From an uncultured Bacillota bacterium (GTDB lineage Bacteria > Bacillota > Clostridia > Peptostreptococcales > Anaerovoracaceae), in assembly GCA_949295785.1 (NCBI GenBank), contig CASFMJ010000110.1:1313-65312 (forward strand): a stretch of DNA of 64,000 nt, written 5' to 3'. Shown here one piece after another: positions 1 through 64,000 of this stretch. Every line of letters starts with the position of its first letter. Positions within the stretch are counted from its first letter, which is position 1. Below the pieces are notes generated by a model. The model was not told the origin of the DNA, did no database searches, and saw only the letters and a list, made by a program, of their open reading frames with translations. Position numbers and translations under genes: made by a program.

Positions 1-1374
1 GGAAAGGGAATGGATAGCCTTATCGGAAGTGTTTTCGATGAAGTAAGCTTCCTGGACATTCTCAGACCAATGGATTGTGTTGAAAAACTGGGAGGAGAAT
101 CCCTTTTTGACCTTTCTGTAAACTGTGCCGAGATACCGGGTGCAGAAACGGTAAATATTCTCGCTACAAAGCCCGGAGGCACTGTACTGTTTGCTAATTT
201 AATAAACAATCTCAACATCGCTCTTTACATAACTGAATCCATATCAAAAAATCTTGAAGTCCGCAGCGCGGAAGGATATCTGGAAGAATACGATAACTTT
301 GATATTGAAATGGTCAGAAAAATGGCCGGATTCTTTAAAGATGTGGAATTTATAGAGAAACCTTATACATGCCCAGACGATGATGAGTACATATATAATC
401 AGGCGCTTATGGAAAAAACCATGGCGGCGGATTTTGTTTTCCGCAGTAAGGCAATGCAGGCGGTTCTGGAAAATATAATCAAGATTTCCAGATATGACTG
501 CAATGTCATAATCTTCGGAGACACCGGAGTCGGAAAGGAAAAAGCGGCTAATCTGATACAGAAAAACAGCGACAGAAAGCTGCAGCCATTTGTTAAGATC
601 AACTGCGGAGCAATTTCGCCCAGCCTGATTGAATCTGAGTTTTTCGGGTACGAAAAAGGCGCGTTTACGGGAGCAAACGCCGGAGGCAAAAAAGGATATT
701 TTGAACTTGCCAATAACGGGGTCATTTTTCTTGATGAAATCGGTGAACTGCCGCTGGAGATGCAGGCAAAACTTCTCAGAGCCATACAGGATGGAGAATT
801 TTACAGAGTGGGAGGAACCTCCCCGGTAAAAACCAATGTGAGGATAATTTCTGCCACCAATAAAGATCTTGAGCAATACGTGGAGGAGGGCAGATTCAGA
901 CGGGATCTCTACTACCGATTAAATGTGGTACCGATAAGAATCCCGCCTCTCGCAGAAAGAACTGAAGATATCCCTGCCCTTATAAATCATTTCCTTTTGA
1001 AATATGGTGAAAAATTCGGACTGAAAAGAGGAATGGCCGAAAGTGCAGTTGAATATCTGCAGCAGCAGCACTGGCCGGGAAACATAAGGGAACTTGAGAA
1101 CACTGTACAGAGACTTCTGATTTCTGCTGAAGGAGAGGATATAACCCTTATGGACGTTATGCAGGAAGTTCATCCTGAACTTTTTGGAACAGGTATCCAG
1201 GAAAATCAGCAGGAAGAAATGTCCGAAATTGATCTTCATGATGCTGTGGAGGATTATGAGAAAAATCTGATAAAGTATGCTTGTGAAAAGTACGGTTCCA
1301 CAAGGAAAGCAGCTTCTGCCATAGGAATAAGCCAGACTCAGCTGGTTCGGAAAAAGAAAAAATACCATTTATAG
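1..1374 (+). CDS. sigma-54-dependent transcriptional activator (bEBP); the 5' end may be cut by the window edge
   Basis: The frame is open from nt 1 (GKG before the first M). It has Walker A GDTGVGKE, the sigma-54 contact motif GAFTGA (EKGAFTGAN), ELENTV, and a C-terminal Fis-type HTH (RKAASAIGISQTQLVRK). The N-terminal ~100 aa align to the C-terminal part of Kdd. Confidence 0.9.
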   Translation, partial: GKGMDSLIGSVFDEVSFLDILRPMDCVEKLGGESLFDLSVNCAEIPGAETVNILATKPGGTVLFANLINNLNIALYITESISKNLEVRSAEGYLEEYDNFDIEMVRKMAGFFKDVEFIEKPYTCPDDDEYIYNQALMEKTMAADFVFRSKAMQAVLENIIKISRYDCNVIIFGDTGVGKEKAANLIQKNSDRKLQPFVKINCGAISPSLIESEFFGYEKGAFTGANAGGKKGYFELANNGVIFLDEIGELPLEMQAKLLRAIQDGEFYRVGGTSPVKTNVRIISATNKDLEQYVEEGRFRRDLYYRLNVVPIRIPPLAERTEDIPALINHFLLKYGEKFGLKRGMAESAVEYLQQQHWPGNIRELENTVQRLLISAEGEDITLMDVMQEVHPELFGTGIQENQQEEMSEIDLHDAVEDYEKNLIKYACEKYGSTRKAASAIGISQTQLVRKKKKYHL

Positions 1375-1380
1375 TAAAAA

Positions 1381-1416
1381 AACAACGTGAACATAAAACG
1401 GTTCACGTTGTTTTTG
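1381..1416 (+). terminator. rho-independent terminator after the activator gene
   Basis: Perfect 12-bp stem AACAACGTGAAC / GTTCACGTTGTT with an 8-nt loop, followed by a T run. Confidence 0.7.
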
Positions 1417-1531
1417 TATGAAACGAAAACGGTTCAAAAAATCCTGCGCGAGAAACGACAAAAAAAGACAACAACCGGTTAAACTGTGCAAAACACAGCT
1501 CGTCAAATGACGGTTGTTTTTAACAGAGTGT

Positions 1532-1547
1532 TGGCATAAATTTTGCT
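1532..1547 (+). promoter_or_regulatory. sigma-54 (-24/-12) promoter of the lysine-fermentation operon
   Basis: TGGCATAAATTTTGCT matches TGGCAC-N5-TTGCW with the exact GG-to-GC spacing. It lies ~46 nt upstream of the kdd start and downstream of a bEBP gene. Confidence 0.7.
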
Positions 1548-1593
1548 TTATTTAGAAATGGCATAAAATTGAGATGAAAAAGGAGTAAGGTTT

Positions 1594-2631
1594 ATGGAAT
1601 TTAAAAAAGGAGACATTTACGGAACACATCGCGTGATTAAACCAAAGGGAGTGCTTCCTCAGCCGGCAGATGTCGTAGACAATAATATGGAGATATATGA
1701 CAATGAAGTGCTGATTGATGTACATACTTTAAATATAGATTCTGCGTCATTCACAGAAATTGAAAAACGTGCAGGTGGAGACACAGCGGAAATAGAAAAG
1801 ATAATTCTCAATATAGTCGAAACTACAGGTAAGCATAAAAACCCATGGACGGGTTCCGGTGGAATGCTTATCGGCAAAGTTGCCCAGGTTGGCCCTAATT
1901 ACGAAGGTGATCTTAAAAAGGGAGACAAGATTGCGACTCTGGTGTCTCTTTCTCTGACGCCGCTGAGAATTGATGAGATAATCGAAATAAGACCTGATAT
2001 AGACCAGGTTGACATAAAAGGGCAGGCCATACTTTTCCAGAGCGGTATATATGCAAAACTTCCAAAAGATATACCTCAGACTCTGGCACTTTCGGTGCTT
2101 GATGTGGCCGGAGCTCCTGCTCAGACAGCTAAAATATGCAAACCCGGAGATACAGTTGTTGTTCTGGGCGGTGGCGGCAAATCAGGCATACTGTGCTGCT
2201 GGCAGGCAAAGAAGCAGGTCGGTGTCAACGGGACAGTCATTTGTGTAGATGGATTTAAAAAATCCATAAACAGAGCAATGTCGGTGGGAGTGGCAGATGA
2301 ATACAGCGTGGTCAACGCCACAGATGCCATGGCCATGTATGAAGAAATATATGATCTTACAGACGGCAATATGGCCGATGTGGTTATCAATGTGGTAAAT
2401 ATACCGAATACAGAGATGGCTTCTATAATGGCGGCTAAAGATAACGGTCTTGTGTATTTCTTTTCCATGGCCACCAGCTTTACAAAAGCCGCTCTTGGAG
2501 CAGAGGGAGTCGGAAAAGATGTTCAGATGCTCATAGGAAACGGATACACTAAAGGACATGCAAATGTAGCGCTGCAGATATTGAGAGAAGATGAAAGAAT
2601 CAGAAATCTGTTCGCTCAGATGTATGCATAA
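1594..2631 (+). CDS. kdd: L-erythro-3,5-diaminohexanoate dehydrogenase (Kdd), copy 1
   Basis: 345 aa with RBS AAAGGAG. Family-typical blocks are GTHRVIKPKGVLPQPAD, GKHKNPWTGSGGML and the GGGGKSG nucleotide loop. It sits in a kamA/kamDE context. Confidence 0.85.
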   Translation: MEFKKGDIYGTHRVIKPKGVLPQPADVVDNNMEIYDNEVLIDVHTLNIDSASFTEIEKRAGGDTAEIEKIILNIVETTGKHKNPWTGSGGMLIGKVAQVGPNYEGDLKKGDKIATLVSLSLTPLRIDEIIEIRPDIDQVDIKGQAILFQSGIYAKLPKDIPQTLALSVLDVAGAPAQTAKICKPGDTVVVLGGGGKSGILCCWQAKKQVGVNGTVICVDGFKKSINRAMSVGVADEYSVVNATDAMAMYEEIYDLTDGNMADVVINVVNIPNTEMASIMAAKDNGLVYFFSMATSFTKAALGAEGVGKDVQMLIGNGYTKGHANVALQILREDERIRNLFAQMYA

Positions 2632-2771
2632 AACATCATGTATTCATAAACAATTTAAGATTTGCTATAGAAAAAAATAAATTTCTGATATATAATTAAC
2701 ACGGCAACTTATGCTCGAAATTATTTCGAGCGTAAAATTATAAAAACATTTTTTTGAGGAGGAAAAATAAA

Positions 2772-3839
2772 ATGAAAAAAGGATGCCCTTACGGTACACA
2801 CAGAGTAATTTCCCCGAAAGGAGTATTACCACAGCCGGCTGATGTTATCGACAACACTATGGAGATCTATGACAACGAAGTTCTGATCGATGTTAAGACT
2901 CTCAATGTTGACTCTGCTTCTTTTACTGAAATCGTAAGAAGATCATGCGACGGCAAGAAGCCCGCAGATATCGAAAACTCTCCTGAAGATCAGGAAAAAG
3001 TAAAGAAGACAATGATGGAAATTGTTGCTAACGCTGGTAAGCATAAGAACCCATGGACAGGTTCCGGCGGAATGCTCATCGGTACTGTTAAGGAAATAGG
3101 ACCTGCGTATGTAGGAGACTTAAAGGTAGGCGACAAGATCGCTACACTGGTATCCCTTTCTCTGACTCCGCTGGTTATTGATGAGATCCTGGAAATGAGA
3201 CCTGCTATTGACCAGGTTGATATCAAGGGTCAGGCAATACTGTTCCAGAGCGGAATCTATGCTGTTCTTCCTGACGATATGCCTGAAGGACTTGCACTTT
3301 CAGCACTGGACGTAGCAGGAGCTCCAGCTCAGGCTGCCAAACTGGTTCAGTCCGGAATGAAAGTTCTTATCATAGGCGGAGGCGGAAAGTCCGGTCTTCT
3401 CTGCTTATATGAAGCTAAGAAGAGAGCAGGCGTTACCGGTCTGGTAGTATGTGCCGCAGGTTCACAGAAATCAGAAGACAGAGCAAGAAAGCTGGATCTG
3501 GCTGATGAATACTTCCATATGGATGCTACAGATGCAGTTGGAATGTACAACAAGGCTATGGAACTGACCAATGGCGAATTATTCGACCTGGTAATCAACT
3601 GTGTAAACATAGAAAACACAGAGATGGCTTCCATCCTGGCCTGCAAGGACGAAGGAACTGTATACTTCTTCTCAATGGCTACAAGCTTCACTAAGGCTGC
3701 TCTGGGCGCAGAAGGCGTTGGCAAGGACGTAAACATGATCATCGGAAATGGTTACACTAAGGGTCATGCTGCTATCACTCTTCAGGTTCTCAGAGAGCAT
3801 GAAGGACTCAGAAACCTGTTCCAGGAAATGTATGCTTAA
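2772..3839 (+). CDS. kdd: L-erythro-3,5-diaminohexanoate dehydrogenase (Kdd), copy 2
   Basis: 355 aa from the ATG at 2772, with RBS GAGGAGG at 2756-2762. The track ORF starts at an upstream TTG. It is roughly two-thirds identical to copy 1 by eye and has a ~12-aa insertion after SFTEI. Confidence 0.85.
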   Translation: MKKGCPYGTHRVISPKGVLPQPADVIDNTMEIYDNEVLIDVKTLNVDSASFTEIVRRSCDGKKPADIENSPEDQEKVKKTMMEIVANAGKHKNPWTGSGGMLIGTVKEIGPAYVGDLKVGDKIATLVSLSLTPLVIDEILEMRPAIDQVDIKGQAILFQSGIYAVLPDDMPEGLALSALDVAGAPAQAAKLVQSGMKVLIIGGGGKSGLLCLYEAKKRAGVTGLVVCAAGSQKSEDRARKLDLADEYFHMDATDAVGMYNKAMELTNGELFDLVINCVNIENTEMASILACKDEGTVYFFSMATSFTKAALGAEGVGKDVNMIIGNGYTKGHAAITLQVLREHEGLRNLFQEMYA

Positions 3840-3998
3840 TTAAGTCCTGTATACAGAAAAATTCAGGTTAAAGTATGGAAAAGCCTGAATAATTCTGGTT
3901 TCAGAGATTATAATTCAGCGCTAAAACAAGATGCATCGTAAAACGATGAGAGAATGAAGTAAAAACAAATCTCAAAATTAAAATTTAAGGAGATCAAA

Positions 3999-5258
3999 AT
4001 GGCAATTAGAAATTGGAAAGACATCCCTCTGTTTAAGGATGTTACCGACGAACAGTGGAACGACTGGCATTGGCAGGTTGAAAACAGACTGTCAACAGTT
4101 GAGGAAATTGCACAGGTAGTGAACCTGACTGAGCAGGAAAGAGCTGATATCGAAAAGGTTATGGGCGGCTTCAGAGTGGGAATCACTCCTTACTATGCTT
4201 CCCTGATGGATCCTGATGATCCGAGAGATCCGGTAAGAATGCAGGCAGTACCTACACTGGCAGAGATGCACAGATCCGAAGCAGACGACCTTGATCCGCT
4301 TCATGAAGATGCTGACTCTCCGGCTCCGGGACTTACTCACAGATATCCTGACAGAGTACTGTTCCTGATCACTGACCAGTGCTCAATGTACTGCAGACAC
4401 TGCACCAGAAGAAGACTGGCAGGAGAAACTGACGGTTCAAGATCAAGAGAGGATATCGATGCATGTATAGATTACATAAGAAGAACACCTCAGGTAAGAG
4501 ACGTTCTTCTGTCAGGCGGAGACTGCCTCTGTGTTGAGGATGACACTCTTGAATACATCATCAGCGAACTGAGAAAGATTCCTCATGTTGAGATCGTAAG
4601 ACTTGGCTCAAGAACTCCTGTGGTAATGCCTATGAGAATCACAGACAAGCTGGTAAACATGCTGAAGAAGTATCACCCGATCTGGCTGAACACTCACTTC
4701 AACCATCCTAAGGAAATGACTCCTGATTCAATGGAAGCATGCAGAAAGCTGGCTGACGCAGGTATTCCTCTCGGAAACCAGTCAGTACTCTTGAGAGGTG
4801 TAAACGACTGTAAGCACATCATGAGAGAACTGGTACAGATTCTGGTTAAGAACAGAGTAAGACCTTACTACATCTACATCTGCGACCTGTCAATGGGTAT
4901 TGAACACTTCAGAACACCTGTTTCAAAGGGTATCGAGATTATTGAAGGTCTGAGAGGACACACTTCAGGATATGCTGTTCCGACTTTCGTAGTAGATGCT
5001 CCCGGCGGCGGCGGAAAGACTCCGGTAATGCCTCAGTATGTGATTTCTCAGACTCCTCACAAGGTTATCCTGAGAAACTACGAGGGTATCATTACTACCT
5101 ATACGGAACCTCAGCTTCCTGATCTTCCTTGCACATGCGATTACTGCACAGGCAAGAAAACTTACAAATATCAGGGTGTTTCGGCTCTGGGAGAAGGTCC
5201 TGAAATCAAGACCATCGAGCCTGCACATCTGGCAAGACACGAAAGAAACCAGCACTAA
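3999..5258 (+). CDS. kamA: L-lysine 2,3-aminomutase (radical SAM)
   Basis: 419 aa with RBS AAGGAG. The CxxxCxxC radical-SAM motif is CSMYCRHC (nt 4380-4403). Also present are the blocks RVGITPYYASLMDPDDPRDP and PGGGGKTP. Confidence 0.92.
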   Translation: MAIRNWKDIPLFKDVTDEQWNDWHWQVENRLSTVEEIAQVVNLTEQERADIEKVMGGFRVGITPYYASLMDPDDPRDPVRMQAVPTLAEMHRSEADDLDPLHEDADSPAPGLTHRYPDRVLFLITDQCSMYCRHCTRRRLAGETDGSRSREDIDACIDYIRRTPQVRDVLLSGGDCLCVEDDTLEYIISELRKIPHVEIVRLGSRTPVVMPMRITDKLVNMLKKYHPIWLNTHFNHPKEMTPDSMEACRKLADAGIPLGNQSVLLRGVNDCKHIMRELVQILVKNRVRPYYIYICDLSMGIEHFRTPVSKGIEIIEGLRGHTSGYAVPTFVVDAPGGGGKTPVMPQYVISQTPHKVILRNYEGIITTYTEPQLPDLPCTCDYCTGKKTYKYQGVSALGEGPEIKTIEPAHLARHERNQH

Positions 5259-5343
5259 TGCAGTTTTTTCGGTCTGTAAAATAAACAAATCTCTGCGGGG
5301 AGACCTTGTGTCTCCCCACAGATGTGAAAGAGGATACATAATT

Positions 5344-6360
5344 ATGGGGCTTCTTTATGACCTTTCAAAAAAATACAGGACTATTTCCATAGTAGGAATG
5401 GCAAAAAATGCAGGAAAAACTACTGCACTGAATTACCTTATAGAAGAGGCCGACGATGAGGGGCTCACGCTGGGAATAACCTCCACCGGAAGAGACGGAG
5501 AAACACAGGATCTTGTAACGGGGACGGAAAAACCCAGGGTTTATCTTTACGAAGATACAATAGTATCGGTGCCGACCCAGCTTTATGATCTTGCAGAGGC
5601 CGGTCTTGAAATAGTAAGAAAATCAAATTACAGAACATCCATAGGTGACCTGCTTTTGTGCAGAGTGGCCGAAGCAGGATATGTTCAGATAGCCGGGCCT
5701 GTGGCTACGGCTCATACTAAGATGATGTGTGATGAAATGTTTGATATGGGATGTGAGCTCATATTAATAGACGGCGCAATAGACAGAAAGTCCATAGCTT
5801 CACCCGACACATCGGATGCAATAATACTTTCTACAGGGGCTGTGCTCTCCAGAAATCTTAAAAAAGTTGTGGAGGATACTGCTCATATAGTCAGTCTTTA
5901 TACTTTACCTCAGCTTGAGGAATGCGAAGCCAGAAGTCTTATAGAAGACAATATGGGAGAAGACAAGATAATGCTGATAAAAAAAGGCCGGGTTGAAATT
6001 CTTGATCTTGCCACGGGACTGGGATCAAGCAGGTTCATAGATGAGGCTATAGATCAGGATACTGATTATGTTTATATACCCGGAGCCTTTACTAACAGTG
6101 TTGTAGCTGATATCCATCCATCAAAACTCAAAAGAGTAAAGTTTGTTCTTAAAGATCCTACAAAGATTTTTATGAACCCTATGGATTGGGGGCAGCTTAA
6201 AAAGAAAAAATTTCAGGTAAGCGTTATGAAAAATATAAAGGTGGCAGCAATTACAGTCAACCCGGTGGCTCCAAGCGGCTACAGCTTTGACCATCAGGTT
6301 TTGCGTGACGCTATGCAGGCCGCCCTTCCGGATATACCGGTAGTAGATGTGAGAATGTAA
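5344..6360 (+). CDS. kamB: P-loop protein of the lysine-fermentation cluster (putative 5,6-aminomutase reactivase subunit)
   Basis: 338 aa from the ATG at 5344, with RBS AGAGGA. The track ORF start at 5176 overlaps kamA and was rejected. The Walker-A-like motif is GMAKNAGKTT (5395-5424). The name comes from my recollection of the kamA-B-C-D-E naming and is not verified. Confidence 0.55.
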   Translation: MGLLYDLSKKYRTISIVGMAKNAGKTTALNYLIEEADDEGLTLGITSTGRDGETQDLVTGTEKPRVYLYEDTIVSVPTQLYDLAEAGLEIVRKSNYRTSIGDLLLCRVAEAGYVQIAGPVATAHTKMMCDEMFDMGCELILIDGAIDRKSIASPDTSDAIILSTGAVLSRNLKKVVEDTAHIVSLYTLPQLEECEARSLIEDNMGEDKIMLIKKGRVEILDLATGLGSSRFIDEAIDQDTDYVYIPGAFTNSVVADIHPSKLKRVKFVLKDPTKIFMNPMDWGQLKKKKFQVSVMKNIKVAAITVNPVAPSGYSFDHQVLRDAMQAALPDIPVVDVRM

Positions 6361-6380
6361 ACAAGCAGAAGGAGGAATAT

Positions 6381-8024
6381 ATGAAGCACGGCTCAAACAG
6401 GAGACTTGCCAATGTAAAGACGAGATCGGAGACAGGGCTGGACTATGTTATGTCTCAGATAGATCTGAACACTCCTTTCGGCAAAAATATATTAAAAGAA
6501 ACCAGACCTTTCTTCCCGGGGGAAGAAGAAAAACTGAGGAAGGAACTGGATAAAGTTTCTGATATGATTGAATTTGCAAAGGAAAATAAACGTTCAGTCG
6601 AGATACTTTCAGAAGCTTTTATGGAAATCAAGGATAATACGTATACCATAGACAGAAGTTCAAAGAATGCGTTGTCTGTAGTCGAATTATACGAAATAAA
6701 GACATTGCTTCTGATGATGAGAAAGATCGAGCAGATATGTTCCAAGACCAGTCCTGCTGTTCCTGATGAATTCGTTCTGGAACCTACAGAGGAACTTCTG
6801 GATGTTATGGATCCCAATAAGGACAGGCTTAATACATTTTACATATACAGTGAATTCTCAGAAAAGCTGAAAGAACTTCGCGAGGAAAAACACAAGATAG
6901 AAGTTTCCATAAGGAAAACACAGAAAGCGCAAAAAGAGGAAATAAGAAAACAGTATGGAATCATACTGACTCCCAAGTTTGACTGTTCGGTTTCCAAGAG
7001 CAGCGGAGATGTGGAAAAATATAAGGCTGTTCCCCAGCTGGAACAGGTAGATGAAGATTATATGACAGTAACCTTCAGACTTAAACCGGATCAGGATGTT
7101 TATGAACTTGTCAGAAAGTCCGAGGATCTTACTACAGACATTGAGGAAGAAGAGGCTGTGGTAAGGAAGTCGCTTTCGGAGAAAATCGCAGAATATGCCG
7201 ATGTGCTGAAAGCAAATTGTAACAGAATAGGTCACCTTGATCTGGCTCTTGGCAAAGCTCTTTATGCGATAAAACATGAATGTGTAAAGCCGGAAATTAG
7301 TGACAGTCACATACTTGAGATAGAAGACGGCAGACATCTTAAGGTAGAGGATATTTTAAAATCTAAGGGTAAAAAGTACTGCCCGGTCAGCATCTCTCTT
7401 AAGGATGGTGTGACATGCATAACAGGTGCCAATATGGGGGGCAAGACGATTTCGCTTAAGCTTACAGGTCTTGTGGCCATACTTGCACAATATGGATTTT
7501 TTGTTCCTTGCAGATCCGCCAGAGTGGGACTTTCCAATTATATGCAGATACTGATAGGTGACAGCCAGTCTGTGGAAAGAGGTCTTTCCAGTTTCGGAAG
7601 TGAAATGGAAGAACTCAAAGAAATTCTGGATCACAGCGAAGACAGGTCACTGATACTGATAGATGAGATAGCCAGCGGTACAAATCCGGTAGAGGGCCTT
7701 GCTCTTACCAGGAGCCTTGTGGACTATCTAAAGGAAAAACCGTATATTACTCTCATTACTACTCATTTTGAGGCTGTTACAGAAGAAAACGGAATAAAGA
7801 ACATGCAGGTCAGAGGGCTGGCCGATGTGGATTTCCGTCAGCTGGACAGTGAACTCAGATATGCAAAACGTAAAGAGAGAATAAATATAATTTCAAAGTA
7901 TATGGACTACAGGCTGTATACAGTCGAAAAACAGGGCCAGATACCTAAAGATGCTCTTAACATCGCAAAGATGCTGGGCATCAGTCAAGAAATCATTGAC
8001 GGAGCAAAAAAATATATTAAGTAA
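6381..8024 (+). CDS. kamC: MutS-domain-V-like ATPase (putative lysine 5,6-aminomutase reactivase ATPase)
   Basis: 547 aa with RBS GAAGGAGG. It has Walker A GANMGGKT (7425-7448), Walker B LILIDEIASGTNP, and SSFGSEMEE and TTHF blocks as in MutS/MutS2 domain V. The N-terminal ~330 aa are charged and coiled-coil-like, with no mismatch-binding domain recognised. Confidence 0.6.
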   Translation: MKHGSNRRLANVKTRSETGLDYVMSQIDLNTPFGKNILKETRPFFPGEEEKLRKELDKVSDMIEFAKENKRSVEILSEAFMEIKDNTYTIDRSSKNALSVVELYEIKTLLLMMRKIEQICSKTSPAVPDEFVLEPTEELLDVMDPNKDRLNTFYIYSEFSEKLKELREEKHKIEVSIRKTQKAQKEEIRKQYGIILTPKFDCSVSKSSGDVEKYKAVPQLEQVDEDYMTVTFRLKPDQDVYELVRKSEDLTTDIEEEEAVVRKSLSEKIAEYADVLKANCNRIGHLDLALGKALYAIKHECVKPEISDSHILEIEDGRHLKVEDILKSKGKKYCPVSISLKDGVTCITGANMGGKTISLKLTGLVAILAQYGFFVPCRSARVGLSNYMQILIGDSQSVERGLSSFGSEMEELKEILDHSEDRSLILIDEIASGTNPVEGLALTRSLVDYLKEKPYITLITTHFEAVTEENGIKNMQVRGLADVDFRQLDSELRYAKRKERINIISKYMDYRLYTVEKQGQIPKDALNIAKMLGISQEIIDGAKKYIK

Positions 8025-8036
8025 GGAGAGAAAAGG

Positions 8037-9593
8037 ATGAAAAGCAAATTAAACCTTGACCCGAAAGTAGTGGACAGTGCTCGTTCTCATGCTGCCAATA
8101 TCGCTCGCGATATGCAGGAATTCATCGACAGACATACTACTGTCAGCACAGAGAGAACAGTTCTGAGACTTTTAGGTGTTGACGGTGTTGACGATGTCGA
8201 CACTCCGCTTCCAAACGTAGTAGTTGATCAGATCAAGGAGGCAGGCGGACTTTCACGCGGCGCTGCTTACTGGATGGGAAATGCAATGATCCAGACAGGA
8301 AAAACTCCTCAGGAAATTGCCGAGGATGTTGCTGCCGGAAAACTGGAACTTACTAAGCTTCCTACAGCATCTGCTGAAGAGGCAAAAGAAGCAGTAATGC
8401 CTAAGGTACACGAATCACTTAAGAAAATCAAAGCTCAGACAGCCAAGAGACAGGAACTTCTTGACAGGCTGGGAGAAGGCGCACAGCCATATCTTTATGT
8501 TATAGTTGCAACAGGTAACATCTACGAAGATGTTATTCAGGCCCAGGCGGCTGCAAGACAGGGAGCTGATATAATTGCTGTTATCAGAACTACTGCTCAG
8601 TCACTTCTTGACTACGTTCCTTACGGACCGACTACTGAAGGCTTCGGCGGAACATATGCCACACAGGAAAACTTCAGGATCATGAGAAAGGCTCTTGACG
8701 AAGTTGGTGAAGAAGTAGGCAGATACATAAGACTGTGTAACTATTCATCCGGAATGTGCATGCCTGAGATTGCTGCCATGGGTGCTATGGAAAGACTGGA
8801 TGTTATGCTTAACGATGCTATCTATGGCATACTGTTCAGAGACATCAACATGCAGAGAACTCTGGTTGACCAGTACATGAGCCGTGTAATAATAGGATAC
8901 TGCGGTATCATATTCAACTCAGGAGAAGATAACTATCTTACTACTGATGATGCCTATGAGGCTGCTCATACTGTTACTGCTTCGCAGTTCATCAATGAAC
9001 AGTTTGCGGTACTTGCAAACATTCAGGAATGGCAGATGGGTCTGGGACACGCATTCGAAATGGATCCGGGTATGACCAACGGCTTCCTGTATGAACTGGC
9101 TCAGGCAGTTATGGCAAGAGAAATCTTCCCTAACGCAAGCCTTAAATACATGCCTCCTACAAAATTCATGACAGGAAATATCTTCAAGGGAAATATTCAG
9201 GATGCGCTGTTCAATCTGGTAGCTATCTGGTCCGGACAGTCACTGCAGCTTCTGGGAATGCTGACTGAAGCTATCCACACTCCTCATATGCATGACAGAT
9301 ATCTTTCTATCGAAAATGCAAAATATATATTCAACAACTGTAAGGATCTGGGTTCAGAAGTAGAATTCAAGCAGGACGGTATTATCCAGAAGAGAGCACA
9401 GTACGTTCTTGCAAAAGCTGATGAGCTCCTTGCTGAGGTAGAAAAAGAAGGTCTTTTCTCAACTATTGAGAAAGGTATATTCGGCGGCGTTAAGAGACCT
9501 AAAGACGGCGGACATGGTCTTGACGGCGTTTGCGTAAAAGACGATATGTATTTCAATCCGTTTATTCCACTTATGCTTGGAGGTGAAGAATAA
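8037..9593 (+). CDS. kamD: D-lysine/beta-lysine 5,6-aminomutase alpha subunit
   Basis: 518 aa with RBS AAGGAGAG. Size and sequence are typical of KamD (TIM-barrel PLP/B12 large subunit). It lies directly upstream of the B12-binding small subunit with a TAATG overlap. Confidence 0.88.
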   Translation: MKSKLNLDPKVVDSARSHAANIARDMQEFIDRHTTVSTERTVLRLLGVDGVDDVDTPLPNVVVDQIKEAGGLSRGAAYWMGNAMIQTGKTPQEIAEDVAAGKLELTKLPTASAEEAKEAVMPKVHESLKKIKAQTAKRQELLDRLGEGAQPYLYVIVATGNIYEDVIQAQAAARQGADIIAVIRTTAQSLLDYVPYGPTTEGFGGTYATQENFRIMRKALDEVGEEVGRYIRLCNYSSGMCMPEIAAMGAMERLDVMLNDAIYGILFRDINMQRTLVDQYMSRVIIGYCGIIFNSGEDNYLTTDDAYEAAHTVTASQFINEQFAVLANIQEWQMGLGHAFEMDPGMTNGFLYELAQAVMAREIFPNASLKYMPPTKFMTGNIFKGNIQDALFNLVAIWSGQSLQLLGMLTEAIHTPHMHDRYLSIENAKYIFNNCKDLGSEVEFKQDGIIQKRAQYVLAKADELLAEVEKEGLFSTIEKGIFGGVKRPKDGGHGLDGVCVKDDMYFNPFIPLMLGGEE

Positions 9594-10387
9594 TGACAGC
9601 AGAATGCAAAGCAACCAGCAGTGTAGATTTAACCAAAGTTAAACCTTATGGTGATACATTAAACGACGGAATGGTCGAAATGGCCTTTACTCTTCCCGTA
9701 CCTTACGGTGAAGAAGCAGAAGAAGCAGCTAAGCAGCTGGCAAAGAAAATGGGTTTTGATGAACCAAATGTAACTTACTATCATGAACTTTGTCCCGGAT
9801 TCACTTTCTTTGTAGTATACGGAAAGTGTCAGCAGACAATAGACTTCACCGCTATCAAGGTTCCTAAGGTTGAAGGAACTACGATGGACAGAGTTGAATG
9901 CGGTGAATGGATAGGCGAACATGTGGGAAGAGATATCGTAGTTGTAGGTGCTTCCATAGAATCAGACGCACACACTGTAGGTATCGATGCCATTATCCAG
10001 ATGAAAGGATTCCATGGACATTTCGGCCTTGAAAGATTTAAGCATGTAGTTCCGTATAATATGGGATCACAGGTTCCTTGTGAGGCTCTGATCGCCAAGG
10101 CTAAGGAAGTCAATGCCGATGCCATACTGGTTTCACAGACAGTAACTCAGAAGGATATTCATATCAAACAGCTGACAAAGATGGCTGAACTGCTTGAGGC
10201 CGAAGGTCTGCGTGATAAAGTTATTCTTACTTGCGGAGGTCCTAGAATTTCTCATGAACTGGCACAGGAACTGGGATACGATGCAGGTTTCGGACCGGGA
10301 AAATATGCTGAACATGTAATGAGCTATATCATGCAGGAAGTAGTCAAGAGAGGCTGGCAGAACAAACCGCAGATATCAGATCGTTAA
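9593..10387 (+). CDS. kamE: D-lysine/beta-lysine 5,6-aminomutase beta subunit (B12-binding)
   Basis: 264 aa. The cobalamin-binding DxHxxG motif is SDAHTVGID, followed by a Rossmann-like C-terminal domain. It is translationally coupled to kamD. Confidence 0.88.
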   Translation: MTAECKATSSVDLTKVKPYGDTLNDGMVEMAFTLPVPYGEEAEEAAKQLAKKMGFDEPNVTYYHELCPGFTFFVVYGKCQQTIDFTAIKVPKVEGTTMDRVECGEWIGEHVGRDIVVVGASIESDAHTVGIDAIIQMKGFHGHFGLERFKHVVPYNMGSQVPCEALIAKAKEVNADAILVSQTVTQKDIHIKQLTKMAELLEAEGLRDKVILTCGGPRISHELAQELGYDAGFGPGKYAEHVMSYIMQEVVKRGWQNKPQISDR

Positions 10388-10481
10388 AAAATTGTTCTGC
10401 TACTCATTGACATGAAGCCGAAAGTGAGTTAGAGTATATATGTTGGACATATGACAAATTTTAGGAAAGGTGATATATAAC

Positions 10482-11207
10482 ATGATTAACAAAATTATGA
10501 CTGCAGACGAAGCAGTTGCAGGCGTAAAAGACGGTATGACCATCATGGTAGGCGGATTCCTTGCAACAGGTTCCCCTGAAGTTCTGATGGATGCGCTGGT
10601 AAGAAAAGGCGTAAAGCATCTTACCGTTATCGCTAACGACGGAGGTCTCGATGCAGGACAGCCTGCAGGAGAATTCGGCGGAAAGACTGCAAGAGGCGTT
10701 GGCAAACTGCTTGAACACCACATGGTAGACCACATAATCGCTTCTCATCTTGGAGTGAACCCTAAGCTTAACGAACAGTTTGCTGAAGGTACATTAAGAT
10801 ACACACTGGTTCCTCAGGGAACCCTGGCTGAAAAGATCAGGGCTGCCGCATACGGTCTGGGCGGAGTGCTGACTCCTACCGGTGTAGGTACTCCTATGGA
10901 GACTGAACTTGATGAACTGGGAAGAGAAAAGAAGGTAGTAGAGATAGAAGGTAAAAAGTATCTTCTCGAGATGCCTCTCCGTGCTGACTATGCTTTCATC
11001 AGACCTACTGTAGCTGACAAATTCGGCAACTATTACTGCGCAAAAGCTACTAAAAACTTCAACTATGTAATGGCAGGAGCTGCAGATAAGACAATCATAG
11101 CTCCGGAAAAGATAGTTGAAATAGGTGAAATAGATCCTGATATGTTTGCTGTAGCAGGCGTTCTGGTAGATGCTATTGCGGAAGGAGAGAAACCATGGCA
11201 GATTTAA
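10482..11207 (+). CDS. atoD: 3-oxoacid (acetoacetate):butyryl/acetyl-CoA CoA-transferase subunit A
   Basis: Starts at the ATG at 10482, after AGGAAAGG. The family I CoA-transferase A signature is MTIMVGGF...G.PE. It overlaps the B subunit by 13 nt. Confidence 0.85.
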   Translation: MINKIMTADEAVAGVKDGMTIMVGGFLATGSPEVLMDALVRKGVKHLTVIANDGGLDAGQPAGEFGGKTARGVGKLLEHHMVDHIIASHLGVNPKLNEQFAEGTLRYTLVPQGTLAEKIRAAAYGLGGVLTPTGVGTPMETELDELGREKKVVEIEGKKYLLEMPLRADYAFIRPTVADKFGNYYCAKATKNFNYVMAGAADKTIIAPEKIVEIGEIDPDMFAVAGVLVDAIAEGEKPWQI

Positions 11208-11851
11208 AAACAAGAATCGCAAAGAGATGTGCGAAAGAATTTAAAGACGGTGAATTCGCCAACCTTGGAATAGGCCTGCCTACAATGGTAGCTGACTATA
11301 TCCCTGAAGATATCATGGTAACATTCCATTCCGAAAACGGATTTGCCGGTATAGACGCTATTGCTGATGAGTCAAATGTCGATGTTGACATCATCAATTC
11401 CGGCGGAACTTATGTAACCGCTCTTGACAGAGTAAAATACTTTGACACAGCCGAGTCCTTCGGTCTTGTAAGAGGCGGACATGTAAGAGCTACCGTTCTG
11501 GGCGCTATGGAAGTTGCTGAAAACGGAGACCTGGCAAACTGGATCGTTCCCGGCAAGAAAGTAGCCGGCATGGGCGGAGCTATGGACCTGTGTACAGGTT
11601 GTCCTGAGGTTATTATCGTAATGCTCCATACTCAGAAAGGTAATCCGAAGATTCTGAAGAAATGTACTCTTCCGCTTACAGCAGAAAAGTGTGTTTCCAA
11701 GATCATTACTGAAATGGGTGTAATGGAAGTAAGAGAAGACGGTATCTGGGTTGTTGAACTTCACCCCGATTATACCAAGGAAGATATCCAGGCTGCAACA
11801 GGCTGCGAACTTCACTTCGATCCTGATATGAAACCTATGGAAGAAGAATAG
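11195..11851 (+). CDS. atoA: 3-oxoacid CoA-transferase subunit B
   Basis: 218 aa. It contains the SENG motif (FHSENGF) that carries the catalytic Glu of family I CoA-transferase beta subunits. Confidence 0.85.
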   Translation: MADLKTRIAKRCAKEFKDGEFANLGIGLPTMVADYIPEDIMVTFHSENGFAGIDAIADESNVDVDIINSGGTYVTALDRVKYFDTAESFGLVRGGHVRATVLGAMEVAENGDLANWIVPGKKVAGMGGAMDLCTGCPEVIIVMLHTQKGNPKILKKCTLPLTAEKCVSKIITEMGVMEVREDGIWVVELHPDYTKEDIQAATGCELHFDPDMKPMEEE

Positions 11852-11873
11852 AATATTATATTATAAAGTAAAA

Positions 11874-11907
11874 GAGGCAGACATGAATAACATGTCTGCC
11901 CCTTTTT
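11874..11907. terminator. bidirectional terminator between convergent operons
   Basis: 10-bp stem GGCAGACATG / CATGTCTGCC with an AATAA loop. T runs are present on both strands. Confidence 0.7.
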
Positions 11908-11938
11908 ATAACATGATATTTATTACAGATTCATCCGT

Positions 11939-13138
11939 TTACTTAAGCATGTAGTTTTTCAGATCCTGACGCCTGCTTATGTTAAGTTTATGCAGACATA
12001 CAGAAATATACTGTTTGACGGTATTAGGGGAAATGTTAAGGTGTTCGCCGATTTCCTGATTTGTCCATCCGCGGGCAGCAAGCATAGCTATAGCAAATTC
12101 GGTAGTAGTAAGATTGTCAGCCACATCTTCACCGGTAGTGGGATTATGGATCTTTCGCCAGCCTGCTGAAAATCGGTATGTTATATTTATAATTTTTTTA
12201 AATTCATCAGGCCAGCTTTTTTTTATGACAGATTCCAGCATGCCACCCAGAAGACCATGATGTTCTCCGAAGCCTTCGATGAGCCCGTCAGGCATGGCAA
12301 TCTCCCATGCAGCTAAAAGATGTTCTTTGGCTTTTTCCGGCTGCTTGAGACTCATGTAATCCATTACAGCTACCAGATGAAGGTAAATAGCAGGAATAGG
12401 ATACATTTCTGACAACATGGCAAGGGTTGTCTCTGTTATGCCTATGCTTTTGCCGTAATCCTTCTGCAGATATGTATAGTGTGCCTGAACATAAAAAGCA
12501 AAAGCTCTTACGCCGGGAGGCAGTAGGGGAAGATAACCGGTAATCCTGGTAAAATTGTCGGGGAGCGGCAGATGCAGGAGTACAGAAGCCGCTGATGCGA
12601 CAAATGATTTAGCTGCAGCAACATTAATCTCTGTATTGTTGCTTTCAGATGAAAATATACGACTTAATTCGTTCAGAGCATATCGGGTCTGATTTATATG
12701 CCCTATGGCAAGATTGGAATATGCATATATTAAAAAGGCAGATAAACGTGCGCCTTCATTTTCGCTTGCCATATACAGCTCGCATATTTCTGCAGCCTGT
12801 TCAGGATGGCCGCTGAAATAATAAAATTCAGCTTTTGCAATATCCTTTTGGGTTCCCGGCTCCATTTTTTCTATATAATCAAGACAGGTTCCCGGTTTGA
12901 ATGAAGAATTCATAAGGGGCATCAGTGATGAGGCAGCCATAGACTGGGGCTTCGCATTGTATGAAGGCATTTTGTTTCTCTGCCGATTTATACGAGGGTC
13001 TTCAGCGGTTAAAGGAATAGTCCATCGGCCGTCTGTTTTTTTTGCACCCTCAATACGGTTCAGAGCACAGTATTTCTGCAGCATGCGTTCAGAAATGTTC
13101 CATTTTTCAGATGCCTGTTTTATTGACATATATTCCAT
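11939..13138 (-). CDS. LuxR-family transcriptional regulator with an N-terminal MerR/excisionase-type HTH and a TPR-like middle region
   Basis: Starts at the ATG at 13138, after GGAGG. The N-terminus reads MSIKQASEKWNISERMLQKYC. The C-terminal LuxR HTH reads EFAIAMLAARGWTNQEIGEHLNISPNTVKQYISVCLHKL. Confidence 0.8.
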   Translation of the reverse strand: MEYMSIKQASEKWNISERMLQKYCALNRIEGAKKTDGRWTIPLTAEDPRINRQRNKMPSYNAKPQSMAASSLMPLMNSSFKPGTCLDYIEKMEPGTQKDIAKAEFYYFSGHPEQAAEICELYMASENEGARLSAFLIYAYSNLAIGHINQTRYALNELSRIFSSESNNTEINVAAAKSFVASAASVLLHLPLPDNFTRITGYLPLLPPGVRAFAFYVQAHYTYLQKDYGKSIGITETTLAMLSEMYPIPAIYLHLVAVMDYMSLKQPEKAKEHLLAAWEIAMPDGLIEGFGEHHGLLGGMLESVIKKSWPDEFKKIINITYRFSAGWRKIHNPTTGEDVADNLTTTEFAIAMLAARGWTNQEIGEHLNISPNTVKQYISVCLHKLNISRRQDLKNYMLK

Positions 13139-13191
13139 GATACTTACCTCCACCGATTTATTTATAATCTCAGAATTATTTCCAAGTTATG

Positions 13192-15225
13192 TTATGATTT
13201 TTCACCTTCAATGTATAGCAGTCCTTCTCTGGTTATTCTTGAACCGGTACGGCCGGTGCCGGTATGGATAAGGCCGTTTTTCTTCAGTTCAGCCATGTAT
13301 TTTTTCAGCAGACCTTCTCCGATATTTATATTTTCTTTGTATAAACTTTGTAATATTGCCCCGCGTCCTATTCCGACATATGGAGTTGATTCTGACAGTA
13401 TAATCTTGAGAATCTTCTTCATAATATAGTCTTTACCTGCCATGTCATCATTCTGAAAAACCGCGCCAAAGCAGTCATCTGATTTTATATAATCCGGCTC
13501 AGCTGATGTGCCAGCAGGCAGATATTCGGGAAGCTGTCCCATTATCCTGTAATATGACGCTGCATTTTCCAGTTCTCTTACATTTCCGGGCCAGCTGTAT
13601 CTTAAAAGAGTCTCCTGCTCCTTTGGCAGCAGGTTATTGTATTTTTTGCCGAGGAAAACTTTGAGCAAAGGAAGAATATCGGCCTTTCTGTCTTTGAGAG
13701 GTGCAAGGTTCAGAGTTATAACATTGAGTCTGTAAAAAAGATCGCTTCTGAATTTCCCCTCAGAGACTCTTTTCTCAAGATCTGCATTGGTTGCTGCTAT
13801 TATGCGGACGTCAATATCTATTATTTTTCCGCTTCCGACCCGCATTATCTGGCGCTCCTGTATAACCCTGAGAAGCCTGGTCTGAAGGCTTGAAGAAATA
13901 TCACCTATTTCATCAAGAAAAATCGTACCATGCTGTGCATGTTCAAAAAGACCGAGTTTGCCGCTTTTTTTTGCACCTGTAAAAGAACCTTCTTCATAGC
14001 CGAAAAGCTCGCTTTCCAGAAGACTGTCAGGGATGGCTCCGCAGTTGACAGCCACAAAAGGATATTTCCTGCGTGGAGAATAATTGTGTATTGACTGAGC
14101 AAGCAATTCTTTACCCGTACCGCTTGCACCTCGTATAAGAATGGTGTAATCAGATAGGGCTGCTTTTTTTGCCATACTGATACATTGCTGCATAGAAGCA
14201 GACTGATGAATCATATCATTGAAAGTGTACCGGGCGTAAAACCCGGATTGTTTAAGTTTTCTGCTCAGGTTGTTTTCACTTTCACGAAGGTCTTTCTCGT
14301 TCTGGAAGATAAGACAGCATCCTATGGATTCATCCAGTAATGAAATATTAATTTTTTTAACCAGATAATTTCCTTCTTTAAAGACGATCATTTCATCTTC
14401 AAATGAGTCAGAAGAGGCAAGAGCATCCGGCAGATAATGATTCTGAATAAAAATATCATTTTGTTCAATGCCAAAGGTAGAAGCCGCCTGTTCGTTTATA
14501 TAATGTATGGTACCTCTGCTGTCAAGAAGGATTATTGCCTGTGATGAACCATCTACTACATTGTTAAGCATCTGATCTTTAAGAAAACTGCTCATATAAC
14601 TGTTTATGTAGTCTATACTTGTGTCCATATCCTCCTTGATTTTTTTCAGCAGATTACCATGAACATACGAGTTCTGAAGCCCCAGAAGAGAAATGACTTT
14701 GTGGAATGTCTCAAAGCTGATTTCCCGGTTATATATGTTATATACATGAGTTATATGATCCGGAACAAGGTGCTTTGAGGCTTTGGTGACTATGGCTGTG
14801 TCTATGTCGTCATAACCTCCCTGGACTGCAGTATCTTTATCGAATGGAACCAGCATAAGGTGACCTACGCCAAGCTCATATATCATGTACATGGTCTGAA
14901 GTATGCTCTGTCTTGAGTCATTTACCACAAGCACTCTGGTTCCGGCAGGTATTTCCATTACAGGATGGAGATACTTCTGCTGTATGCTTCTTGTCATTAC
15001 CACTACTTTGGAAAAATCGTCTATGTGACCTACAAGACTGCTGAGAATGTCTTCATAGCATATTACATATGCATCAGCTTCAATTCTCTCATCTTTGTCC
15101 ACCTCATTCATATAATAATTTGTAATGTTGACATAATCTCCCAGAACACTGTAAAAATTGTTTTCCAGATACTCTATAGCCGCAGGATTACACATGCTTC
15201 TGTAAATGATAGCAAGCTCTTTCAT
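13192..15225 (-). CDS. sigma-54-dependent activator (PrpR_N-like, PAS, AAA+) with an atypical winged-helix-like C-terminus
   Basis: Starts at the ATG at 15225, after GGAGG. It has Walker A GASGTGKE, the GAFTGA variant GSFTGA, and GNVRELEN. No Fis-type HTH is present. The C-terminus reads GRGAILQSLYKENINIGEGLLKKYMAELKKNGLIHTGTGRTGSRITREGLLYI. Confidence 0.88.
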   Translation of the reverse strand: MKELAIIYRSMCNPAAIEYLENNFYSVLGDYVNITNYYMNEVDKDERIEADAYVICYEDILSSLVGHIDDFSKVVVMTRSIQQKYLHPVMEIPAGTRVLVVNDSRQSILQTMYMIYELGVGHLMLVPFDKDTAVQGGYDDIDTAIVTKASKHLVPDHITHVYNIYNREISFETFHKVISLLGLQNSYVHGNLLKKIKEDMDTSIDYINSYMSSFLKDQMLNNVVDGSSQAIILLDSRGTIHYINEQAASTFGIEQNDIFIQNHYLPDALASSDSFEDEMIVFKEGNYLVKKINISLLDESIGCCLIFQNEKDLRESENNLSRKLKQSGFYARYTFNDMIHQSASMQQCISMAKKAALSDYTILIRGASGTGKELLAQSIHNYSPRRKYPFVAVNCGAIPDSLLESELFGYEEGSFTGAKKSGKLGLFEHAQHGTIFLDEIGDISSSLQTRLLRVIQERQIMRVGSGKIIDIDVRIIAATNADLEKRVSEGKFRSDLFYRLNVITLNLAPLKDRKADILPLLKVFLGKKYNNLLPKEQETLLRYSWPGNVRELENAASYYRIMGQLPEYLPAGTSAEPDYIKSDDCFGAVFQNDDMAGKDYIMKKILKIILSESTPYVGIGRGAILQSLYKENINIGEGLLKKYMAELKKNGLIHTGTGRTGSRITREGLLYIEGEKS

Positions 15226-15294
15226 GGAAGCGCCTCCATATTTTTTTATAAAAATATTGTAACAAAATATGACGCTGTCAGTCAAGAGCAGCAA

Positions 15295-15310
15295 TGGCAT
15301 GAAAGTTGCA
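15295..15310 (+). promoter_or_regulatory. sigma-54 (-24/-12) promoter
   Basis: TGGCATGAAAGTTGCA is a near-perfect match to TGGCACG-N4-TTGCA. It lies ~40 nt upstream of the SDR start codon and is divergent from the bEBP gene. Confidence 0.78.
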
Positions 15311-15349
15311 ATGATATCCTATATAAGAATACAGCATAAGGAGGGTAAA

Positions 15350-16063
15350 ATGAAAAAAGTTGCGGTTGTTACAGGAGCAGGAGCCGGAATAGGAAAAAAG
15401 ATAGCACTTCAGCTTGCCGGTGAAGGCTACAGGGTGTATGCCAATGCCAGAAGCGAGAAAAAGCTTGAGGACACTCTTGCTGCCGGCAAGGGATATGACA
15501 TCATACCTCTTATATTTGATGTAAGAGACCTGGATGCTATAGAAGAAAGCTTCAGCCACATCGACACAATTGACTGTCTTGTAAACAATGCAGGTGTGAG
15601 TATCAGAAACAAAGGAATATATGATATAAATGAGGATGACTGGGATATGATACTGGACACCAATGCAAAAGGCTATTTCTTTGTTGCGAGAGCGGCATTA
15701 AAGAAAATGAAACGTGGAGGCTGCATAATAAATATGTCCTCCGGTGCTGCCAAAACAGGAGGTGATTTTGTCTCAATACCGTATTCTACTTCCAAGGGAG
15801 CTATAAATTCTCTGACAGTATGTCTGGCAAGAGAACTTGCATCAGAAGGGATAAGGGTCAATGCTGTTTCTCCCGGATTCATTGACACTGACATGCTGAC
15901 CCTCAACGGTCAGCCAAAAGATTTTTATAGCAAGGTAATCCCCCTTGGAAGGCTTGGAGAAACAGAAGATATAGCCAATATGGTGACATTTCTGGCATCA
16001 GAAAAAGCTGGCTTTGTCACCGGACAGATCATAGAAGTCAATGGCGGAGATATAATGGGATAA
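15350..16063 (+). CDS. short-chain dehydrogenase/reductase (FabG-like)
   Basis: Starts at the ATG at 15350, after AGGAGGG. It has the TGAGAGIGK cofactor loop, NNAG, and the YSTSK catalytic Tyr/Lys. Confidence 0.9.
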   Translation: MKKVAVVTGAGAGIGKKIALQLAGEGYRVYANARSEKKLEDTLAAGKGYDIIPLIFDVRDLDAIEESFSHIDTIDCLVNNAGVSIRNKGIYDINEDDWDMILDTNAKGYFFVARAALKKMKRGGCIINMSSGAAKTGGDFVSIPYSTSKGAINSLTVCLARELASEGIRVNAVSPGFIDTDMLTLNGQPKDFYSKVIPLGRLGETEDIANMVTFLASEKAGFVTGQIIEVNGGDIMG

Positions 16064-16179
16064 ATGACAACAATAGGAATAATCCTGTTTATCCTATTAA
16101 AATCAATACTGAAATGCCGACAGTTAAAAAACGGCAGTGATTAATCTGTTGAAACTGATTTGACTGGAAAGGAAAAACA

Positions 16180-17625
16180 ATGAAAGAGAAAGGCAATGTA
16201 AAGACCCCTAATATAACTTTTGGCAAAGCGCTGCTCTGCATAGTGGGACTGGTAATAGTACTGGCGCTGGGGTTCGCCATAATCGGTCTTGACACTAAAG
16301 TCACATTTCTGATAGCATCCATAGTAGTAGGATGTTTTCTTATCGCGTACGGGTACAGACTGGATCAGGTTATGAGCTGGTATGTAGACGGCTGTAAGGG
16401 TGCGATAGAACTTATACTTATTCTTATGAGTGTCGGTACTGTAATAGGTACATGGATGGCATCGGGTACTGTACCGACAATAATTTATTACGGACTTAAA
16501 CTTCTTACGCCGACTTCATTCATGGCTATAGGATTTTTACTGTGCTGTATTGTATCATTCTTTGTAGGAAGCTCATATTCCACCCTTGCAACACTGGGAG
16601 TGGCATTTATCGGTATAGGAACCGGACTTGGCATGAACCTGGGGCTTGTAGCAGGAATGGTGCTTTCAGGAGCCATGTTTGGAGATAAAATGTCACCGTT
16701 TTCAGATACCACAAATCTGGCACCTGCCGTTTCGGGAACGACGGTATATAAGCATATAGGTTCTATGATATATACGGTGACACCCACTATGATAATCACA
16801 TTTGTACTGTATCTTATCATAAGTATGAATATAGATACTCATGCCGCGCAGATGACGTTAGTCGATGAGATGATAAGCGGTCTTGAAAAATCATTCAATA
16901 TCACACCGGTTCTTTTTGTCGTTCCGATTTTTGTGCTGACACTTGCTCTTCTTAAGGTACCTCCTGTGGTGGCAATGCTTTCGAGTGCATTTCTGGCCAT
17001 AATAATGGGAGCTTTTACTCAGACTGACCATGTGGAACTGATCAGGCTTGTAGATGCGATGGGTATAGGTTTTTCCATAGAAACAGGTGTGCCTGAACTT
17101 GATGCACTTCTTAACAGAGGCGGTATAGTTTCAATGATGGAAGTTGTGGCATGGACTCTTCTTACATTGGGAATGGGTCACTGCCTCAAAGAGGGAGGCA
17201 TACTGCATGCGTTCCTCAACAAACTGCTGGTATTTATCAAGAAGCCTAAGCAGCTGGTAATTTCCACACTGCTGTTTTCGCTGGTTACAGCGTGTCTGAC
17301 AGCATCCCAGTATCTTGCTATAATGCTTCCCGGTATGCTGCTCAGGGATGAGTATACAAAATTTAAACTCGATAAAAAGCTCCTTTCAAGGACTCTGGAA
17401 GATGGCGGTACAATGTTCTCGTTCCTTATTCCGTGGGACACTGCCGGTATATATACAGCATCGGTTCTGGGAGTTGCAACAATCACTTATGCGCCTTATG
17501 CCTTCCTTCTGTGGATAAACCCCATAATAGCGATAATATATGCGCTTATCGGCTTTGCCCAGTTTAAAGCGAAGGATGAAGATATAAAAAATGAACTCGA
17601 AGCTGAAGAAAATGCTTCTGCTTAA
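16180..17625 (+). CDS. NhaC-family Na+/H+ antiporter-type transporter
   Basis: 481 aa and polytopic (~11-12 hydrophobic segments). The overall pattern resembles the NhaC family. The call is by recall only. Confidence 0.75.
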   Translation: MKEKGNVKTPNITFGKALLCIVGLVIVLALGFAIIGLDTKVTFLIASIVVGCFLIAYGYRLDQVMSWYVDGCKGAIELILILMSVGTVIGTWMASGTVPTIIYYGLKLLTPTSFMAIGFLLCCIVSFFVGSSYSTLATLGVAFIGIGTGLGMNLGLVAGMVLSGAMFGDKMSPFSDTTNLAPAVSGTTVYKHIGSMIYTVTPTMIITFVLYLIISMNIDTHAAQMTLVDEMISGLEKSFNITPVLFVVPIFVLTLALLKVPPVVAMLSSAFLAIIMGAFTQTDHVELIRLVDAMGIGFSIETGVPELDALLNRGGIVSMMEVVAWTLLTLGMGHCLKEGGILHAFLNKLLVFIKKPKQLVISTLLFSLVTACLTASQYLAIMLPGMLLRDEYTKFKLDKKLLSRTLEDGGTMFSFLIPWDTAGIYTASVLGVATITYAPYAFLLWINPIIAIIYALIGFAQFKAKDEDIKNELEAEENASA

Positions 17626-17649
17626 TAAAATATACAGGAGGACAGATTT

Positions 17650-18492
17650 ATGCAAAAGACAGGAAAAGTAATGCTGCCCCAGGGGAAAAAAATAGCTCTC
17701 AATCTGGGATTTGACTTCGATTCATCCTCTGTATGGATGGAATCTTTCGGAAAGACCTCGCCTGTTTATACTTCAAGAGGTGAATATGGCGCAGAAGTAG
17801 GAGTGCCGCGGATTCTGGATCTTCTTGATAAATACGATATTAAATCCACTTTCTTTGTACCGGGTCACACTATAGATACATATCCTGAAGTATGCCGGGA
17901 GATAGTGGCAAGGGGACATGAGATAGCCCACCACGGTTATGTGCATGAAGATCCGACAGATCTGCCCGTGCAAGAGGAAGAAGCTATTTTGGTTAAAGGA
18001 CTGGAAGCTCTTGACAGAATAGGTGTCAAACCTGTTGGATACAGATCTCCGGGATTTGATTTCAGTCCAAACACCATGGATCTTTTGATGAAATATGATA
18101 TCAAATATGACAGCAGTCTGATGGGACAGGATTTTTATCCTTATTGTCCGGCTCCATGCAAGGTGAATTTTGATAAGGGCAATGAATTTGGAGAACCTGT
18201 CGATCTGGTGGAAATGCCGGTATCTTGGTATATGGATGATTTTCCTCATTCGGAGTTCATCATGACAAGAACAGGGATGAAACCGCAGAGCCAGATATTT
18301 GAAATATGGATCGCTACATTTGACTACGGAATAGCAAACACTGAAAACGGAATGCTGAATGTAGCAATGCATCCGCAGGTCATAGGCAGACCTCATAATA
18401 TCATGATGCTGGAAAAATTTATAAATCATGTTCTTGAATCGGGAGCATGGATTGCCCCCTTCGCGGAAATATATAAAAATATAAAATTTTAA
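17650..18492 (+). CDS. polysaccharide-deacetylase (NodB)/PuuE-like fold hydrolase
   Basis: 280 aa with RBS AGGAGG. It contains LNLGFDFD, STFFVPG and HEIAHHGYVHE, which are NodB-type Asp and His metal motifs. Confidence 0.78.
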   Translation: MQKTGKVMLPQGKKIALNLGFDFDSSSVWMESFGKTSPVYTSRGEYGAEVGVPRILDLLDKYDIKSTFFVPGHTIDTYPEVCREIVARGHEIAHHGYVHEDPTDLPVQEEEAILVKGLEALDRIGVKPVGYRSPGFDFSPNTMDLLMKYDIKYDSSLMGQDFYPYCPAPCKVNFDKGNEFGEPVDLVEMPVSWYMDDFPHSEFIMTRTGMKPQSQIFEIWIATFDYGIANTENGMLNVAMHPQVIGRPHNIMMLEKFINHVLESGAWIAPFAEIYKNIKF

Positions 18493-18542
18493 TGGCAGAG
18501 GAAAGAGGCTTTATAAGCCTCTTTCCTAATGAGGAGGTTGGC

Positions 18543-20135
18543 ATGGACAGGATATATTATAACGGCACAGTTTGTTCACTTGACAGAGAAAACAGACGAT
18601 ATACCGCAATAGGTACAGACAATGGAAAAATAAAATTTCTCGGATCAGATGAAGAAGCATTAACTTATGATGCTGCAGAAAAAATCGATCTGAAAGGCAA
18701 GGTTGTACTGCCCGGCTTTGTAGACTCCCATCTGCACATGCTGAATTATGCGTTTGTGAAAATGTCTTACGGTATGTTTGGTGCTTCGTCTATCAAAGAG
18801 ATAATACATAAAGGCAGATATATTGACCAAAACACGGCAGACCCTGAGCAGTGGATATATGGAAGAGGGTGGAATGAGGAGAACTTTACTGATGAAAAAA
18901 GACCCTTGACCAGATTTGATCTTGATAAAATATCTGTGGAAAGACCTATACTGTTCATACGTGTCTGCGGCCATAAGGCAGCTGTCAATTCCAAGGCCAT
19001 GGCCATAATCATGGGACTTGAGCAGACAAAAGACTATATTGATCAGATAGATGCAGAAAACGGTATACTGACGGAAGCATCCATAAAATTGTGCTATAAT
19101 ATAATGAAAGAACCATCCGTGGAAGAAATCAAAGAAATGATACTTACGGCGCAGAAAGATATAAACGCTGCAGGAATAACAGGTGTAGAGACAGATAATT
19201 TTCTTTCACTTCCGGGAAGAAACAGTGAAAGGATAATGAAAGCATATCGGCAGCTGGAAGAAGAAGGAAAACTTACGTTAAGGATACGTGAACAGGCGTC
19301 TTTTACTGAATTTAGTCATATGAAAGATTTCATTGACAAGGGGTACAGAACCGGCCAGGGGGGAGAGTACTACACTATAGGCCCTGTAAAACTTTATGAG
19401 GATGGATCTCTGGGAGCAAGAACAGCTCTTATGAATGCGCCTTATGTAAATAGCAGTGAACATGGAACGACTGTACACAATCAGGATGAAACCAATAATC
19501 TGGTAGATTATGCATATAAAAACAACATGCAGATACTTATCCACGCAATAGGTGACAGAGCTTCGGATATGGTTTGCGCAGCTTATGAAAAAGCCATAGA
19601 AAAATATGGTATGAAAGATCATCGTCTTGCTGTAAACCACCTTCAGATTGTCAGTGAAAATCTTTTCGACAGAATGAAGAAGTATGGAATACTGGCATAT
19701 ATACAACCTGTGTTTGTAGCATCAGATAAAGAGCTGGTGACAGATCTGGTAGGTGTAGAGGCGGCCGGCCGCTCGTATATGTGGAAGACTATGATAGATA
19801 AAGGTCTTGTATGCTGCGGCGGGTCTGATTCGCCCGTAGAAAGTTTTGATGTGCTGGAGAATATACAGGTTGCGGTTACAAGAGACAAGCCGGGGGAAAA
19901 AACACAAGGCTGGCATCCTGATCAGAAGCTTTCAATCCTTGAGGCAGTCAGACTGTTTACGGTTAACAATGCTTTCTGTGCATTCGCAGAAGAAAGGCGC
20001 GGCACGATTGAGAATGGAAAGGATGCAGATCTTACGGTCCTTGAAAAAGATATATTTGATACAGATCCACATGAAATATCAAAAATAAAAATATGCATGA
20101 CAATAGTGGCGGGAAGAGAGGTCTATAGAGGATAA
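18543..20135 (+). CDS. Amidohydro_3 (YtcJ-like) metal-dependent amidohydrolase
   Basis: The start is preferred at the ATG at 18543, after GAGGAGG; the track start at 18492 is also possible. It has the HxH motif FVDSHLHM and GGSDSPVE near the C-terminus. Confidence 0.8.
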   Translation: MDRIYYNGTVCSLDRENRRYTAIGTDNGKIKFLGSDEEALTYDAAEKIDLKGKVVLPGFVDSHLHMLNYAFVKMSYGMFGASSIKEIIHKGRYIDQNTADPEQWIYGRGWNEENFTDEKRPLTRFDLDKISVERPILFIRVCGHKAAVNSKAMAIIMGLEQTKDYIDQIDAENGILTEASIKLCYNIMKEPSVEEIKEMILTAQKDINAAGITGVETDNFLSLPGRNSERIMKAYRQLEEEGKLTLRIREQASFTEFSHMKDFIDKGYRTGQGGEYYTIGPVKLYEDGSLGARTALMNAPYVNSSEHGTTVHNQDETNNLVDYAYKNNMQILIHAIGDRASDMVCAAYEKAIEKYGMKDHRLAVNHLQIVSENLFDRMKKYGILAYIQPVFVASDKELVTDLVGVEAAGRSYMWKTMIDKGLVCCGGSDSPVESFDVLENIQVAVTRDKPGEKTQGWHPDQKLSILEAVRLFTVNNAFCAFAEERRGTIENGKDADLTVLEKDIFDTDPHEISKIKICMTIVAGREVYRG

Positions 20136-20136
20136 A

Positions 20137-21237
20137 ATGAAGAAAAAATTCAGTATAGGAGTTATCCCGGGAGACGGGGTAGGTCCTGAAGTAACAGCAG
20201 AAGGAGTGAGGGCTCTTAAAACTATAGCAGAAGTAGACGGCAGCGTTGATTTTGACTTTACATACTATCCGTGGGGATGCGATTATTATCTGAAAAATGG
20301 GATAATGATGGACGAAGATGGCCTTAAGAAGCTGGCAGTCCATGATGCCATACTTTTAGGGGCCGTAGGCGATCCGAGAGTGCCGGATCATATATCGTTA
20401 TGGAACCTTCTTTTAAAGATAAGAAAAGGTTTTGACCAGTATATAAACCTTCGACCGGTAAAGCTGCTGAAAGGTGCGCCATGTCCCCTTACGCAGACTG
20501 ACAGAAGTCAGATAGATATGATTTTTGTACGCGAAAACAGTGAGGGAGAATATTCCGGTAAAGGAAGATGGACCGGAAAAAACACCGACGGCGAAATGGC
20601 CGTTCAGGAGGATATTTTCACAAGAAAAGGATGCGAAAGAGTAATGCGGTATGCTTACATGCTGGCCCGCGAAAAAGGAAAGTCGCTGACAAGTGTGACA
20701 AAAAGTAATGCTATAAATTATTCTATGGTGTTCTGGGATAAGATATTTAATGAGCTGAAAAAAGAATTTCCCCAGGTAGAAACACATTCCTGCCTGGTAG
20801 ATGCTGCGGCCATGTATATGATAAAAGAACCGGAAAGGTTTCAGGTTGTTGTCACGTCAAATCTTTTTGGGGACATTCTTACGGATCTGGGAGCTGCCAT
20901 AGCGGGAGGAATGGGACTTGCCGCAGGGGCAAATATCAATCCGGAAAAGAAATATCCGTCTATGTTTGAACCTATCCACGGATCTGCACCGGATATCGCA
21001 GGTAAAAATATTGCAGACCCGCTTGCCACAATATGGGCAGTAAGTCAGATGCTTGAACATCTGGGCTTAAGAGATTGGGCCAGATTGCTGATAGATATAA
21101 TAGAAGAAGTACTGTATGAAAAGCAGGCGATTACTCCTGACCTGGGTGGTACCGCTAAAACTTCGGAAACAGGAGAACGGGTAGCTGAAAAAATACGAAT
21201 GAAATTTGCGGGAGGAAAAGAAAATGCCCTTGGCTAA
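20137..21237 (+). CDS. tartrate dehydrogenase/decarboxylase or D-malate dehydrogenase-like enzyme (isopropylmalate/isocitrate DH family)
   Basis: 366 aa. It contains IPGDGVGPEV, FVRENSEGEYSG, NLFGDILTDLGA and GSAPDIAGKNIANP-like blocks. Confidence 0.85.
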   Translation: MKKKFSIGVIPGDGVGPEVTAEGVRALKTIAEVDGSVDFDFTYYPWGCDYYLKNGIMMDEDGLKKLAVHDAILLGAVGDPRVPDHISLWNLLLKIRKGFDQYINLRPVKLLKGAPCPLTQTDRSQIDMIFVRENSEGEYSGKGRWTGKNTDGEMAVQEDIFTRKGCERVMRYAYMLAREKGKSLTSVTKSNAINYSMVFWDKIFNELKKEFPQVETHSCLVDAAAMYMIKEPERFQVVVTSNLFGDILTDLGAAIAGGMGLAAGANINPEKKYPSMFEPIHGSAPDIAGKNIADPLATIWAVSQMLEHLGLRDWARLLIDIIEEVLYEKQAITPDLGGTAKTSETGERVAEKIRMKFAGGKENALG

Positions 21238-22630
21238 GTTCGATCTGATCGGCATAATCCTCAATCCGTTTGTTCTCATGTTTGCGACCATAATAACAGG
21301 ACTTTTATTTGGAAAAATAAGGTTCGGAAAATTCAGTTTCGGAAGCTCGGGAGCCTTATTTACCGGACTTATAATAGGGTGGGCCGCATACAGATTTGCA
21401 CAGGTTATATACACGGGTGAGGGCCCGTCAGGAATGGATGCTGCGGTGCAGATAATAGAAGAAAACGGAGGCAAAGTAATAAACTCATATTTCTTTACTA
21501 CTGCACTCATAATTTTTGTAGCTGCTGTAGGACTGCTGGCTGCTAAGGACCTTGGTGTCGTGATAAAGAAATACGGGGTAAGGTTTATAATTCTGGCAAT
21601 GCTCATAACCTTTGTAGGCGCAGGAGCTACATATGCATGCACAGCATTTTGCAAGGATACCAATTCCTATGCAGTGACAGGTGTATATACGGGAGCAATG
21701 ACCAGCTCTCCAGGACTTGCCTCGGCTCTTGAAACGGCCGGAAACCATGCTTCAGAAATATCAGCTCAATATGAGACTCTAAGTGAATCTGAAAAGGAAA
21801 ATATTCTTGATGTGCTGAGGCTTAATGAAAAATATGAGGGTCTTACGGTCGAAAATACAGAAAGTCTTACTGAAGAGATGAGGAAGGATTATATTAATCA
21901 GGCTACAGCCCAGGTAGGAATAGGTTCTGCAGTGGGCTATCCGTTTGGCGTGATAATTGTCATACTTGCAGTAAACTTTCTCAATGTTATTTTTAAGTTT
22001 GATGTTGAAGAAGAGAAAAACAGATATATACAGGACATGCAGGCAGCCAGAAGTGTGGCCGGCAGCAGAACTGTCCCCTCTGAGGGTTTCAGTATCATAT
22101 CATTTGCCATAGTCTGCCTGGCAGGCTATGTTATAGGCTCAGTAAAACTTTATATGGGGCCTCTGGGATATATAAGCCTTGAGGCTACAGGAGGTGTACT
22201 CATAAGCGCACTCGTATTGGGATATATTGGAAAAATCGGCCCGCTCTCGTTCAGGCCTGATCCCGGGATCATGGGAGTGATAAGGGAACTGGCATTGAGC
22301 TTTTTCCTGGCTGTTGTAGGACTTAATTATGGATATGGAGCAGTTGATGCTGTTATAGGTTCAGGACTGGTGCTGGCACTTGTGAGTCTTATCGTGGGAT
22401 TCATTGCGGTAATGGTCGGGTTTATTGTCGGCAGGTATGTTTTTAAATTAAACTGGATAATACTATCAGGTGCCATATGCGGAGGAATGACATCGACCCC
22501 TGGCCTGGGAGCCGCTACCGAGGCCGTCGGAAGTGATGATCCGGGAGCCGGGTATGGAGCTACTTATCCATTTGCCTTGATGGGTATGGTTATTTTTTCT
22601 ATAATACTTAATAAACTGCCGCTTTTGTGA
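21224..22630 (+). CDS. AAE-family (YidE/YbjL, aspartate:alanine-exchanger-type) transporter
   Basis: Starts at the ATG at 21224, after GGAGG, and overlaps the upstream gene by 14 nt. Two homologous membrane halves (GALFTGL... and GGVLISAL...) are joined by a short acidic linker. Confidence 0.72.
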   Translation: MPLAKFDLIGIILNPFVLMFATIITGLLFGKIRFGKFSFGSSGALFTGLIIGWAAYRFAQVIYTGEGPSGMDAAVQIIEENGGKVINSYFFTTALIIFVAAVGLLAAKDLGVVIKKYGVRFIILAMLITFVGAGATYACTAFCKDTNSYAVTGVYTGAMTSSPGLASALETAGNHASEISAQYETLSESEKENILDVLRLNEKYEGLTVENTESLTEEMRKDYINQATAQVGIGSAVGYPFGVIIVILAVNFLNVIFKFDVEEEKNRYIQDMQAARSVAGSRTVPSEGFSIISFAIVCLAGYVIGSVKLYMGPLGYISLEATGGVLISALVLGYIGKIGPLSFRPDPGIMGVIRELALSFFLAVVGLNYGYGAVDAVIGSGLVLALVSLIVGFIAVMVGFIVGRYVFKLNWIILSGAICGGMTSTPGLGAATEAVGSDDPGAGYGATYPFALMGMVIFSIILNKLPLL

Positions 22631-22736
22631 AAGAGATAAAAAAGATATTTTTTGACAAATTCTCATTTAATCATCACTGAAACTACAAAAAACTGCAAGA
22701 ATTCTGCTATGAAATCATTGAAAAATAGCCATTTCT

Positions 22737-22765
22737 TTGACTTTTTGAGCCTCCTGTGGTAAAAT
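22737..22765 (+). promoter_or_regulatory. sigma-A-type promoter candidate
   Basis: TTGACT, a 17-nt spacer, then TAAAAT with an upstream TGn extended -10. It lies 29 nt upstream of the 22794 start. Confidence 0.5.
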
Positions 22766-22793
22766 AATACGGTCACATAGAAAAGGAGGATTT

Positions 22794-23897
22794 ATGGTAG
22801 ATAAACCAAAAGGCAAGACCGAGATCCTTATGGAAAGACTTTTAGGATGGTGCAGTCATCTGGCTGGCAAAGTCGACAAAAAAACTGAAGGGCACAGATG
22901 CGCTGTCAAAAACTTCAGAAAGTGTCATCCTAGGATCTCAAGAACCATTGTGGTTTCAGTCATGACAGTCGTCCTGGGAGCAGTGATTGTGGGATTTACC
23001 GCGCCGAAGACAGTGACGGTAAATATAGATGATACCAGTGGTATAACAACCACCCAATATGAGACGACAAGCATGAGAGTGGACACCTTTTTAGAGAACC
23101 ACCAAATTGACTATGTATATGGACAGGATATAATCGATGTCCAGCTATATGATGTGATTTCCGATGGTATGGAAATAAATATCAGTAAAGCGGTACAGAT
23201 TCCTGTAACAGCTGACGGTAAGACGCAGATAATAACCACTCTGCCCGTGACGGTAGAGGAACTTCTCGACGAGCTTGAAATAGAAGTCGGTGAAGATGAT
23301 ATAGTAGAACCTGCCGAAGATCATGTTTTGCAGAAAGGTGACAAGTTGTTTGTCAGAAGAGTGACTACCGGAGTTGTTGTCGAGGAAGAAGTTACTGATT
23401 TCACTCAAAAATATGTAGCAGACTACAGCATGACCATAGGTAAAAAAGAAGTTGTGCAGGAAGGAACTTCCGGCAAAGTAAAGAACACTTATGATGTTGT
23501 TTATATAGACGGGGTGGAATCAACAAGAACCCTAAAGGAAACTGAAGTCCTTGCAGAAAAGCAAGACAGGATTACAGCCTATGGAATGAATATTTCATCA
23601 GGAATTCCTGAAGGACTGACGTATAAAACAAAAATAAGCGGAGTAAGGGCAGTGTCTTACCACTTCCAAGGTACTCCAAAAGGTGCTTACGGACTGCCGT
23701 GCACATATGGAACATGTGCAGTTGACAAAGATGTTATACCTTTGGGCTCCCTATTGTATATAGAGGGGTATGGATATGCCATAGCTAATGATGTAGGAAG
23801 TGCCATAAAGGGAAACGTTGTGGATCTTTACATGGAAGATTCAAAGCAATGCAGTGCATGGGGTGCAAGAACCGTAAATGTGTATGTAATAAGTTGA
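22794..23897 (+). CDS. YabE-like cell-wall protein (DUF348 / G5 / 3D domains)
   Basis: 367 aa with an N-terminal TM segment. It has a G5-like block (KKEVVQEGTSGKVKNTYDVVYIDG) and a C-terminal 3D domain (GTCAVDKDVIPLGS...DVGSAIKGNVVDLYM). Confidence 0.8.
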   Translation: MVDKPKGKTEILMERLLGWCSHLAGKVDKKTEGHRCAVKNFRKCHPRISRTIVVSVMTVVLGAVIVGFTAPKTVTVNIDDTSGITTTQYETTSMRVDTFLENHQIDYVYGQDIIDVQLYDVISDGMEINISKAVQIPVTADGKTQIITTLPVTVEELLDELEIEVGEDDIVEPAEDHVLQKGDKLFVRRVTTGVVVEEEVTDFTQKYVADYSMTIGKKEVVQEGTSGKVKNTYDVVYIDGVESTRTLKETEVLAEKQDRITAYGMNISSGIPEGLTYKTKISGVRAVSYHFQGTPKGAYGLPCTYGTCAVDKDVIPLGSLLYIEGYGYAIANDVGSAIKGNVVDLYMEDSKQCSAWGARTVNVYVIS

Positions 23898-23946
23898 TTT
23901 GTGTCTGAGAAAAATTTTTTATAGACTGAAATATATCGCAATGGTT

Positions 23947-23987
23947 AGACCCCTGTCTCCTGATATAAGAGACAGGGGTCTTTATTT
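23947..23987. terminator. bidirectional terminator
   Basis: Perfect 13-bp stem AGACCCCTGTCTC / GAGACAGGGGTCT followed by TTTATTT. It lies between convergent genes. Confidence 0.85.
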
Positions 23988-24042
23988 AGAAAGATCTTTT
24001 TAATATAACCTGCTTTTAATTAAATAAGATTTTTGTACCTTT

Positions 24043-25269
24043 TCATTTCCTCAGATGTTTTTCTATAAGATCCATAAAAACCGGAATGTATTCTTTCTTG
24101 GGAAATATAGCTCTGGCCAAAGTCTTGTTTCCTCCCCCTCGGCCTTGATAAATTGAAGCATTTTCTTTTACAAGTCTGCCGCAGTCTATTGATCCTGAAG
24201 AACATAGAAACACTGTATTTGTCGGGTTATGAACGAGAAAAGCCAGGACAGGAATGTCCTTTTCCGCCTCACGGCCTATGGACGTCAGATCATCAGGTGA
24301 AAGTATATCATAGTATTTTATAGGGATAACCGATGAAGGATTGCTTTCTATTGCAGATATAAGATCCGCTGCCTCCCTTCTGATTATTTCCTTTTTCAGC
24401 AGATAAAGCTGTGTACGTGCGGTTCTGTTTTTCTCCTGCTGAGAACGGAATTTTTCTGTCACATCATCTTCGCCTGCAGACAGATTTACAGCAAGAGACA
24501 TGAGCGTATCGTAGTGCTGTGAAGCTTTTTGAAAAGCTCTTTTACCTGATTCAAAATAGATACGGAACATGCCTTTATTGGGCTCTACTTTATATATCTT
24601 AATCATGCCAACCTGCCCTGCAGTAGAAGGATGAGTTCCGCAGCATGCAACACAATCTGAGGGCTTATCGGGGGAACCGACACAAACTATTGTAATATCC
24701 TTTTTTATAGTAAGAGCTTTCCTGAGAGGAAGACCCATGGCTTGGCTGCTGTCATCAAAATGCCGGCTTATGACAGGAAGATCCTGCCATATAACTTTGT
24801 TGGCTTCAAGTTCGGCGTGCTTGGCCATCTGCCAGGTTATTTCAGTATAAGACGGATCATTCTCAAGGCTTATGTCAATTGTCATGTAATTGTCACCCAT
24901 ATGAAAACCTCGGTTGACACCACCGAATTCCCGATGGAAAATCCCGCTGAGTATATGTTCTCCACAGTGTCGCTGCATATTATCAAATCTTCGATCCCAG
25001 TCAATTTTTAACGTTACTGTATCGCCTGCTTTGATGTCTTCTCTGCTGCATTTTATATGGTGCCAGATATTGTCATCGCGCTCGTGGACATCATCTACAA
25101 CAAATCCGTCTATAGTTCCTGTATCACAACTCTGTCCTCCGCCTTCAGGAAAGAAAAGAGTACGATCTAAGGTAATAAGAAGACTGTCATCTTTTTCGAT
25201 AACAGAAGAAACTGTGGCCTGCGTCTGACACATATATACATCCTCTTTAAAAAGTCGTATGGTATTCAT
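24043..25269 (-). CDS. alaX: alanyl-tRNA editing protein AlaX-L (AlaRS editing domain + DHHA1)
   Basis: 408 aa. The zinc/editing motifs are HCGEH and CCGTH. The C-terminal DHHA1-like block is GRGGG. Confidence 0.82.
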   Translation of the reverse strand: MNTIRLFKEDVYMCQTQATVSSVIEKDDSLLITLDRTLFFPEGGGQSCDTGTIDGFVVDDVHERDDNIWHHIKCSREDIKAGDTVTLKIDWDRRFDNMQRHCGEHILSGIFHREFGGVNRGFHMGDNYMTIDISLENDPSYTEITWQMAKHAELEANKVIWQDLPVISRHFDDSSQAMGLPLRKALTIKKDITIVCVGSPDKPSDCVACCGTHPSTAGQVGMIKIYKVEPNKGMFRIYFESGKRAFQKASQHYDTLMSLAVNLSAGEDDVTEKFRSQQEKNRTARTQLYLLKKEIIRREAADLISAIESNPSSVIPIKYYDILSPDDLTSIGREAEKDIPVLAFLVHNPTNTVFLCSSGSIDCGRLVKENASIYQGRGGGNKTLARAIFPKKEYIPVFMDLIEKHLRK

Positions 25270-25515
25270 AAGAAAACTCCTTTTTTTTTGTAATATAATT
25301 ATAGCATACTTTGATAAAGGTTAAAATGAGGCAATAATTTAATAATTCAAATGAGAAAAAAGGCTGCAGATGTGAGTTTTTTAAGCGTTTAAGGTATTTT
25401 TTTCTTACATGCCGCGCTCATTTTATTACAGGCTGCATACAGAATTTGAGATGACATGTGTAATACTGTACAAGCAATTTCACGTATGCTAAAAAGAAGG
25501 AAAGGGGTATCATAC

Positions 25516-26313
25516 ATGAAAAAAAACCTGATAACAGCAGCAATGTTGTTTATTTTGAGCGCTGTATTCTCTACAGCAGTGTTTTCTTATCCACAGGTAC
25601 AAAGGGGAGGGGAGCAGCAATCAGCTCGTTCTGCTGAGGCAAATGCAACAGGGGAAACCGTGATAGTGGTGGATGCAGGTCATGGGGGAGTAGATGCAGG
25701 GGCATCAGCAAAGGACGGAACATCAGAAAAAGATATAAACCTTGCTATTGCGTTAAAGTTAAAAGAAAAGGCCGAAAAATACGGTGTACATGTGGTTATG
25801 ACAAGAGAGGGCGACAGTGAACTCTTAGAGGGATACGACGGGAGCGGTGGAAGAAAGAGATACGATATGGAAAACAGAAAACGTATCATAGAAGAAAACA
25901 ATCCTGTGCTGACTGTTTCCATACATCTTAACAGTTATCCGGCAGATGCATTAATATACGGTGCTCAGGTTTTTTATCCGAATGAAGACAATACAGAAAA
26001 AGAAGTGGAGCATACATCAATATCTTCTGCTGATTTTGCGCGAAGTGTTCAGAATGCCATAGAAAAAGCCATACCTGACGGTGAGGAAAAAGAAGCTGCT
26101 GCCAAAGGAGACATATTTCTTTTCAGGGAAATAAAGAGCCCTATAATATTGGTGGAATGTGGTTTTTTATCCAACTCATCTGAGTGTGAAAAACTTAAAG
26201 ATCCGGAGTATCAGAATAAGATGGCTTCAGCCATATGGGAAGGAATAAATGGAATTTTATGTATTCCTGAAAATGGAAAACCAAGAATAGTTGACAGCGC
26301 GAACAAAGCATAA
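25516..26313 (+). CDS. cwlD: N-acetylmuramoyl-L-alanine amidase, CwlD-like
   Basis: Starts at the ATG at 25516, after AAAGGGG. It has a signal/TM segment and the Amidase_3 blocks VVDAGHGGVDAGA, SIHLNS and ECGFLSN. Confidence 0.7.
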   Translation: MKKNLITAAMLFILSAVFSTAVFSYPQVQRGGEQQSARSAEANATGETVIVVDAGHGGVDAGASAKDGTSEKDINLAIALKLKEKAEKYGVHVVMTREGDSELLEGYDGSGGRKRYDMENRKRIIEENNPVLTVSIHLNSYPADALIYGAQVFYPNEDNTEKEVEHTSISSADFARSVQNAIEKAIPDGEEKEAAAKGDIFLFREIKSPIILVECGFLSNSSECEKLKDPEYQNKMASAIWEGINGILCIPENGKPRIVDSANKA

Positions 26314-26330
26314 TTATCAACAAAAAAATC

Positions 26331-26463
26331 TGTGGATAACTTTCTGTTGACAAATTGGGGATGACGCTATATACATTGAAAAAAAGCCAATATTGCAATT
26401 TTGAGTTTTCCACAGGTACCTAAGGATAAAATTGTATACGATTTATGGCAAGGCTGTGGATAA
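26331..26463. promoter_or_regulatory. DnaA-box cluster (two perfect boxes and one 8/9 box)
   Basis: TGTGGATAA at 26331-26339 and at 26455-26463 is the complement of TTATCCACA. TTTTCCACA at 26406-26414 has one mismatch. All three lie in one 302-nt intergenic region. Confidence 0.5.
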
Positions 26464-26532
26464 AAGCTGAAAACATTGGAAAATAAAGAAGATTTTGATG
26501 TTGAAAAATGTTTGCGTATATGCGAACAACGG

Positions 26533-26560
26533 TTGACATAATACGACAAAATGTTACAAT
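26533..26560 (+). promoter_or_regulatory. sigma-A-type promoter candidate
   Basis: TTGACA, a 16-nt spacer, then TACAAT preceded by TGT (extended -10). It lies ~55 nt upstream of the 26616 start. Confidence 0.5.
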
Positions 26561-26615
26561 ATATTTAAATTGATTTTGTAAATAGAAAGTTGTTAAAAAA
26601 GAGGGAGGTAAAAAA

Positions 26616-27323
26616 ATGATGTATCCGTATAACTCTTATAGCTACAGTTATGGCTATGGCAATAATGGGGCAACCAGTCTAGTCATCATACTTTTGGTAG
26701 CGGTGATACTTGCGATTGTTTTAAATTTTACGTTTTTGTCAAAAAAGAATGAAGGAAAATATAAGGGCGCATTAGGTAAAATATACAATTTTTTGTGTTT
26801 TAATAAATTTTATGTTGAAGAAATATTTAAACTTATATATATCATCACAGCAGTGGTAATAACTGTAATAGGACTCATCATGTTGTTCAATTTCAATTTC
26901 ATAGTGGGTTTACTTATCATTATAATAGCAAATGTGCTTCTACGCATAACTTACGAGCTGATAATGATGTTTATAATATTGTGCAGAAAGACGGTTTCCA
27001 TAGACAAAAGGCTTGATAAAATTTCGAAATTCTACAGCGATGATTTTGACAGCGGTTTAAATGAAAGCGACAGGAATCGTTGCTGTGTCGAAGAGTGTTT
27101 CCAATGTGACGGTAAAGTTGACGACATAGCTGAAGAAGGATGCAATAACTGTTGCACGGAAACTCCTGAAACTTGTGAGGAATCTTGTGATGTGACAGAA
27201 GAAAATCAGGAAGGAAAACCTGAGACAGGATTTGAAGTTACAAATGAAGAGGATTTTGAAGAAAAAACAGAAGCAGATACCGAAGACAAAAATGATCCTC
27301 CTATCAATACGTCAGACAGATAA
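26616..27323 (+). CDS. membrane protein (DUF4282-like core) with a Cys-rich acidic C-terminal tail
   Basis: 235 aa with RBS GAGGGAGG. It has a Tyr/Ser/Gly-rich N-terminus and three hydrophobic segments. Nine Cys fall in residues 156-191, followed by a D/E-rich tail. Confidence 0.6.
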   Translation: MMYPYNSYSYSYGYGNNGATSLVIILLVAVILAIVLNFTFLSKKNEGKYKGALGKIYNFLCFNKFYVEEIFKLIYIITAVVITVIGLIMLFNFNFIVGLLIIIIANVLLRITYELIMMFIILCRKTVSIDKRLDKISKFYSDDFDSGLNESDRNRCCVEECFQCDGKVDDIAEEGCNNCCTETPETCEESCDVTEENQEGKPETGFEVTNEEDFEEKTEADTEDKNDPPINTSDR

Positions 27324-27345
27324 TTAAATATCCATGGTAAACTGT

Positions 27346-27376
27346 AACCCGCAGTATATGCAGACTGCGGGTTTTT
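27346..27376 (+). terminator. rho-independent terminator
   Basis: 10-bp stem AACCCGCAGT / ACTGCGGGTT followed by TTTTT. Confidence 0.78.
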
Positions 27377-27458
27377 GTATATCTGCATATTTTAAAACTT
27401 ATTTTAATTACATAAACAAGGATAAATAGATAAAGATAAGTAAAGAATACACAATGAG

Positions 27459-28790
27459 ATGTTAAAGAAAAAAGCAGGAATCACGTCATTCAGAATAATA
27501 TTGGCTGCATTTGCCATAGCTATAGTGATAGGTACATTTTTTCTTATGCTGCCGTGGGCTGTGAAAGAGGGAAACCATGTTACTGTGGAAGATGCACTGT
27601 TCACTTCTGTTTCGGCAGTTTGTGTCACTGGACTGTCAATTTACGATACTGCATCCTGCTGGTCTTGTTTTGGACAGATTGTTATAATGGCTCTGATACA
27701 GCTGGGAGGTATAGGTGTGATAACTGCCGCTGCTTCAATGATGATGTTGTCAGGGAAAAAAATAACACTGCTGCAGCGAACAGTCATGACAGAAGCCGTT
27801 TCTGCCCATAAAGTGGGCGGTATAGTAAAAATGACAGGATTTGTAGTAAAAATTGTGTTTGCGGCAGAGCTTGCAGGGGCGGCAATAATGTCACCGGTAT
27901 TTTGCAGCCGTTATGGCCAAGAAGGATTATGGATGGCTATGTTTCATTCAGTGTCGGCGTTTTGTAACGGAGGATTTGATATAATGGGTGAACAGGAAGG
28001 TGCCTTCTCTTCGTTATATGCATTCAGAGACGATGTACTTGTAAATATAGTCCTCATGGCACTTATAATAACAGGCGGCATCGGATTTCTGACATGGGAA
28101 GATGTAAGAATAAATAAATTTCATTTCAAAAAGTACAGATTGCAGACTAAAGTGATAATACTGACAACTTCAGTTCTGATATTTTTCCCTGCACTATATT
28201 TTTTTTCGTTTCAGTTTGAAGAAGAGGACATCAGAGGAAGATTGTTTGCTTCACTGTTTCAGTCTGTTACCGCAAGAACGGCAGGATTCAGTACTGTGGA
28301 TATTTCAGCCATGAGTGAAACGAGTCTTTTTATAATAATGTTTCTGATGTTTGTGGGAGGCAGTCCCGGTTCAACTGCGGGCGGAATCAAAACTACAACT
28401 CTTGCCGTGCTGATCGGCACTACTGCGGCAGTGTTACGAAGAAAGGATAATACTCATTTTCAGGGAAGAAAAGTTGAACAGGTTGCTGTAAGAAATGCAA
28501 TTGCTGTTTTCATGCTGTATATGTCCGTTTCTTCAATAGCGGGAGTAATAATCTGCTCTTTGGAGCGCCTTCCGCTGTCATATTGTATTTTTGAGTCTGT
28601 TTCTGCATTGACAACTACCGGGCTGTCCGTGGGAATAACTCCCGGGTTATGTACGGTTTCAAAAATAATACTGACAGTATTGATGTTTACAGGCAGGGTA
28701 GGTGGTCTTACACTTATTTATGCAGTTCTTCCCGGTAATCCCAGGGATAAATCATCAAACCTGCCCCATGAAAAGATCACAGTGGGATAA
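27459..28790 (+). CDS. ktrB: Trk/Ktr-family K+ uptake membrane subunit (TrkH/KtrB)
   Basis: 443 aa and polytopic. It has repeated selectivity-filter-like GxG segments (CVTGLS, NGGFD, RTAGFS, TTTGLS). Confidence 0.88.
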   Translation: MLKKKAGITSFRIILAAFAIAIVIGTFFLMLPWAVKEGNHVTVEDALFTSVSAVCVTGLSIYDTASCWSCFGQIVIMALIQLGGIGVITAAASMMMLSGKKITLLQRTVMTEAVSAHKVGGIVKMTGFVVKIVFAAELAGAAIMSPVFCSRYGQEGLWMAMFHSVSAFCNGGFDIMGEQEGAFSSLYAFRDDVLVNIVLMALIITGGIGFLTWEDVRINKFHFKKYRLQTKVIILTTSVLIFFPALYFFSFQFEEEDIRGRLFASLFQSVTARTAGFSTVDISAMSETSLFIIMFLMFVGGSPGSTAGGIKTTTLAVLIGTTAAVLRRKDNTHFQGRKVEQVAVRNAIAVFMLYMSVSSIAGVIICSLERLPLSYCIFESVSALTTTGLSVGITPGLCTVSKIILTVLMFTGRVGGLTLIYAVLPGNPRDKSSNLPHEKITVG

Positions 28791-28800
28791 AGGAGGAAAA

Positions 28801-29448
28801 ATGAGATCTATACTTCTCATCGGAGTTGGAAGACTGGGGAAAAATATTGTTACTAACCTAAGTGCACTCCAGCATGAAATCATGGCTGTAGATATATCAG
28901 AGGAAAGAGTGGAAGAAGTGTTACCATATGTAACAGGAGCGCAGATAGGAGACGGTACCAGCACATCTTTTCTAAAGTCACTTGGCGTAGGAAATTATGA
29001 TGTATGCATTGTCGCCATGGGCAGTGATTTTAGAAGTTCCCTTGAGACGGCATACCTTCTAAAAGAACTGGGAGCAAAAAAGGTAGTTTCAAGAGCTACA
29101 GAAGATGTGCAGGAAAAATTTTTACTGAACAACGGAGCCGATGCAGTGCTTTATCCTGAAAAGGAAGTTGCAGAATGGGTATCTGTAAAATATACTTTTG
29201 ACAATGTAAAAGATTACATGAGGCTGGATGAAACCATGTCGCTGTTTGAGATAAGCATGCCTAAAGGCCGGCATGGCAGTGAAGCTGAGAAGACAGACTT
29301 AGCAGAAAAATTTGATATTCACATCATTGGAATAAGGAAAAAAGGTGCAGAAAAATGGATATTGAGGCCGGATACGTTGCCGGAAGAAGGAGATCTTGCC
29401 CTGATAGCAGGAACAATTAAAAATGTACAGAAATACTTACGCACCTGA
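28801..29448 (+). CDS. ktrA: Trk/Ktr-family K+ uptake peripheral subunit (TrkA/KtrA, RCK domains)
   Basis: Starts at the ATG at 28801, after AAGGAGG. The Rossmann loop is IGVGRLG. A C-terminal RCK_C-like segment follows. Confidence 0.85.
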   Translation: MRSILLIGVGRLGKNIVTNLSALQHEIMAVDISEERVEEVLPYVTGAQIGDGTSTSFLKSLGVGNYDVCIVAMGSDFRSSLETAYLLKELGAKKVVSRATEDVQEKFLLNNGADAVLYPEKEVAEWVSVKYTFDNVKDYMRLDETMSLFEISMPKGRHGSEAEKTDLAEKFDIHIIGIRKKGAEKWILRPDTLPEEGDLALIAGTIKNVQKYLRT

Positions 29449-29479
29449 TATGACAGAGGCAAATCAGCTGCAGTCTGCA

Positions 29480-29517
29480 CAAAACCGCCTGAGCTTATTA
29501 TTCTTCAGGCGGTTTTG
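29480..29517. terminator. bidirectional terminator
   Basis: 13-bp stem CAAAACCGCCTGA / TCAGGCGGTTTTG. The 3' arm overlaps the last codons of the minus-strand ORF. Confidence 0.75.
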
Positions 29518-30778
29518 CTATGGTTGCGACAAAATCTTCAAAATCATCAAAAGAGCTGTTTATAAAATCAAAAAGAACAGGGTCTTTAAATTCATATTTG
29601 GATACGGGGACGATAAAAGGCGCCATGGATGATTCTGCCAGATCCAGTTCAAGCTTACGAATGTCTTTAATATTATAGGATGCCAGTATCAGCTGATTAT
29701 CTTCGAGAACAAAGTATATTCCCAGGACATCATCGTTGAGAAGATAGGTGGAATTCTTCACATGATCATTATGAGGCTGAAAAATCATGAACAATTTTCC
29801 TGAGGCATAATCAGATATCATTGCTTTTCTTGTAAACTGTGTGGTATGTCTGTCAAATTCAGGCGCAGAAGGGACAAGATCTGCAACTGTTATAAATTCA
29901 GGCCTTGAAGTCATCATGGAAGCCTCTGCGGCAGAAACCTGAAACTCAGAGACTTTTTCATATCTGACAACTTTAAGATGGTCAAGAGAAATCTGAGTTA
30001 TAAGTAGAAAGTATCTGCTGTCATATTCTATCAGAGATTCACACATATATGATCTGAAAGTATTGAAAGTGCCAAAATCTCTGTCATTATCTGTCACGTG
30101 ATAATCGGTATTGGTACCACTTACCGCATCGGGGGCTTCTTCTATTACATTCCTTAAAAGAGTAGCACCTTTATGGTTTGGAAAAATATCGGTACGCACA
30201 TAACCTTTTGTCAGGAATTTCGCTGCGCCGAAATCTTTACCCACACACCTCATGATAAAATAATTGATTACCTGATACGGAGAGTCAAGCCTGGGACACT
30301 GTTTACACATAAGAATGTATTCCTCAGCTTCAGTGAGTTTTATTCTTGGCGAGAGCATAAATTCATATTCCTCATAGTCATCAGGAAGAGGAAGATTGCT
30401 TTTGAGGTTAAGATCCACATAGCTTTGAAGCATGTATCTTGCTTCTCTTTCATTAAGACTTACGCGTTTACCGCCCAGACCTCCCATCATGCAGTTCTCA
30501 ATGTCTTCTATTTCCTGAACCTCTTGTGCAGATCCGTTGCCGAGAACGCTGCGATAGGTCTCAAACCCCGATTCTTCGGCATCAAAATAAAAAAACTGCT
30601 GGAGATCCGTAAGATATGTGTTTTCCGTAAGCTTCCAGTGCACGCACATGCTTACCACACCCATGAGCCGTGTATCTGTGATAGAAGCTGAGACGAATTC
30701 TTTGGGGCTGTCTTCCAGCGTTTCAGCAAGTCCTCCGTTTATGACCTTAAAAGTAGAGCGTATATCTTGATATGACAA
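29498..30778 (-). CDS. hypothetical protein (426 aa, acidic, no TM segment, no family recognised)
   Basis: A long uninterrupted ORF with an apparent TTG start 7 nt after AGAGG. I recognised no motif. Confidence 0.65.
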   Translation of the reverse strand: MSYQDIRSTFKVINGGLAETLEDSPKEFVSASITDTRLMGVVSMCVHWKLTENTYLTDLQQFFYFDAEESGFETYRSVLGNGSAQEVQEIEDIENCMMGGLGGKRVSLNEREARYMLQSYVDLNLKSNLPLPDDYEEYEFMLSPRIKLTEAEEYILMCKQCPRLDSPYQVINYFIMRCVGKDFGAAKFLTKGYVRTDIFPNHKGATLLRNVIEEAPDAVSGTNTDYHVTDNDRDFGTFNTFRSYMCESLIEYDSRYFLLITQISLDHLKVVRYEKVSEFQVSAAEASMMTSRPEFITVADLVPSAPEFDRHTTQFTRKAMISDYASGKLFMIFQPHNDHVKNSTYLLNDDVLGIYFVLEDNQLILASYNIKDIRKLELDLAESSMAPFIVPVSKYEFKDPVLFDFINSSFDDFEDFVATIAKPPEE

Positions 30779-30932
30779 CTTTGTTACCTCTTTTTCTTAT
30801 TTATACTAATAGTATACAATATTCCCGAAAAAAAACAAAAATTATTTTAAAAAAGAAAAACATTTGTATAGGGAAAAGTGTTATATAGATATAAAAGTGA
30901 TCTATAAATAAAAGATATTCCATAAAGGTAGT

Positions 30933-31436
30933 ATGATGAACCGATTTGAAAAAATATATAAAAATAATATCGATATGGTATACAGACTTGCTGCTGCCAT
31001 GCTGAAAGAAAGTCAGGATGCAGAAGACGTAGCGCAGACAGTTTTTATAAAATTGTATAAAACTCTGGACAAGGATATTTTTAATGATGAAGAACATATA
31101 CGACGCTGGCTTATAAGGGTGACAAGAAATGAAACACTTAATTTCATAAGAAAACATAAAACGGAAAAGAATTATGAAAAAAAATATCTGAAAATTGAAA
31201 ATGTTAAGGCAGCAGGCAGAGACTTTGCTCCGGAATATGAAAGAACGGATATTATCAGAAAAAGCCTTGAAACTCTGCCTTTGAAATACAGGCTGACACT
31301 ATACCTGTTCTATTATGAAGGATATAGTTCAGCAGAGATAGCAGAGATATTGGGGAAAAAGCATGCAACTGTCAGGACATGGCTTTATGCAGGCAGAAAA
31401 AAGCTGAAAATAAAGCTGCAAAAGGAGGAAGAGTGA
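30933..31436 (+). CDS. ECF-type sigma-70 family RNA polymerase sigma factor
   Basis: 167 aa. The region-2-like block is DAEDVAQTVFIKLYK...WLIRVTRN. The region-4 HTH is YSSAEIAEILGKKHATVRTWLYAGRKKL. Confidence 0.85.
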   Translation: MMNRFEKIYKNNIDMVYRLAAAMLKESQDAEDVAQTVFIKLYKTLDKDIFNDEEHIRRWLIRVTRNETLNFIRKHKTEKNYEKKYLKIENVKAAGRDFAPEYERTDIIRKSLETLPLKYRLTLYLFYYEGYSSAEIAEILGKKHATVRTWLYAGRKKLKIKLQKEEE

Positions 31437-32476
31437 TGAAACAGGATGAATTGAGGGAATATTTTGAAAAAATTAGACCTGATGATGAACAAAAAACAAG
31501 AATATTTGAAGGCGTCATGCAGAAAAAAGATGATACACAGGTTTACAGAGCTCCGCATAAAGGCAGGAGGGTCCTGATACTTGCAGCAATGTTTGTATTG
31601 ATTATGGGGTGTATAGCATATGGAACTACCCTGATAAAACAAAACGATGCCATGAGAGATATTGGCTACTGGTGTGACGGTAAACCGGCAGACAGCAATA
31701 TATATATGACAAAAGAGGGATATAAGGTAATAGTAGGTGATGCCGGGTCATCTGTTTCGGTGACAAGAGGCAAGTTTGGAGATAAAGAACCATTTGAGAG
31801 TGAAGTCAGTGTAACATGTGAGCAGGATACAGGCACAGTGCCTGTATTGATTCTGGATGAAAAAAGATATATTGAGGAAAAAGCTGAAATAGAGGATGAA
31901 GGATATAATCCAATAATGCTGCTTATAGTGGAAGGGTTTGAAACAAAGCCTGAAGATGTGGAAGCTTTGACAGAAGAAATTATAGACTATTATGAAGTCA
32001 ATGGGGAAGTTGACAATGGTTTCTATGACAGCATTGAGGAAAAGTATCAGCTGGGAGAAAAAGGTCCGCTTAAAGATATCGGCTGCTGGTGTGGCGACAA
32101 GCCGGCCGATGATAATATCAGAATCACAGATGAAGGGTATAAAGTCATAGTGGGTGATGAAGGATCTGCAATCTCTATAACGCGAGGGACATTGAAAGAA
32201 CAGAAACCGTTTACGATACGCTTCACATTGACATGTGATAAAAAGACCGGCACGGTTCCTGTGGTAATATTGGATGAGAAACGCTATGCAGACAAGAAGG
32301 AAGATGTGAAAGCGGCAGGATATGAGCCATTTGGTCAGCTGATAGTGGAAGGATTTGAAGTAGCGCCTGAAAATGTAGATGCGTTGGTAACCGAGGCCAT
32401 AAAATATTATGAAGCTAATGGAAAGATTGATATGAAAGAGTATATCGTATTGAAGGAAAAATATGATCTGCAGTAG
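31436..32476 (+). CDS. putative anti-sigma factor, single-pass membrane protein with a duplicated extracytoplasmic domain
   Basis: Its start overlaps the sigma stop (TGATG) and follows AAAGGAGG. It has a short cytoplasmic N-terminus, one TM segment (VLILAAMFVLIMGCIAYGTTLI), and two ~135-aa repeats. Confidence 0.65.
   Translation: MKQDELREYFEKIRPDDEQKTRIFEGVMQKKDDTQVYRAPHKGRRVLILAAMFVLIMGCIAYGTTLIKQNDAMRDIGYWCDGKPADSNIYMTKEGYKVIVGDAGSSVSVTRGKFGDKEPFESEVSVTCEQDTGTVPVLILDEKRYIEEKAEIEDEGYNPIMLLIVEGFETKPEDVEALTEEIIDYYEVNGEVDNGFYDSIEEKYQLGEKGPLKDIGCWCGDKPADDNIRITDEGYKVIVGDEGSAISITRGTLKEQKPFTIRFTLTCDKKTGTVPVVILDEKRYADKKEDVKAAGYEPFGQLIVEGFEVAPENVDALVTEAIKYYEANGKIDMKEYIVLKEKYDLQ
31658..32473 (+). repeat. 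tandem in-frame duplication of a ~135-aa coding module (31658-32053 and 32075-32473)
   Basis: DIGYWCDGKPADSNIYMTKEGYKVIVGD...VPVLILDEKRY...LIVEGFE...YYEVNG aligns with DIGCWCGDKPADDNIRITDEGYKVIVGD...VPVVILDEKRY...LIVEGFE...YYEANG. The period is 139 aa. Confidence 0.85.
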
Positions 32477-32565
32477 GAATAAGAGATTTTTACATAAATT
32501 ATATGATTGACAGTTGACTTTGGGGGTAAAAGATATATAATGATATGAGCAATAAAAACTGAAAA

Positions 32566-32684
32566 TCCTTATTGAGAGCGGCTGAGGGAATAGGCCCTGC
32601 GAAGCCCGGCAACCTGTGTACATGGGTAAGACCATTATGCAAGGTGCTAAATCCTACAGAAATATCATTTCTGAAAGATGAGGA
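32566..32684 (+). promoter_or_regulatory. SAM-I (S-box) riboswitch aptamer
   Basis: The P1 arms are TCCTTAT / ATGAGGA. Conserved blocks are GAGAGCGGCTGAGGGAATAGGCCC, CCCGGCAACC and AAGGTGCTAAATCC. It lies upstream of metK. Confidence 0.9.
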
Positions 32685-32703
32685 AAGATACCGATAAATT
32701 CCG

Positions 32704-32730
32704 ACCTCTCTTTTTAGAAAGAGAGGTTTT
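32704..32730 (+). terminator. riboswitch expression-platform terminator
   Basis: Stem ACCTCTCTTT / AAAGAGAGGT with a 4-nt loop, followed by TTTT. Confidence 0.8.
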
Positions 32731-32777
32731 AAATTATTGGGGATAAGGATTTAAGAGAAAAAAGGAGGTACAAGTAA

Positions 32778-33962
32778 ATGAAAAAATTGTTCACATCCGA
32801 ATCCGTAACTGAAGGACATCCGGATAAAGTCTGCGACCAGATTTCCGATGCTATCCTTGATGCCATAATGGAGCAGGATCCATACGGCAGAGTAGCAGCA
32901 GAGGCTACCACCACCACAGGCTATGCAATGGTAATGGGTGAGATAAGTACAAAATGCTATGTTGATATACCTAAGATTGTCCGTAAAGTAATATTAGATA
33001 TAGGATATGACAGAAGCGATTATGGATTCGACGGCAACACCTGTGCAGTACTTTCTGCCATTGACGAACAATCCGGCGATATAGCCATGGGAGTTGATAA
33101 GGCTCTTGAATATAAGGACGGAACTCTTGATGACAAGATAGACACCATAGGAGCAGGTGATCAGGGACTTATGTTCGGATATGCATGTAATGAGACTCCG
33201 GAGCTTATGCCTATGCCTATTGCTCTTGCTCACAAGCTGGCAAGAAGACTTGCCGAAGTGAGAAAAGATGGAACATTAAAATATCTCCGCCCTGATGGAA
33301 AAACACAGGTCACTGTAGAATATGACGGCAATCAGGTAAAGAGAATAGATACAGTTCTGGTTTCTACCCAGCATGATCCTGATGTGACACAACAGCAGAT
33401 AAAAGACGATATTATTAAACACGTGGTAAAACCCATAGTTCCGGCAGAACTGCTTGATGAAAATACAAAATACTTTGTGAATCCGACAGGAAGATTTGTA
33501 ATCGGCGGGCCTCACGGAGACTCAGGTCTTACAGGCAGAAAGATAATTGTAGACAGCTATGGCGGATACGCTCGCCACGGAGGCGGAGCTTTTTCCGGAA
33601 AGGATCCTACAAAAGTTGACCGCAGTGCGTCATATGCGGCAAGATATGCTGCTAAAAACGTGGTGGCAGCAGGAATTGCCGATAAATGCGAAATTCAGCT
33701 TGCTTATGCCATTGGTGTAGCAAGACCTGTATCTATTATGGTGGATACTTTCGGTACGGGAAAGATTTCAGATGAAAAGATAGCTGAACTGGTAGAAAAG
33801 AATTTCGATATGAGACCTGCTGCAATCATAAGAGATCTTAATCTGAGAAGACCTATATACAGACAGGTGGCAGCATATGGACATTTCGGAAGAACTGATA
33901 TAGACCTTCCATGGGAACATACTGACAAAGCGGAGACACTGAAAAAGCAGGTCGGAATCTGA
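32778..33962 (+). CDS. metK: S-adenosylmethionine synthetase
   Basis: 394 aa. It contains [19 protein letters not shown] and GGGAFSGKD. Confidence 0.97.
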
Positions 33963-33996
33963 TACTTAAAAGCTTATGTCTGATAAAAAAGAAAAA

Positions 33997-34034
33997 AATG
34001 CCGGGGATACGAAAAATCATATCCCCGGCATTTT
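33997..34034. terminator. bidirectional terminator
   Basis: 12-bp stem AATGCCGGGGAT / ATCCCCGGCATT. T runs are present on both strands. Confidence 0.8.
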
Positions 34035-34084
34035 CACATACAATTGGGGCAAAGAATCTGTCCAAAATGGTGGCAGGTTTAAGC

Positions 34085-34255
34085 ACGTTTATCAAGAGCC
34101 TGCTTAAGATAACCGACGGTTATAATAGCACAGATTACAACTCCGGCATAAGGCCAGTTGGCATCGGTCAGCCCGAAAATCTTTGAGCCGAGACAGCATA
34201 GTCCTATAAGGGCTCCTGCTCCTGCCCGTATAAAATTCATCGTTCTATCAGACAT
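34085..34255 (-). CDS. small hydrophobic protein (56 aa), not in the ORF track
   Basis: ATG at 34255, 6 nt after an AGGAGG that overlaps the deoC stop. The sequence is MSDRTMNFIRAGAGALIGLCCLGSKIFGLTDANWPYAGVVICAIITVGYLKQALDKRA. It ends just before the terminator. Confidence 0.4.
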
Positions 34256-34265
34256 AAATAGCCTC

Positions 34266-34940
34266 CTATTTTTTTAAACCGGCAGCTTCCATTATTGAAA
34301 CGGAAGCGCTGGCGCCAATTCTGTCAGCACCTGCTTCTATCATTGACATTACAGCATCAAGATCTCTGATGCCGCCGCTGGCCTTAACCTGCATACTGTC
34401 ACTGACTGAATGACGCATTAAGGCGACGTCCCGGGTGGTTGCTCCGCCTGTGGAAAATCCTGTAGAAGTTTTTACAAAAGCAGCTCCTGCTTCCTCAGAA
34501 AGACGGCATACGGTTCTTTTTTCCTCATCGGTTAGAAGACAGGTCTCAATGATAACTTTGACAATAGCATTATACTTTGAAGCCGTGTCAACTACTGATT
34601 TTATATCTTCATAAACAAATTCTTCACCGCCCTCTTTAAGAGCACCTATATTTATTACCATATCTATTTCAGATGCACCGTCTCTGCAGGCTTCTTCTGT
34701 TTCAAAAACTTTTACGGCAGTGGTGCATGCGCCAAGAGGGAACCCCGTGACAGCGGCAATTTTCACATCCGAATCTTTGAGACAATCGCGGCACTGGGCC
34801 ACATTGGAAGAATTTACACATACAGAATAAAAGTCATATTTTAAAGCTTCTTCACATAACTTGTCTATCTGCTCAGCAGTAGCATCTGCCTTGAGCAGAG
34901 TATGATCAAAATATTTGTTGAGGGGCTTAGTAAGAGCCAT
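34266..34940 (-). CDS. deoC: deoxyribose-phosphate aldolase
   Basis: 224 aa. It contains [14 protein letters not shown] (Schiff-base Lys) and KASGGIR. Confidence 0.92.
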
Positions 34941-35231
34941 ACAGCTACCTCCTTATGTTTTATGTCTTTAAATTATAACATGAGGGGAATTATATTGCAA
35001 TGACGGTGTTTTGAGCATATAATGATAAGTGTGATATCATGATACATGTGTTACAGAACAAGGATATATTGACTGTATTGTTTTTGCGAGGGGTTCTGAC
35101 GACAAGTTATATATATTTTAATGCACATCATGTAACCGGTGTAACATACGTAAAATAAATTTTCAGGTGTTTTAGTATATAAATAAAGCGTAATTTTATA
35201 ATAAAATTAAGACTGATCAAAAGAGGTAATT

Positions 35232-35717
35232 ATGGAAAAGGCAAAAAAAGAGATTTTGAGACTGGGAAGACTGAAATGGCTGTGTTTTTTGCCGGCGGGC
35301 ATTATGTTTCTGTGGACACGCGCTGCTTTCGGGACGATGATATCTTCTATTCTTGCTGCTGTATTTGGTGTTGCATTTGTCAAGATATGCAGCAGAGGTA
35401 AAAGAACAATAATATGTGAGGAAATAATAAAAGATATGAAAGCGGGCCTTGACAAAGCCGGATTTTATGATACTGTCTTTGAAATTAAAAGTCTGAATAT
35501 AGGGCTTGTTGTGAGAGTTTATCTTATCAGAGCAAAAAACAAAGCAGAAGTATGCTCCCGCATAGTAGCCGATATGATGGAAAACGGGTGGTACAAAGAA
35601 CACATCTGGCTGACCCAGGTGGTGGATATAGAAGGCGCAGAATCGCTTTTGGAAGCCAGAAGGGCATTAAATGACGCACTTATTGAGGATATAAAAGAAA
35701 AAACTGAACGAAGGTGA
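35232..35717 (+). CDS. hypothetical membrane-anchored protein
   Basis: 161 aa with RBS AGAGG. Two N-terminal hydrophobic segments are followed by a soluble domain. No family was recognised. Confidence 0.55.
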   Translation: MEKAKKEILRLGRLKWLCFLPAGIMFLWTRAAFGTMISSILAAVFGVAFVKICSRGKRTIICEEIIKDMKAGLDKAGFYDTVFEIKSLNIGLVVRVYLIRAKNKAEVCSRIVADMMENGWYKEHIWLTQVVDIEGAESLLEARRALNDALIEDIKEKTERR

Positions 35718-35721
35718 AAGT

Positions 35722-36135
35722 ATGAAAAATGTTCTGATAATAGACGGGCAGGGCGGTCTTTTGGGAAAGCAGATGGTGGAAGCTGTGAAAAAACTCATAC
35801 CGGAAGCTGATATAACTGCAGTAGGCACTAATCCTGTTGCAACGACCAGTATGCTCAAAGCCGGTGCTGATAATGGAGCAACCGGTGAAAATGCCGTAAT
35901 AGTAGGCGCAAGAAACGCTGATATAATAGTAGGACCCATAGGAATAGCCATAGCTGATTCACTTCTTGGTGAAATAACGCCGGCCATGGCAGTAGCTATA
36001 GGACAGAGCAGGGCGAAAAAAATCTTGATTCCCGTAAACAAATGTAATAATATAGTAATAGGTACAGACGATAAATCTACTTCCGAACTTATCGCTGAAG
36101 CCATAGAAAAGATCAGAGAGATCAGCAGAAGCTGA
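35722..36135 (+). CDS. DUF3842-like protein
   Basis: 137 aa. The N-terminus VLIIDGQGGLLGKQ and the overall pattern recall the DUF3842 family. The start lies 4 nt after the upstream stop. Confidence 0.55.
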   Translation: MKNVLIIDGQGGLLGKQMVEAVKKLIPEADITAVGTNPVATTSMLKAGADNGATGENAVIVGARNADIIVGPIGIAIADSLLGEITPAMAVAIGQSRAKKILIPVNKCNNIVIGTDDKSTSELIAEAIEKIREISRS

Positions 36136-36149
36136 TCCATGTGCCAGAA

Positions 36150-36191
36150 GGTACAGATCATCCAGAAGGAGACCTGTATCTTTTATTTTTT
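36150..36191 (+). terminator. rho-independent terminator candidate
   Basis: Stem GGTACAG / CTGTATC (one G-U pair) followed by TTTTATTTTTT. Confidence 0.5.
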
Positions 36192-36243
36192 GTGAAAAGC
36201 TAAGGGAGAGAAGCTCCTGCAGCTTTCAGAGAAAGAGGTAAAT

Positions 36244-36783
36244 ATGACAAATCACACAAATCATAATCATATCAGAAATCTGGTTCTTTCAGCATTATGT
36301 CTTGCAATAGCAATGTTTCTGCCGTTTCTTACAGGTCAGATACAGACCATAGGAAATATGCTGTGCCCTATGCATATACCTGTATTTCTTTGCGCATATA
36401 TATGTGGATGGAAGTGGGCTGCAGCTGTAGGCTTTATTGCTCCTTTCATCAGATACTCCGCATTCGGTATGCCGCCTATAATGCCCATAGGTATAGGCAT
36501 GGCTTTTGAGATGATGACTTACGGACTGGTGGCGGGAATACTTTACAAAGTTCTTCCCAAAAAAAACGTGAACATATATGTGTCCCTTGTCATATCAATG
36601 ATAGCAGGAAGAGTAGTATGGGGAATCGCAAGACTTATTATATCAGGAGTCGCTTCCGGACAGTTTACCTGGCAGATGTTTATAAGCGGAGCTGTGCTTA
36701 CCGCCATTCCCGGAATCGTATTACATATCATACTGGTCCCTATTATTGTGATAGCTCTACGCAGAGCAAGGCTTATTCAATAA
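36244..36783 (+). CDS. ECF-transporter S component-like membrane protein (substrate unknown)
   Basis: 179 aa with ~6 hydrophobic segments and RBS AGAGG. The pattern is typical of the ECF_trnsprt family. No adjacent ECF A/T genes are present. Confidence 0.6.
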   Translation: MTNHTNHNHIRNLVLSALCLAIAMFLPFLTGQIQTIGNMLCPMHIPVFLCAYICGWKWAAAVGFIAPFIRYSAFGMPPIMPIGIGMAFEMMTYGLVAGILYKVLPKKNVNIYVSLVISMIAGRVVWGIARLIISGVASGQFTWQMFISGAVLTAIPGIVLHIILVPIIVIALRRARLIQ

Positions 36784-36818
36784 TAAGCAGGGGTTTTAAA
36801 TAATCCTATAAAAAACAG

Positions 36819-36848
36819 AAATGGCCGGCCATATGCCTGCCATTTTTT
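36819..36848 (+). terminator. rho-independent terminator
   Basis: Stem AAATGGC(c)GGC / GCC(t)GCCATTT followed by TTTTTT. Confidence 0.6.
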
Positions 36849-36869
36849 GTTTGGCAGGGCGTTAAAGTA

Positions 36870-36898
36870 TTGAAAAAGACACTGTTTTGTAATATAAT
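36870..36898 (+). promoter_or_regulatory. sigma-A-type promoter candidate for aspartate kinase
   Basis: TTGAAA, a 17-nt spacer, then TATAAT. It lies 45 nt upstream of the ATG. Confidence 0.55.
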
Positions 36899-36943
36899 TA
36901 AACGGTTAGATACATAAGAAATTGTTATAGAAAGGAACTCCTG

Positions 36944-38272
36944 ATGGGTATAAAAGTGGCAAAGTTCGGCGGATCCTCCGTTGCTGACGGTATCCAGCTG
37001 ACAAAGACCAAGCGAATAATAGAAAAAGATCCGGACAGAAAATATATAGTGGTATCTGCACCGGGAAAGCGATTTGAAGGTGACAACAAAATTACGGATC
37101 TTCTTTATCTCTGTAAGACACATATAGAGCATAATCTGCCATATGATCAGATATTTCAGGTGGTGGTTGACAGATACATGGCTGTGGAACTTAATCTGGG
37201 TGTAGACGTGGATCTGGTTATGCATCTTGACAAGATAAGGGAAAATCTGAGAAAAAATCCAAGCGCTGATTATATTGCCTCAAGAGGGGAATATCTGAAT
37301 GCCATACTGGTTGCGGCATTTTTAGGATATGATTTTGTAGATACCGCAAATCTGATAAAATTTGACGCCAAAGGCAGAGTCAAGATAGAAGAAACGGACA
37401 GATTGCTCAGAGAAGAACTTGCAAAACACGAAAGAGCCGTACTGCCGGGATTTTACGGTTCCACTGATGATGGGGAAATCAAGACTTTCTCAAGAGGTGG
37501 TTCAGATATAACAGGCGCCCTGGTGGCAAGGGCCATCAACGCAGACGTATATGAGAACTGGACCGATGTATCCGGCTTTCTTATGGCAGATCCAAGAATA
37601 GTTAAAAATCCCAGACAGATTAAAACCATATCATACAAAGAACTTAGAGAACTTTCGTATATGGGAGCCAGTGTTCTTCATGAAGATGCCATATACCCTG
37701 CAAGACTGGCTAACGTGCCAATCAACATAAGAAACACTAACATACCTGCAGATCCGGGAACTTTTATTACTGCCGAAGTCAGTGAGTCGGAAGAAGATGA
37801 CGGAATAATAACAGGTATAGCAGGAAGCAAAGACTTTACAGTAGTTGCTCTGTATAAGAACATGATGAGCAGTGAACGGGGATTTGTAAGACGAATACTG
37901 GGAATTCTTGATGATTATGATATAAATTTTGAGCATCTGCCAAGCGGTATTGACACCGTATCTGTGGTAATGTCTGATAAGGCTCTTAACGGAAGGCTGG
38001 ATGAAGTCGTGGAGGCATTCAGACAGAGACTGCAGCCTGACAGCATAGATGTATTTGAGAATATGGCTCTTATAGCTACAGTAGGCCACAGAATGTCATA
38101 CAGGCCGGGAGTTTCGGCGAAACTTTTTAATGCATTGGGTAGTGAAAAGATCAATATCCGTATGATAGATCAGGGCTCCAGCGAGATGAATATCATAGTG
38201 GGTGTTGAGAATAAAGATTTTGAAAAGGCTATAAAAGCAATTTACAAAGCATTTGTGGAGGAGGAGCAGTGA
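36944..38272 (+). CDS. aspartate kinase
   Basis: 442 aa. It has the VAKFGGSS motif, the amino-acid kinase fold, and two C-terminal ACT-like segments. Confidence 0.9.
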   Translation: MGIKVAKFGGSSVADGIQLTKTKRIIEKDPDRKYIVVSAPGKRFEGDNKITDLLYLCKTHIEHNLPYDQIFQVVVDRYMAVELNLGVDVDLVMHLDKIRENLRKNPSADYIASRGEYLNAILVAAFLGYDFVDTANLIKFDAKGRVKIEETDRLLREELAKHERAVLPGFYGSTDDGEIKTFSRGGSDITGALVARAINADVYENWTDVSGFLMADPRIVKNPRQIKTISYKELRELSYMGASVLHEDAIYPARLANVPINIRNTNIPADPGTFITAEVSESEEDDGIITGIAGSKDFTVVALYKNMMSSERGFVRRILGILDDYDINFEHLPSGIDTVSVVMSDKALNGRLDEVVEAFRQRLQPDSIDVFENMALIATVGHRMSYRPGVSAKLFNALGSEKINIRMIDQGSSEMNIIVGVENKDFEKAIKAIYKAFVEEEQ

Positions 38273-38886
38273 TGAAAAAGCTGGTTACTATAAGCCGTGA
38301 ATACGGTAGCGGCGGCAGGATAATAGGAAAACTGCTGGCTGAAAAGCTGGATGTGCCGTTTTATGATAAGGAAATCATAGATATGGCAGTCGAGGAAAGC
38401 GGTTTTTCAAGAGAGATGATAGAAGGCGCAGAACTTAAAGCTAAAAGCAGCTTTGCATATAATCTGGCGTCGGCACTCAATTTCAGCGAAGGGATGACAT
38501 CCAGCCCTCTTTCTGTAAATGAAAAACTGTTTCTTGCTCAATTTCAGGTAATAACTGAAATAGGTAATGGCGGCGAAGGTGTTATAGTGGGCAGATGTGC
38601 AGATTATGTGCTCAAAGATATGCCGGGAGTGACCAATGTGTTTATTCATGCTGAAATGGAGGATCGGGTTAAGAGAGCTATAGAAGTATACGGTGATGAC
38701 AAGAATAAAATTGATAATATTATAAGCACATACGATAAGGCGAGACAGAACTATTATAATTATCATACATGCCAGAAATGGGGAGAATATAAAAACTATA
38801 ATCTGGCAATAAACAGCAGCTATATAACAGAAGAAGAAGCAGCTATGCTTATTAAGAATTATGTGGAAAGAAGGACTTACAGATGA
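38272..38886 (+). CDS. cytidylate kinase-like family protein
   Basis: The start overlaps the aspartate kinase stop and follows GGAGGAGG. It contains ISREYGSGGRIIGKLLAEKLDVPFYD. Confidence 0.72.
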   Translation: MKKLVTISREYGSGGRIIGKLLAEKLDVPFYDKEIIDMAVEESGFSREMIEGAELKAKSSFAYNLASALNFSEGMTSSPLSVNEKLFLAQFQVITEIGNGGEGVIVGRCADYVLKDMPGVTNVFIHAEMEDRVKRAIEVYGDDKNKIDNIISTYDKARQNYYNYHTCQKWGEYKNYNLAINSSYITEEEAAMLIKNYVERRTYR

Positions 38887-39047
38887 AGATTGGTATAACT
38901 GACAGTAAAAAAACCGTCCCATCAGGGAAGTTAAAAGGCAATGCTATTCTTACGGGTATAGGTATAGGACTTGCTGCAGCAGTGGCGCTTTCTGCTGCGG
39001 CTACAGCAGCTGTCAATAAAGCTGCAGAAGCAAAGAAACAGAAATAA
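38883..39047 (+). CDS. small Ala-rich membrane protein (54 aa), not in the ORF track
   Basis: ATGA overlap with the upstream stop. The sequence is MKIGITDSKKTVPSGKLKGNAILTGIGIGLAAAVALSAAATAAVNKAAEAKKQK. Confidence 0.3.
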   Translation: MKIGITDSKKTVPSGKLKGNAILTGIGIGLAAAVALSAAATAAVNKAAEAKKQK

Positions 39048-39094
39048 CAAGATAACTGCAGCGGTGTTTGCCGGTACGGAAAGGACAGGATAAA

Positions 39095-41029
39095 ATGGCA
39101 AAAGATAAAGGAACATATTATATAACCACGCCCATATATTATCCCAGTGCGAATCTGCACGTGGGACACACATATTGTACCGTTATGGCCGATGCCATGG
39201 CAAGGTTCAAAAGGCTGTGCGGATATGATGTTCATTTTCTTACGGGAACAGATGAACACGGACAGAAGATAGAAACTCTGGCTGAAGCTAAGGGCGTCAC
39301 CCCTCAGGCGTATGTTGATGAAGTAGTAGATGGGATAAAGAAGCTGTGGAAAACAATGGAGATATCCTATGATGACTTTATAAGGACCACAGAGCCGCGC
39401 CATGTAAAACGGGTTCAGAAAATATTTATGAAAATATATGAAAATGGAGATATTTACAAGGGAGAGTATGAAGGACTCTACTGTACTCCATGTGAATCCT
39501 TCTGGACTGAGAGCCAGCTTGTAAACGGATGCTGCCCGGATTGCGGCAGGCCGGTTCAGGCAGCAAAGGAAGAAGCGTACTTTTTCAGATTATCTAAATA
39601 TGCCGACAGACTGCTTGAACTCTTTGAAAAGAATCCTGAGTTTCTTCAGCCTGAAAGCAGGAGAAATGAAATGACATCCTTCATAAAACAGGGCCTTGAT
39701 GATCTGTGTATATCAAGATCTACATTTGACTGGGGTATTCCTGTGCCTGTTGATGAAAAACATGTAATATATGTCTGGCTGGATGCGCTGACCAACTATA
39801 TAACTGCTCTGGGATACCCTGATGAGCCGGAGCTTTACAACAAGTACTGGCCTGCTGATGTTCATCTTGTTGGTAAAGAGATTGTCAGATTCCATTCCAT
39901 CATATGGCCGGCCATGCTTATGAGCGCGGGCCTTCCTCTTCCTAAGCAGGTGCTGGGACACGGATGGCTTCTTCTTGGAGGAGAAAAGGTATCCAAGTCA
40001 AAAGCTGCCAAGGCAGGCGATGTGGTAGATCCTGTAGTGCTGATAGACAGATATGGAATAGACGCTCTCAAGTATTTCCTTCTTCGTGAATATACTTTTG
40101 GTCAGGATGGTGTTTTCACCAATGAAGTAATGCTTAAGCGCATGAACTATGACCTTGCCAATGATCTTGGCAATCTTGTGTCAAGGACAGTATCCATGAT
40201 AGAAAAATACTGCCAAGGCATCGTGCCTGAAGCTACCACACGGGACAATTTTGATGAAGAACTGAGAGAGACGGCCACAGGCGCTGCATCAAAAGTTGAA
40301 GCACAGATGGATAAGTTTGCCTTTAATATGGCTCTGGAGGAAATCTGGATTCTTGTAAGGCGTGCCAATAAATATATCGATGAAAAAATGCCGTGGACAC
40401 TGGCAAAAGATCCTGAAAAAAAGGCTGAACTTGATACAGTTATGCATAATCTTGCTGAGGCCATAAGAATAATATCAATACTGATTGAGCCTTTCATGCA
40501 TACCACCTCTAAGGAAATCAGAAAGCAGATGGGACTCTGGTATTGTGATGCCCTTTGGGAAGATGCGTTTGTTTTTGATAAGATGAACGGAGAACAGGTG
40601 AAAAAAGGTCCTGCCATTTTCCCGAGACTGGACATAGAAAAGGAGCTTGAGGAACTGGCCAAATTGAGACCTGAAACAGCAGAACCTGCTAATATACCTC
40701 TTGAGCTCAAGCCGGAAATCACTTTTGATGATTTTGACAAGATAGACCTGAGAGTAGGAACCATCGTAGAAGCTGAAAAACATCCAAAGGCAGATAAACT
40801 TCTGGTATTCAGCGTAAAGATGGGCACAGAGACAAGGCAGATAATAAGCGGTGTCGCACAGCATTTCACACCTGAAGAAATGATAGGAAAGAAAGTTATA
40901 GTTGTTGCAAACCTTAAACCGCGGCAGCTTAGAGGAATGGAATCCAAAGGAATGCTGCTGTTTGCTGAAAACGGAGAACGTCTTGAGATAGTTACCACTG
41001 ATGCAGCTGACGGAGAATCGGTAGGCTGA
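39095..41029 (+). CDS. metG: methionyl-tRNA synthetase with a C-terminal tRNA-binding (EMAP-like) domain
   Basis: Starts at the ATG at 39095. It has the HIGH motif (ANLHVGH), the KMSKS variant KVSKS, the zinc knuckle CTPC...CPDC, and the C-terminal block DLRVGTIVEAEKHPKADKL. Confidence 0.95.
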   Translation: MAKDKGTYYITTPIYYPSANLHVGHTYCTVMADAMARFKRLCGYDVHFLTGTDEHGQKIETLAEAKGVTPQAYVDEVVDGIKKLWKTMEISYDDFIRTTEPRHVKRVQKIFMKIYENGDIYKGEYEGLYCTPCESFWTESQLVNGCCPDCGRPVQAAKEEAYFFRLSKYADRLLELFEKNPEFLQPESRRNEMTSFIKQGLDDLCISRSTFDWGIPVPVDEKHVIYVWLDALTNYITALGYPDEPELYNKYWPADVHLVGKEIVRFHSIIWPAMLMSAGLPLPKQVLGHGWLLLGGEKVSKSKAAKAGDVVDPVVLIDRYGIDALKYFLLREYTFGQDGVFTNEVMLKRMNYDLANDLGNLVSRTVSMIEKYCQGIVPEATTRDNFDEELRETATGAASKVEAQMDKFAFNMALEEIWILVRRANKYIDEKMPWTLAKDPEKKAELDTVMHNLAEAIRIISILIEPFMHTTSKEIRKQMGLWYCDALWEDAFVFDKMNGEQVKKGPAIFPRLDIEKELEELAKLRPETAEPANIPLELKPEITFDDFDKIDLRVGTIVEAEKHPKADKLLVFSVKMGTETRQIISGVAQHFTPEEMIGKKVIVVANLKPRQLRGMESKGMLLFAENGERLEIVTTDAADGESVG

Positions 41030-41119
41030 TAAAACAGGATAAATAAAGGAGGCAGAGAGCGCCAAAAGCGTCCTCTGCCTCTGCCATATAAAAGACAAGG
41101 AAAAGGAGCATGCAAAATA

Positions 41120-41950
41120 ATGTTTGATTCACATGCACATATAAATAATGACTCGTATACCGATGAAGAGCGAAAGACGCTGATAAATGAAATAGAATCT
41201 TCAGACCTGTCATATGTGATGGATATAGGATTTGACCTTGAAAGCTCAAAGCTGGCAGTTTTACATGCGGAAAGATTTCCATGGTGCTATGCTGCAGTGG
41301 GGATACATCCTCATGATGCACAAGCTATGGATGAGACAGTTCTTAAAGAAATAGAGAAACTGGCAGGTGAGGATAAAGTAAAGGCTATAGGAGAAATAGG
41401 CCTTGACTTTCATTATGACAATTCGCCCAGAGATGTACAGGAATACTGGTTCCGCCGTCAGATACAGCTGGCTAATAAATTGCACATGCCTATAGTCATA
41501 CATTCAAGGGATGCAGATGGAAAGACCATGGATATATTAAAAGAGGAAGGTGCTTTTTCAGAAGAAAGATGCGGATGGTTCCCTCCGCGGAGAGGTAAAA
41601 ATCATGAAAAGTATGGTAATAGGGATGCAAGAGTACTTCTCCATTGCTTCAGCGGAAGCAAAGAACTGGGAATGGAATATATCAGACTCGGAGCCACTTT
41701 GTCCATAGCAGGTCCTGTGACATATAAAAATAACAGAAAAACAACGGAGGTTGTAGAGGCTGTTCCTGTTGAATATCTGCTGGCTGAGACCGATTCGCCT
41801 TATCTGACGCCTGTGCCTTTCAGAGGAAGGCCAAATAAGCCTGTATATGTTGAGCATACAATCAGAAGAATCGCACTGATAAAGGGTATTTCCTTTGAGG
41901 AAGCATCAGCAGTGACCCTTGAAAATGCAAAAACTTTTTTTGGAATCTGA
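41120..41950 (+). CDS. tatD: TatD-family metal-dependent hydrolase/DNase
   Basis: 276 aa. It contains FDSHAHI, GEIGLDFHY, VIHSRDA, LHCFSG and ETDSPYL. Confidence 0.9.
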   Translation: MFDSHAHINNDSYTDEERKTLINEIESSDLSYVMDIGFDLESSKLAVLHAERFPWCYAAVGIHPHDAQAMDETVLKEIEKLAGEDKVKAIGEIGLDFHYDNSPRDVQEYWFRRQIQLANKLHMPIVIHSRDADGKTMDILKEEGAFSEERCGWFPPRRGKNHEKYGNRDARVLLHCFSGSKELGMEYIRLGATLSIAGPVTYKNNRKTTEVVEAVPVEYLLAETDSPYLTPVPFRGRPNKPVYVEHTIRRIALIKGISFEEASAVTLENAKTFFGI

Positions 41951-41991
41951 TATAATAATTGCTATGACGCATATTCTGACATTATTTGCGG

Positions 41992-42687
41992 ATGCGCCAT
42001 GATAAAATTGGCATCATGGAAAAGAAAAAAATTAAAAGTATAAAACAAGGGCGCTTTATGGTATCTGCCGCTGCATCGGCAGCAGGAGATTCTGCAGCCT
42101 GCTTTATGTTACCTGACGGAAATATGGTATTCATACTGTCTGACGGAATGGGAAAAGGAGAGAAGGCCGCAGCGGAGAGCGGTGCTGCGGTGGCAAAGCT
42201 GAAGAAACTCCTGAAGAGCGGGCAGTCTGTGTCAGCTTCTATAAAAACGCTGAACAGAATATTGATAGAACATAGTGGTGAAGAAGAGAATTTTGCCACA
42301 ATAGATCTGACGATAATAGATAAGAACACAGGTAAAGCCAGATTTTACAAAATGGGAGCATCCGCTTCGTTTGTTGTGAGAAAAGGCAGAGTGCGCAGGA
42401 TACAGCGGCCGGCTCTGCCTGTAGGTATTATTCCCACAATAAGATCTTCATGCATTACAATAGGCCTTGAGCCGGGGGACACAGTTGTAATGCTGTCTGA
42501 TGGTATCACAGAAGCTGACAGGAATGATCTTTCATGTATGTGGTTAAGATCATTGTTACGGGAAATGTGCGCGTCAGAAAATACCGGTCCCAGAATAATG
42601 GCAGAGGCTATAGCGGCAGAGGCAAAGTCAAGATATGGCTGTCGTGAAAGAGACGACTTGACAGCACTTGTAGCAATGATACAATAA
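41992..42687 (+). CDS. SpoIIE-type PP2C phosphatase domain protein (stand-alone)
   Basis: It contains GDSAACFMLPDG...FILSDGMGKGEKAAAES and MLSDGITE, typical of the SpoIIE/PPM fold. The start is uncertain (41992, 42016 or later; weak RBS). No TM region is present. Confidence 0.65.
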   Translation: MRHDKIGIMEKKKIKSIKQGRFMVSAAASAAGDSAACFMLPDGNMVFILSDGMGKGEKAAAESGAAVAKLKKLLKSGQSVSASIKTLNRILIEHSGEEENFATIDLTIIDKNTGKARFYKMGASASFVVRKGRVRRIQRPALPVGIIPTIRSSCITIGLEPGDTVVMLSDGITEADRNDLSCMWLRSLLREMCASENTGPRIMAEAIAAEAKSRYGCRERDDLTALVAMIQ

Positions 42688-42769
42688 GGATGACAGTATA
42701 TTCCATATTTTATATGAATAATGTAACGAAAATGTAATCAGAGAATTCAGGCAGCAGAAAATATTATTT

Positions 42770-44269
42770 ATGAAAAAAGAAGTTTTACAGACAATAAATC
42801 GTCACAACATGCTGGAAAAAGGGACACACGTTGTTATAGGCCTTTCAGGAGGTCCTGATTCTGTGTGTCTTTTTAATGTAATGAGGCAGCTTTCACATGA
42901 AAAAGAACTGACCCTTTATGCAGTTCATATAAATCACGGTCTCAGGCCGGTGGCAGCTGATATGGATGAACTCTATGTAAGGCAAATATGCAGTGAAGCA
43001 GGTATAAGCTGCAGCGTACACAAAATTGACTGTCTGGCGAAAGCCAGAGATGAAGGGATAACTTCCGAGGAAGCAGGAAGAAAAGCAAGGTATGAGGCGT
43101 TTAACCGAGAGGCCCAGAGAATTCATAACCAGCTGGGCATAGACAGGGAGAAGATAGTTATTGCACTGGCACATAATGCTGAGGATCAGGCAGAAACCAT
43201 ACTTTTCAGAATAATGAGAGGAACAGGTACAGACGGACTTTCCGGCATACCATATGTGAGAAAAGATGAAGGGGGATACAGAATAATCCGGCCTCTTCTT
43301 GATATCCGTAGAAATATGATTGAAAGTTATTGCCGGCAGGAAGGACTTATGCCGAGAACAGATCATACCAACAGCGAAAATATTTATACCCGGAATAAAA
43401 TCAGAAATATGCTTATCCCGTATATTAAAGAGAATTTTAACGAAAATATAATAGAAACCGTAAACAGACTTGGAAAGGTGGCCGCTGAAGACAGAGATTA
43501 TTTTGAAAGAGAGGCGGAAAAAGAGTTTGCTTTTTCACTGGTGGATGACTCTGACAAAAAAATGTCCGTAAAAACCTATGATAGAATAGTAACTCTTAAG
43601 ACAAAATATTTACGGACACTTCACAGAGCCGTCAGAATAAGAGTATATACTAAGGCTCTCAGGACTGTGGGAATAACAGATAATATCACATACGCTCAGA
43701 TGGAGGGCATAGATCGAGTCCTCCAGTCTGAAAGTCCATCTGCAATGTACAATCTTTCTGATGGGACAAAAGTCTTTAGAGAATATGATAGGCTTAATTT
43801 TGTGTCCGGTCGCAATATCAGTGCCGGTATAGAAGACTGCAGTATATTATCATCTGATATGACTGTAAAGGGAAAATCCGTAGATGGCTGGAGTCTTTAT
43901 GAGACCACAAGAAAAGAGGCTGAAGAGATACAGAGAAAATCGCACTGGCAGGTGGGTGTTTTTTCGGGAGTAACTCTTGATCAGCTTGCCATAAGGACAA
44001 GAGAAAAAGGTGATATAATCAGGCTCAAGGGAGGAACGAAGAAAATACAGGACTTTTTTACAGATAAAAAAGTGCCGAGAGCATACAGAGACAAGCTGCT
44101 TCTTTTAGCAAAAGGCAGCGAGATTCTGTGGGTCTTGCCTTCGGAATTTTTCCCGGAAGAACCACTTAAAAGCAAAGGCAGGTTTTCTGTTTTGTACAGG
44201 GTGGAACCTGACAGGGAGCAAAGCACACAATGTGCGGAAGATAATGTAATTATCCTTGAAAAATTGTGA
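42770..44269 (+). CDS. tilS: tRNA(Ile)-lysidine synthetase
   Basis: 499 aa. It has the PP-loop SGGPDS and a C-terminal TilS substrate-binding block (GGTKKIQDFFTDKKVP). Confidence 0.9.
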   Translation: MKKEVLQTINRHNMLEKGTHVVIGLSGGPDSVCLFNVMRQLSHEKELTLYAVHINHGLRPVAADMDELYVRQICSEAGISCSVHKIDCLAKARDEGITSEEAGRKARYEAFNREAQRIHNQLGIDREKIVIALAHNAEDQAETILFRIMRGTGTDGLSGIPYVRKDEGGYRIIRPLLDIRRNMIESYCRQEGLMPRTDHTNSENIYTRNKIRNMLIPYIKENFNENIIETVNRLGKVAAEDRDYFEREAEKEFAFSLVDDSDKKMSVKTYDRIVTLKTKYLRTLHRAVRIRVYTKALRTVGITDNITYAQMEGIDRVLQSESPSAMYNLSDGTKVFREYDRLNFVSGRNISAGIEDCSILSSDMTVKGKSVDGWSLYETTRKEAEEIQRKSHWQVGVFSGVTLDQLAIRTREKGDIIRLKGGTKKIQDFFTDKKVPRAYRDKLLLLAKGSEILWVLPSEFFPEEPLKSKGRFSVLYRVEPDREQSTQCAEDNVIILEKL

Positions 44270-44332
44270 TTTATGTGATAAAATATAGCAACATATTTGT
44301 AGAAAAAAACAAAGTTATGAAAGGGGAAAATC

Positions 44333-46396
44333 GTGAAGCGATTTACAAAAAACATATTGGTTTATGTCATTCTCTTTGCTGTGGTACTTGGTGCGGCAAG
44401 CCTCTATAAGGGAGCAAACACCGATAAGGTAGAGGTGAGAGAAGTGGCACTGTCTACATTTGTCCAGTATCTGGAAGATGAGAAGATCAAAGAGATAAAT
44501 GTGACAGATACTAAACTTACAGGAACTATAAGCGATACCGAAGTGGTTTATACTTACGTTAATTCACTGGTAGAGCTTACTCTTATAAATGAACAGTATC
44601 TTTTCCCGCAGATGCAGGAGGGAACTCTGAAATACGAAAGCGATGCACCTAATAATGTGGGTTCTGTATTGTTCAGTATATTACCTACAATTTTTGTGGC
44701 AGGTGCTATAATATTCCTGATATATTTCATGATGAATCAGGGCGGAAACGGAAAGGCATTCCAGTTTGCAAAATCCCGCGCCAAAATGGTAAAAGGAAAT
44801 GAAAAGAAGGTTACCTTTGCCGATGTGGCAGGTCTGGATGAAGAAAAGCAGGAACTGGAAGAAGTGGTGGACTTCTTAAAATATCCCAGAAAATACAGAG
44901 ATCTTGGAGCAAGAATACCCAAGGGTATATTGCTTGTAGGACCTCCGGGAACAGGAAAGACATACGTGTCAAAAGCGGCGGCAGGCGAAGCCGGAGTACC
45001 GTTTTTCACCATAAGCGGCTCTGATTTTGTGGAGATGTTTGTAGGCGTGGGAGCCTCCAGAGTAAGAGATCTGTTTGATCAGGCAAAGAAAAATTCACCT
45101 TGTATTGTTTTCATAGATGAAATAGATGCTGTAGGCCGTAAAAGAGGAGCAGGAATAGGCGGAGGCCATGACGAAAGAGAACAGACTCTGAACCAGCTTC
45201 TGGTGGAAATGGATGGATTCGCTGAAAATTCAGGTATAATAATACTGGCAGCAACCAACAGACCGGATATATTGGATCCGGCTCTTCTGAGACCCGGAAG
45301 ATTTGACAGGCAGATAGTTATCGGAGTACCTGATATCAAGGGGCGTGAAGAAATCTTCAAGATACACAGCAAAAATAAGCCTCTTGCCGATGATGTTACT
45401 CCGGCCGTTCTGGCCAGAAGAACTCCAGGCTTTACACCTGCGGACATAGAAAACCTGCTTAATGAGGCTGCCCTGATAACTGCAAGAAGAAACGGGCGCT
45501 TTATAAGGATGGAAGAAATAGAAGAAGCCATAACAAAGGTTATAGCAGGACCTGAAAAGAAAAGCAGGGTTATAAGTCCTAAAGAGAAAAAACTCACTGC
45601 CTATCATGAAGCAGGACATGCCGTTGTTGCCAGATGTATCCCTGACAGCGATCCTGTGCATCAGGTGACTATCATTCCTAGGGGAAGAGCCGGTGGTTTC
45701 ACCATGACACTTCCAAAAGAAGACAAAAGTTATGAGACCAAAAACAGCATGAAGAATGCCATAGTCCATCTTCTTGGAGGGCGTGTGGCAGAAGCACTGA
45801 CTCTTGATGATATAAGTACAGGTGCCAGCAATGATATAATGAGGGCAACAGAAGTGGCTCGTGACATGGTTACAAAATATGGTTTCAGTGAAAGACTGGG
45901 AACCGTAAGTTACAGCAATTCAGAAGAGGTATTTCTGGGTAATGATTTCACAACTCACAAGAATTATTCTGATGAAGTGGCACGTGAAATAGATGATGAG
46001 ATAAAGAGAATAATAACTGAGGCCTATGCTGAAGCAGAAAAACTTCTCAAAGACAATATGGATATACTTACCAGAGTGGCAGAAGCACTGCTGCTGGTAG
46101 AAACCATAGATGGACAGCAATTTGAGGATCTGTTTACAGGCAGGTATACTGCAGAACAGCTGGCTGAGAATGTAAGAGTCTCTGAAGAAGAAAAGAAGAA
46201 GAGAGACAGGGAGGAAGCAGAAGAAAACGAAAGAATCCGCAAGGAAGAAGAAGAACGTCTTAGAGCAGAACTGGAAAAATATGATACAGATTATATGTCA
46301 AGTGAAGAAGATGCAGAAGAAGTGCATAATTCAGTGATTGAAAATGATGATACTCCAGTTGATGAGGAAGTGAAAAAAGATGAAAGTGACATTTAA
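44333..46396 (+). CDS. ftsH: ATP-dependent zinc metalloprotease FtsH
   Basis: GTG start after AAAGGGGA. It has two TM segments, Walker A GPPGTGKT, the SRH, and the HEAGH zinc site. The C-terminal ~80 aa form a highly charged tail. Confidence 0.96.
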
Positions 46397-47957
46397 AGAC
46401 TGCCTTCAGCTCAAGTCTCTGAGTCAGGGTGTTGTGGTCGCAGGAGAGAAAAATCTCACAAACAGGATAAAGAATATTTCTGTTATGGATGCAGGAACTG
46501 CTGAAGAAGCAGCGGCTTATAACGGAAAAACTGAAGAACTTGTGCTCACCTCTTTTGCCGGAATGAAAAATGATCTTGAAGCACAAAAGAATGCCATTCG
46601 CAACCTGGCTAAAGCAGGGGCTGCAGGAATGGTAATAATGCATAGAGAAAATTCCGACAGGCATAACTATAAAGAGGTAATAACTGCGGCAGAGGAATCA
46701 GGACTTCCGCTGGTTATACTTGCCTGCGGGCAGGAAGAAGGGTATGCGGAAATCATATCACAGGTAATGGAAAAGGTTCTTTATGGCGGAAACTTTAAAA
46801 ACAGCCTTATAAATAACACTATTTTCCATCTTCTTAATTTTGAAAAACACAGCAGTTTTTTACAGGCATTGAGGGAAGCCGCCATAAGCAATGAATTTCA
46901 GATTGTTCTTCTCAGTGAAGATTTCAATCCTATATTTGCTGTAGAGACAAGACACCAGATAGCAATTGATGCAGCAATAAGAAGAGGAAGAGAGTTTGTG
47001 CTCAACTTCAGCCATATTTACAGTCTTATAGACATAGATGGTGTGCTGACCTATTGGGGGAAAATAGAAAACGAAGGGGATAAGTATTATCTTCTTATAG
47101 TTGATAACGAGGATAATTATTCGGCAGGAGAAATAACAAAACTGGCAGAGATAATAGAACTGGCCATGGGTATGTGGAAGTTTACTCCGGAAAGCGATGC
47201 CAGAGCCGAGTTTGTAAAATCGCTTATAAGAGGGAACAGAAGCCTTGCATATTCACTTAAACAAGAAGCAGGTGTAAACCCGTCAGATATAATATCGGTA
47301 TTTTTTGCTAAAGGAATTGATAGTAAAAAATGTGAAAGTATAATGGATTCTTATGAGGAAAAAAATCTTCTGAATATCATTAGACTTAAAGAAGATGGAA
47401 AAATATACGGAGTAGTCTCAAAAGGCACGAGTATAGAACAGAGTGACGGTGCAGAAGAAAAAACAGCATGTCTCAGAATGTATGATGAAATGAAAGAGGA
47501 CAAAACAGTCAGGATTTTTCATTCTACCGGCATTGATGCCATTGAAGGTGCCGGAGACGGTTTTAATATGATAAACGAGACGTGGCCGTTCGCAGGGTAT
47601 ATATTTCCATATAAGAGGGTGTTTACCAAATATGAGATGGTGCTTGTGAGCAACTGTATGAACATACAGCTTCAGGGAGGGCACTTTAAGAAAAATTATG
47701 CCGATCTGCTGGGACCCTTTAAAAAGGATGGCGACAACAAGGCAAGACAGTTATTGGAGACTCTTGAGACATTCGTTCTCGATGCCGGTATGAACAGCGG
47801 AAAAACAGCAGAGTTTATGGGAATACATACAAATACTGTACAATACAGGCTAAAAAAAATAAATGAAGTGCTTGGTGCTGAGATAACAGGTAACCGCGTA
47901 ATTCCGGGACTGACCATAGCGCTGGCTCTTCAGAGACTCGAGAATGGATCCAGATAA
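46380..47957 (+). CDS. PucR-family transcriptional regulator
   Basis: 525 aa. It has an N-terminal PucR-like domain (LQLKSL..GVVVAGEKNL) and the C-terminal HTH GKTAEFMGIHTNTVQYRLKKINEVLG. It overlaps the ftsH 3' end by 17 nt. Confidence 0.78.
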   Translation: MKVTFKDCLQLKSLSQGVVVAGEKNLTNRIKNISVMDAGTAEEAAAYNGKTEELVLTSFAGMKNDLEAQKNAIRNLAKAGAAGMVIMHRENSDRHNYKEVITAAEESGLPLVILACGQEEGYAEIISQVMEKVLYGGNFKNSLINNTIFHLLNFEKHSSFLQALREAAISNEFQIVLLSEDFNPIFAVETRHQIAIDAAIRRGREFVLNFSHIYSLIDIDGVLTYWGKIENEGDKYYLLIVDNEDNYSAGEITKLAEIIELAMGMWKFTPESDARAEFVKSLIRGNRSLAYSLKQEAGVNPSDIISVFFAKGIDSKKCESIMDSYEEKNLLNIIRLKEDGKIYGVVSKGTSIEQSDGAEEKTACLRMYDEMKEDKTVRIFHSTGIDAIEGAGDGFNMINETWPFAGYIFPYKRVFTKYEMVLVSNCMNIQLQGGHFKKNYADLLGPFKKDGDNKARQLLETLETFVLDAGMNSGKTAEFMGIHTNTVQYRLKKINEVLGAEITGNRVIPGLTIALALQRLENGSR

Positions 47958-47983
47958 TGGAAGAATAAATGAAAGGGAGGACC

Positions 47984-48943
47984 ATGGAAGAATTGCGAAT
48001 AGGCAACCTGATACTGGACAATCCCTTTTTTCTTGCGCCTCTTGCGGGTATAACCGATGCACCGATGAGAAGGTTATGCAAGGAACAAGGAGCAGCGCTG
48101 GTTTTCAGTGAAATGATCAGTGCCAAAGGTCTCTGGTATGGGGATAAAAATACATCAAGGCTACTTAAGCTTTATGATGATGAAAAACCTGTAGCCTTTC
48201 AGATATTTGGCCATGAGCCTGAAGTGATGGCCTTTGCAGCAAGGGAACTTTCAAAGCTTACTTGTGCTGCCATCGATATAAATATGGGATGTCCCGTTCC
48301 CAAGATAGTGAGGAACAATGAGGGATCTGCTCTTCTGAAAAATCCGGAGCTGGTATATGATGTGGTGGCAGCTGTCGTGAAGAACTCTGATAAGCCTGTG
48401 ACAGTGAAAATAAGATCAGGATGGGATGAAGAATCAATAAACGCAGTTGAGATATCCCATGCAATTTCGGCTGCAGGGGCGTCAGCAATAACGGTCCATG
48501 GCAGGACTCGTCAGCAGTATTACAGCGGAAATGCTGACTGGGATATAATAGCTGATGTAAAAAGGGCTGTAAACATACCTGTGGTTGGAAACGGTGATGT
48601 GGTTTCTGCAGAAAGTGCTCTTGATATGATCAGAAAGACAGGCTGCGATTTTGTTATGATAGGACGCGGAGCATTGGGGAATCCATGGATATTTAAAGAG
48701 GTGACTGCCGCATGGAAGGGTGAGAAGATGCCTGTGCCCCCTTCGAAAGAAGATAAGAAACACATGATGCTGCGCCATCTTGATGATCTGGCAGATCTGA
48801 AAGGAGCGTATGCGGCAGTACGTGAAATGAGAAAACATGTAGGGTGGTATACAAGAGGGCTGCCCGGTGCAGCAGCATTCAGAAAAACGGTAAATAACAT
48901 AACCGATATAAATGATCTGCGAGATGCTATAAAAAATATATGA
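47984..48943 (+). CDS. dusB: tRNA-dihydrouridine synthase
   Basis: Starts at the ATG at 47984, after AGGGAGG. It contains APLAGITD, DINMGCP and HGRTR. Confidence 0.9.
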   Translation: MEELRIGNLILDNPFFLAPLAGITDAPMRRLCKEQGAALVFSEMISAKGLWYGDKNTSRLLKLYDDEKPVAFQIFGHEPEVMAFAARELSKLTCAAIDINMGCPVPKIVRNNEGSALLKNPELVYDVVAAVVKNSDKPVTVKIRSGWDEESINAVEISHAISAAGASAITVHGRTRQQYYSGNADWDIIADVKRAVNIPVVGNGDVVSAESALDMIRKTGCDFVMIGRGALGNPWIFKEVTAAWKGEKMPVPPSKEDKKHMMLRHLDDLADLKGAYAAVREMRKHVGWYTRGLPGAAAFRKTVNNITDINDLRDAIKNI

Positions 48944-48962
48944 CATATAAGGAGGTAAAACC

Positions 48963-50174
48963 ATGAATTATGATTTTGACGAGATCATTGAGAGACGAAA
49001 TACTAATGCTTTGAACACTGATGGATTCAGAGGATACATATTCAATGCGGGCCCAGAGAAAGTGTTTCCTTATAAGGATGAAGAATTCATCCGCATGTGG
49101 GTGGCTGACATGGAATTTGCCACACCTGCTGTCATATGTGAAGCTATGAAGAAACGAATTGATAAAAGAATATTTGGTTATACCGTTGTACTTGATTCAG
49201 AGTATTATGATATATTCTCCAAATGGTGCAAAGACATGTATGACTGGCAGTTTCCTCAGGAGCAGCTTAAATTCTCAGCAGGAATAATACCGGCCCTTTA
49301 TCAGTTTGTTGAAGACTTCTGTAAGCCGGATAAAAAGGTACTTACACTGACTCCTGCATATGGATATTTTCTTCATGCGGCTGAATATAACGGTGTTGAA
49401 CTGGTGACATCTGATCTTAAAAATGATAACGGATATTTTACAATTGACTTTGACGATCTGGAAAAGAAAGCGCAAGATCCTGATGTGACCATGCTCATGT
49501 GGTGCAATCCGCATAATCCGACAGGTCGTGTGTGGACTGGTGAAGAACTGAAGAAGGTGGCTGAAATTGCGGAAAAATATGATTTATGGGTAGTTTCTGA
49601 CGAAATCCATTGTGATCTTCTGCGCCAGGGTATACATCACACTCCTATGGCTAAGATGATGCCCGATTATGACAAGCTTATAACATGTATGTCTGCAAGC
49701 AAGACATTTAACATGGCCGGTCTGATGCATTCCAATATAATAATCAGAAATAAAGAGTACAGAGAATATTTTGCCTCAAGAGATAAACTTATAGGAGCTG
49801 TAAATCCTGTTTCATTTGAAGCTCATAAGGCAGCATACCGGGAAGGCGGAGAGTGGCTTGATCAGCTTAAAACATATCTGGACGGCAATTTTAAGATGAT
49901 GAAGGAGCATTTTGAAAAGAATGCACCGGAGGTCAAGTGCTATGTACCTGAGGCCACTTATCTGGCATGGGTTGACATGAGCGATGCTCTTGCTGATGTA
50001 AAAGACCTCTGTGACTTTTTCGCCAACAAGGCAGGTGTATTGCTTGAGGGTGGAAACTCCTTGTTCGTAGGAAATGCGGAAGGCTTTATAAGACTGAATC
50101 TGGCTATGCCCAGAGCAACACTTGAAGAAGGCCTCAGGCGTATGACTGATGCCATAAAAGAGCATTGTAAGTAA
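48963..50174 (+). CDS. patB: MalY/PatB-type PLP-dependent C-S lyase (aminotransferase class I/II)
   Basis: 403 aa with RBS AAGGAGG. It contains CNPHNPTG and SASKTFN (PLP Lys). Confidence 0.82.
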   Translation: MNYDFDEIIERRNTNALNTDGFRGYIFNAGPEKVFPYKDEEFIRMWVADMEFATPAVICEAMKKRIDKRIFGYTVVLDSEYYDIFSKWCKDMYDWQFPQEQLKFSAGIIPALYQFVEDFCKPDKKVLTLTPAYGYFLHAAEYNGVELVTSDLKNDNGYFTIDFDDLEKKAQDPDVTMLMWCNPHNPTGRVWTGEELKKVAEIAEKYDLWVVSDEIHCDLLRQGIHHTPMAKMMPDYDKLITCMSASKTFNMAGLMHSNIIIRNKEYREYFASRDKLIGAVNPVSFEAHKAAYREGGEWLDQLKTYLDGNFKMMKEHFEKNAPEVKCYVPEATYLAWVDMSDALADVKDLCDFFANKAGVLLEGGNSLFVGNAEGFIRLNLAMPRATLEEGLRRMTDAIKEHCK

Positions 50175-50187
50175 TATAATGATGTAT

Positions 50188-50233
50188 AAGGGATATGCAG
50201 ACAACTGAAGTGATATAATGCATATCCCTTTTG
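50188..50233 (+). terminator. rho-independent terminator
   Basis: 12-bp stem AAGGGATATGCA / TGCATATCCCTT followed by TT. Confidence 0.7.
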
Positions 50234-50384
50234 AAAAGATAAACAGAATCCCCTAAAATGCAGATAACAGTACTGCTGTGAAAATGACAGCTGATATTGG
50301 ACCGGAAAAGATTACTGGTATCTGCCGTTTATTCAGACAAATAAAATTATAGAAAAATAAAGTCCTGATAAAAAGGAGGAGAAC

Positions 50385-51314
50385 ATGAAAAAACAAGAAC
50401 TGCAGATGATTTCGGATTGTGACGGACTGCCGCTTTCCGTAATGATATTTGAGCCTGAAACAGAAGAGGGATCAGTTAAGGGAGTTGTTCAGATATCACA
50501 CGGAATGGCAGAACATAAAGAGAGATACTATCCATTCATGGAGTTTCTTGCAGAAAACGGCTATGCATCGGTAATAAACGATCACAGAGGCCATGGAAAA
50601 AGTGTGAGAGAAAAAGAAGACAAAGGATACTTTTATGATGACACAGCCGAGTATGTGGTAGCTGATCTTCATCAGATAACTGCAGCTATAAGAAAAATGT
50701 TTCCGCAAAAACCGCTCTGCCTTTTCGGACACAGCATGGGTTCTCTCATAGTAAGAAAATACATAAAAAAATACGATTTTGAAATAGAAAAACTTGTGGT
50801 ATGTGGATCGCCAAGCAAAAATCCGATGGTAGGAGCAGCGCTGCTGATTGTAGGTGTGCAAAAGGTTTTCAAGGGAGAACGGCACAGGAGCCGGCTGATA
50901 CAGAAACTGGCATTCGGCAGCTACAATAAAAACATAAAGAACCCGGTTTCTTCTACAGCATGGCTATCGGCCAACGAAGACAATGTGAAAGCATATGATA
51001 AGGATGAAGACTGCGGTTATATCTTTACTCTTAATGGTTTTAAAAATCTTTTTACATTGCTGAAAGAAGTATATAAACCCGGAGGGTGGGTAATGAAAAA
51101 TAAAGATCTTCCTATTTTCTTCGTAGCAGGGGAAGATGATCCGGTAACTGTAAGTCCCAAAGAGTGGCAGGCAAGCATGAGTTTTTTGAGAAATCTGGGA
51201 TATAATAATGTTTCGGGGAAAATGTACACCGGTCTTAGGCATGAAATACTCAACGAAAAACAGGCACGAACAGTTTATGAAGATATTCTGACTTTTATTG
51301 AAAACGGAAATTAA
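50385..51314 (+). CDS. alpha/beta hydrolase (lysophospholipase/monoacylglycerol-lipase-like)
   Basis: 309 aa with RBS AAGGAGGAG. It has the nucleophile elbow GHSMGS and an HGMAEH oxyanion region. Confidence 0.85.
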   Translation: MKKQELQMISDCDGLPLSVMIFEPETEEGSVKGVVQISHGMAEHKERYYPFMEFLAENGYASVINDHRGHGKSVREKEDKGYFYDDTAEYVVADLHQITAAIRKMFPQKPLCLFGHSMGSLIVRKYIKKYDFEIEKLVVCGSPSKNPMVGAALLIVGVQKVFKGERHRSRLIQKLAFGSYNKNIKNPVSSTAWLSANEDNVKAYDKDEDCGYIFTLNGFKNLFTLLKEVYKPGGWVMKNKDLPIFFVAGEDDPVTVSPKEWQASMSFLRNLGYNNVSGKMYTGLRHEILNEKQARTVYEDILTFIENGN

Positions 51315-51376
51315 CCGTTGCCCTGTGATAATGGACATGGTATACTTTAGAAAAAGACATACAAGGGGGTATACAG

Positions 51377-51466
51377 ATGAAAAAAAGAATTCTGCCCATA
51401 CTGCTGATAACTGTGGCTGTTGCCGCTCTTATTGCTTACAAGGGAGATGAAAATGAGGCCGAATAA
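51377..51466 (+). CDS. possible 29-aa membrane micro-ORF
   Basis: ATG 7 nt after AAGGGGG. The sequence is MKKRILPILLITVAVAALIAYKGDENEAE. The call is speculative. Confidence 0.2.
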   Translation: MKKRILPILLITVAVAALIAYKGDENEAE

Positions 51467-51493
51467 TTTATTGTATCAGCCTTAAAAAAGAAA

Positions 51494-51536
51494 AGTGAGT
51501 TCGAGACCTTCCTCACTATAAACAAAACTAAAGGAG
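51494..51536 (+). promoter_or_regulatory. preQ1-I riboswitch
   Basis: AGTGAG-TTCGAGACCTTC-CTCAC-TATAAACAAAACTAAAGGAG has P1 arms GTGAG/CTCAC and an A-rich tail. The loop CCTT can pair with AAGG of the SD. It lies directly upstream of queT. Confidence 0.8.
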
Positions 51537-51541
51537 CAAAT

Positions 51542-52012
51542 ATGAAAGAAAAAATCTTATATCTTACAAGGGCTGCTCTTATTGCGGCCTTTTACGTTGT
51601 ATTGACATTTGTGTCTCAGTTTTTTGGACTGGCAAGCGGAGTGATACAGTTCAGGCTTTCGGAAGCCCTTACTTGCATGCCGCTGTTTTATAAAGAGGCA
51701 GTGCCCGGTCTTGCGGTAGGGTGTGTTCTTGCCAATCTGCTTACGGGATGTGCCCTGTGGGACATAGTTTTCGGTTCTCTTGCGACTTTTTTAGGTGCAG
51801 TGGGAACTTATTACATAGGGAGAAAAAAACCGGTCATGGGACCCGTTTTTCCCATAATTTCCAATATGATTATAGTTCCGTTGGTACTTCAGAATGTTTA
51901 CGGAGCTACAGACAGTTACTGGTTTTTAATGTTGACGGTAGGTGCAGGTGAAATAGTCTGCTGCGGTATTCTCGGTATGGCATTGTACAAAGCCTATAAG
52001 AAAGTGGCATAA
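51542..52012 (+). CDS. queT: queuosine-precursor transporter QueT
   Basis: 156 aa. It contains AALIAAFYVVLT, IQFRLSEAL and GAGEIV, typical of the QueT family. It is preceded by a preQ1 riboswitch. Confidence 0.85.
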   Translation: MKEKILYLTRAALIAAFYVVLTFVSQFFGLASGVIQFRLSEALTCMPLFYKEAVPGLAVGCVLANLLTGCALWDIVFGSLATFLGAVGTYYIGRKKPVMGPVFPIISNMIIVPLVLQNVYGATDSYWFLMLTVGAGEIVCCGILGMALYKAYKKVA

Positions 52013-52065
52013 AATCCGTCATAAAAATATAAAAAAGCATTATATTAATAACAGGAGGTAATATC

Positions 52066-52266
52066 ATGGCTGTCAGATTAAATGAAAATAAGGAAATAGT
52101 TGAAGGTATAAAAGAAGGTCTGAAAAAGACAGGTGGATATTGCCCGTGCAGGGTTGAAAGAACAGAGGATACAAAGTGTATCTGCAAGGAATTTAAGGAG
52201 CAGATAGCTGATCCGGACTTCGAGGGGTACTGCCACTGCATGTTATATTATAAAAGCAAAGAGTAA
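52066..52266 (+). CDS. ferredoxin-thioredoxin reductase catalytic-subunit-like small protein
   Basis: 66 aa with RBS AGGAGG. The cysteine pattern is CPC-x(10)-CIC-x(16)-CHC. Confidence 0.68.
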   Translation: MAVRLNENKEIVEGIKEGLKKTGGYCPCRVERTEDTKCICKEFKEQIADPDFEGYCHCMLYYKSKE

Positions 52267-52273
52267 TAAATTA

Positions 52274-52326
52274 AAACACGGTTTTTTACAGGTCATGTTA
52301 TCCTGCAAAAGACCGTGCTTTTTTAT
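52274..52326. terminator. bidirectional terminator candidate
   Basis: Long imperfect hairpin CACGGT...CAGG / CCTG...ACCGTG flanked by T and A runs. It lies between convergent genes. Confidence 0.5.
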
Positions 52327-52733
52327 TCCTCAATTCCAAGAAGATATTTATCCAGAAGCTCTACAGCATCTTCTATACAGCCATTGCAGCTGCGAAGAGG
52401 AGTACCTGTATCCACCCCTTTGAGCTGACTGCATATTATTGAAGAATTTTTCTCTTTAAATTCTTTTATAAGAGTTTTCATGATATTATAGCATTCCCGT
52501 TTGGTTTTTGGTGAGTCAAGTTGGCCGTCACTGAGTTTCATACCGGTGACAAGTGCCATAGCAGAAACTGCACCGCATGTTTCCATTGTGCCCATGCCAA
52601 ATCCAAATGCTTCTGCATGCCTGAACACGGTCACAGGATCTGCACCCATAACGTGACAGAATGAACATGCCACAGACTGGGCACAGTTGAAACCTTTTCC
52701 ATGAAGCATCACTGCCATTTCTTTTCTGTTCAT
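52323..52733 (-). CDS. C_GCAxxG_C_C family protein
   Basis: Starts at the ATG at 52733, after AGGAG. It contains FNCAQSV, ETCGAVSAMALVTG and the C-terminal CNGC. Confidence 0.72.
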   Translation of the reverse strand: MNRKEMAVMLHGKGFNCAQSVACSFCHVMGADPVTVFRHAEAFGFGMGTMETCGAVSAMALVTGMKLSDGQLDSPKTKRECYNIMKTLIKEFKEKNSSIICSQLKGVDTGTPLRSCNGCIEDAVELLDKYLLGIEE

Positions 52734-52741
52734 TTTTTCTC

Positions 52742-53614
52742 CTATCTGACAATAAACTTGGGATTTTTCTTTTTTATGTCCGGGTCTTTTATAACGCAAT
52801 CGGGTTTTGATTCCAGAAGACTCGGATCTGAATAATATTTTTTCAGTTCTTTAAAACATCTGCTGTAATAATGGCCGTCGGCTATACGCTCATCGGTAGT
52901 TATACCCAGTTCCATAACCTTATGTTCTTCTATCAGTTCTCCGTTTTTAAAAAGTTTTTTAATAGGAAGTCCCAAAGATACGAATACTCCTGTAGTGCCG
53001 AACTGATAAAGATGATGATACGCAGCGCCTGCTCTTATGGAAGCCAGGTTTGTGACAAACAGTGAAGTATGAAAGGGACTGGCATCTACAATGGAAAAAG
53101 GCAAGGCGAAATATTTATCTAAAAATTTGAAAAAACCTACTGCCGCACTGAGGAGAAAAGGAATTCTGACCAGTTTTTTCGCCAGTTTATCCATAGAAGA
53201 TTCCGCTCCATCCTCCTGGGCCTTTTCAACAGCCTCACTGATTTTTCTGTTTACAGTAAAAATATCGTCATCCAGATTGAAATAAATTTTGGTCACCGTA
53301 CTGCTGGTTTTACTTTGAGTAAGGGTGACGAAAGAAATACAGAAATGATTCCTTGCGTAAATACGCTTATTGATGACAAACCGATTAAGATGGGGATTCT
53401 GAGAAACCAGTCTAATATAGCCTGCTATTATTATAGCCATATGGCTCATGGAAATCCCCTTTTGTCTGCAATGCTTGATATAATTCTGAAGAAGATCAAG
53501 ATCAATATCCTGCTTTATGTAATTACTGGCATCATATCTCTTATCCATAACAAAAGCTGCGATCTCATACATTGGATCGTCAGATATTACCCTGTAACCG
53601 TCAGTTCTGTACAT
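52742..53614 (-). CDS. 2-oxoacid dehydrogenase E2-type acyltransferase catalytic domain protein (CAT-like fold)
   Basis: 290 aa. The C-terminal DERIADGHYYSRCF resembles the E2 catalytic DHRxxDG motif. No lipoyl or subunit-binding domains are present. Confidence 0.6.
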   Translation of the reverse strand: MYRTDGYRVISDDPMYEIAAFVMDKRYDASNYIKQDIDLDLLQNYIKHCRQKGISMSHMAIIIAGYIRLVSQNPHLNRFVINKRIYARNHFCISFVTLTQSKTSSTVTKIYFNLDDDIFTVNRKISEAVEKAQEDGAESSMDKLAKKLVRIPFLLSAAVGFFKFLDKYFALPFSIVDASPFHTSLFVTNLASIRAGAAYHHLYQFGTTGVFVSLGLPIKKLFKNGELIEEHKVMELGITTDERIADGHYYSRCFKELKKYYSDPSLLESKPDCVIKDPDIKKKNPKFIVR

Positions 53615-53758
53615 AAATTTACCCCCAATATGTTTTATGTCGAATGGACACGATTTATTATATAATATTTTTCTAAAGAAAACAAGGGATTGGACTTGCG
53701 GGTAAAATATGCTATAATCTGAAACAGATTACAGTGATCTGACATGCAGGAGAAAAAA

Positions 53759-54841
53759 ATGGAACAGATTCTTTATAAATGTGACGATTTCAAAGTGGGA
53801 AGCTGGGTAGGAGGTTCAGTAAAAGAACTGGCAATATTTCCACATAACGCCCAATATCTTAACAGAGATTTTATATGGCGTATAAGTACCTATGATATGG
53901 AGGCGGAGGAGGCAACCTTTCCCAGGCTTGCTGATTATGACAGAATTCTGGTGGTAACAGAGGGAGAAGCTGTGCTCAGCTATGAAGATGAGCGCATATC
54001 CAGACTTGCAGAATTAGAACAGGACAGTTTTGACGGCCAATGGAAAACCACATGCTTTGGAAAAGTTAAAAGTTTTGATCTTGCAGTACGCAAGGGAAGC
54101 CAAGGGTATGTGGATGTGCTGTTCCCGGAAAAAGAAAGTCGTACATTTCCTGTACCAGCTGCCAGTGAGGCAAAAAATCAGACCCATGCTTTTTTCTGTC
54201 TTGAAGGTTACTGTCTGGTGTCATCGAAAAAAGGCAGCACAATGGTTAAACCGGGACAGATTCTTATCCTCGAATATGAAGATGATGAACCTGCCGATTA
54301 CTCATTGATGGGAGAAGGAAAGATTATCAGGTCTATGATTTTCTTTAATGATATGGAAGAACTGATGGGACCCGAGACAATACCTGCTGAAAAACCTTCT
54401 TTTGATGATTTCAGATGCTGTATATATCTTGCTAATACTCAGTTCAAGTGGGCCCCCTATATTGTAAAGAGCCTGCGTGAAATGTGGTTTACCCAACAGT
54501 TGAGCAAGGCAATCAAAAAAATAGAGAAATTTTATATACCAACACTGGTATTTTTTATAATAGCTATGATCACAGGCATTTTGGTCATGAAGCATGGAGG
54601 AACAGACGGTCAGGTGATATTGGCAATTTTGATATGGTTTGTTATTGATTGTCTGCTTATATCACCGCTTATTTACATGTGTACAGTGCCAAAGCCTGTA
54701 AGAAAGCACATGAAAAAGGTTTCCCAACTGACACCATATGAGCAGCGTATCCGGGAGGAAGAACTGGGGCGCAATGAAAGGTTGGAAAAAATAATGAAAA
54801 AATATAAAAACAGCGGAAAAAACCTTGGGAGAGATGAATGA
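53759..54841 (+). CDS. HutD/Ves-family domain fused to a C-terminal two-TM segment
   Basis: Starts at the ATG at 53759, after AGGAG. The HutD-like blocks are SWVGGSVKELAIFP, FIWRISTYDM, DYDRILVVTEG and SFDLAVRKG. They are followed by hydrophobic segments (PTLVFFIIAMITGILV, ILAILIWFVIDCLLISPLIY). Confidence 0.55.
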   Translation: MEQILYKCDDFKVGSWVGGSVKELAIFPHNAQYLNRDFIWRISTYDMEAEEATFPRLADYDRILVVTEGEAVLSYEDERISRLAELEQDSFDGQWKTTCFGKVKSFDLAVRKGSQGYVDVLFPEKESRTFPVPAASEAKNQTHAFFCLEGYCLVSSKKGSTMVKPGQILILEYEDDEPADYSLMGEGKIIRSMIFFNDMEELMGPETIPAEKPSFDDFRCCIYLANTQFKWAPYIVKSLREMWFTQQLSKAIKKIEKFYIPTLVFFIIAMITGILVMKHGGTDGQVILAILIWFVIDCLLISPLIYMCTVPKPVRKHMKKVSQLTPYEQRIREEELGRNERLEKIMKKYKNSGKNLGRDE

Positions 54842-55875
54842 TGGTAAATGACAAAAAGATGCTTAAACTGGCGCTGCTGGGATTTGGAAATGCCGGAAGG
54901 GCATTTGCATCGCTGCTTCTTGATAAACATGAAGAAATAATAAGGATGTATGGATATGATATTGTAGTAAGTGCCATAGCCACCAGAAGCAAAGGAGCCC
55001 TCGTTGATCCTGAGGGGATAAATCTTGGAAAAGCCCTTGAAGATATGGAGAACACAGGAAGATTCACGGCGGGGGCAGCTGATATATCTTCAATGGATAT
55101 AGCAGAGAAAGCCGACTATGACGTACTGGTGGAAATGACGCCTCTTAATATTTTCACAGGGCAGCCGGCCATTTCACATATAGAAGCAGCATTCGACCGG
55201 GGCAAAGATGTGATAACGGCCAATAAAGGTCCTATCGCGTGGAGATTTGCATATTTAAAGGATAAGGCTGCGAAGTGTGGCTGTCGCTTTTACTATGAGA
55301 CCACAGTCATGGATGGCACACCTGTTTTCAATCTGGCTGAGAAAACACTTATGATGGCCCGCGTGACAGAAGTATCGGGAATTTTGAACAGCACCACCAA
55401 CTTCATACTGGAGGAGATGGCTAAAGGCGCCGACTACGATGATATAATTGCAAGGGGAAGAAAAATGGGATTCATAGAAGCCGATGCCTCTATGGACATC
55501 GAAGGATATGACGCGGCAGCCAAAATAACTGCCTTGCTCAATGTTCTTATGGATGCGGATATTACTCCTGACATGGTGGAACGTAAAGGTATTGAGGATA
55601 TAACTGTTGAAGACATAAAAGAAGCAGCCTCAAGAAATTGTGTGATAAAACTTATGTGCAGAGGGTACAGAGACAAGGACGGAACGGTAAAAGCTGCAGT
55701 CCGGCCTGAGCAAGTGCCTGAGGGCAGCCTGCCGGCATGTATAGGCAGTACAACTTCTGTAGTTTCCATAACAACGGATCTGATGAAGACGGTTTCTGTT
55801 ATAGAACATGAACCTGAGATAGAGCAGACAGCCTATGGCATATTTGGAGATATGCTGAGGGTGATAACTGAATAA
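54838..55875 (+). CDS. hom: homoserine dehydrogenase (no ACT domain)
   Basis: 345 aa with an ATGA overlap on the upstream gene. It has the NAD loop LLGFGNAG, the TANKGP block, and NSTTNFILEEM...GFIEADASMDIEGYDAAAK. Confidence 0.8.
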   Translation: MMVNDKKMLKLALLGFGNAGRAFASLLLDKHEEIIRMYGYDIVVSAIATRSKGALVDPEGINLGKALEDMENTGRFTAGAADISSMDIAEKADYDVLVEMTPLNIFTGQPAISHIEAAFDRGKDVITANKGPIAWRFAYLKDKAAKCGCRFYYETTVMDGTPVFNLAEKTLMMARVTEVSGILNSTTNFILEEMAKGADYDDIIARGRKMGFIEADASMDIEGYDAAAKITALLNVLMDADITPDMVERKGIEDITVEDIKEAASRNCVIKLMCRGYRDKDGTVKAAVRPEQVPEGSLPACIGSTTSVVSITTDLMKTVSVIEHEPEIEQTAYGIFGDMLRVITE

Positions 55876-55892
55876 CAGGATACTAAGATCAA

Positions 55893-55916
55893 AAAAGCCT
55901 CTATCAGGAGGCTTTT
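55893..55916. terminator. bidirectional terminator
   Basis: Stem AAAAGCCTC / GAGGCTTTT with a 6-nt loop. It lies between convergent genes. Confidence 0.75.
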
Positions 55917-55996
55917 GAAATTTATATTACACAAATGGATTGTATATTTGCGATATATAATGAAAAACTGCCACTTTAAATGAAATTCTATGGTAA

Positions 55997-57019
55997 TCAA
56001 AGTGCCGCAAGTATGGCATCAACATCAGCATCGGTACTTCCCCAGCTTATAACCAGTCTTATGACAGAACTGTTTTCGTCATAAGGTGCCCATGTATAGA
56101 AAAAGAAATCCTTTTCAAGCTCCTCAATCTTGTCATTGGGAACAATAACAAAGACCTGATTTGTCTGATGAGGGATCCACAGTTTATATCCTTTTTCCTC
56201 AACACCTTTTGCCAGTTTTATTGCCAGCTGATTTTCATGGCGTGAAAGCTGATAATAGAGGGAATCTTCGCCTCCCTCCAAGAGAGCTTTAAGCTGTACG
56301 GCTATCAGACGGCCTTTAGCCAAAAGTGCACAGGCTCTTTTTACCATATAACGAAAATGATCATTGATTTTATCATTGAGGACTACCAGAGCTTCACCGA
56401 AGAGTGCACCGATTTTTGTACCGCCAATGTAGAATGCATCACACATATCAGCGATATCTTCAAGAGAAAGATCATTGCCGGGCCAGGTAAGCGCAGTACC
56501 CAGTCTTGCACCGTCCATGTAAAGGTAAAGATCATTCTTTTTACAGCAGTCAGAAAGTGCTTTCAGTTCTGCCTTGGTATATACTCCGCCGTTTTCCGTA
56601 GGGTGGGTTATGTATACAAGTTTTGGAATCACTGTGTGCTCGTCTTCATGATGAAGCAGAACTTTTTCCACATCAGCAGGACGGAGTTTACCATCCTCTG
56701 TTGGGGCTGCGAAAACACGGTGTCCCATTGCTTCCACTGAACCGGTCTCATGGACATATATATGGCCGGAAGCTGCCGAGATAGCCCCCTCATATGGTCT
56801 GAGAGCCGCGGCAATTGTTATGGTGTTGGTGGGTGTTCCGCCGACCATAAAATGTATATGAGCGTCGGGTTTACCTATCATACTGCGTATCATGTCGGCG
56901 GTCTCAAAGGAAAATTTATCTTCAGCATATCCGTCTGTATGCTCCATGTTAGTTGCCATCAGTGCATCCATTACCTTGGGATGAGCACCGAGACTGTAGT
57001 CGCTTCTGAAATAGATCAT
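55997..57019 (-). CDS. ltaE: low-specificity L-threonine aldolase (beta-eliminating lyase family)
   Basis: 340 aa with RBS GGGAGG. It contains FRSDY, GTPTN and GGTKIGA (PLP Lys). Confidence 0.82.
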   Translation of the reverse strand: MIYFRSDYSLGAHPKVMDALMATNMEHTDGYAEDKFSFETADMIRSMIGKPDAHIHFMVGGTPTNTITIAAALRPYEGAISAASGHIYVHETGSVEAMGHRVFAAPTEDGKLRPADVEKVLLHHEDEHTVIPKLVYITHPTENGGVYTKAELKALSDCCKKNDLYLYMDGARLGTALTWPGNDLSLEDIADMCDAFYIGGTKIGALFGEALVVLNDKINDHFRYMVKRACALLAKGRLIAVQLKALLEGGEDSLYYQLSRHENQLAIKLAKGVEEKGYKLWIPHQTNQVFVIVPNDKIEELEKDFFFYTWAPYDENSSVIRLVISWGSTDADVDAILAAL

Positions 57020-57082
57020 TGAAAAAACCTCCCTTGAGTCATATTGATTTATAAGTCAATTATATTGCAGTACAGGTTCTTT

Positions 57083-57112
57083 TGCAAACAAAAAACGACC
57101 GGGAGGCCGTTT
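57083..57112 (-). terminator. rho-independent terminator of spoIIID
   Basis: On the minus strand, stem AAACGGCC / GGTCGTTT is followed by TTTGTTTG. It starts at the stop codon. Confidence 0.65.
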
Positions 57113-57368
57113 ATTTTTCTTTTGCAGATCTATATTTTTCTCTGGTGGCCATTCCGCCTCTTAAATGACGTTCAGCCTTGTTATTTTCAAGGACCTCTTT
57201 GACTTCCGAAGCAAGAGCGGCATTTATTTCAAGGAGTCTTTCAGTGACATCTTTATGTACGGTGGACTTACTCACTCTGAATTTTTTAGCCGCAGACCTG
57301 ACAGTAGAATTGGTGTCGATGATATAGTGAGCCAATTCCAGGACTCTCTCCTCTATGTAATCCTTCAT
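57111..57368 (-). CDS. spoIIID: sporulation transcriptional regulator SpoIIID
   Basis: 85 aa from the ATG at 57368. It reads MKDYIEERVLELAHYII....TVR.AAK.F.VSKSTVHKDVTERL, matching the highly conserved SpoIIID HTH. Confidence 0.9.
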   Translation of the reverse strand: MKDYIEERVLELAHYIIDTNSTVRSAAKKFRVSKSTVHKDVTERLLEINAALASEVKEVLENNKAERHLRGGMATREKYRSAKEK

Positions 57369-57493
57369 TGCAAGACACACGCTCCTTATTTGTTCGTTAA
57401 GACAATATATGCGGCTTACGATAAATTATGATGTTGAATTTGATACATAATACAGGTATGATATAAAGGCCGGAAACATACAGGAGATAAAGC

Positions 57494-58825
57494 ATGAAAG
57501 ACCAACACATTTACAGCAGACAGATTAATATGCGGAATATGCTGATTTTTACCATACCTACTATGGTAAGGATGATTTTTGTGTCTATGTACAGTGTTGC
57601 GGATGGTATAGTAGTGTCAAATTTCGTGGGAAGCATGGGTCTTTCAGCCATAAATATAGTGTATCCTGTGCTGAACATATGTATGGCGCTTGCTTTCATG
57701 CTGTCATCCGGCAGCAATGCTGTAATAGGAAAAAAACTGGGCGAGGGTAAGCCTCATGAGGCATGCAGTTTTATGAGCCTTACGGTAATCATCAATGTGG
57801 CGGCTACGATAATCCTCATAGGACTGTTCCTCTTATGGGATGAAGATATATATATGATGCTGGGAGCTGATACAGAGCTTCTTCCATATTGCGTAGAATA
57901 TGGAACGGTAATAGTAATGGGCGGACCGGTATGGGTAATGCAGATACTGTTTCAGAGCTATCTGGTGACTGCAGACAGGCCGGGTATGGGTCTGTGGCTG
58001 TCTGTAGCCGCAGGAACAGCAAATATTGTTTTAGATATTCTTCTGGTAGGAATTTTGGGAATGGGTATGGCAGGAGCAGCAGCGGCTTCAGTAGCAGGCA
58101 TGTTCATAGGCGGGCTGATTCCTTTCACAGTTTTCTGCAATAAAAAAAGTCTCCTTCATTTTGAGAAACCAAAGTGGGAGGCCATGGAATTTCTTCATGC
58201 TATGGGAAACGGATCATCGGAGATGGTATCAAATCTTGCATGCGCCGTGACTACCACTCTTTTTAATTTACAGATGATGGCATTGGCAGGAGAAAAGGGA
58301 GTAGCAGCCATAAGCGCTATATTGTATCTTCAGTTTATTTTTACTGCTGTATTTTTTGGATTTACATCAGGGATTTCTCCTGTTATAAGCTACAATTTTG
58401 GATCAGGTATGAGAGAAAATATAAAAAAACTTTTTACCGTGTCAGTAAAAATCATAGGGGTTCTTTCATTGATCATGTTTGCGCTGGCTCAGTTGTCCGA
58501 TGGTATTTGTGCATGGATTTTTGCATCTCATGATGACATACTGGCTGAACTTATGGTATATGGATTTCGGATAATTGCAATAAGTATACCATTTACAGGA
58601 ATAAATATATTTGCCTCGGGATATTTTACGGCTCTTAATAACGGCAGGATATCTGCTCTTATATCAATGCTCAGAACTTTTTTCCTTGAGACCGGTGCAC
58701 TTATACTGCTGCCATATATGATGGGAATTGATGGAGTGTGGTGGGCTCTTCCTGCCGCAGAAATCATTGCATCTGCTGTTGCCATAGCTATGCTGATTAG
58801 ATACAGAAAAGTATATGGTTACTGA
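57494..58825 (+). CDS. MATE-family efflux transporter
   Basis: 443 aa with 12 predicted TM segments and RBS AGGAG. The N-terminus is typical of MATE proteins (PTMVRMIFVSMYSVADGIVVSNFVG). Confidence 0.88.
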   Translation: MKDQHIYSRQINMRNMLIFTIPTMVRMIFVSMYSVADGIVVSNFVGSMGLSAINIVYPVLNICMALAFMLSSGSNAVIGKKLGEGKPHEACSFMSLTVIINVAATIILIGLFLLWDEDIYMMLGADTELLPYCVEYGTVIVMGGPVWVMQILFQSYLVTADRPGMGLWLSVAAGTANIVLDILLVGILGMGMAGAAAASVAGMFIGGLIPFTVFCNKKSLLHFEKPKWEAMEFLHAMGNGSSEMVSNLACAVTTTLFNLQMMALAGEKGVAAISAILYLQFIFTAVFFGFTSGISPVISYNFGSGMRENIKKLFTVSVKIIGVLSLIMFALAQLSDGICAWIFASHDDILAELMVYGFRIIAISIPFTGINIFASGYFTALNNGRISALISMLRTFFLETGALILLPYMMGIDGVWWALPAAEIIASAVAIAMLIRYRKVYGY

Positions 58826-58829
58826 TACT

Positions 58830-59771
58830 TCAGAAAAGATAGGCTCCAGCCGGAAGCCATAAGGGAACCACAACTGTCAGGATTGTGCCGCTGATAAGAG
58901 CTACCATGCCAAGATGAGGCCCTACTGCTTTAGTAACGGGAACCAGCATGGTGTCCATACATCCGGCGGCGCCTGATGCTATAGGACTGCCTTTACTGAT
59001 ATGTGAAAGGACTGGCAGAAGCAGCACGGTAAAGACATCTCTTGAGACATTTACTATAAACCCATAGGTGCCTGCTTCTATTCCCAGATTTTCTGTGAGA
59101 AAAGCGCCTGTAAGACTGTAATACCCCATGCCTGATGCAGAAAGCGACGACCACGACAGAGGCACTTTAAGAATGAGACCGCTTACAAGACCACCCAGCA
59201 GACATCCTGTGAATATACATAAAGGCATGAATATTATTCTAAGACCCAGTTTCTTTATATAAGAGAAAACTTCCTTGTTTGAACCAATGCTGACGCCTAC
59301 GCCTGTGTAAAGAAAAACAAGCGATATGGTGAGGGTGGTATCAAGGAGCTGATGAGGCAGATCTGATAGAAGTACATAACCGGAAACTATGCCTGCAGCG
59401 ATACAGGAAGGCATTACAATCACAAGAGGCGAAAACCCTGAAGATTGCGGTTGGACTGCTTTCATGCCTTCTTCTTCTGCCAGCATAAGACGTATTTTTT
59501 CAAGGGGCATCACCGTGTGCTCGGCTAAAACGGTAAAGACGACACTGCCCATAATGGAAAAAAGTGAAATAATCATGCAGTTTAAACCTATGTGACCCAG
59601 ATTTGTCATAACCTGACTGCTGGTTCCTATATTCAGCCCTATAACCAGCATCAAAACTACAAGGGCACAATTAGTGAGCATATCGAATATTCTGAGAATC
59701 GGCACAGGGAGACCACGCCAGTTAATGACCGCTCCAAGAGCCAGACATACAAAAGGTACATACATATTCAT
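58830..59771 (-). CDS. LysO (DUF340) family lysine exporter-like membrane protein
   Basis: 313 aa and polytopic. Size and pattern are consistent with full-length YbjE/LysO-type proteins. The call is by recall only. Confidence 0.65.
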   Translation of the reverse strand: MNMYVPFVCLALGAVINWRGLPVPILRIFDMLTNCALVVLMLVIGLNIGTSSQVMTNLGHIGLNCMIISLFSIMGSVVFTVLAEHTVMPLEKIRLMLAEEEGMKAVQPQSSGFSPLVIVMPSCIAAGIVSGYVLLSDLPHQLLDTTLTISLVFLYTGVGVSIGSNKEVFSYIKKLGLRIIFMPLCIFTGCLLGGLVSGLILKVPLSWSSLSASGMGYYSLTGAFLTENLGIEAGTYGFIVNVSRDVFTVLLLPVLSHISKGSPIASGAAGCMDTMLVPVTKAVGPHLGMVALISGTILTVVVPLWLPAGAYLF

Positions 59772-59794
59772 AGTAAATGACTCCTACTGAAGAC

Positions 59795-60283
59795 TCATAA
59801 AATAAGTTCCATATCATACCACAGAGCGCCTCCGTGAGATGAAGCTGAGAGCCCCATCAGACTGAATCCCAGATGTCTGTAAAATCTTATCTTTTCATCT
59901 TTGCAAGCCAGTATCATGCGCCGGCAGTCCAGTCTTGAAGCCTCTTTTATGGCATAATGTATAAGTGCTGAGCCATATCCCTGTCTCTGAAAAGCCGGAG
60001 TCGTGCTTACAGAAAGCAAAGCAAAGGTGTCTCCCTCGGGGAAGGGAGCGTTTTCATACATAAGGTCTGAAATTCCCTGATTATCTGCAACATCTACAGG
60101 CCTTCCGGACAGAAATGCAACAGGACTATTTTTATCTGACATGGCAACGTAAAAATAGTCCGGGAAGCTGGCAAATCTGTAAGAAAAAGTCTCTGCAAGT
60201 GCAGCCTCTGCCGGAGGAAATGTAATCAGCTCGATTTCGTAAAGTGTTTTAAGATCTTGCTTTTTTGCCGGTCTTATAATCAT
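59795..60283 (-). CDS. GNAT-family N-acetyltransferase
   Basis: 162 aa from the ATG at 60283, after AGGAG. The acetyl-CoA motif is FQRQGYGSALI. Confidence 0.8.
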   Translation of the reverse strand: MIIRPAKKQDLKTLYEIELITFPPAEAALAETFSYRFASFPDYFYVAMSDKNSPVAFLSGRPVDVADNQGISDLMYENAPFPEGDTFALLSVSTTPAFQRQGYGSALIHYAIKEASRLDCRRMILACKDEKIRFYRHLGFSLMGLSASSHGGALWYDMELIL

Positions 60284-60418
60284 AGCAATAGCTCCTTTCT
60301 TTAGAAGATTATAATATATATGGACTTGCAAGACAATATCCATAAGAAATATCAGAACTTTATATCCTTTCAAAACAGGTATGTTGTGACACCTATACAG
60401 AAAAACATAAAAAAACAG

Positions 60419-60447
60419 TTGACAAGTAACAAAGCAGATGATAGACT
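60419..60447 (+). promoter_or_regulatory. sigma-A-type promoter candidate for the T-box leader
   Basis: TTGACA, a 17-nt spacer, then TAGACT with an upstream TGn. Confidence 0.4.
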
Positions 60448-60478
60448 GCAGATATAAATTTAATATATAAACCTTTGA

Positions 60479-60763
60479 TGGAGAAGTAAAACTGATTGCT
60501 GCTCTCACAGCGAACCCGGGATGGTGCGAGCCGGGCAGATAACGGATCAGAATAATGGGCTCCTGAGGGCGAGGTGAAAGGCTTAAAGAGAGGCAGATAT
60601 AATAACGTGGACTGCCGCCATAAAGCTGAGTATCTGAGACGAGTTTCCTGCGTAAGTGGAAAGGAGTGTGATGGCACTCTGCGAGAGGTGGGCCTTTTTA
60701 CAAGGTCAAACAAGGTGGTACCGCAGGTCAATACCCTGTCCTTGATATAGGACAGGTTTTTTT
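60479..60763 (+). promoter_or_regulatory. T-box leader (tRNA-sensing riboswitch), specifier most likely UGG (Trp)
   Basis: Stem I has a GA/K-turn (GATGGAG.../...CTCCTGAGG), AGTA in the specifier loop, an AG bulge (ACAGCGAA) and a distal loop (GGTGCGA). The T-box sequence AACAAGGTGGTACCGCAGG is at 60709-60727. The terminator is CCTGTCC / GGACAGG followed by TTTTTTT (60735-60763). Confidence 0.85.
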
Positions 60764-60831
60764 GTTATCGGAACTATTTTTACCAGCAGAGACACTTCAA
60801 TTAAATCATTTAATTGAAAAGGAGAAGAAAA

Positions 60832-62217
60832 ATGAAAGACCAGAACAAAATTCCCTACAAGATCTATCTTGAAGAAAAAGAAATGCCAAAGCAGTACTAC
60901 AATGTGAAAGCGGACATGAAGAAAAAACCGGCTCCGCTGCTGAATCCGGTGAGTTTTAAACCTATGACAGCAGAAGAACTGGGAAAAGTTTTCTGCGATG
61001 AACTGGTTAAACAGGAACTGGATGATACCACAGCATATATCGATATTCCGCAGGAAATAATAGACTTCTACAAAATGTACAGACCTGCACCGCTGGTAAG
61101 AGCATATTGTCTTGAGGAGAAACTGGGTACTCCTGCGAAAATATATTATAAGTTTGAAGGCAATAATACCAGTGGAAGCCATAAGCTCAATTCTGCCATT
61201 GCTCAGGCATATTATGCAAAAAAACAGGGTCTTAAAGGAGTGACCACAGAAACCGGAGCAGGCCAGTGGGGGACAGCTCTTTCCATGGCATGCGCATATT
61301 TAGGCCTTGACTGTAATGTATACATGGTGAAAGTTTCATATGAGCAGAAGCCTTTCAGAAGGGAAGTCATGAGAACATATGGGGCAAAAGTAACACCGTC
61401 TCCTTCCACCACTACTCAGGTGGGAAGAAAAATATTGGAACAGCACCCGGGAACTACAGGCAGTCTGGGCTGCGCTATTTCTGAGGCAGTTGAGGCGGCA
61501 GTTACCAGAGACGGTTACAGATATGTTCTCGGAAGTGTACTTTCACAGGTATTGCTGCATCAGAGCATAATAGGACTCGAAACAAAGACAGCAATGGACA
61601 AATATGGTATAAAACCCGATATTATTATAGGCTGTGCAGGCGGAGGTTCCAATCTTGGCGGACTCATATCACCATTTATGGGAGAAAAGCTGAGAGGGGA
61701 GGCAGACTACAGGTTTATTGCAGTTGAGCCGGCATCATGTCCAAGCCTGACAAGGGGAAAGTATGCTTATGACTATTGTGACACAGGTATGGTATGCCCG
61801 CTGCAGAAGATGTATACGCTGGGAAGCGGATTTATACCATCTGCCAATCATGCGGGAGGACTCAGATATCATGGTATGAGTTCAGTGCTCTCTGAACTTT
61901 ACGATCAGGGTCTGATGGAGGCCCGCAGTGTGGGGCAGACAGAGGTGTTCAAAGCTGCAGAAGAGTTTGCCCGTGTCGAAGGTATACTTCCTGCACCCGA
62001 AAGCAGCCATGCTATAAAGGCAGCAATGGATGAAGCGATAAAATGTAAAGAGACCGGGGAGGAAAAGACTATACTGTTCGGCCTTACAGGAACGGGGTAT
62101 TTTGACCTTAAAGCTTATGAAAATTACAACAACGGCACAATGACCGATTATGTGCCTACAGATATGGAACTTCAGGAAGGCTTTGAAAGTCTTCCTAAGG
62201 TACCTGAGTGTATCTAA
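60832..62217 (+). CDS. TrpB-like PLP-dependent enzyme (tryptophan synthase beta, TrpB2 type)
   Basis: 461 aa from the ATG at 60832, after AAAGGAGA. It has NNTSGSHKLNSA (PLP Lys), GCAGGGSN and the long N-terminal extension typical of TrpB2. Confidence 0.82.
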   Translation: MKDQNKIPYKIYLEEKEMPKQYYNVKADMKKKPAPLLNPVSFKPMTAEELGKVFCDELVKQELDDTTAYIDIPQEIIDFYKMYRPAPLVRAYCLEEKLGTPAKIYYKFEGNNTSGSHKLNSAIAQAYYAKKQGLKGVTTETGAGQWGTALSMACAYLGLDCNVYMVKVSYEQKPFRREVMRTYGAKVTPSPSTTTQVGRKILEQHPGTTGSLGCAISEAVEAAVTRDGYRYVLGSVLSQVLLHQSIIGLETKTAMDKYGIKPDIIIGCAGGGSNLGGLISPFMGEKLRGEADYRFIAVEPASCPSLTRGKYAYDYCDTGMVCPLQKMYTLGSGFIPSANHAGGLRYHGMSSVLSELYDQGLMEARSVGQTEVFKAAEEFARVEGILPAPESSHAIKAAMDEAIKCKETGEEKTILFGLTGTGYFDLKAYENYNNGTMTDYVPTDMELQEGFESLPKVPECI

Positions 62218-62263
62218 AGAAAAAACTTTTAAACCAGAATAATCACTGTTATATAACTATATC

Positions 62264-62296
62264 AAAAAAGGCAGAAATTAAATTTCTGCCTTTTTT
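62264..62296. terminator. bidirectional terminator
   Basis: Stem AAAAAAGGCAGAAAT / ATTTCTGCCTTTTTT. Confidence 0.85.
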
Positions 62297-62326
62297 GATA
62301 TACGATGCACTTTAATACGAGATCAA

Positions 62327-62833
62327 TTATCTGTTTATGATGTACTGTACATAGATTTTACATGCAAACGAGAGTGCAAAATTATCTACAAGATAACGCC
62401 GCTCTCGGCCTTCTTCACCGATATCTTCAATGTGTATGGAACCTGAAAAAACTGCAGTTACAGCTTTTTCAACAGCATCACAGAATCTGTTGTAAGTAAC
62501 TGAATTGTTTGGAAGGCTCAGGCCTATATCAATAAGCTTGCGTATTTCTTCTGTAGAGTAAAAACTCTTGAGAATATATACAACCAGAACCATTGCGACA
62601 GAAAGCCGGCTGTATTTTTTATTTACAGGAGGGTCAATGATTTTTGCTTTAACGTAGTTATTGACCATACTTTTTGTTAAAGGCGCCATTCCGGTCTTGT
62701 CGAAAAAATTTCCTACAGTGGAATTTGTAAATGAAATGACCTGATCCATATACAGATCAATAGCCGGAAGTTCCTCCCAGCGTGGAATATGAAAATTGCT
62801 GATGAATGTCAGAGCATTTTTGGTATCGTTCAT
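62327..62833 (-). CDS. DUF1836-like protein
   Basis: 168 aa. It contains IPRWEELPAIDLYMDQVISF and LTKSMVNNYVK, recalled as typical of DUF1836. Confidence 0.6.
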   Translation of the reverse strand: MNDTKNALTFISNFHIPRWEELPAIDLYMDQVISFTNSTVGNFFDKTGMAPLTKSMVNNYVKAKIIDPPVNKKYSRLSVAMVLVVYILKSFYSTEEIRKLIDIGLSLPNNSVTYNRFCDAVEKAVTAVFSGSIHIEDIGEEGRERRYLVDNFALSFACKIYVQYIINR

Positions 62834-62971
62834 AAATTGTGTGTTTCTCCAGATTTTTTATTCAATTTTAGCACACGGTGAAAGATATGTAAAGATTGAC
62901 ATTGTAACCAACACGTGGTAATCTTGTATCTGATACTACATAAAAATGTGATTGTAAGGAGAGTATGGATA

Positions 62972-64000
62972 ATGAGTTATGAAGATATAAAAAAAGCTGA
63001 AAGGGCTTGGGCTGATCAGGTGGTAAATGATCTGAACACCAGTACTGATAAGTATGTTGTTTATAAAGAGAGCCGGCCCATAACCGATATCAAGAATATG
63101 ATAGAAACCAGTGCCGAGCTTTATGCGGATAATGTGGCTTTTATGCAGAAGTTTGCAAAAGATGAACCGTACACCAGCATAACATACAGGGAGGCGCTGG
63201 AAACTGTGAACGCTCTTGGTACAGCGCTTATTTCAAAAGGACTTAAAGACAGGAGAATAGCGGTAATAGGGGAAAACTGCTATCAGTGGGCAACTTCATA
63301 TCTTGCAGTAATATGCGGAACAGGCGTAGTGGTACCTCTTGACAAAGAGCTTGGTGTATCGGAGCTTAAGCAGCTGGTAATAGAAGCAAAAGTCTCGGCG
63401 GTGATGTTTACTGCAAAGTATGAAAAAATATTTAAAGAAATAAAAGCGTCAGGTGATACGCAGATAGAAATGCTTATCCGTCTTAATGGAGAAGGCGACG
63501 GTGTGCCAACATGGGACCAGCTTAAAGAAGAAGGAAAAAATCTTATGGCACAGGGAGACAGAAGTTTTATAGATGCCGAGATTATAAATGATGAGATGTG
63601 CGAACTGCTTTTCACTTCAGGAACCACCGGAATAGCAAAAGGTGTGATGCTTTCACATAAAAACATTGTGTTTGACCTCATGATAGCCCCCACTATATTA
63701 CGTGTACATCCTTGGGACATATTCTTTTCCGTACTGCCGATTCATCATACTTATGAAGGAACAGCAGGTTTTCTGATGCCCTTGTACAAAGGCGCTGCCA
63801 TTGCATATTGCGAAGGTCTCAAATATATAGTAAAGAATCTGTCTGAAGTAAGACCGACTATGTTTCTTGGTGTGCCGGCTCTTTTTGAGACACTTTACAA
63901 GTCTATAATGCGTAATGTCAGAAAGCAGGGAAAAGAAGCTCTTGTAAGAAAAGTTATGGCTGTAAACAAGGTTACTAAAAAAATTGGCATAGACATCAAC
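62972..64000 (+). CDS. AMP-dependent synthetase/long-chain acyl-CoA ligase (3' end beyond the window)
   Basis: The frame is open from the ATG at 62972 to the window end, 343 codons. It is absent from the ORF track because it has no stop. The AMP-binding motif is LLFTSGTTGIAKGVMLSH. The minus-strand ORF 63283-63720 is its shadow. Confidence 0.85.
   Translation, partial: MSYEDIKKAERAWADQVVNDLNTSTDKYVVYKESRPITDIKNMIETSAELYADNVAFMQKFAKDEPYTSITYREALETVNALGTALISKGLKDRRIAVIGENCYQWATSYLAVICGTGVVVPLDKELGVSELKQLVIEAKVSAVMFTAKYEKIFKEIKASGDTQIEMLIRLNGEGDGVPTWDQLKEEGKNLMAQGDRSFIDAEIINDEMCELLFTSGTTGIAKGVMLSHKNIVFDLMIAPTILRVHPWDIFFSVLPIHHTYEGTAGFLMPLYKGAAIAYCEGLKYIVKNLSEVRPTMFLGVPALFETLYKSIMRNVRKQGKEALVRKVMAVNKVTKKIGIDIN

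Follow-up and report, generated by a model that had tools for sequence, protein, structure and literature searches.

Introduction

Some sigma-54 activators (bEBPs) are gated by a ligand. PrpR (2-methylcitrate), XylR/DmpR and NorR each sense a metabolite of a pathway, and PrpR with 2-methylcitrate provides a precedent for induction by a pathway intermediate. In other transcription factors, an enzyme or Rossmann fold has been recruited as the effector-binding module, as in GabR/MocR, where an aminotransferase fold is placed on a GntR HTH, and in Rex. The enzyme at issue here is Kdd (L-erythro-3,5-diaminohexanoate dehydrogenase, 3,5-DAHDH), the third enzyme of lysine fermentation, which carries out the NADP-dependent oxidative deamination of 3,5-diaminohexanoate.

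Among the routes by which gut bacteria make butyrate is lysine fermentation (PMC4697335, PMC5715108). According to the passage on it in PMC4428206, which cites Zhang et al. 2014, KamR of Bacillus thuringiensis is a sigma-54 EBP whose gene adjoins kamA and which activates the kamA operon from a -24/-12 promoter. The sensor of KamR is a PAS domain (PMC4428206). No Kdd-like domain is listed among the N-terminal domains of Clostridiales EBPs in Nie et al. 2019 (PMC6615313). In the searchable papers, we found no mention of KDD_N or of a Kdd-like domain fused to a bEBP and no description of how lysine fermentation is controlled in Anaerovoracaceae-type gut anaerobes.

We analyzed a stretch of DNA of 64,000 nucleotides (“the window”) that begins within the gene for a sigma-54 activator and continues into a lysine fermentation operon. 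We consider it likely that this activator is a sigma-54 EBP that receives its signal through an entire Kdd paralog no longer capable of catalysis, and that it provides metabolite-gated activation of the kdd and kal promoters. Like KamR, it is a sigma-54 activator found beside lysine 2,3-aminomutase genes and a -24/-12 promoter. Unlike KamR, it has no PAS domain and carries a Kdd paralog as its sensor, and its predicted target is the full fermentation operon of strict anaerobes (kdd, kamABCDE, CoA transferase and kal). With PrpR, XylR/DmpR and NorR it shares the sensor-AAA+-HTH layout, a gene position beside a catabolic operon and an expected relief of N-terminal repression, but its sensor is a complete paralog of a pathway enzyme and not a PrpR_N, V4R, GAF or PAS domain. 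As in GabR/MocR and Rex, an enzyme or Rossmann fold within a transcription factor would bind the effector. The regulator differs from these in its AAA+ sigma-54 output and in its parent enzyme, which is encoded by the gene that opens the predicted target operon. The architecture as such is already captured by automatic Pfam annotation through its KDD_N tag. What would be new is a ligand-gated bEBP with a recruited pathway enzyme as its sensor, which we did not find described in searchable papers. It would be an especially clear example of an enzyme of a pathway that was duplicated and turned into the ligand sensor of its own operon’s regulator.

Results and Discussion

The regulator gene in the window and its match to Kdd

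Positions 1-1374 (+, frame 1) form an ORF that is open from the first base and runs off the 5′ end of the window. Its translation gives the last 457 of the 683 residues of a sigma-54 activator. The full-length database protein (P0001) is 100% identical across the window part, and three contigs were found to carry its gene. Beyond the Kdd-like part, the ORF is typical of a sigma-54 activator. The sigma-54 interaction AAA+ domain and its lid span 436..1173 (+; Pfam PF00158, E=2.3e-67, and PF25601, AAA_lid_14, E=2e-21) and include Walker A (GDTGVGK, 517-537), GAFTGA (658-675) and Walker B (FLDEIG, 727-744), while the C-terminal helix-turn-helix DNA-binding domain and the stop codon occupy 1225..1374 (+; Pfam HTH_50, E=5e-14, and translation). 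The gene identities assigned in the original prediction were correct. A linker at 337..435 (+; residues about 339-371 of P0001), which separates the Kdd alignment from Sigma54_activat, gave no family match.

The region upstream of the linker (1..336, +; P0001 residues 227-338) is the part that had been proposed, by eye, to be homologous to Kdd. It contains the motifs LFDLSVNC (103-126), ITES with a retained Glu305 (229-240) and AEGY with a retained Gly318-Tyr319 (268-279). The segment LFDLSVNCAEIPGAETVNILATKPGGTVLFANL (window-frame residues 35-67, nt 103-201) gives an ungapped alignment with residues 276-308 of Kdd2 (nt 3579-3677), and counting by hand reproduced the reported 16 identities in 33 positions at the coordinates and residue counts first given. 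By BLASTP, Kdd2 matched the in-window N-terminal 140 residues with 23 of 77 identities (E=2e-10). The claimed continuation of the similarity to a shared G-Y is present in this alignment, where AEGY of the regulator lies opposite GNGY of Kdd, and the claimed likeness to both Kdd copies extends to Kdd1 (E=5e-4 against the in-window part). These E-values rule out a chance similarity between the regulator and Kdd.

The N terminus is a complete Kdd-like module

Solved structures of 3,5-DAHDH are available (PDB 7DL0, 7DL1, 7DL3 and 7DL7), and the family is described by NCBIfam NF052381 and by Pfam KDD_N plus ADH_zinc_N. When the full-length protein was compared with the two Kdd copies of the operon by BLASTP, residues 1-340 aligned end to end over about 330 residues with both Kdd1 (26% identity, E=5e-42) and Kdd2 (31% identity, E=7e-47). 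A phmmer search of the PDB matched residues 4-338 to the solved dehydrogenase 7DL3 (E=2.4e-25). The NCBIfam Kdd model NF052381 also matched the regulator (E=2e-41), at 141.8 bits and thus below the equivalog cut-off of 200, so that the regulator is a homolog of Kdd and not an equivalog. In precomputed annotation, Pfam KDD_N (PF26370) is assigned to the regulator and to both Kdd copies; the Pfam-A copy that we used for scanning does not include the KDD_N model, and the assignment comes from the precomputed annotation only. With this copy, a scan of the full protein returned no N-terminal match, no PAS domain and no further sensor domain.

Structure prediction agreed with the alignments. An AlphaFold2 model of residues 1-343 (pLDDT 92.1, pTM 0.89) was compared with the PDB by Foldseek, and the best seven matches were all 3,5-DAHDH chains (E~1e-29, TM 0.72-0.85), followed by MDR dehydrogenases (E 1e-12, TM about 0.5). 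The regulator and Kdd are thus alike in a two-domain MDR-type fold that extends across both domains and includes the Rossmann fold. Since the N-terminal 340 residues are all Kdd-like, just the final third of the whole module falls within the window, in line with the expectation that only the end of the domain would lie there. The homology that had been predicted therefore proved stronger than claimed: it covers the full length of a domain of about 340 residues, it is seen by sequence, profile and fold, and the domain is fused to an AAA+ core, as the Kdd-like N terminus followed by Sigma54_activat makes clear. An N terminus from an unrelated, known sensor family is ruled out, as no such family was found.

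Enzyme residues kept and lost in the sensor domain

To describe what the sensor has retained, we aligned 29 regulator N termini with 61 Kdd-size enzymes, among them Kdd1, Kdd2 and 7DL3 (90 sequences in all). Fifty-five columns were at least 85% conserved among the 61 enzymes, and P0001 kept 34 of these and changed 21. Those kept include, in 7DL3 numbering, R12, E38, S125, P130, D268, E280, E310 and G323-Y324, the last pair being the shared GY of the original prediction, as well as the KDD signature loop R83-G-K-x-x-N-P-x-T-x-x-G-G95. In Kdd, Glu310 makes a hydrogen bond to the nicotinamide amide of NADPH, and Gly323 lies 3.8 A from that amide (PMC9902596). The dinucleotide loop, which reads GGGGKSG or GANGKSG in enzymes, is GNSMLTN in P0001, so that the second and third glycines are gone (G202M, G205N), and the enzyme-invariant residues D49, Q22 and T300 are replaced (D49E, Q22T, T300N).

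These changes are shared by 23 regulator sequences (class A), which form one clade with a bootstrap of 96/100. G202 and G205 are retained in at least 95% of the 61 enzymes and lost in all 23 class-A regulators, where G202 is replaced by M, P, I or L and G205 by N, A or T. Across these 23 diverse fusions R9, E34, RGKLHNPxTxTGG and E305 (P0001 numbering) are invariant or nearly so, and E45 and N295 are class-specific substitutions that have become fixed at enzyme-invariant positions. In the 80 genomes described below, identity is 58-88% in the sensor half and 59-89% in the AAA+/HTH half, and this similar degree of conservation indicates that the sensor is under selection.

Because the glycine-rich loop and the enzyme-invariant Asp49 are lost, the domain is probably a non-catalytic ligand sensor, and it probably no longer binds NADP(H). 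An active bifunctional dehydrogenase-regulator was rejected for the class-A protein on account of the same losses. The conservation pattern suggests that the substrate pocket is retained. As to whether the nucleotide-binding residues of Kdd persist, the answer is divided: the E310 and G323 equivalents are kept, but the glycine-rich loop is degenerate. The retention of these two nicotinamide-proximal residues means that the sensor domain may still have some nucleotide binding. The ligand had been proposed to be 3,5-diaminohexanoate or NAD(P), and the degenerate loop argues against the NAD(P) part of this proposal. A diaminohexanoate intermediate would be the most likely ligand, and NAD(P)H is disfavored.

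A second class of fusions retains the dinucleotide loop

An exhaustive search for relatives of the sensor domain, using representatives at 50% identity, returned 729 sequences, and among the best 150 of these were 21 clusters of fusion size (679-717 aa). Six of the fusion-sized clusters have an intact GxxGxxG loop (class B). Class B is 36% identical to Kdd and takes a position in the tree intermediate between the enzymes and class A; one common origin for the fusions has weak support (56% bootstrap).

Two class-B loci were examined, that of P0253 and that of a 74%-identical relative, and both have the order kal, regulator, kdd (L089:9462-13443 and L091:9486-17345). In L091, kdd is followed by kce and by TRAP-transporter DctP/DctM genes. 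No adjacent kamA, kamD or kamE was found at these two loci. They could represent a scavenging module for a lysine fermentation intermediate, and an earlier stage of the conversion from enzyme to sensor.

The regulator precedes a conserved lysine fermentation operon

Downstream of the regulator lie kdd1 (1594..2631, +; NF052381, 260.7 bits, cut-off 200) and a second copy, kdd2 (2772..3839, +; NF052381, 244 bits), whose product is 68% identical to Kdd1. They are followed by kamA-kamE for the lysine 2,3- and 5,6-aminomutases and the reactivase (3999..10387, +; NCBIfam equivalogs, all above cut-off), namely kamA (3999-5258), kamB (about 5383-6360), kamC (6381-8024), kamD (8037-9593) and kamE (9593-10387). 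The operon ends with the A and B subunits of a CoA-transferase (atoD/atoA-like; 10470..11851, +; NCBIfam TIGR02429 and TIGR02428). The mechanical ORF for kamB (5176-6360) has a GTG start inside kamA; since the NCBIfam model for KamB matches from residue 70 onward, the start is probably near 5383.

GTDB species genomes were scanned with a six-sequence alignment, which gave 223 confirmed relatives of the regulator, and the best 80 were inspected. These best 80 of 223 are mostly labeled Anaerovoracaceae, Emergencia, Ihubacter, Candidatus Fimisoma and unclassified Clostridia/Bacillota MAGs, with Firmicutes bacterium CAG:145 the closest among them (88%). In these 80 genomes, every locus with enough downstream DNA has the gene order regulator, kdd (one or two copies), kamA-E and often atoD. 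The first gene downstream of the regulator is always kdd, often duplicated, and many loci have a single kdd. Nearly all related loci that extend far enough carry the kdd2 type; only some carry the kdd1 type. The locus presents a complete testable circuit of sensor, activator, predicted sites, two promoters and targets, in at least 80 inspected species genomes.

A sigma-54 promoter and paired palindromes precede kdd

A sigma-54 -24/-12 promoter, TGGCATAAATTTTGCT (TGGCAT-N5-TTGCT), was found by pattern match at 1532..1547 (+), 47 nt before the kdd1 start codon. The pattern has only two matches in the window, of which this is one. Strict -24/-12 elements were found in 69 of the 75 spacers between regulator and kdd. 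No sigma-54 gene (rpoN/sigL) was found among the window proteins scanned.

Two candidate activator sites lie between the regulator gene and this promoter. The predicted distal site, TGAACATAAAACGGTTCA (1388-1405, +), is an 18-nt sequence with a GAAC-N8-GTTC dyad, and the predicted proximal site, TGAAACGAAAACGGTTCA (1419..1436, +), also of 18 nt, lies 31 bp from it, with its core centered 104 bp upstream of the promoter. The dyad GAAC-N8-GTTC was the top enriched one in the spacers, where it occurred in 33-42 of 75 loci compared with at most 3 in shuffles. Of the 75 loci, 53 have a pair of dyads spaced 30-32 bp, and in 49 the spacing is exactly 31 bp; such a pair was seen in 0 of 200 shuffles. 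The distal site is located inside a terminator-like hairpin (1375..1418, +; inverted repeat I1 and direct repeat D1) that directly follows the regulator stop codon and has 18-nt arms and then a T-run. Because of this overlap, part of the conservation of the distal palindrome could reflect termination; the element at 1375-1418 may act as a terminator and an enhancer site at once. Together, the sigma-54 promoter, the conserved paired upstream palindromes and the invariant synteny support the prediction that the activator regulates kdd.

The divergent kal gene is a predicted second target

Upstream of the window (L001:778-1325, where window nt 1 is L001 nt 2003) lies a divergent kal gene with its promoter and site. 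Its product is a 3-aminobutyryl-CoA ammonia-lyase of 130 aa (NF052388, 192.7 bits, cut-off 160). The gene is preceded by a sigma-54 promoter of its own on the minus strand, TGGCACGTATTTTGCA, and by a predicted activator site, GAACCGTTTTCGGTTC, so that one palindrome is found before kal compared with two before kdd. A divergent kal is present in 71 of 72 loci, and 65 have the minus-strand sigma-54 promoter. In 58 loci there is a GAACC-N6-GGTTC site, centered 38 bp from the kal promoter (37 bp in one locus). This arrangement suggests that the kal promoter is a second target of the regulator. On the window’s own contig, the kal site is also about 25 bp before the regulator start codon, which suggests autoregulation, and the regulator probably controls its own expression through this site.

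A model for metabolite-gated activation and its alternatives

In the model that we favor, dimers of the regulator would bind the palindromes through the HTH, and the Kdd-like domain would keep the AAA+ core inactive until a pathway metabolite binds. The likeliest ligand would be 3,5-diaminohexanoate, which as the substrate of the parent enzyme is the simplest choice, or an isomer, β-lysine or lysine. Having lost the glycine-rich loop and Asp49, the sensor domain would report the ligand rather than consume it. The ligand-bound activator would then assemble into an ATP-hydrolyzing ring that remodels the sigma-54 holoenzyme and opens the kdd and kal promoters. A sensor domain of this kind could serve as a biosensor for diaminohexanoates and β-amino acids, for which 3,5-DAHDH is already under engineering, and its recognition could improve the annotation of Kdd-like sigma-54 activators, which are currently named generically.

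We considered four other explanations. The first of these, which we hold to be unlikely, is that the fusions record a staged transition from enzyme to sensor. Class B may then have kept NADP(H) binding, and perhaps substrate turnover, and would consist of bifunctional trigger enzymes, and class A would consist of pseudoenzyme sensors or of proteins that pair with Kdd. If class A does pair with active Kdd, transcription may read enzyme occupancy or flux and not metabolite concentration.

We give less credence to a redox sensor, in which the Kdd-like domain would bind NAD(P)H or NAD(P)+ and, like Rex, make operon expression follow the redox state of the nicotinamide pool. The Rossmann fold in the model, the retained equivalents of the nicotinamide-proximal E310 and G323, and the intact GxxGxxG loop in the class-B sister group are all in its favor. 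However, all 23 class-A sequences have other residues in place of the loop's second and third glycines, a change that normally abolishes dinucleotide binding, and sensing of redox state would leave the strict pairing with lysine genes unexplained.

Less probable again is that the pseudo-Kdd pairs with active Kdd through the ancestral oligomer interface and senses how much enzyme is present or occupied, and not a free metabolite, in a trigger-enzyme-type circuit comparable to DhaR with DhaK/DhaL. Such pairing could be expected of a full-length paralog with the same predicted fold, and kdd is always the first downstream gene and is often duplicated; many loci, however, have one kdd only, and the many enzyme-conserved residues kept in the cleft region are better explained by the binding of a small molecule. 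The least probable explanation is that the domain is a structural remnant, an oligomerization or scaffold module that senses nothing while control lies elsewhere: enzyme-derived domains can act purely as dimerization modules, and the ligand of the sensor domain is one that we infer, but R9, E34, RGKLHNPxTxTGG and E305 are strongly conserved away from obvious structural roles, the class-specific changes E45 and N295 are fixed at enzyme-invariant positions, and P0001 has no other sensor domain. Of the readings considered, gating by a lysine fermentation metabolite is the one that we retain.

Other regulatory features in the window

A gene for a LuxR/GerE-type HTH regulator of about 403 aa that additionally matches HTH_17 at its N terminus (11939-13153, -) sits between the lysine operon and a second sigma-54 activator gene (13192-15300, -). 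This second activator has 701 aa, with PAS and AAA+ domains and 240 further N-terminal residues. Divergent from its gene is the second sigma-54 promoter of the window, TGGCATGAAAGTTGCA (15295-15310, +), which heads an operon at about 15.3-22.6 kb with SDR, Na+/H+-antiporter-family, polysaccharide-deacetylase-like, amidohydrolase, isocitrate/isopropylmalate-dehydrogenase-like and permease genes. Further downstream, the S-adenosylmethionine synthetase gene (32778-33962) is preceded by a SAM (S-box) riboswitch (32566-32684, +).

What the first reader, a model, noticed from the sequence alone, without database searches (positions are those of the whole stretch)
11939..22630. Second sigma-54 module driving a six-gene catabolic/transport operon that I cannot map to a described pathway
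A near-consensus -24/-12 element (TGGCATGAAAGTTGCA, 15295-15310) lies divergent from a bEBP gene and ~40 nt before a tightly packed same-strand block. The packing includes stop/start contact at 18492, a 1-nt gap at 20135/20137, and a 14-nt overlap at 21224-21237. The block encodes an SDR, an NhaC-type antiporter, a NodB/PuuE-fold hydrolase, an Amidohydro_3 hydrolase (DSHLH), a tartrate/D-malate-dehydrogenase-type oxidative decarboxylase, and an AAE-family exchanger. Two different C-N hydrolases, a beta-decarboxylating hydroxy-acid dehydrogenase, a reductase and two transporters suggest breakdown of an amide, ureido or cyclic-amide derivative of a hydroxy-dicarboxylate. Precursor/product exchange is possible. 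The substrate idea is inference only.
Basis: partly seen in the sequence, partly recalled or inferred. Interest (0 to 1): 0.75.

Follow-up and report, generated by a model that had tools for sequence, protein, structure and literature searches.

The report
Sigma-54 operon for cyclic-amide breakdown
A gut anaerobe carries a sigma-54-switched operon that most likely imports a small ring-shaped nitrogen compound, opens it with two hydrolases and burns the resulting hydroxy-acid; no described pathway matches it, but its parts and logic are of known kinds.

Summary
An exact -24/-12 element sits at 15295-15310, 39 nt before a same-strand block: SDR, NhaC transporter, CE4 hydrolase, Amidohydro_3 hydrolase, tartrate/D-malate dehydrogenase (TDH) and AAE exchanger. 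A bEBP gene lies divergent from it.

One detail is wrong. The Amidohydro_3 gene starts at 18543, not 18492. The 50-nt spacer holds a hairpin that is conserved in structure among relatives.

Over 30 related loci from Anaerovoracaceae-like gut, rumen and digester bacteria keep the bEBP, the sigma-54 promoter(s) and a core of (FMN reductase)-SDR-NhaC-CE4-Amidohydro_3. TDH and AAE occur as both, either or neither. They recur next to CE4 homologues in unrelated architectures. The LuxR-type gene at 11939-13153 is strain-specific.

The CE4 belongs to the HpPgdA-like clade, which includes Pseudomonas imidase and fungal HxnM, and it keeps all catalytic residues. The closest known logic is the Aspergillus nicotinate lower pathway: FMN reductase, SDR, cyclic imidase, amidase, ending in a 2-hydroxy-dicarboxylate.

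Best reading: an inducible route from a cyclic imide or ureide to a half-amide, then to a D-malate- or tartrate-type acid plus ammonia. The substrate is unknown. This is a new variant of a known kind, of moderate interest.

The parts
13192..15225 (-). bEBP activator (677 aa). It has an uncharacterised N-terminal domain, a PAS domain, a sigma-54 AAA+ domain (GASGTGKE, GSFTGA) and a weak winged-helix C-terminus.
   Evidence: Pfam Sigma54_activat 2.8e-70 and PAS_8. Best NCBIfam match is PrdR-like, 315 bits against a cutoff of 795, so it is not PrdR. The N- and C-terminal domains have no significant Pfam hit. Orthologues of 53-69% identity sit beside the cluster, usually divergent from it, in relatives.
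15256..15285 (-). Sigma-70-type promoter of the bEBP gene (TTGACT-18-TACAAT, TG-extended).
   Evidence: Consensus scan. The CAGTCAAG...ATTGTA pair is conserved in L004, L023, L006 and L009.
15295..15310 (+). Sigma-54 -24/-12 promoter, TGGCAT-N5-TTGCA.
   Evidence: Equivalent elements stand before the first gene of the cluster in L001, L004, L006, L009, L010, L023, L089, L091, L095, L097, L099 and L127. It matches the Clostridiales consensus TTGGCATNNNNNTTGCT (PMC6615313).
15350..16063 (+). SDR oxidoreductase (237 aa, FabG-like).
   Evidence: adh_short_C2 6.6e-57; no NCBIfam equivalog passes its cutoff. An SDR is the commonest neighbour of CE4 homologues, in 54 of 116 loci.
16064..16179 (+). 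SDR-NhaC spacer with inverted GGATAAA (16058-16064) / TTTATCC (16088-16094) motifs. It has no second sigma-54 promoter.
   Evidence: In L006, L009, L010 and L089 the same spacer carries similar motifs plus a second -24/-12 element.
16180..17625 (+). NhaC-family transporter (481 aa), the presumed substrate importer.
   Evidence: TIGR00931 400.9 bits, cutoff 370. It sits immediately upstream of CE4 in 29 related loci.
17650..18492 (+). CE4_HpPgdA-like hydrolase (280 aa), a predicted Zn-dependent cyclic imide/amide ring-opening hydrolase.
   Evidence: Best PDB match is HpPgdA 3qbu at 1.4e-52, against PuuE at 1.8e-15. D22, D24, H95, H99, H241, D196 and D197 align with HpPgdA D12, D14, H86, H90, H247, D199 and D200. 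PuuE model TIGR03212 scores 69 bits against a cutoff of 424.6. HxnM and the P. putida imidase belong to this clade (PMC9304392, PMC8478523).
18499..18527 (+). 13-bp intercistronic hairpin with no T-tract.
   Evidence: A strong hairpin of unrelated sequence occupies the same spacer in L004, L006, L009, L010, L023, L086, L089, L091 and L127.
18543..20135 (+). Amidohydro_3 (YtcJ-like) metallohydrolase (530 aa from the corrected start), the predicted second C-N hydrolase (half-amide or N-carbamoyl).
   Evidence: PF07969 1.6e-98. Only uncharacterised structures match (3icj, 3igh). All database names are 'amidohydrolase'. Paralogues of 43-44% identity sit in sigma-54 operons of the form bEBP / Na-Ala symporter / amidohydrolase.
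20137..21237 (+). Tartrate / D-malate dehydrogenase (decarboxylating) family enzyme (366 aa).
   Evidence: TIGR02089 484.5 bits, cutoff 470.4. P. putida TDH 3flk matches at 2.7e-104.
21224..22630 (+). Short AAE-family (Asp-Al_Ex x2) exchanger (468 aa) without TrkA_C domains.
   Evidence: PF06826 1e-55 with two stretches. It is below the AspT cutoff. AAE genes recur with CE4 in L006, L020, L089, L091, L092 and L127, and with TDH in L126.
11939..13153 (-). LuxR/GerE-type regulator gene downstream of the bEBP. It is adjacent but not a conserved part of the module.
   Evidence: GerE and HTH_17 domains. It has no homologue in any related locus. A bidirectional terminator lies at 11870-11906.

Best explanation
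This is an inducible catabolic operon of an amino-acid-fermenting Anaerovoracaceae-like bacterium.

Proposed mechanism:
1. The bEBP senses an unknown effector through its novel N-terminal domain and activates the sigma-54 promoter at 15295-15310.
2. NhaC imports a small, probably anionic, cyclic imide, ureide or lactam compound, or its hydroxylactam precursor.
3. The SDR adjusts its oxidation state, by analogy with HxnW oxidising a hydroxylactam to an imide. In relatives an Fe-S FMN reductase acts alongside it.
4. The HpPgdA-type CE4 enzyme opens the ring to a half-amide or N-carbamoyl acid.
5. The Amidohydro_3 enzyme hydrolyses that linear C-N bond and releases ammonia.
6. The carbon product is a C4 2-hydroxy-dicarboxylate of the D-malate or tartrate type.
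7. Depending on the strain, TDH oxidatively decarboxylates this product to pyruvate, and/or the AAE carrier exchanges it across the membrane.

Shown: gene content, the promoter, conservation of the core, variability of TDH and AAE, and CE4 clade membership with intact catalytic residues.

Inferred: order of reactions, ring type, identity of the product, and direction of transport.
For: Regulation:
- The promoter and divergent bEBP are conserved in more than 12 orthologous loci, often with a second promoter before NhaC.
- GSFTGA is a functional variant of the bEBP motif.

Core:
- bEBP / (FMN_red)-SDR-NhaC-CE4-Amidohydro_3 occurs in L001-L010, L023, L086, L089-L106, L117, L118 and L127.

CE4 as a ring-opening hydrolase:
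- HpPgdA is by far the closest structure, and all Zn and catalytic residues are kept.
- The clade holds the P. putida imidase and HxnM.
- The fungal hxnM-hxnW (imidase-SDR) pairing is mirrored by SDR being the top CE4 neighbour, in 54 of 116 loci.

Two-hydrolase logic. CE4 homologues are paired with a second, non-homologous amidase in other lineages:
- CN_hydrolase in 16 loci, for example Lysinibacillus and Salmonella arizonae.
- Asparaginase_II and M20.
- AAT/C45.

Hydroxy-dicarboxylate product:
- The full seven-gene version with TDH and AAE, with overlapping genes, exists in an unrelated genomic context (L127).
- TDH homologues lie within 4 kb of CE4 paralogues in two other architectures (L084/L085/L114 and L112/L116).
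- A LarA-type hydroxyacid racemase homologue and an AAE flank CE4 in C. asparagiforme.
- TDH, AAE and a class-I fumarase/tartrate-dehydratase-type enzyme cluster together in L126.
Against: - No enzyme activity is known for any protein of this cluster. HpPgdA itself was inactive on every substrate tried, including allantoin.
- TDH-family genes are very common in Clostridia at 65-70% identity, so part of the CE4-TDH proximity could be chance.
- Most core clusters lack TDH and AAE, so the product need not be a TDH substrate.
- No natural C4 hydroxy-imide abundant in guts is known to me (own knowledge).
- Other CE4 paralogue contexts point elsewhere. One has a D-aminopeptidase, an S58 peptidase, an Asp racemase and Dtd. 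Another has AcnX and DHDPS hydroxyproline-type genes.
- Cyclic imides are neutral, whereas NhaC and AAE carriers usually move ions.
- rpoN could not be checked.
Confidence: 0.5

Rival explanations
1. Utilisation of D-amino-acid or peptidoglycan-derived peptides. CE4 removes an N-acyl group, or otherwise unblocks a small peptide. Amidohydro_3 then acts as a (D-)dipeptidase or N-acyl-D-amino-acid deacylase. The SDR, TDH and AAE process the released acids.
For: - HpPgdA is nominally a peptidoglycan deacetylase, and its homologues were noted next to D-Ala-D-Ala peptidases.
- A 62%-identical CE4 sits in a sigma-54 operon with an M55 D-aminopeptidase, an S58 peptidase, an Asp racemase and a D-Tyr-tRNA deacylase (L013/L014).
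- An S58 peptidase follows Amidohydro_3 in L009, L102-L104 and L117.
- D-aminoacylases belong to Amidohydro_3.
- Amidohydro_3 paralogues pair with alanine/glycine-type symporters.
Against: - HpPgdA showed no deacetylase activity on the substrates tested and has a small occluded pocket.
- This reading does not explain the tight, widespread SDR/FMN-reductase association.
- It does not explain the CN_hydrolase partners, which do not cleave peptide bonds (own knowledge).
- It does not explain the recurrence of TDH, LarA and AAE.
Confidence: 0.15
2. Mosaic operon. The core (SDR-NhaC-CE4-Amidohydro_3) and the TDH-AAE pair are functionally unrelated. TDH and AAE form a self-contained D-malate/tartrate uptake and oxidation module that has merely been appended to a convenient promoter.
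For: - TDH and AAE vary independently among near-identical synteny blocks: both, TDH only, AAE only, or none.
- TDH and AAE also co-occur in a C4-dicarboxylate cluster without CE4 (L126).
- TDH genes are ubiquitous in Clostridia.
Against: - The genes are translationally coupled to Amidohydro_3 (1-nt gap, 14-nt overlap) with no internal promoter or terminator.
- The same seven-gene order recurs in a distant genome and context (L127).
- TDH or AAE accompany CE4 paralogues in at least three further architectures.
Confidence: 0.2
3. Pantothenate/pantetheine catabolism. The hydrolases cleave the pantoyl-beta-alanine (and beta-alanyl-cysteamine) amide bonds. The SDR oxidises pantoate. The TDH-type enzyme is the orphan (R)-3,3-dimethylmalate dehydrogenase, which yields 2-oxoisovalerate.
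For: - The classical Pseudomonas pathway (own knowledge: EC 3.5.1.22, 1.1.1.106, 1.1.1.84) needs an amidase, an alcohol dehydrogenase and a D-malate-type decarboxylating dehydrogenase.
- The pantothenase gene is still unidentified (PMC10393543).
- S58 beta-aminopeptidase-type genes accompany some clusters.
Against: - CE4 belongs to a ring-opening imidase clade.
- No aldehyde dehydrogenase is present.
- Most clusters lack TDH and so would stop at pantoate.
- Nothing in any context points to CoA or vitamin B5 metabolism.
Confidence: 0.05

Closest known systems
Lower nicotinate pathway of Aspergillus nidulans (HxnT OYE reductase, HxnW SDR, HxnM cyclic imidase, HxnN amidase, ending in alpha-hydroxyglutarate); PMC9304392, PMC8478523
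   Same: - A CE4_HpPgdA-like hydrolase is paired with an SDR, and in relatives with an FMN-dependent reductase.
- A second amidase liberates ammonia.
- The end product is a 2-hydroxy-dicarboxylate.
- The imidase-SDR gene pairing is conserved.
   Different: - The second hydrolase is Amidohydro_3, not an amidase-signature enzyme.
- The flavoprotein of relatives is an Fe-S FMN_red type, not OYE, and it is absent from the window.
- There are no ring hydroxylases.
- The host is anaerobic, control is by sigma-54, and dedicated transporters are present.
- A TDH implies a C4 (malate/tartrate-type) rather than a C5 product.
Bacterial imidase plus half-amidase route (P. putida YZ-26 imidase AAY98498; Blastobacter cyclic-imide metabolism, own knowledge)
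   Same: The route is two-step: cyclic imide to half-amide to dicarboxylate plus ammonia. The P. putida imidase is in the same CE4 clade according to PMC9304392.
   Different: Those enzymes were studied in isolation in aerobes. No operon, regulator, transporter, SDR or downstream dehydrogenase was defined for them.
PuuE allantoinase / ureide pathway
   Same: Same fold. It is a cytoplasmic small-ring amidohydrolase followed by a second amidohydrolase.
   Different: PuuE is metal-independent. The window protein keeps the Asp/His/His Zn site and scores far below the PuuE model (69 bits against 424.6).
Sigma-54/bEBP-controlled amino-acid catabolic operons of Clostridiales (PrdR, OrdR, LeuR and others; PMC6615313)
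   Same: - The promoter consensus is the same.
- A divergent bEBP carries a PAS domain plus an AAA+ domain.
- An NhaC-type transporter lies inside the operon, as in the ord operon.
- The host is an amino-acid fermenter.
   Different: The target genes and the bEBP sensor domain are not among the regulons listed there. The C-terminus is a weak winged helix rather than a recognisable Fis-type HTH.
P. putida tartrate dehydrogenase / E. coli DmlA D-malate dehydrogenase
   Same: The window TDH passes the TIGR02089 equivalog cutoff and aligns end to end with 3flk.
   Different: Its context is inside a C-N hydrolase operon. The physiological substrate is untested.

Membership tests
Sigma-54-dependent promoter with bEBP | GG at -24 and GC at -12 with canonical spacing, placed just upstream of the regulated operon | tested here: met
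   TGGCATGAAAGTTGCA lies 39 nt before the SDR start. It is conserved in orthologous loci.
Sigma-54-dependent promoter with bEBP | Adjacent activator with an AAA+ sigma-54 interaction domain and a GAFTGA-type loop | tested here: met
   PF00158 2.8e-70. GSFTGA is read in the sequence, and this variant is accepted as functional.
Sigma-54-dependent promoter with bEBP | rpoN present in the genome; transcription depends on it | not testable with these tools
   There is no RpoN box in the 64-kb window. The rest of the genome is not available.
Sigma-54-dependent promoter with bEBP | Upstream activator sequences bound by the bEBP | tested here: inconclusive
   GGATAAA/TTTATCC motifs occur in the SDR-NhaC spacers. 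No clear shared motif was found upstream of the first promoter, where that region overlaps the bEBP coding sequence.
CE4_HpPgdA-like cyclic imidase clade (HxnM, P. putida imidase) | Closest to HpPgdA rather than to PuuE or polysaccharide deacetylases | tested here: met
   3qbu 1.4e-52; PuuE 1.8e-15; PdaA/PgdA about 1e-7.
CE4_HpPgdA-like cyclic imidase clade (HxnM, P. putida imidase) | Zn ligands Asp14/His86/His90, water ligands Asp12/His247, and Asp199/Asp200 | tested here: met
   D24/H95/H99, D22/H241 and D196/D197 align (with numbering). They are invariant in 15 homologues.
CE4_HpPgdA-like cyclic imidase clade (HxnM, P. putida imidase) | Hydrolysis of a cyclic imide | not testable with these tools
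   This needs an enzyme assay. Direct alignment to HxnM or AAY98498 was not possible because those sequences are not held.
PuuE allantoinase | Passes the PuuE equivalog model | tested here: not met
   TIGR03212 scores 69 bits against a cutoff of 424.6.
Tartrate/D-malate dehydrogenase (TIGR02089) | Passes the curated equivalog cutoff over its full length | tested here: met
   484.5 bits against 470.4, residues 2-353. 3flk matches at 2.7e-104.
AspT-type aspartate:alanine antiporter | Passes the equivalog model; about 560 aa with central TrkA_C domains | tested here: not met
   TIGR03802 scores 115 bits against 547. The protein is 468 aa with only two Asp-Al_Ex repeats.
Hxn-type lower pathway (reductase-SDR-imidase-amidase) | All four enzyme roles encoded together | tested here: inconclusive
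   The SDR, the imidase homologue and a second amidase (of a different family) are present. The flavin reductase is absent from the window but present in most relatives.
Secreted peptidoglycan GlcNAc/MurNAc deacetylase | Signal peptide or extracytoplasmic location; open polysaccharide groove | tested here: not met
   The N-terminus MQKTGKVMLPQGKK has no hydrophobic leader. The gene is embedded in a cytoplasmic catabolic operon. Similarity to PdaA/PgdA is only weak.

The most novel reading that the evidence does not exclude
The operon may encode a previously unrecognised anaerobic catabolic pathway, widespread in gut, rumen and digester Clostridia, for a natural cyclic imide or ureide metabolite. 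That would give the enigmatic HpPgdA-like 'peptidoglycan deacetylase' family its first physiological role in bacteria. It would also define a new sigma-54 regulon with a novel effector-sensing domain. A less likely version is that it hides orphan enzymes, such as pantothenase/dimethylmalate dehydrogenase or an ATP-independent hydantoinase.
Probability: 0.3. Interest if true: 0.7.

Novelty: new variant of a known kind. Interest (0 to 1): 0.5.

Why it matters
If the model holds, three things follow.

- It assigns a metabolic role to a large, misannotated enzyme clade. These 'polysaccharide deacetylases' would really be small-ring amidohydrolases, and the clade includes the H. pylori protein HpPgdA.
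- It adds a nitrogen-releasing pathway to the repertoire of asaccharolytic gut anaerobes.
- It extends the list of sigma-54-controlled catabolic regulons in Clostridia.

The strain-level presence or absence of TDH and AAE is also a clear example of modular handling of an end product. The practical value is limited until the substrate is known.

Tried and rejected
- The sigma-54 regulon survey of Clostridiales does not mention deacetylase, amidohydrolase or tartrate genes.
- Literature searches gave nothing relevant for 'cyclic imide hydrolase + polysaccharide deacetylase' or for 'tartrate dehydrogenase + polysaccharide deacetylase + amidohydrolase'.
- The pantothenate idea was explored. The pantothenase gene is indeed unknown, but the CE4 clade and the cluster variability argue against it.
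- PuuE/allantoin: rejected on model score.
- Oxaloacetate-decarboxylase-type genes upstream of the cluster in L001 were considered as a TDH substitute. A sigma-54 promoter lies between them and NhaC, so they form a separate operon.
- Linkage to the neighbouring lysine-fermentation operon: rejected. The synteny exists only in close relatives. L127, L001, L006 and L009 carry the cluster elsewhere. L090 has a terminator between the two.
- Database names for Amidohydro_3 and TDH homologues gave only generic annotations.
- The SDR has only generic FabG-like structural matches.
- The FMN reductase of relatives has no PDB sequence match.
- The bEBP N-terminal domain has no Pfam match.
- Rfam finds no RNA family in the region.
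- A look-up of the Bacillus homologue P0075 failed.
- A k-mer search for a shared UAS upstream of the first promoter found only coding-sequence conservation and the bEBP sigma-70 promoter.

Full report
**What is in the sequence**

On the + strand, an exact -24/-12 element (TGGCATGAAAGTTGCA, 15295-15310) precedes six genes:
- an SDR gene (15350-16063);
- an NhaC-family transporter (16180-17625; TIGR00931 401 bits against a cutoff of 370);
- a CE4/PuuE-fold hydrolase (17650-18492);
- an Amidohydro_3 hydrolase with the DSHLH metal motif;
- a tartrate/D-malate dehydrogenase family enzyme (20137-21237; TIGR02089 484.5 bits against 470.4);
- a short AAE exchanger (21224-22630).

Divergent from these is a 677-aa bEBP (13192-15225). 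It has a PAS domain and an AAA+ sigma-54 interaction domain with GASGTGKE and GSFTGA. Its N-terminal 215 residues and its C-terminus match no Pfam family.

The pattern TGGCA-N6-TTGCW occurs exactly twice in 64 kb (0.41 expected). The other copy (1532) heads a lysine-fermentation operon (kdd, kamA, kamBC, kamDE, CoA-transferase) next to another bEBP.

No + strand terminator interrupts the block. A bidirectional terminator at 11870-11906 separates it from the lysine operon.

**Corrections to the observation**

The Amidohydro_3 ORF can be extended to 18492, but three things place its start at ATG 18543:
- the start used by relatives (V/M-D-K/R-I/L-Y-Y-N-G);
- the 530-aa cluster representative;
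- a GAGGAGG Shine-Dalgarno sequence 5 nt upstream.

The 50-nt CE4-Amidohydro_3 spacer holds a 13-bp hairpin (18499-18527) with no T-tract. A strong hairpin of unrelated sequence lies at the same place in nine related loci.

The 1-nt gap at 20135/20137 and the 14-nt TDH/AAE overlap are real.

The LuxR/GerE gene at 11939-13153 has no counterpart in any relative. It is best seen as a strain-specific insertion behind the bEBP gene.

**Comparative genomics**

The data came from three sources: a genome-collection scan and a metagenome scan with the CE4 protein, plus exact-protein look-ups. Each locus was then searched by tblastn with a panel of cluster proteins.

The conserved core is bEBP / (FMN_red)-SDR-NhaC-CE4-Amidohydro_3. 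It occurs in Anaerovoracaceae-like MAGs from human gut, chicken, rumen and digesters, named Fimisoma, Emergencia, 'Clostridia bacterium' and a Tissierellia bacterium.

Every such locus has a -24/-12 element before the first gene. Many have a second one before NhaC. The bEBP's own sigma-70 promoter is conserved too.

Within the block that shares the window's synteny (kamDE-atoDA ... G5/3D protein, AlaX), the 3' end varies:
- TDH+AAE: window and L004;
- TDH only: L023, L095, L097, L118;
- AAE only: L089, L091, L092;
- neither: L090. This locus has also lost the bEBP and NhaC. It carries a sigma-70-like promoter and a decayed -24/-12 element.

The fullest form is FMN_red-SDR-NhaC-CE4-Amidohydro_3-TDH-AAE, with overlapping genes. 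It occurs in a different genomic context in L127 at only about 67% identity. So TDH and AAE are recurrent members of the operon, not a one-off insertion.

Other variants append an S58 peptidase (L009, L102-L104, L117). Others use a 34%-identical Amidohydro_3 (L001-L003, L106).

**What the CE4 enzyme is**

Its best structural relative by a wide margin is H. pylori HpPgdA (3qbu, 1.4e-52), against PuuE at 1.8e-15 and true peptidoglycan deacetylases at about 1e-7.

All residues that bind Zn and the catalytic water in HpPgdA are conserved as D22, D24, H95, H99 and H241. The DD pair is conserved as D196/D197.

HpPgdA was inactive on all substrates tried. [quoted passage not shown]

The CDD family CE4_HpPgdA_like is annotated 'proposed as cyclic imidase'. 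According to the literature it contains the P. putida YZ-26 imidase and Aspergillus HxnM. HxnM opens 3-hydroxypiperidine-2,6-dione to alpha-hydroxyglutaramate.

In that fungal pathway, an FMN reductase (HxnT) and an SDR (HxnW) prepare the imide. An amidase (HxnN) then releases ammonia and alpha-hydroxyglutarate. hxnM-hxnW is a conserved gene pair.

The bacterial data show the same pattern. SDR genes are the commonest neighbours of CE4 homologues, in 54 of 116 loci. Most close relatives add an Fe-S FMN reductase.

**Second hydrolase and end product**

Across lineages, CE4 homologues are coupled to a second, non-homologous amidase:
- Amidohydro_3 here, in 34 loci;
- CN_hydrolase in Bacilli, Salmonella arizonae and others, in 16 loci;
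- Asparaginase_II and M20;
- AAT/C45.

This is the pattern expected for ring opening followed by hydrolysis of a linear amide or carbamoyl group.

Amidohydro_3 paralogues (43-44% identity) form minimal sigma-54 operons with an alanine/glycine-type symporter. That fits small amino-acid-like amides as substrates.

Genes that handle 2-hydroxy-dicarboxylates recur beside CE4:
- TDH homologues in two further architectures: GntR-DHDPS-AcnX-CE4 with a 2-hydroxyacid dehydrogenase and M20, and CE4 next to DHDPS-TDH-Asparaginase_II-2-hydroxyacid dehydrogenase;
- a LarA-type racemase homologue plus AAE in C. asparagiforme, near a molybdenum hydroxylase.

TDH, AAE and a class-I fumarase/tartrate-dehydratase-type enzyme also cluster without CE4 (L126). 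This ties the TDH-AAE pair to C4 hydroxy-dicarboxylates.

**Mechanism proposed**

1. Effector binding to the bEBP activates sigma-54 transcription.
2. NhaC imports the substrate.
3. The SDR (with FMN_red in relatives) sets the oxidation state.
4. CE4 opens the ring.
5. Amidohydro_3 removes the remaining amide or carbamoyl nitrogen.
6. The D-malate- or tartrate-type product is oxidatively decarboxylated by TDH to pyruvate and/or exchanged by AAE.

The both/either/neither distribution of TDH and AAE fits alternative ways of disposing of one end product.

I rate the parts of this model as follows:
- sigma-54-controlled catabolic operon: about 0.85;
- ring-opening plus linear-amide hydrolysis: about 0.5;
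- a C4 hydroxy-dicarboxylate product: about 0.35.

The substrate is not identified.

**Rivals**

- *Peptide or D-amino-acid substrate.* The evidence for it is the L013/L014 operon (M55, S58, Asp racemase and Dtd with CE4), the S58 genes in some clusters, and the neighbours of HpPgdA homologues. It does not explain the SDR/FMN_red, CN_hydrolase and TDH/LarA links.
- *Mosaic operon with an unrelated TDH-AAE module.* It is favoured by their variability and by how common TDH is in Clostridia. It is disfavoured by translational coupling and by recurrence in L127 and in other architectures.
- *Pantothenate/pantetheine catabolism.* It is attractive because pantothenase is an orphan enzyme, but it fits the CE4 clade and the core clusters poorly.

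**Novelty and verdict**

All components belong to known families, and the regulatory design is typical of Clostridiales (PMC6615313). A described analogue of the chemistry exists in fungi.

However, I found no description of this bacterial operon, its bEBP or its substrate. The HpPgdA-like clade still lacks a physiological role in bacteria.

I class the finding as a new variant of a known kind, with moderate interest (0.5).

Noticed in passing
window 18499-18527; same spacer in L004, L006, L009, L010, L023, L086, L089, L091, L127: A strong GC-rich hairpin without a T-tract sits between the CE4 stop and the Amidohydro_3 start in every orthologous locus. The sequences are unrelated, so the structure is conserved but the sequence is not. 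It may be an intercistronic mRNA-stability, processing or attenuation element that sets the CE4:amidohydrolase ratio.
   Followed up: partly
window 1532-11851: A second exact sigma-54 promoter (TGGCATAAATTTTGCT, 1532) and a bEBP (10-1374) head a complete lysine-fermentation operon: two kdd paralogues, kamA, kamB, kamC, kamD, kamE and CoA-transferase A/B. Lysine fermentation is not among the sigma-54 regulons listed for Clostridiales in PMC6615313 (0 occurrences of 'lysine').
   Followed up: partly
window 16058-16094; L006, L009, L010, L089 SDR-NhaC spacers: Inverted GGATAAA/TTTATCC-type motifs lie in the SDR-NhaC spacer. In relatives they sit upstream of a second sigma-54 promoter, so they are candidate bEBP binding sites. 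The window keeps the motifs but has no second promoter.
   Followed up: partly
L090 9030-10000: This same-synteny strain has lost the bEBP and NhaC. SDR-CE4-Amidohydro_3 now follow a terminator and a sigma-70-like promoter (TATAAT). The former second sigma-54 element has decayed to cGGCATGGAAGcTGCg. This is a natural rewiring from sigma-54 to sigma-70 control.
   Followed up: partly
L013/L014 6742-10849: In Candidatus Avanaerovorax, a paralogous sigma-54 operon encodes an M55 D-aminopeptidase, an S58 peptidase, an aspartate-type racemase, a D-Tyr-tRNA deacylase and a 62%-identical CE4. It looks like a dedicated module for D-amino-acid-containing substrates.
   Followed up: partly
L122/L123 and L124, about 4150-9600: Minimal sigma-54 modules have a bEBP divergent from a Na+/alanine-type symporter and a 43-44%-identical Amidohydro_3. 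They carry conserved -24/-12 elements (TGGCACAAATCTTGCC, TGGCACAGTCTTTGCT).
   Followed up: no
L084/L085/L114, about 6469-16574: GntR-DHDPS-AcnX(large+small)-CE4 lie next to a 2-hydroxyacid dehydrogenase, two 261-aa proteins with weak Asp/Glu/hydantoin-racemase similarity, a TDH homologue and an M20 peptidase. This is an AcnX/TDH pairing of unknown function.
   Followed up: no
window 32566-32684: A SAM (S-box) riboswitch (82.8 bits) lies upstream of the ORF at 32778-33962.
   Followed up: no
window 11939-13153: A LuxR/GerE regulator has an N-terminal HTH_17 domain and a long middle region. It is found only in this strain lineage (a 4-member cluster) and is inserted between the bEBP gene and the lysine operon terminator.
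   Followed up: partly
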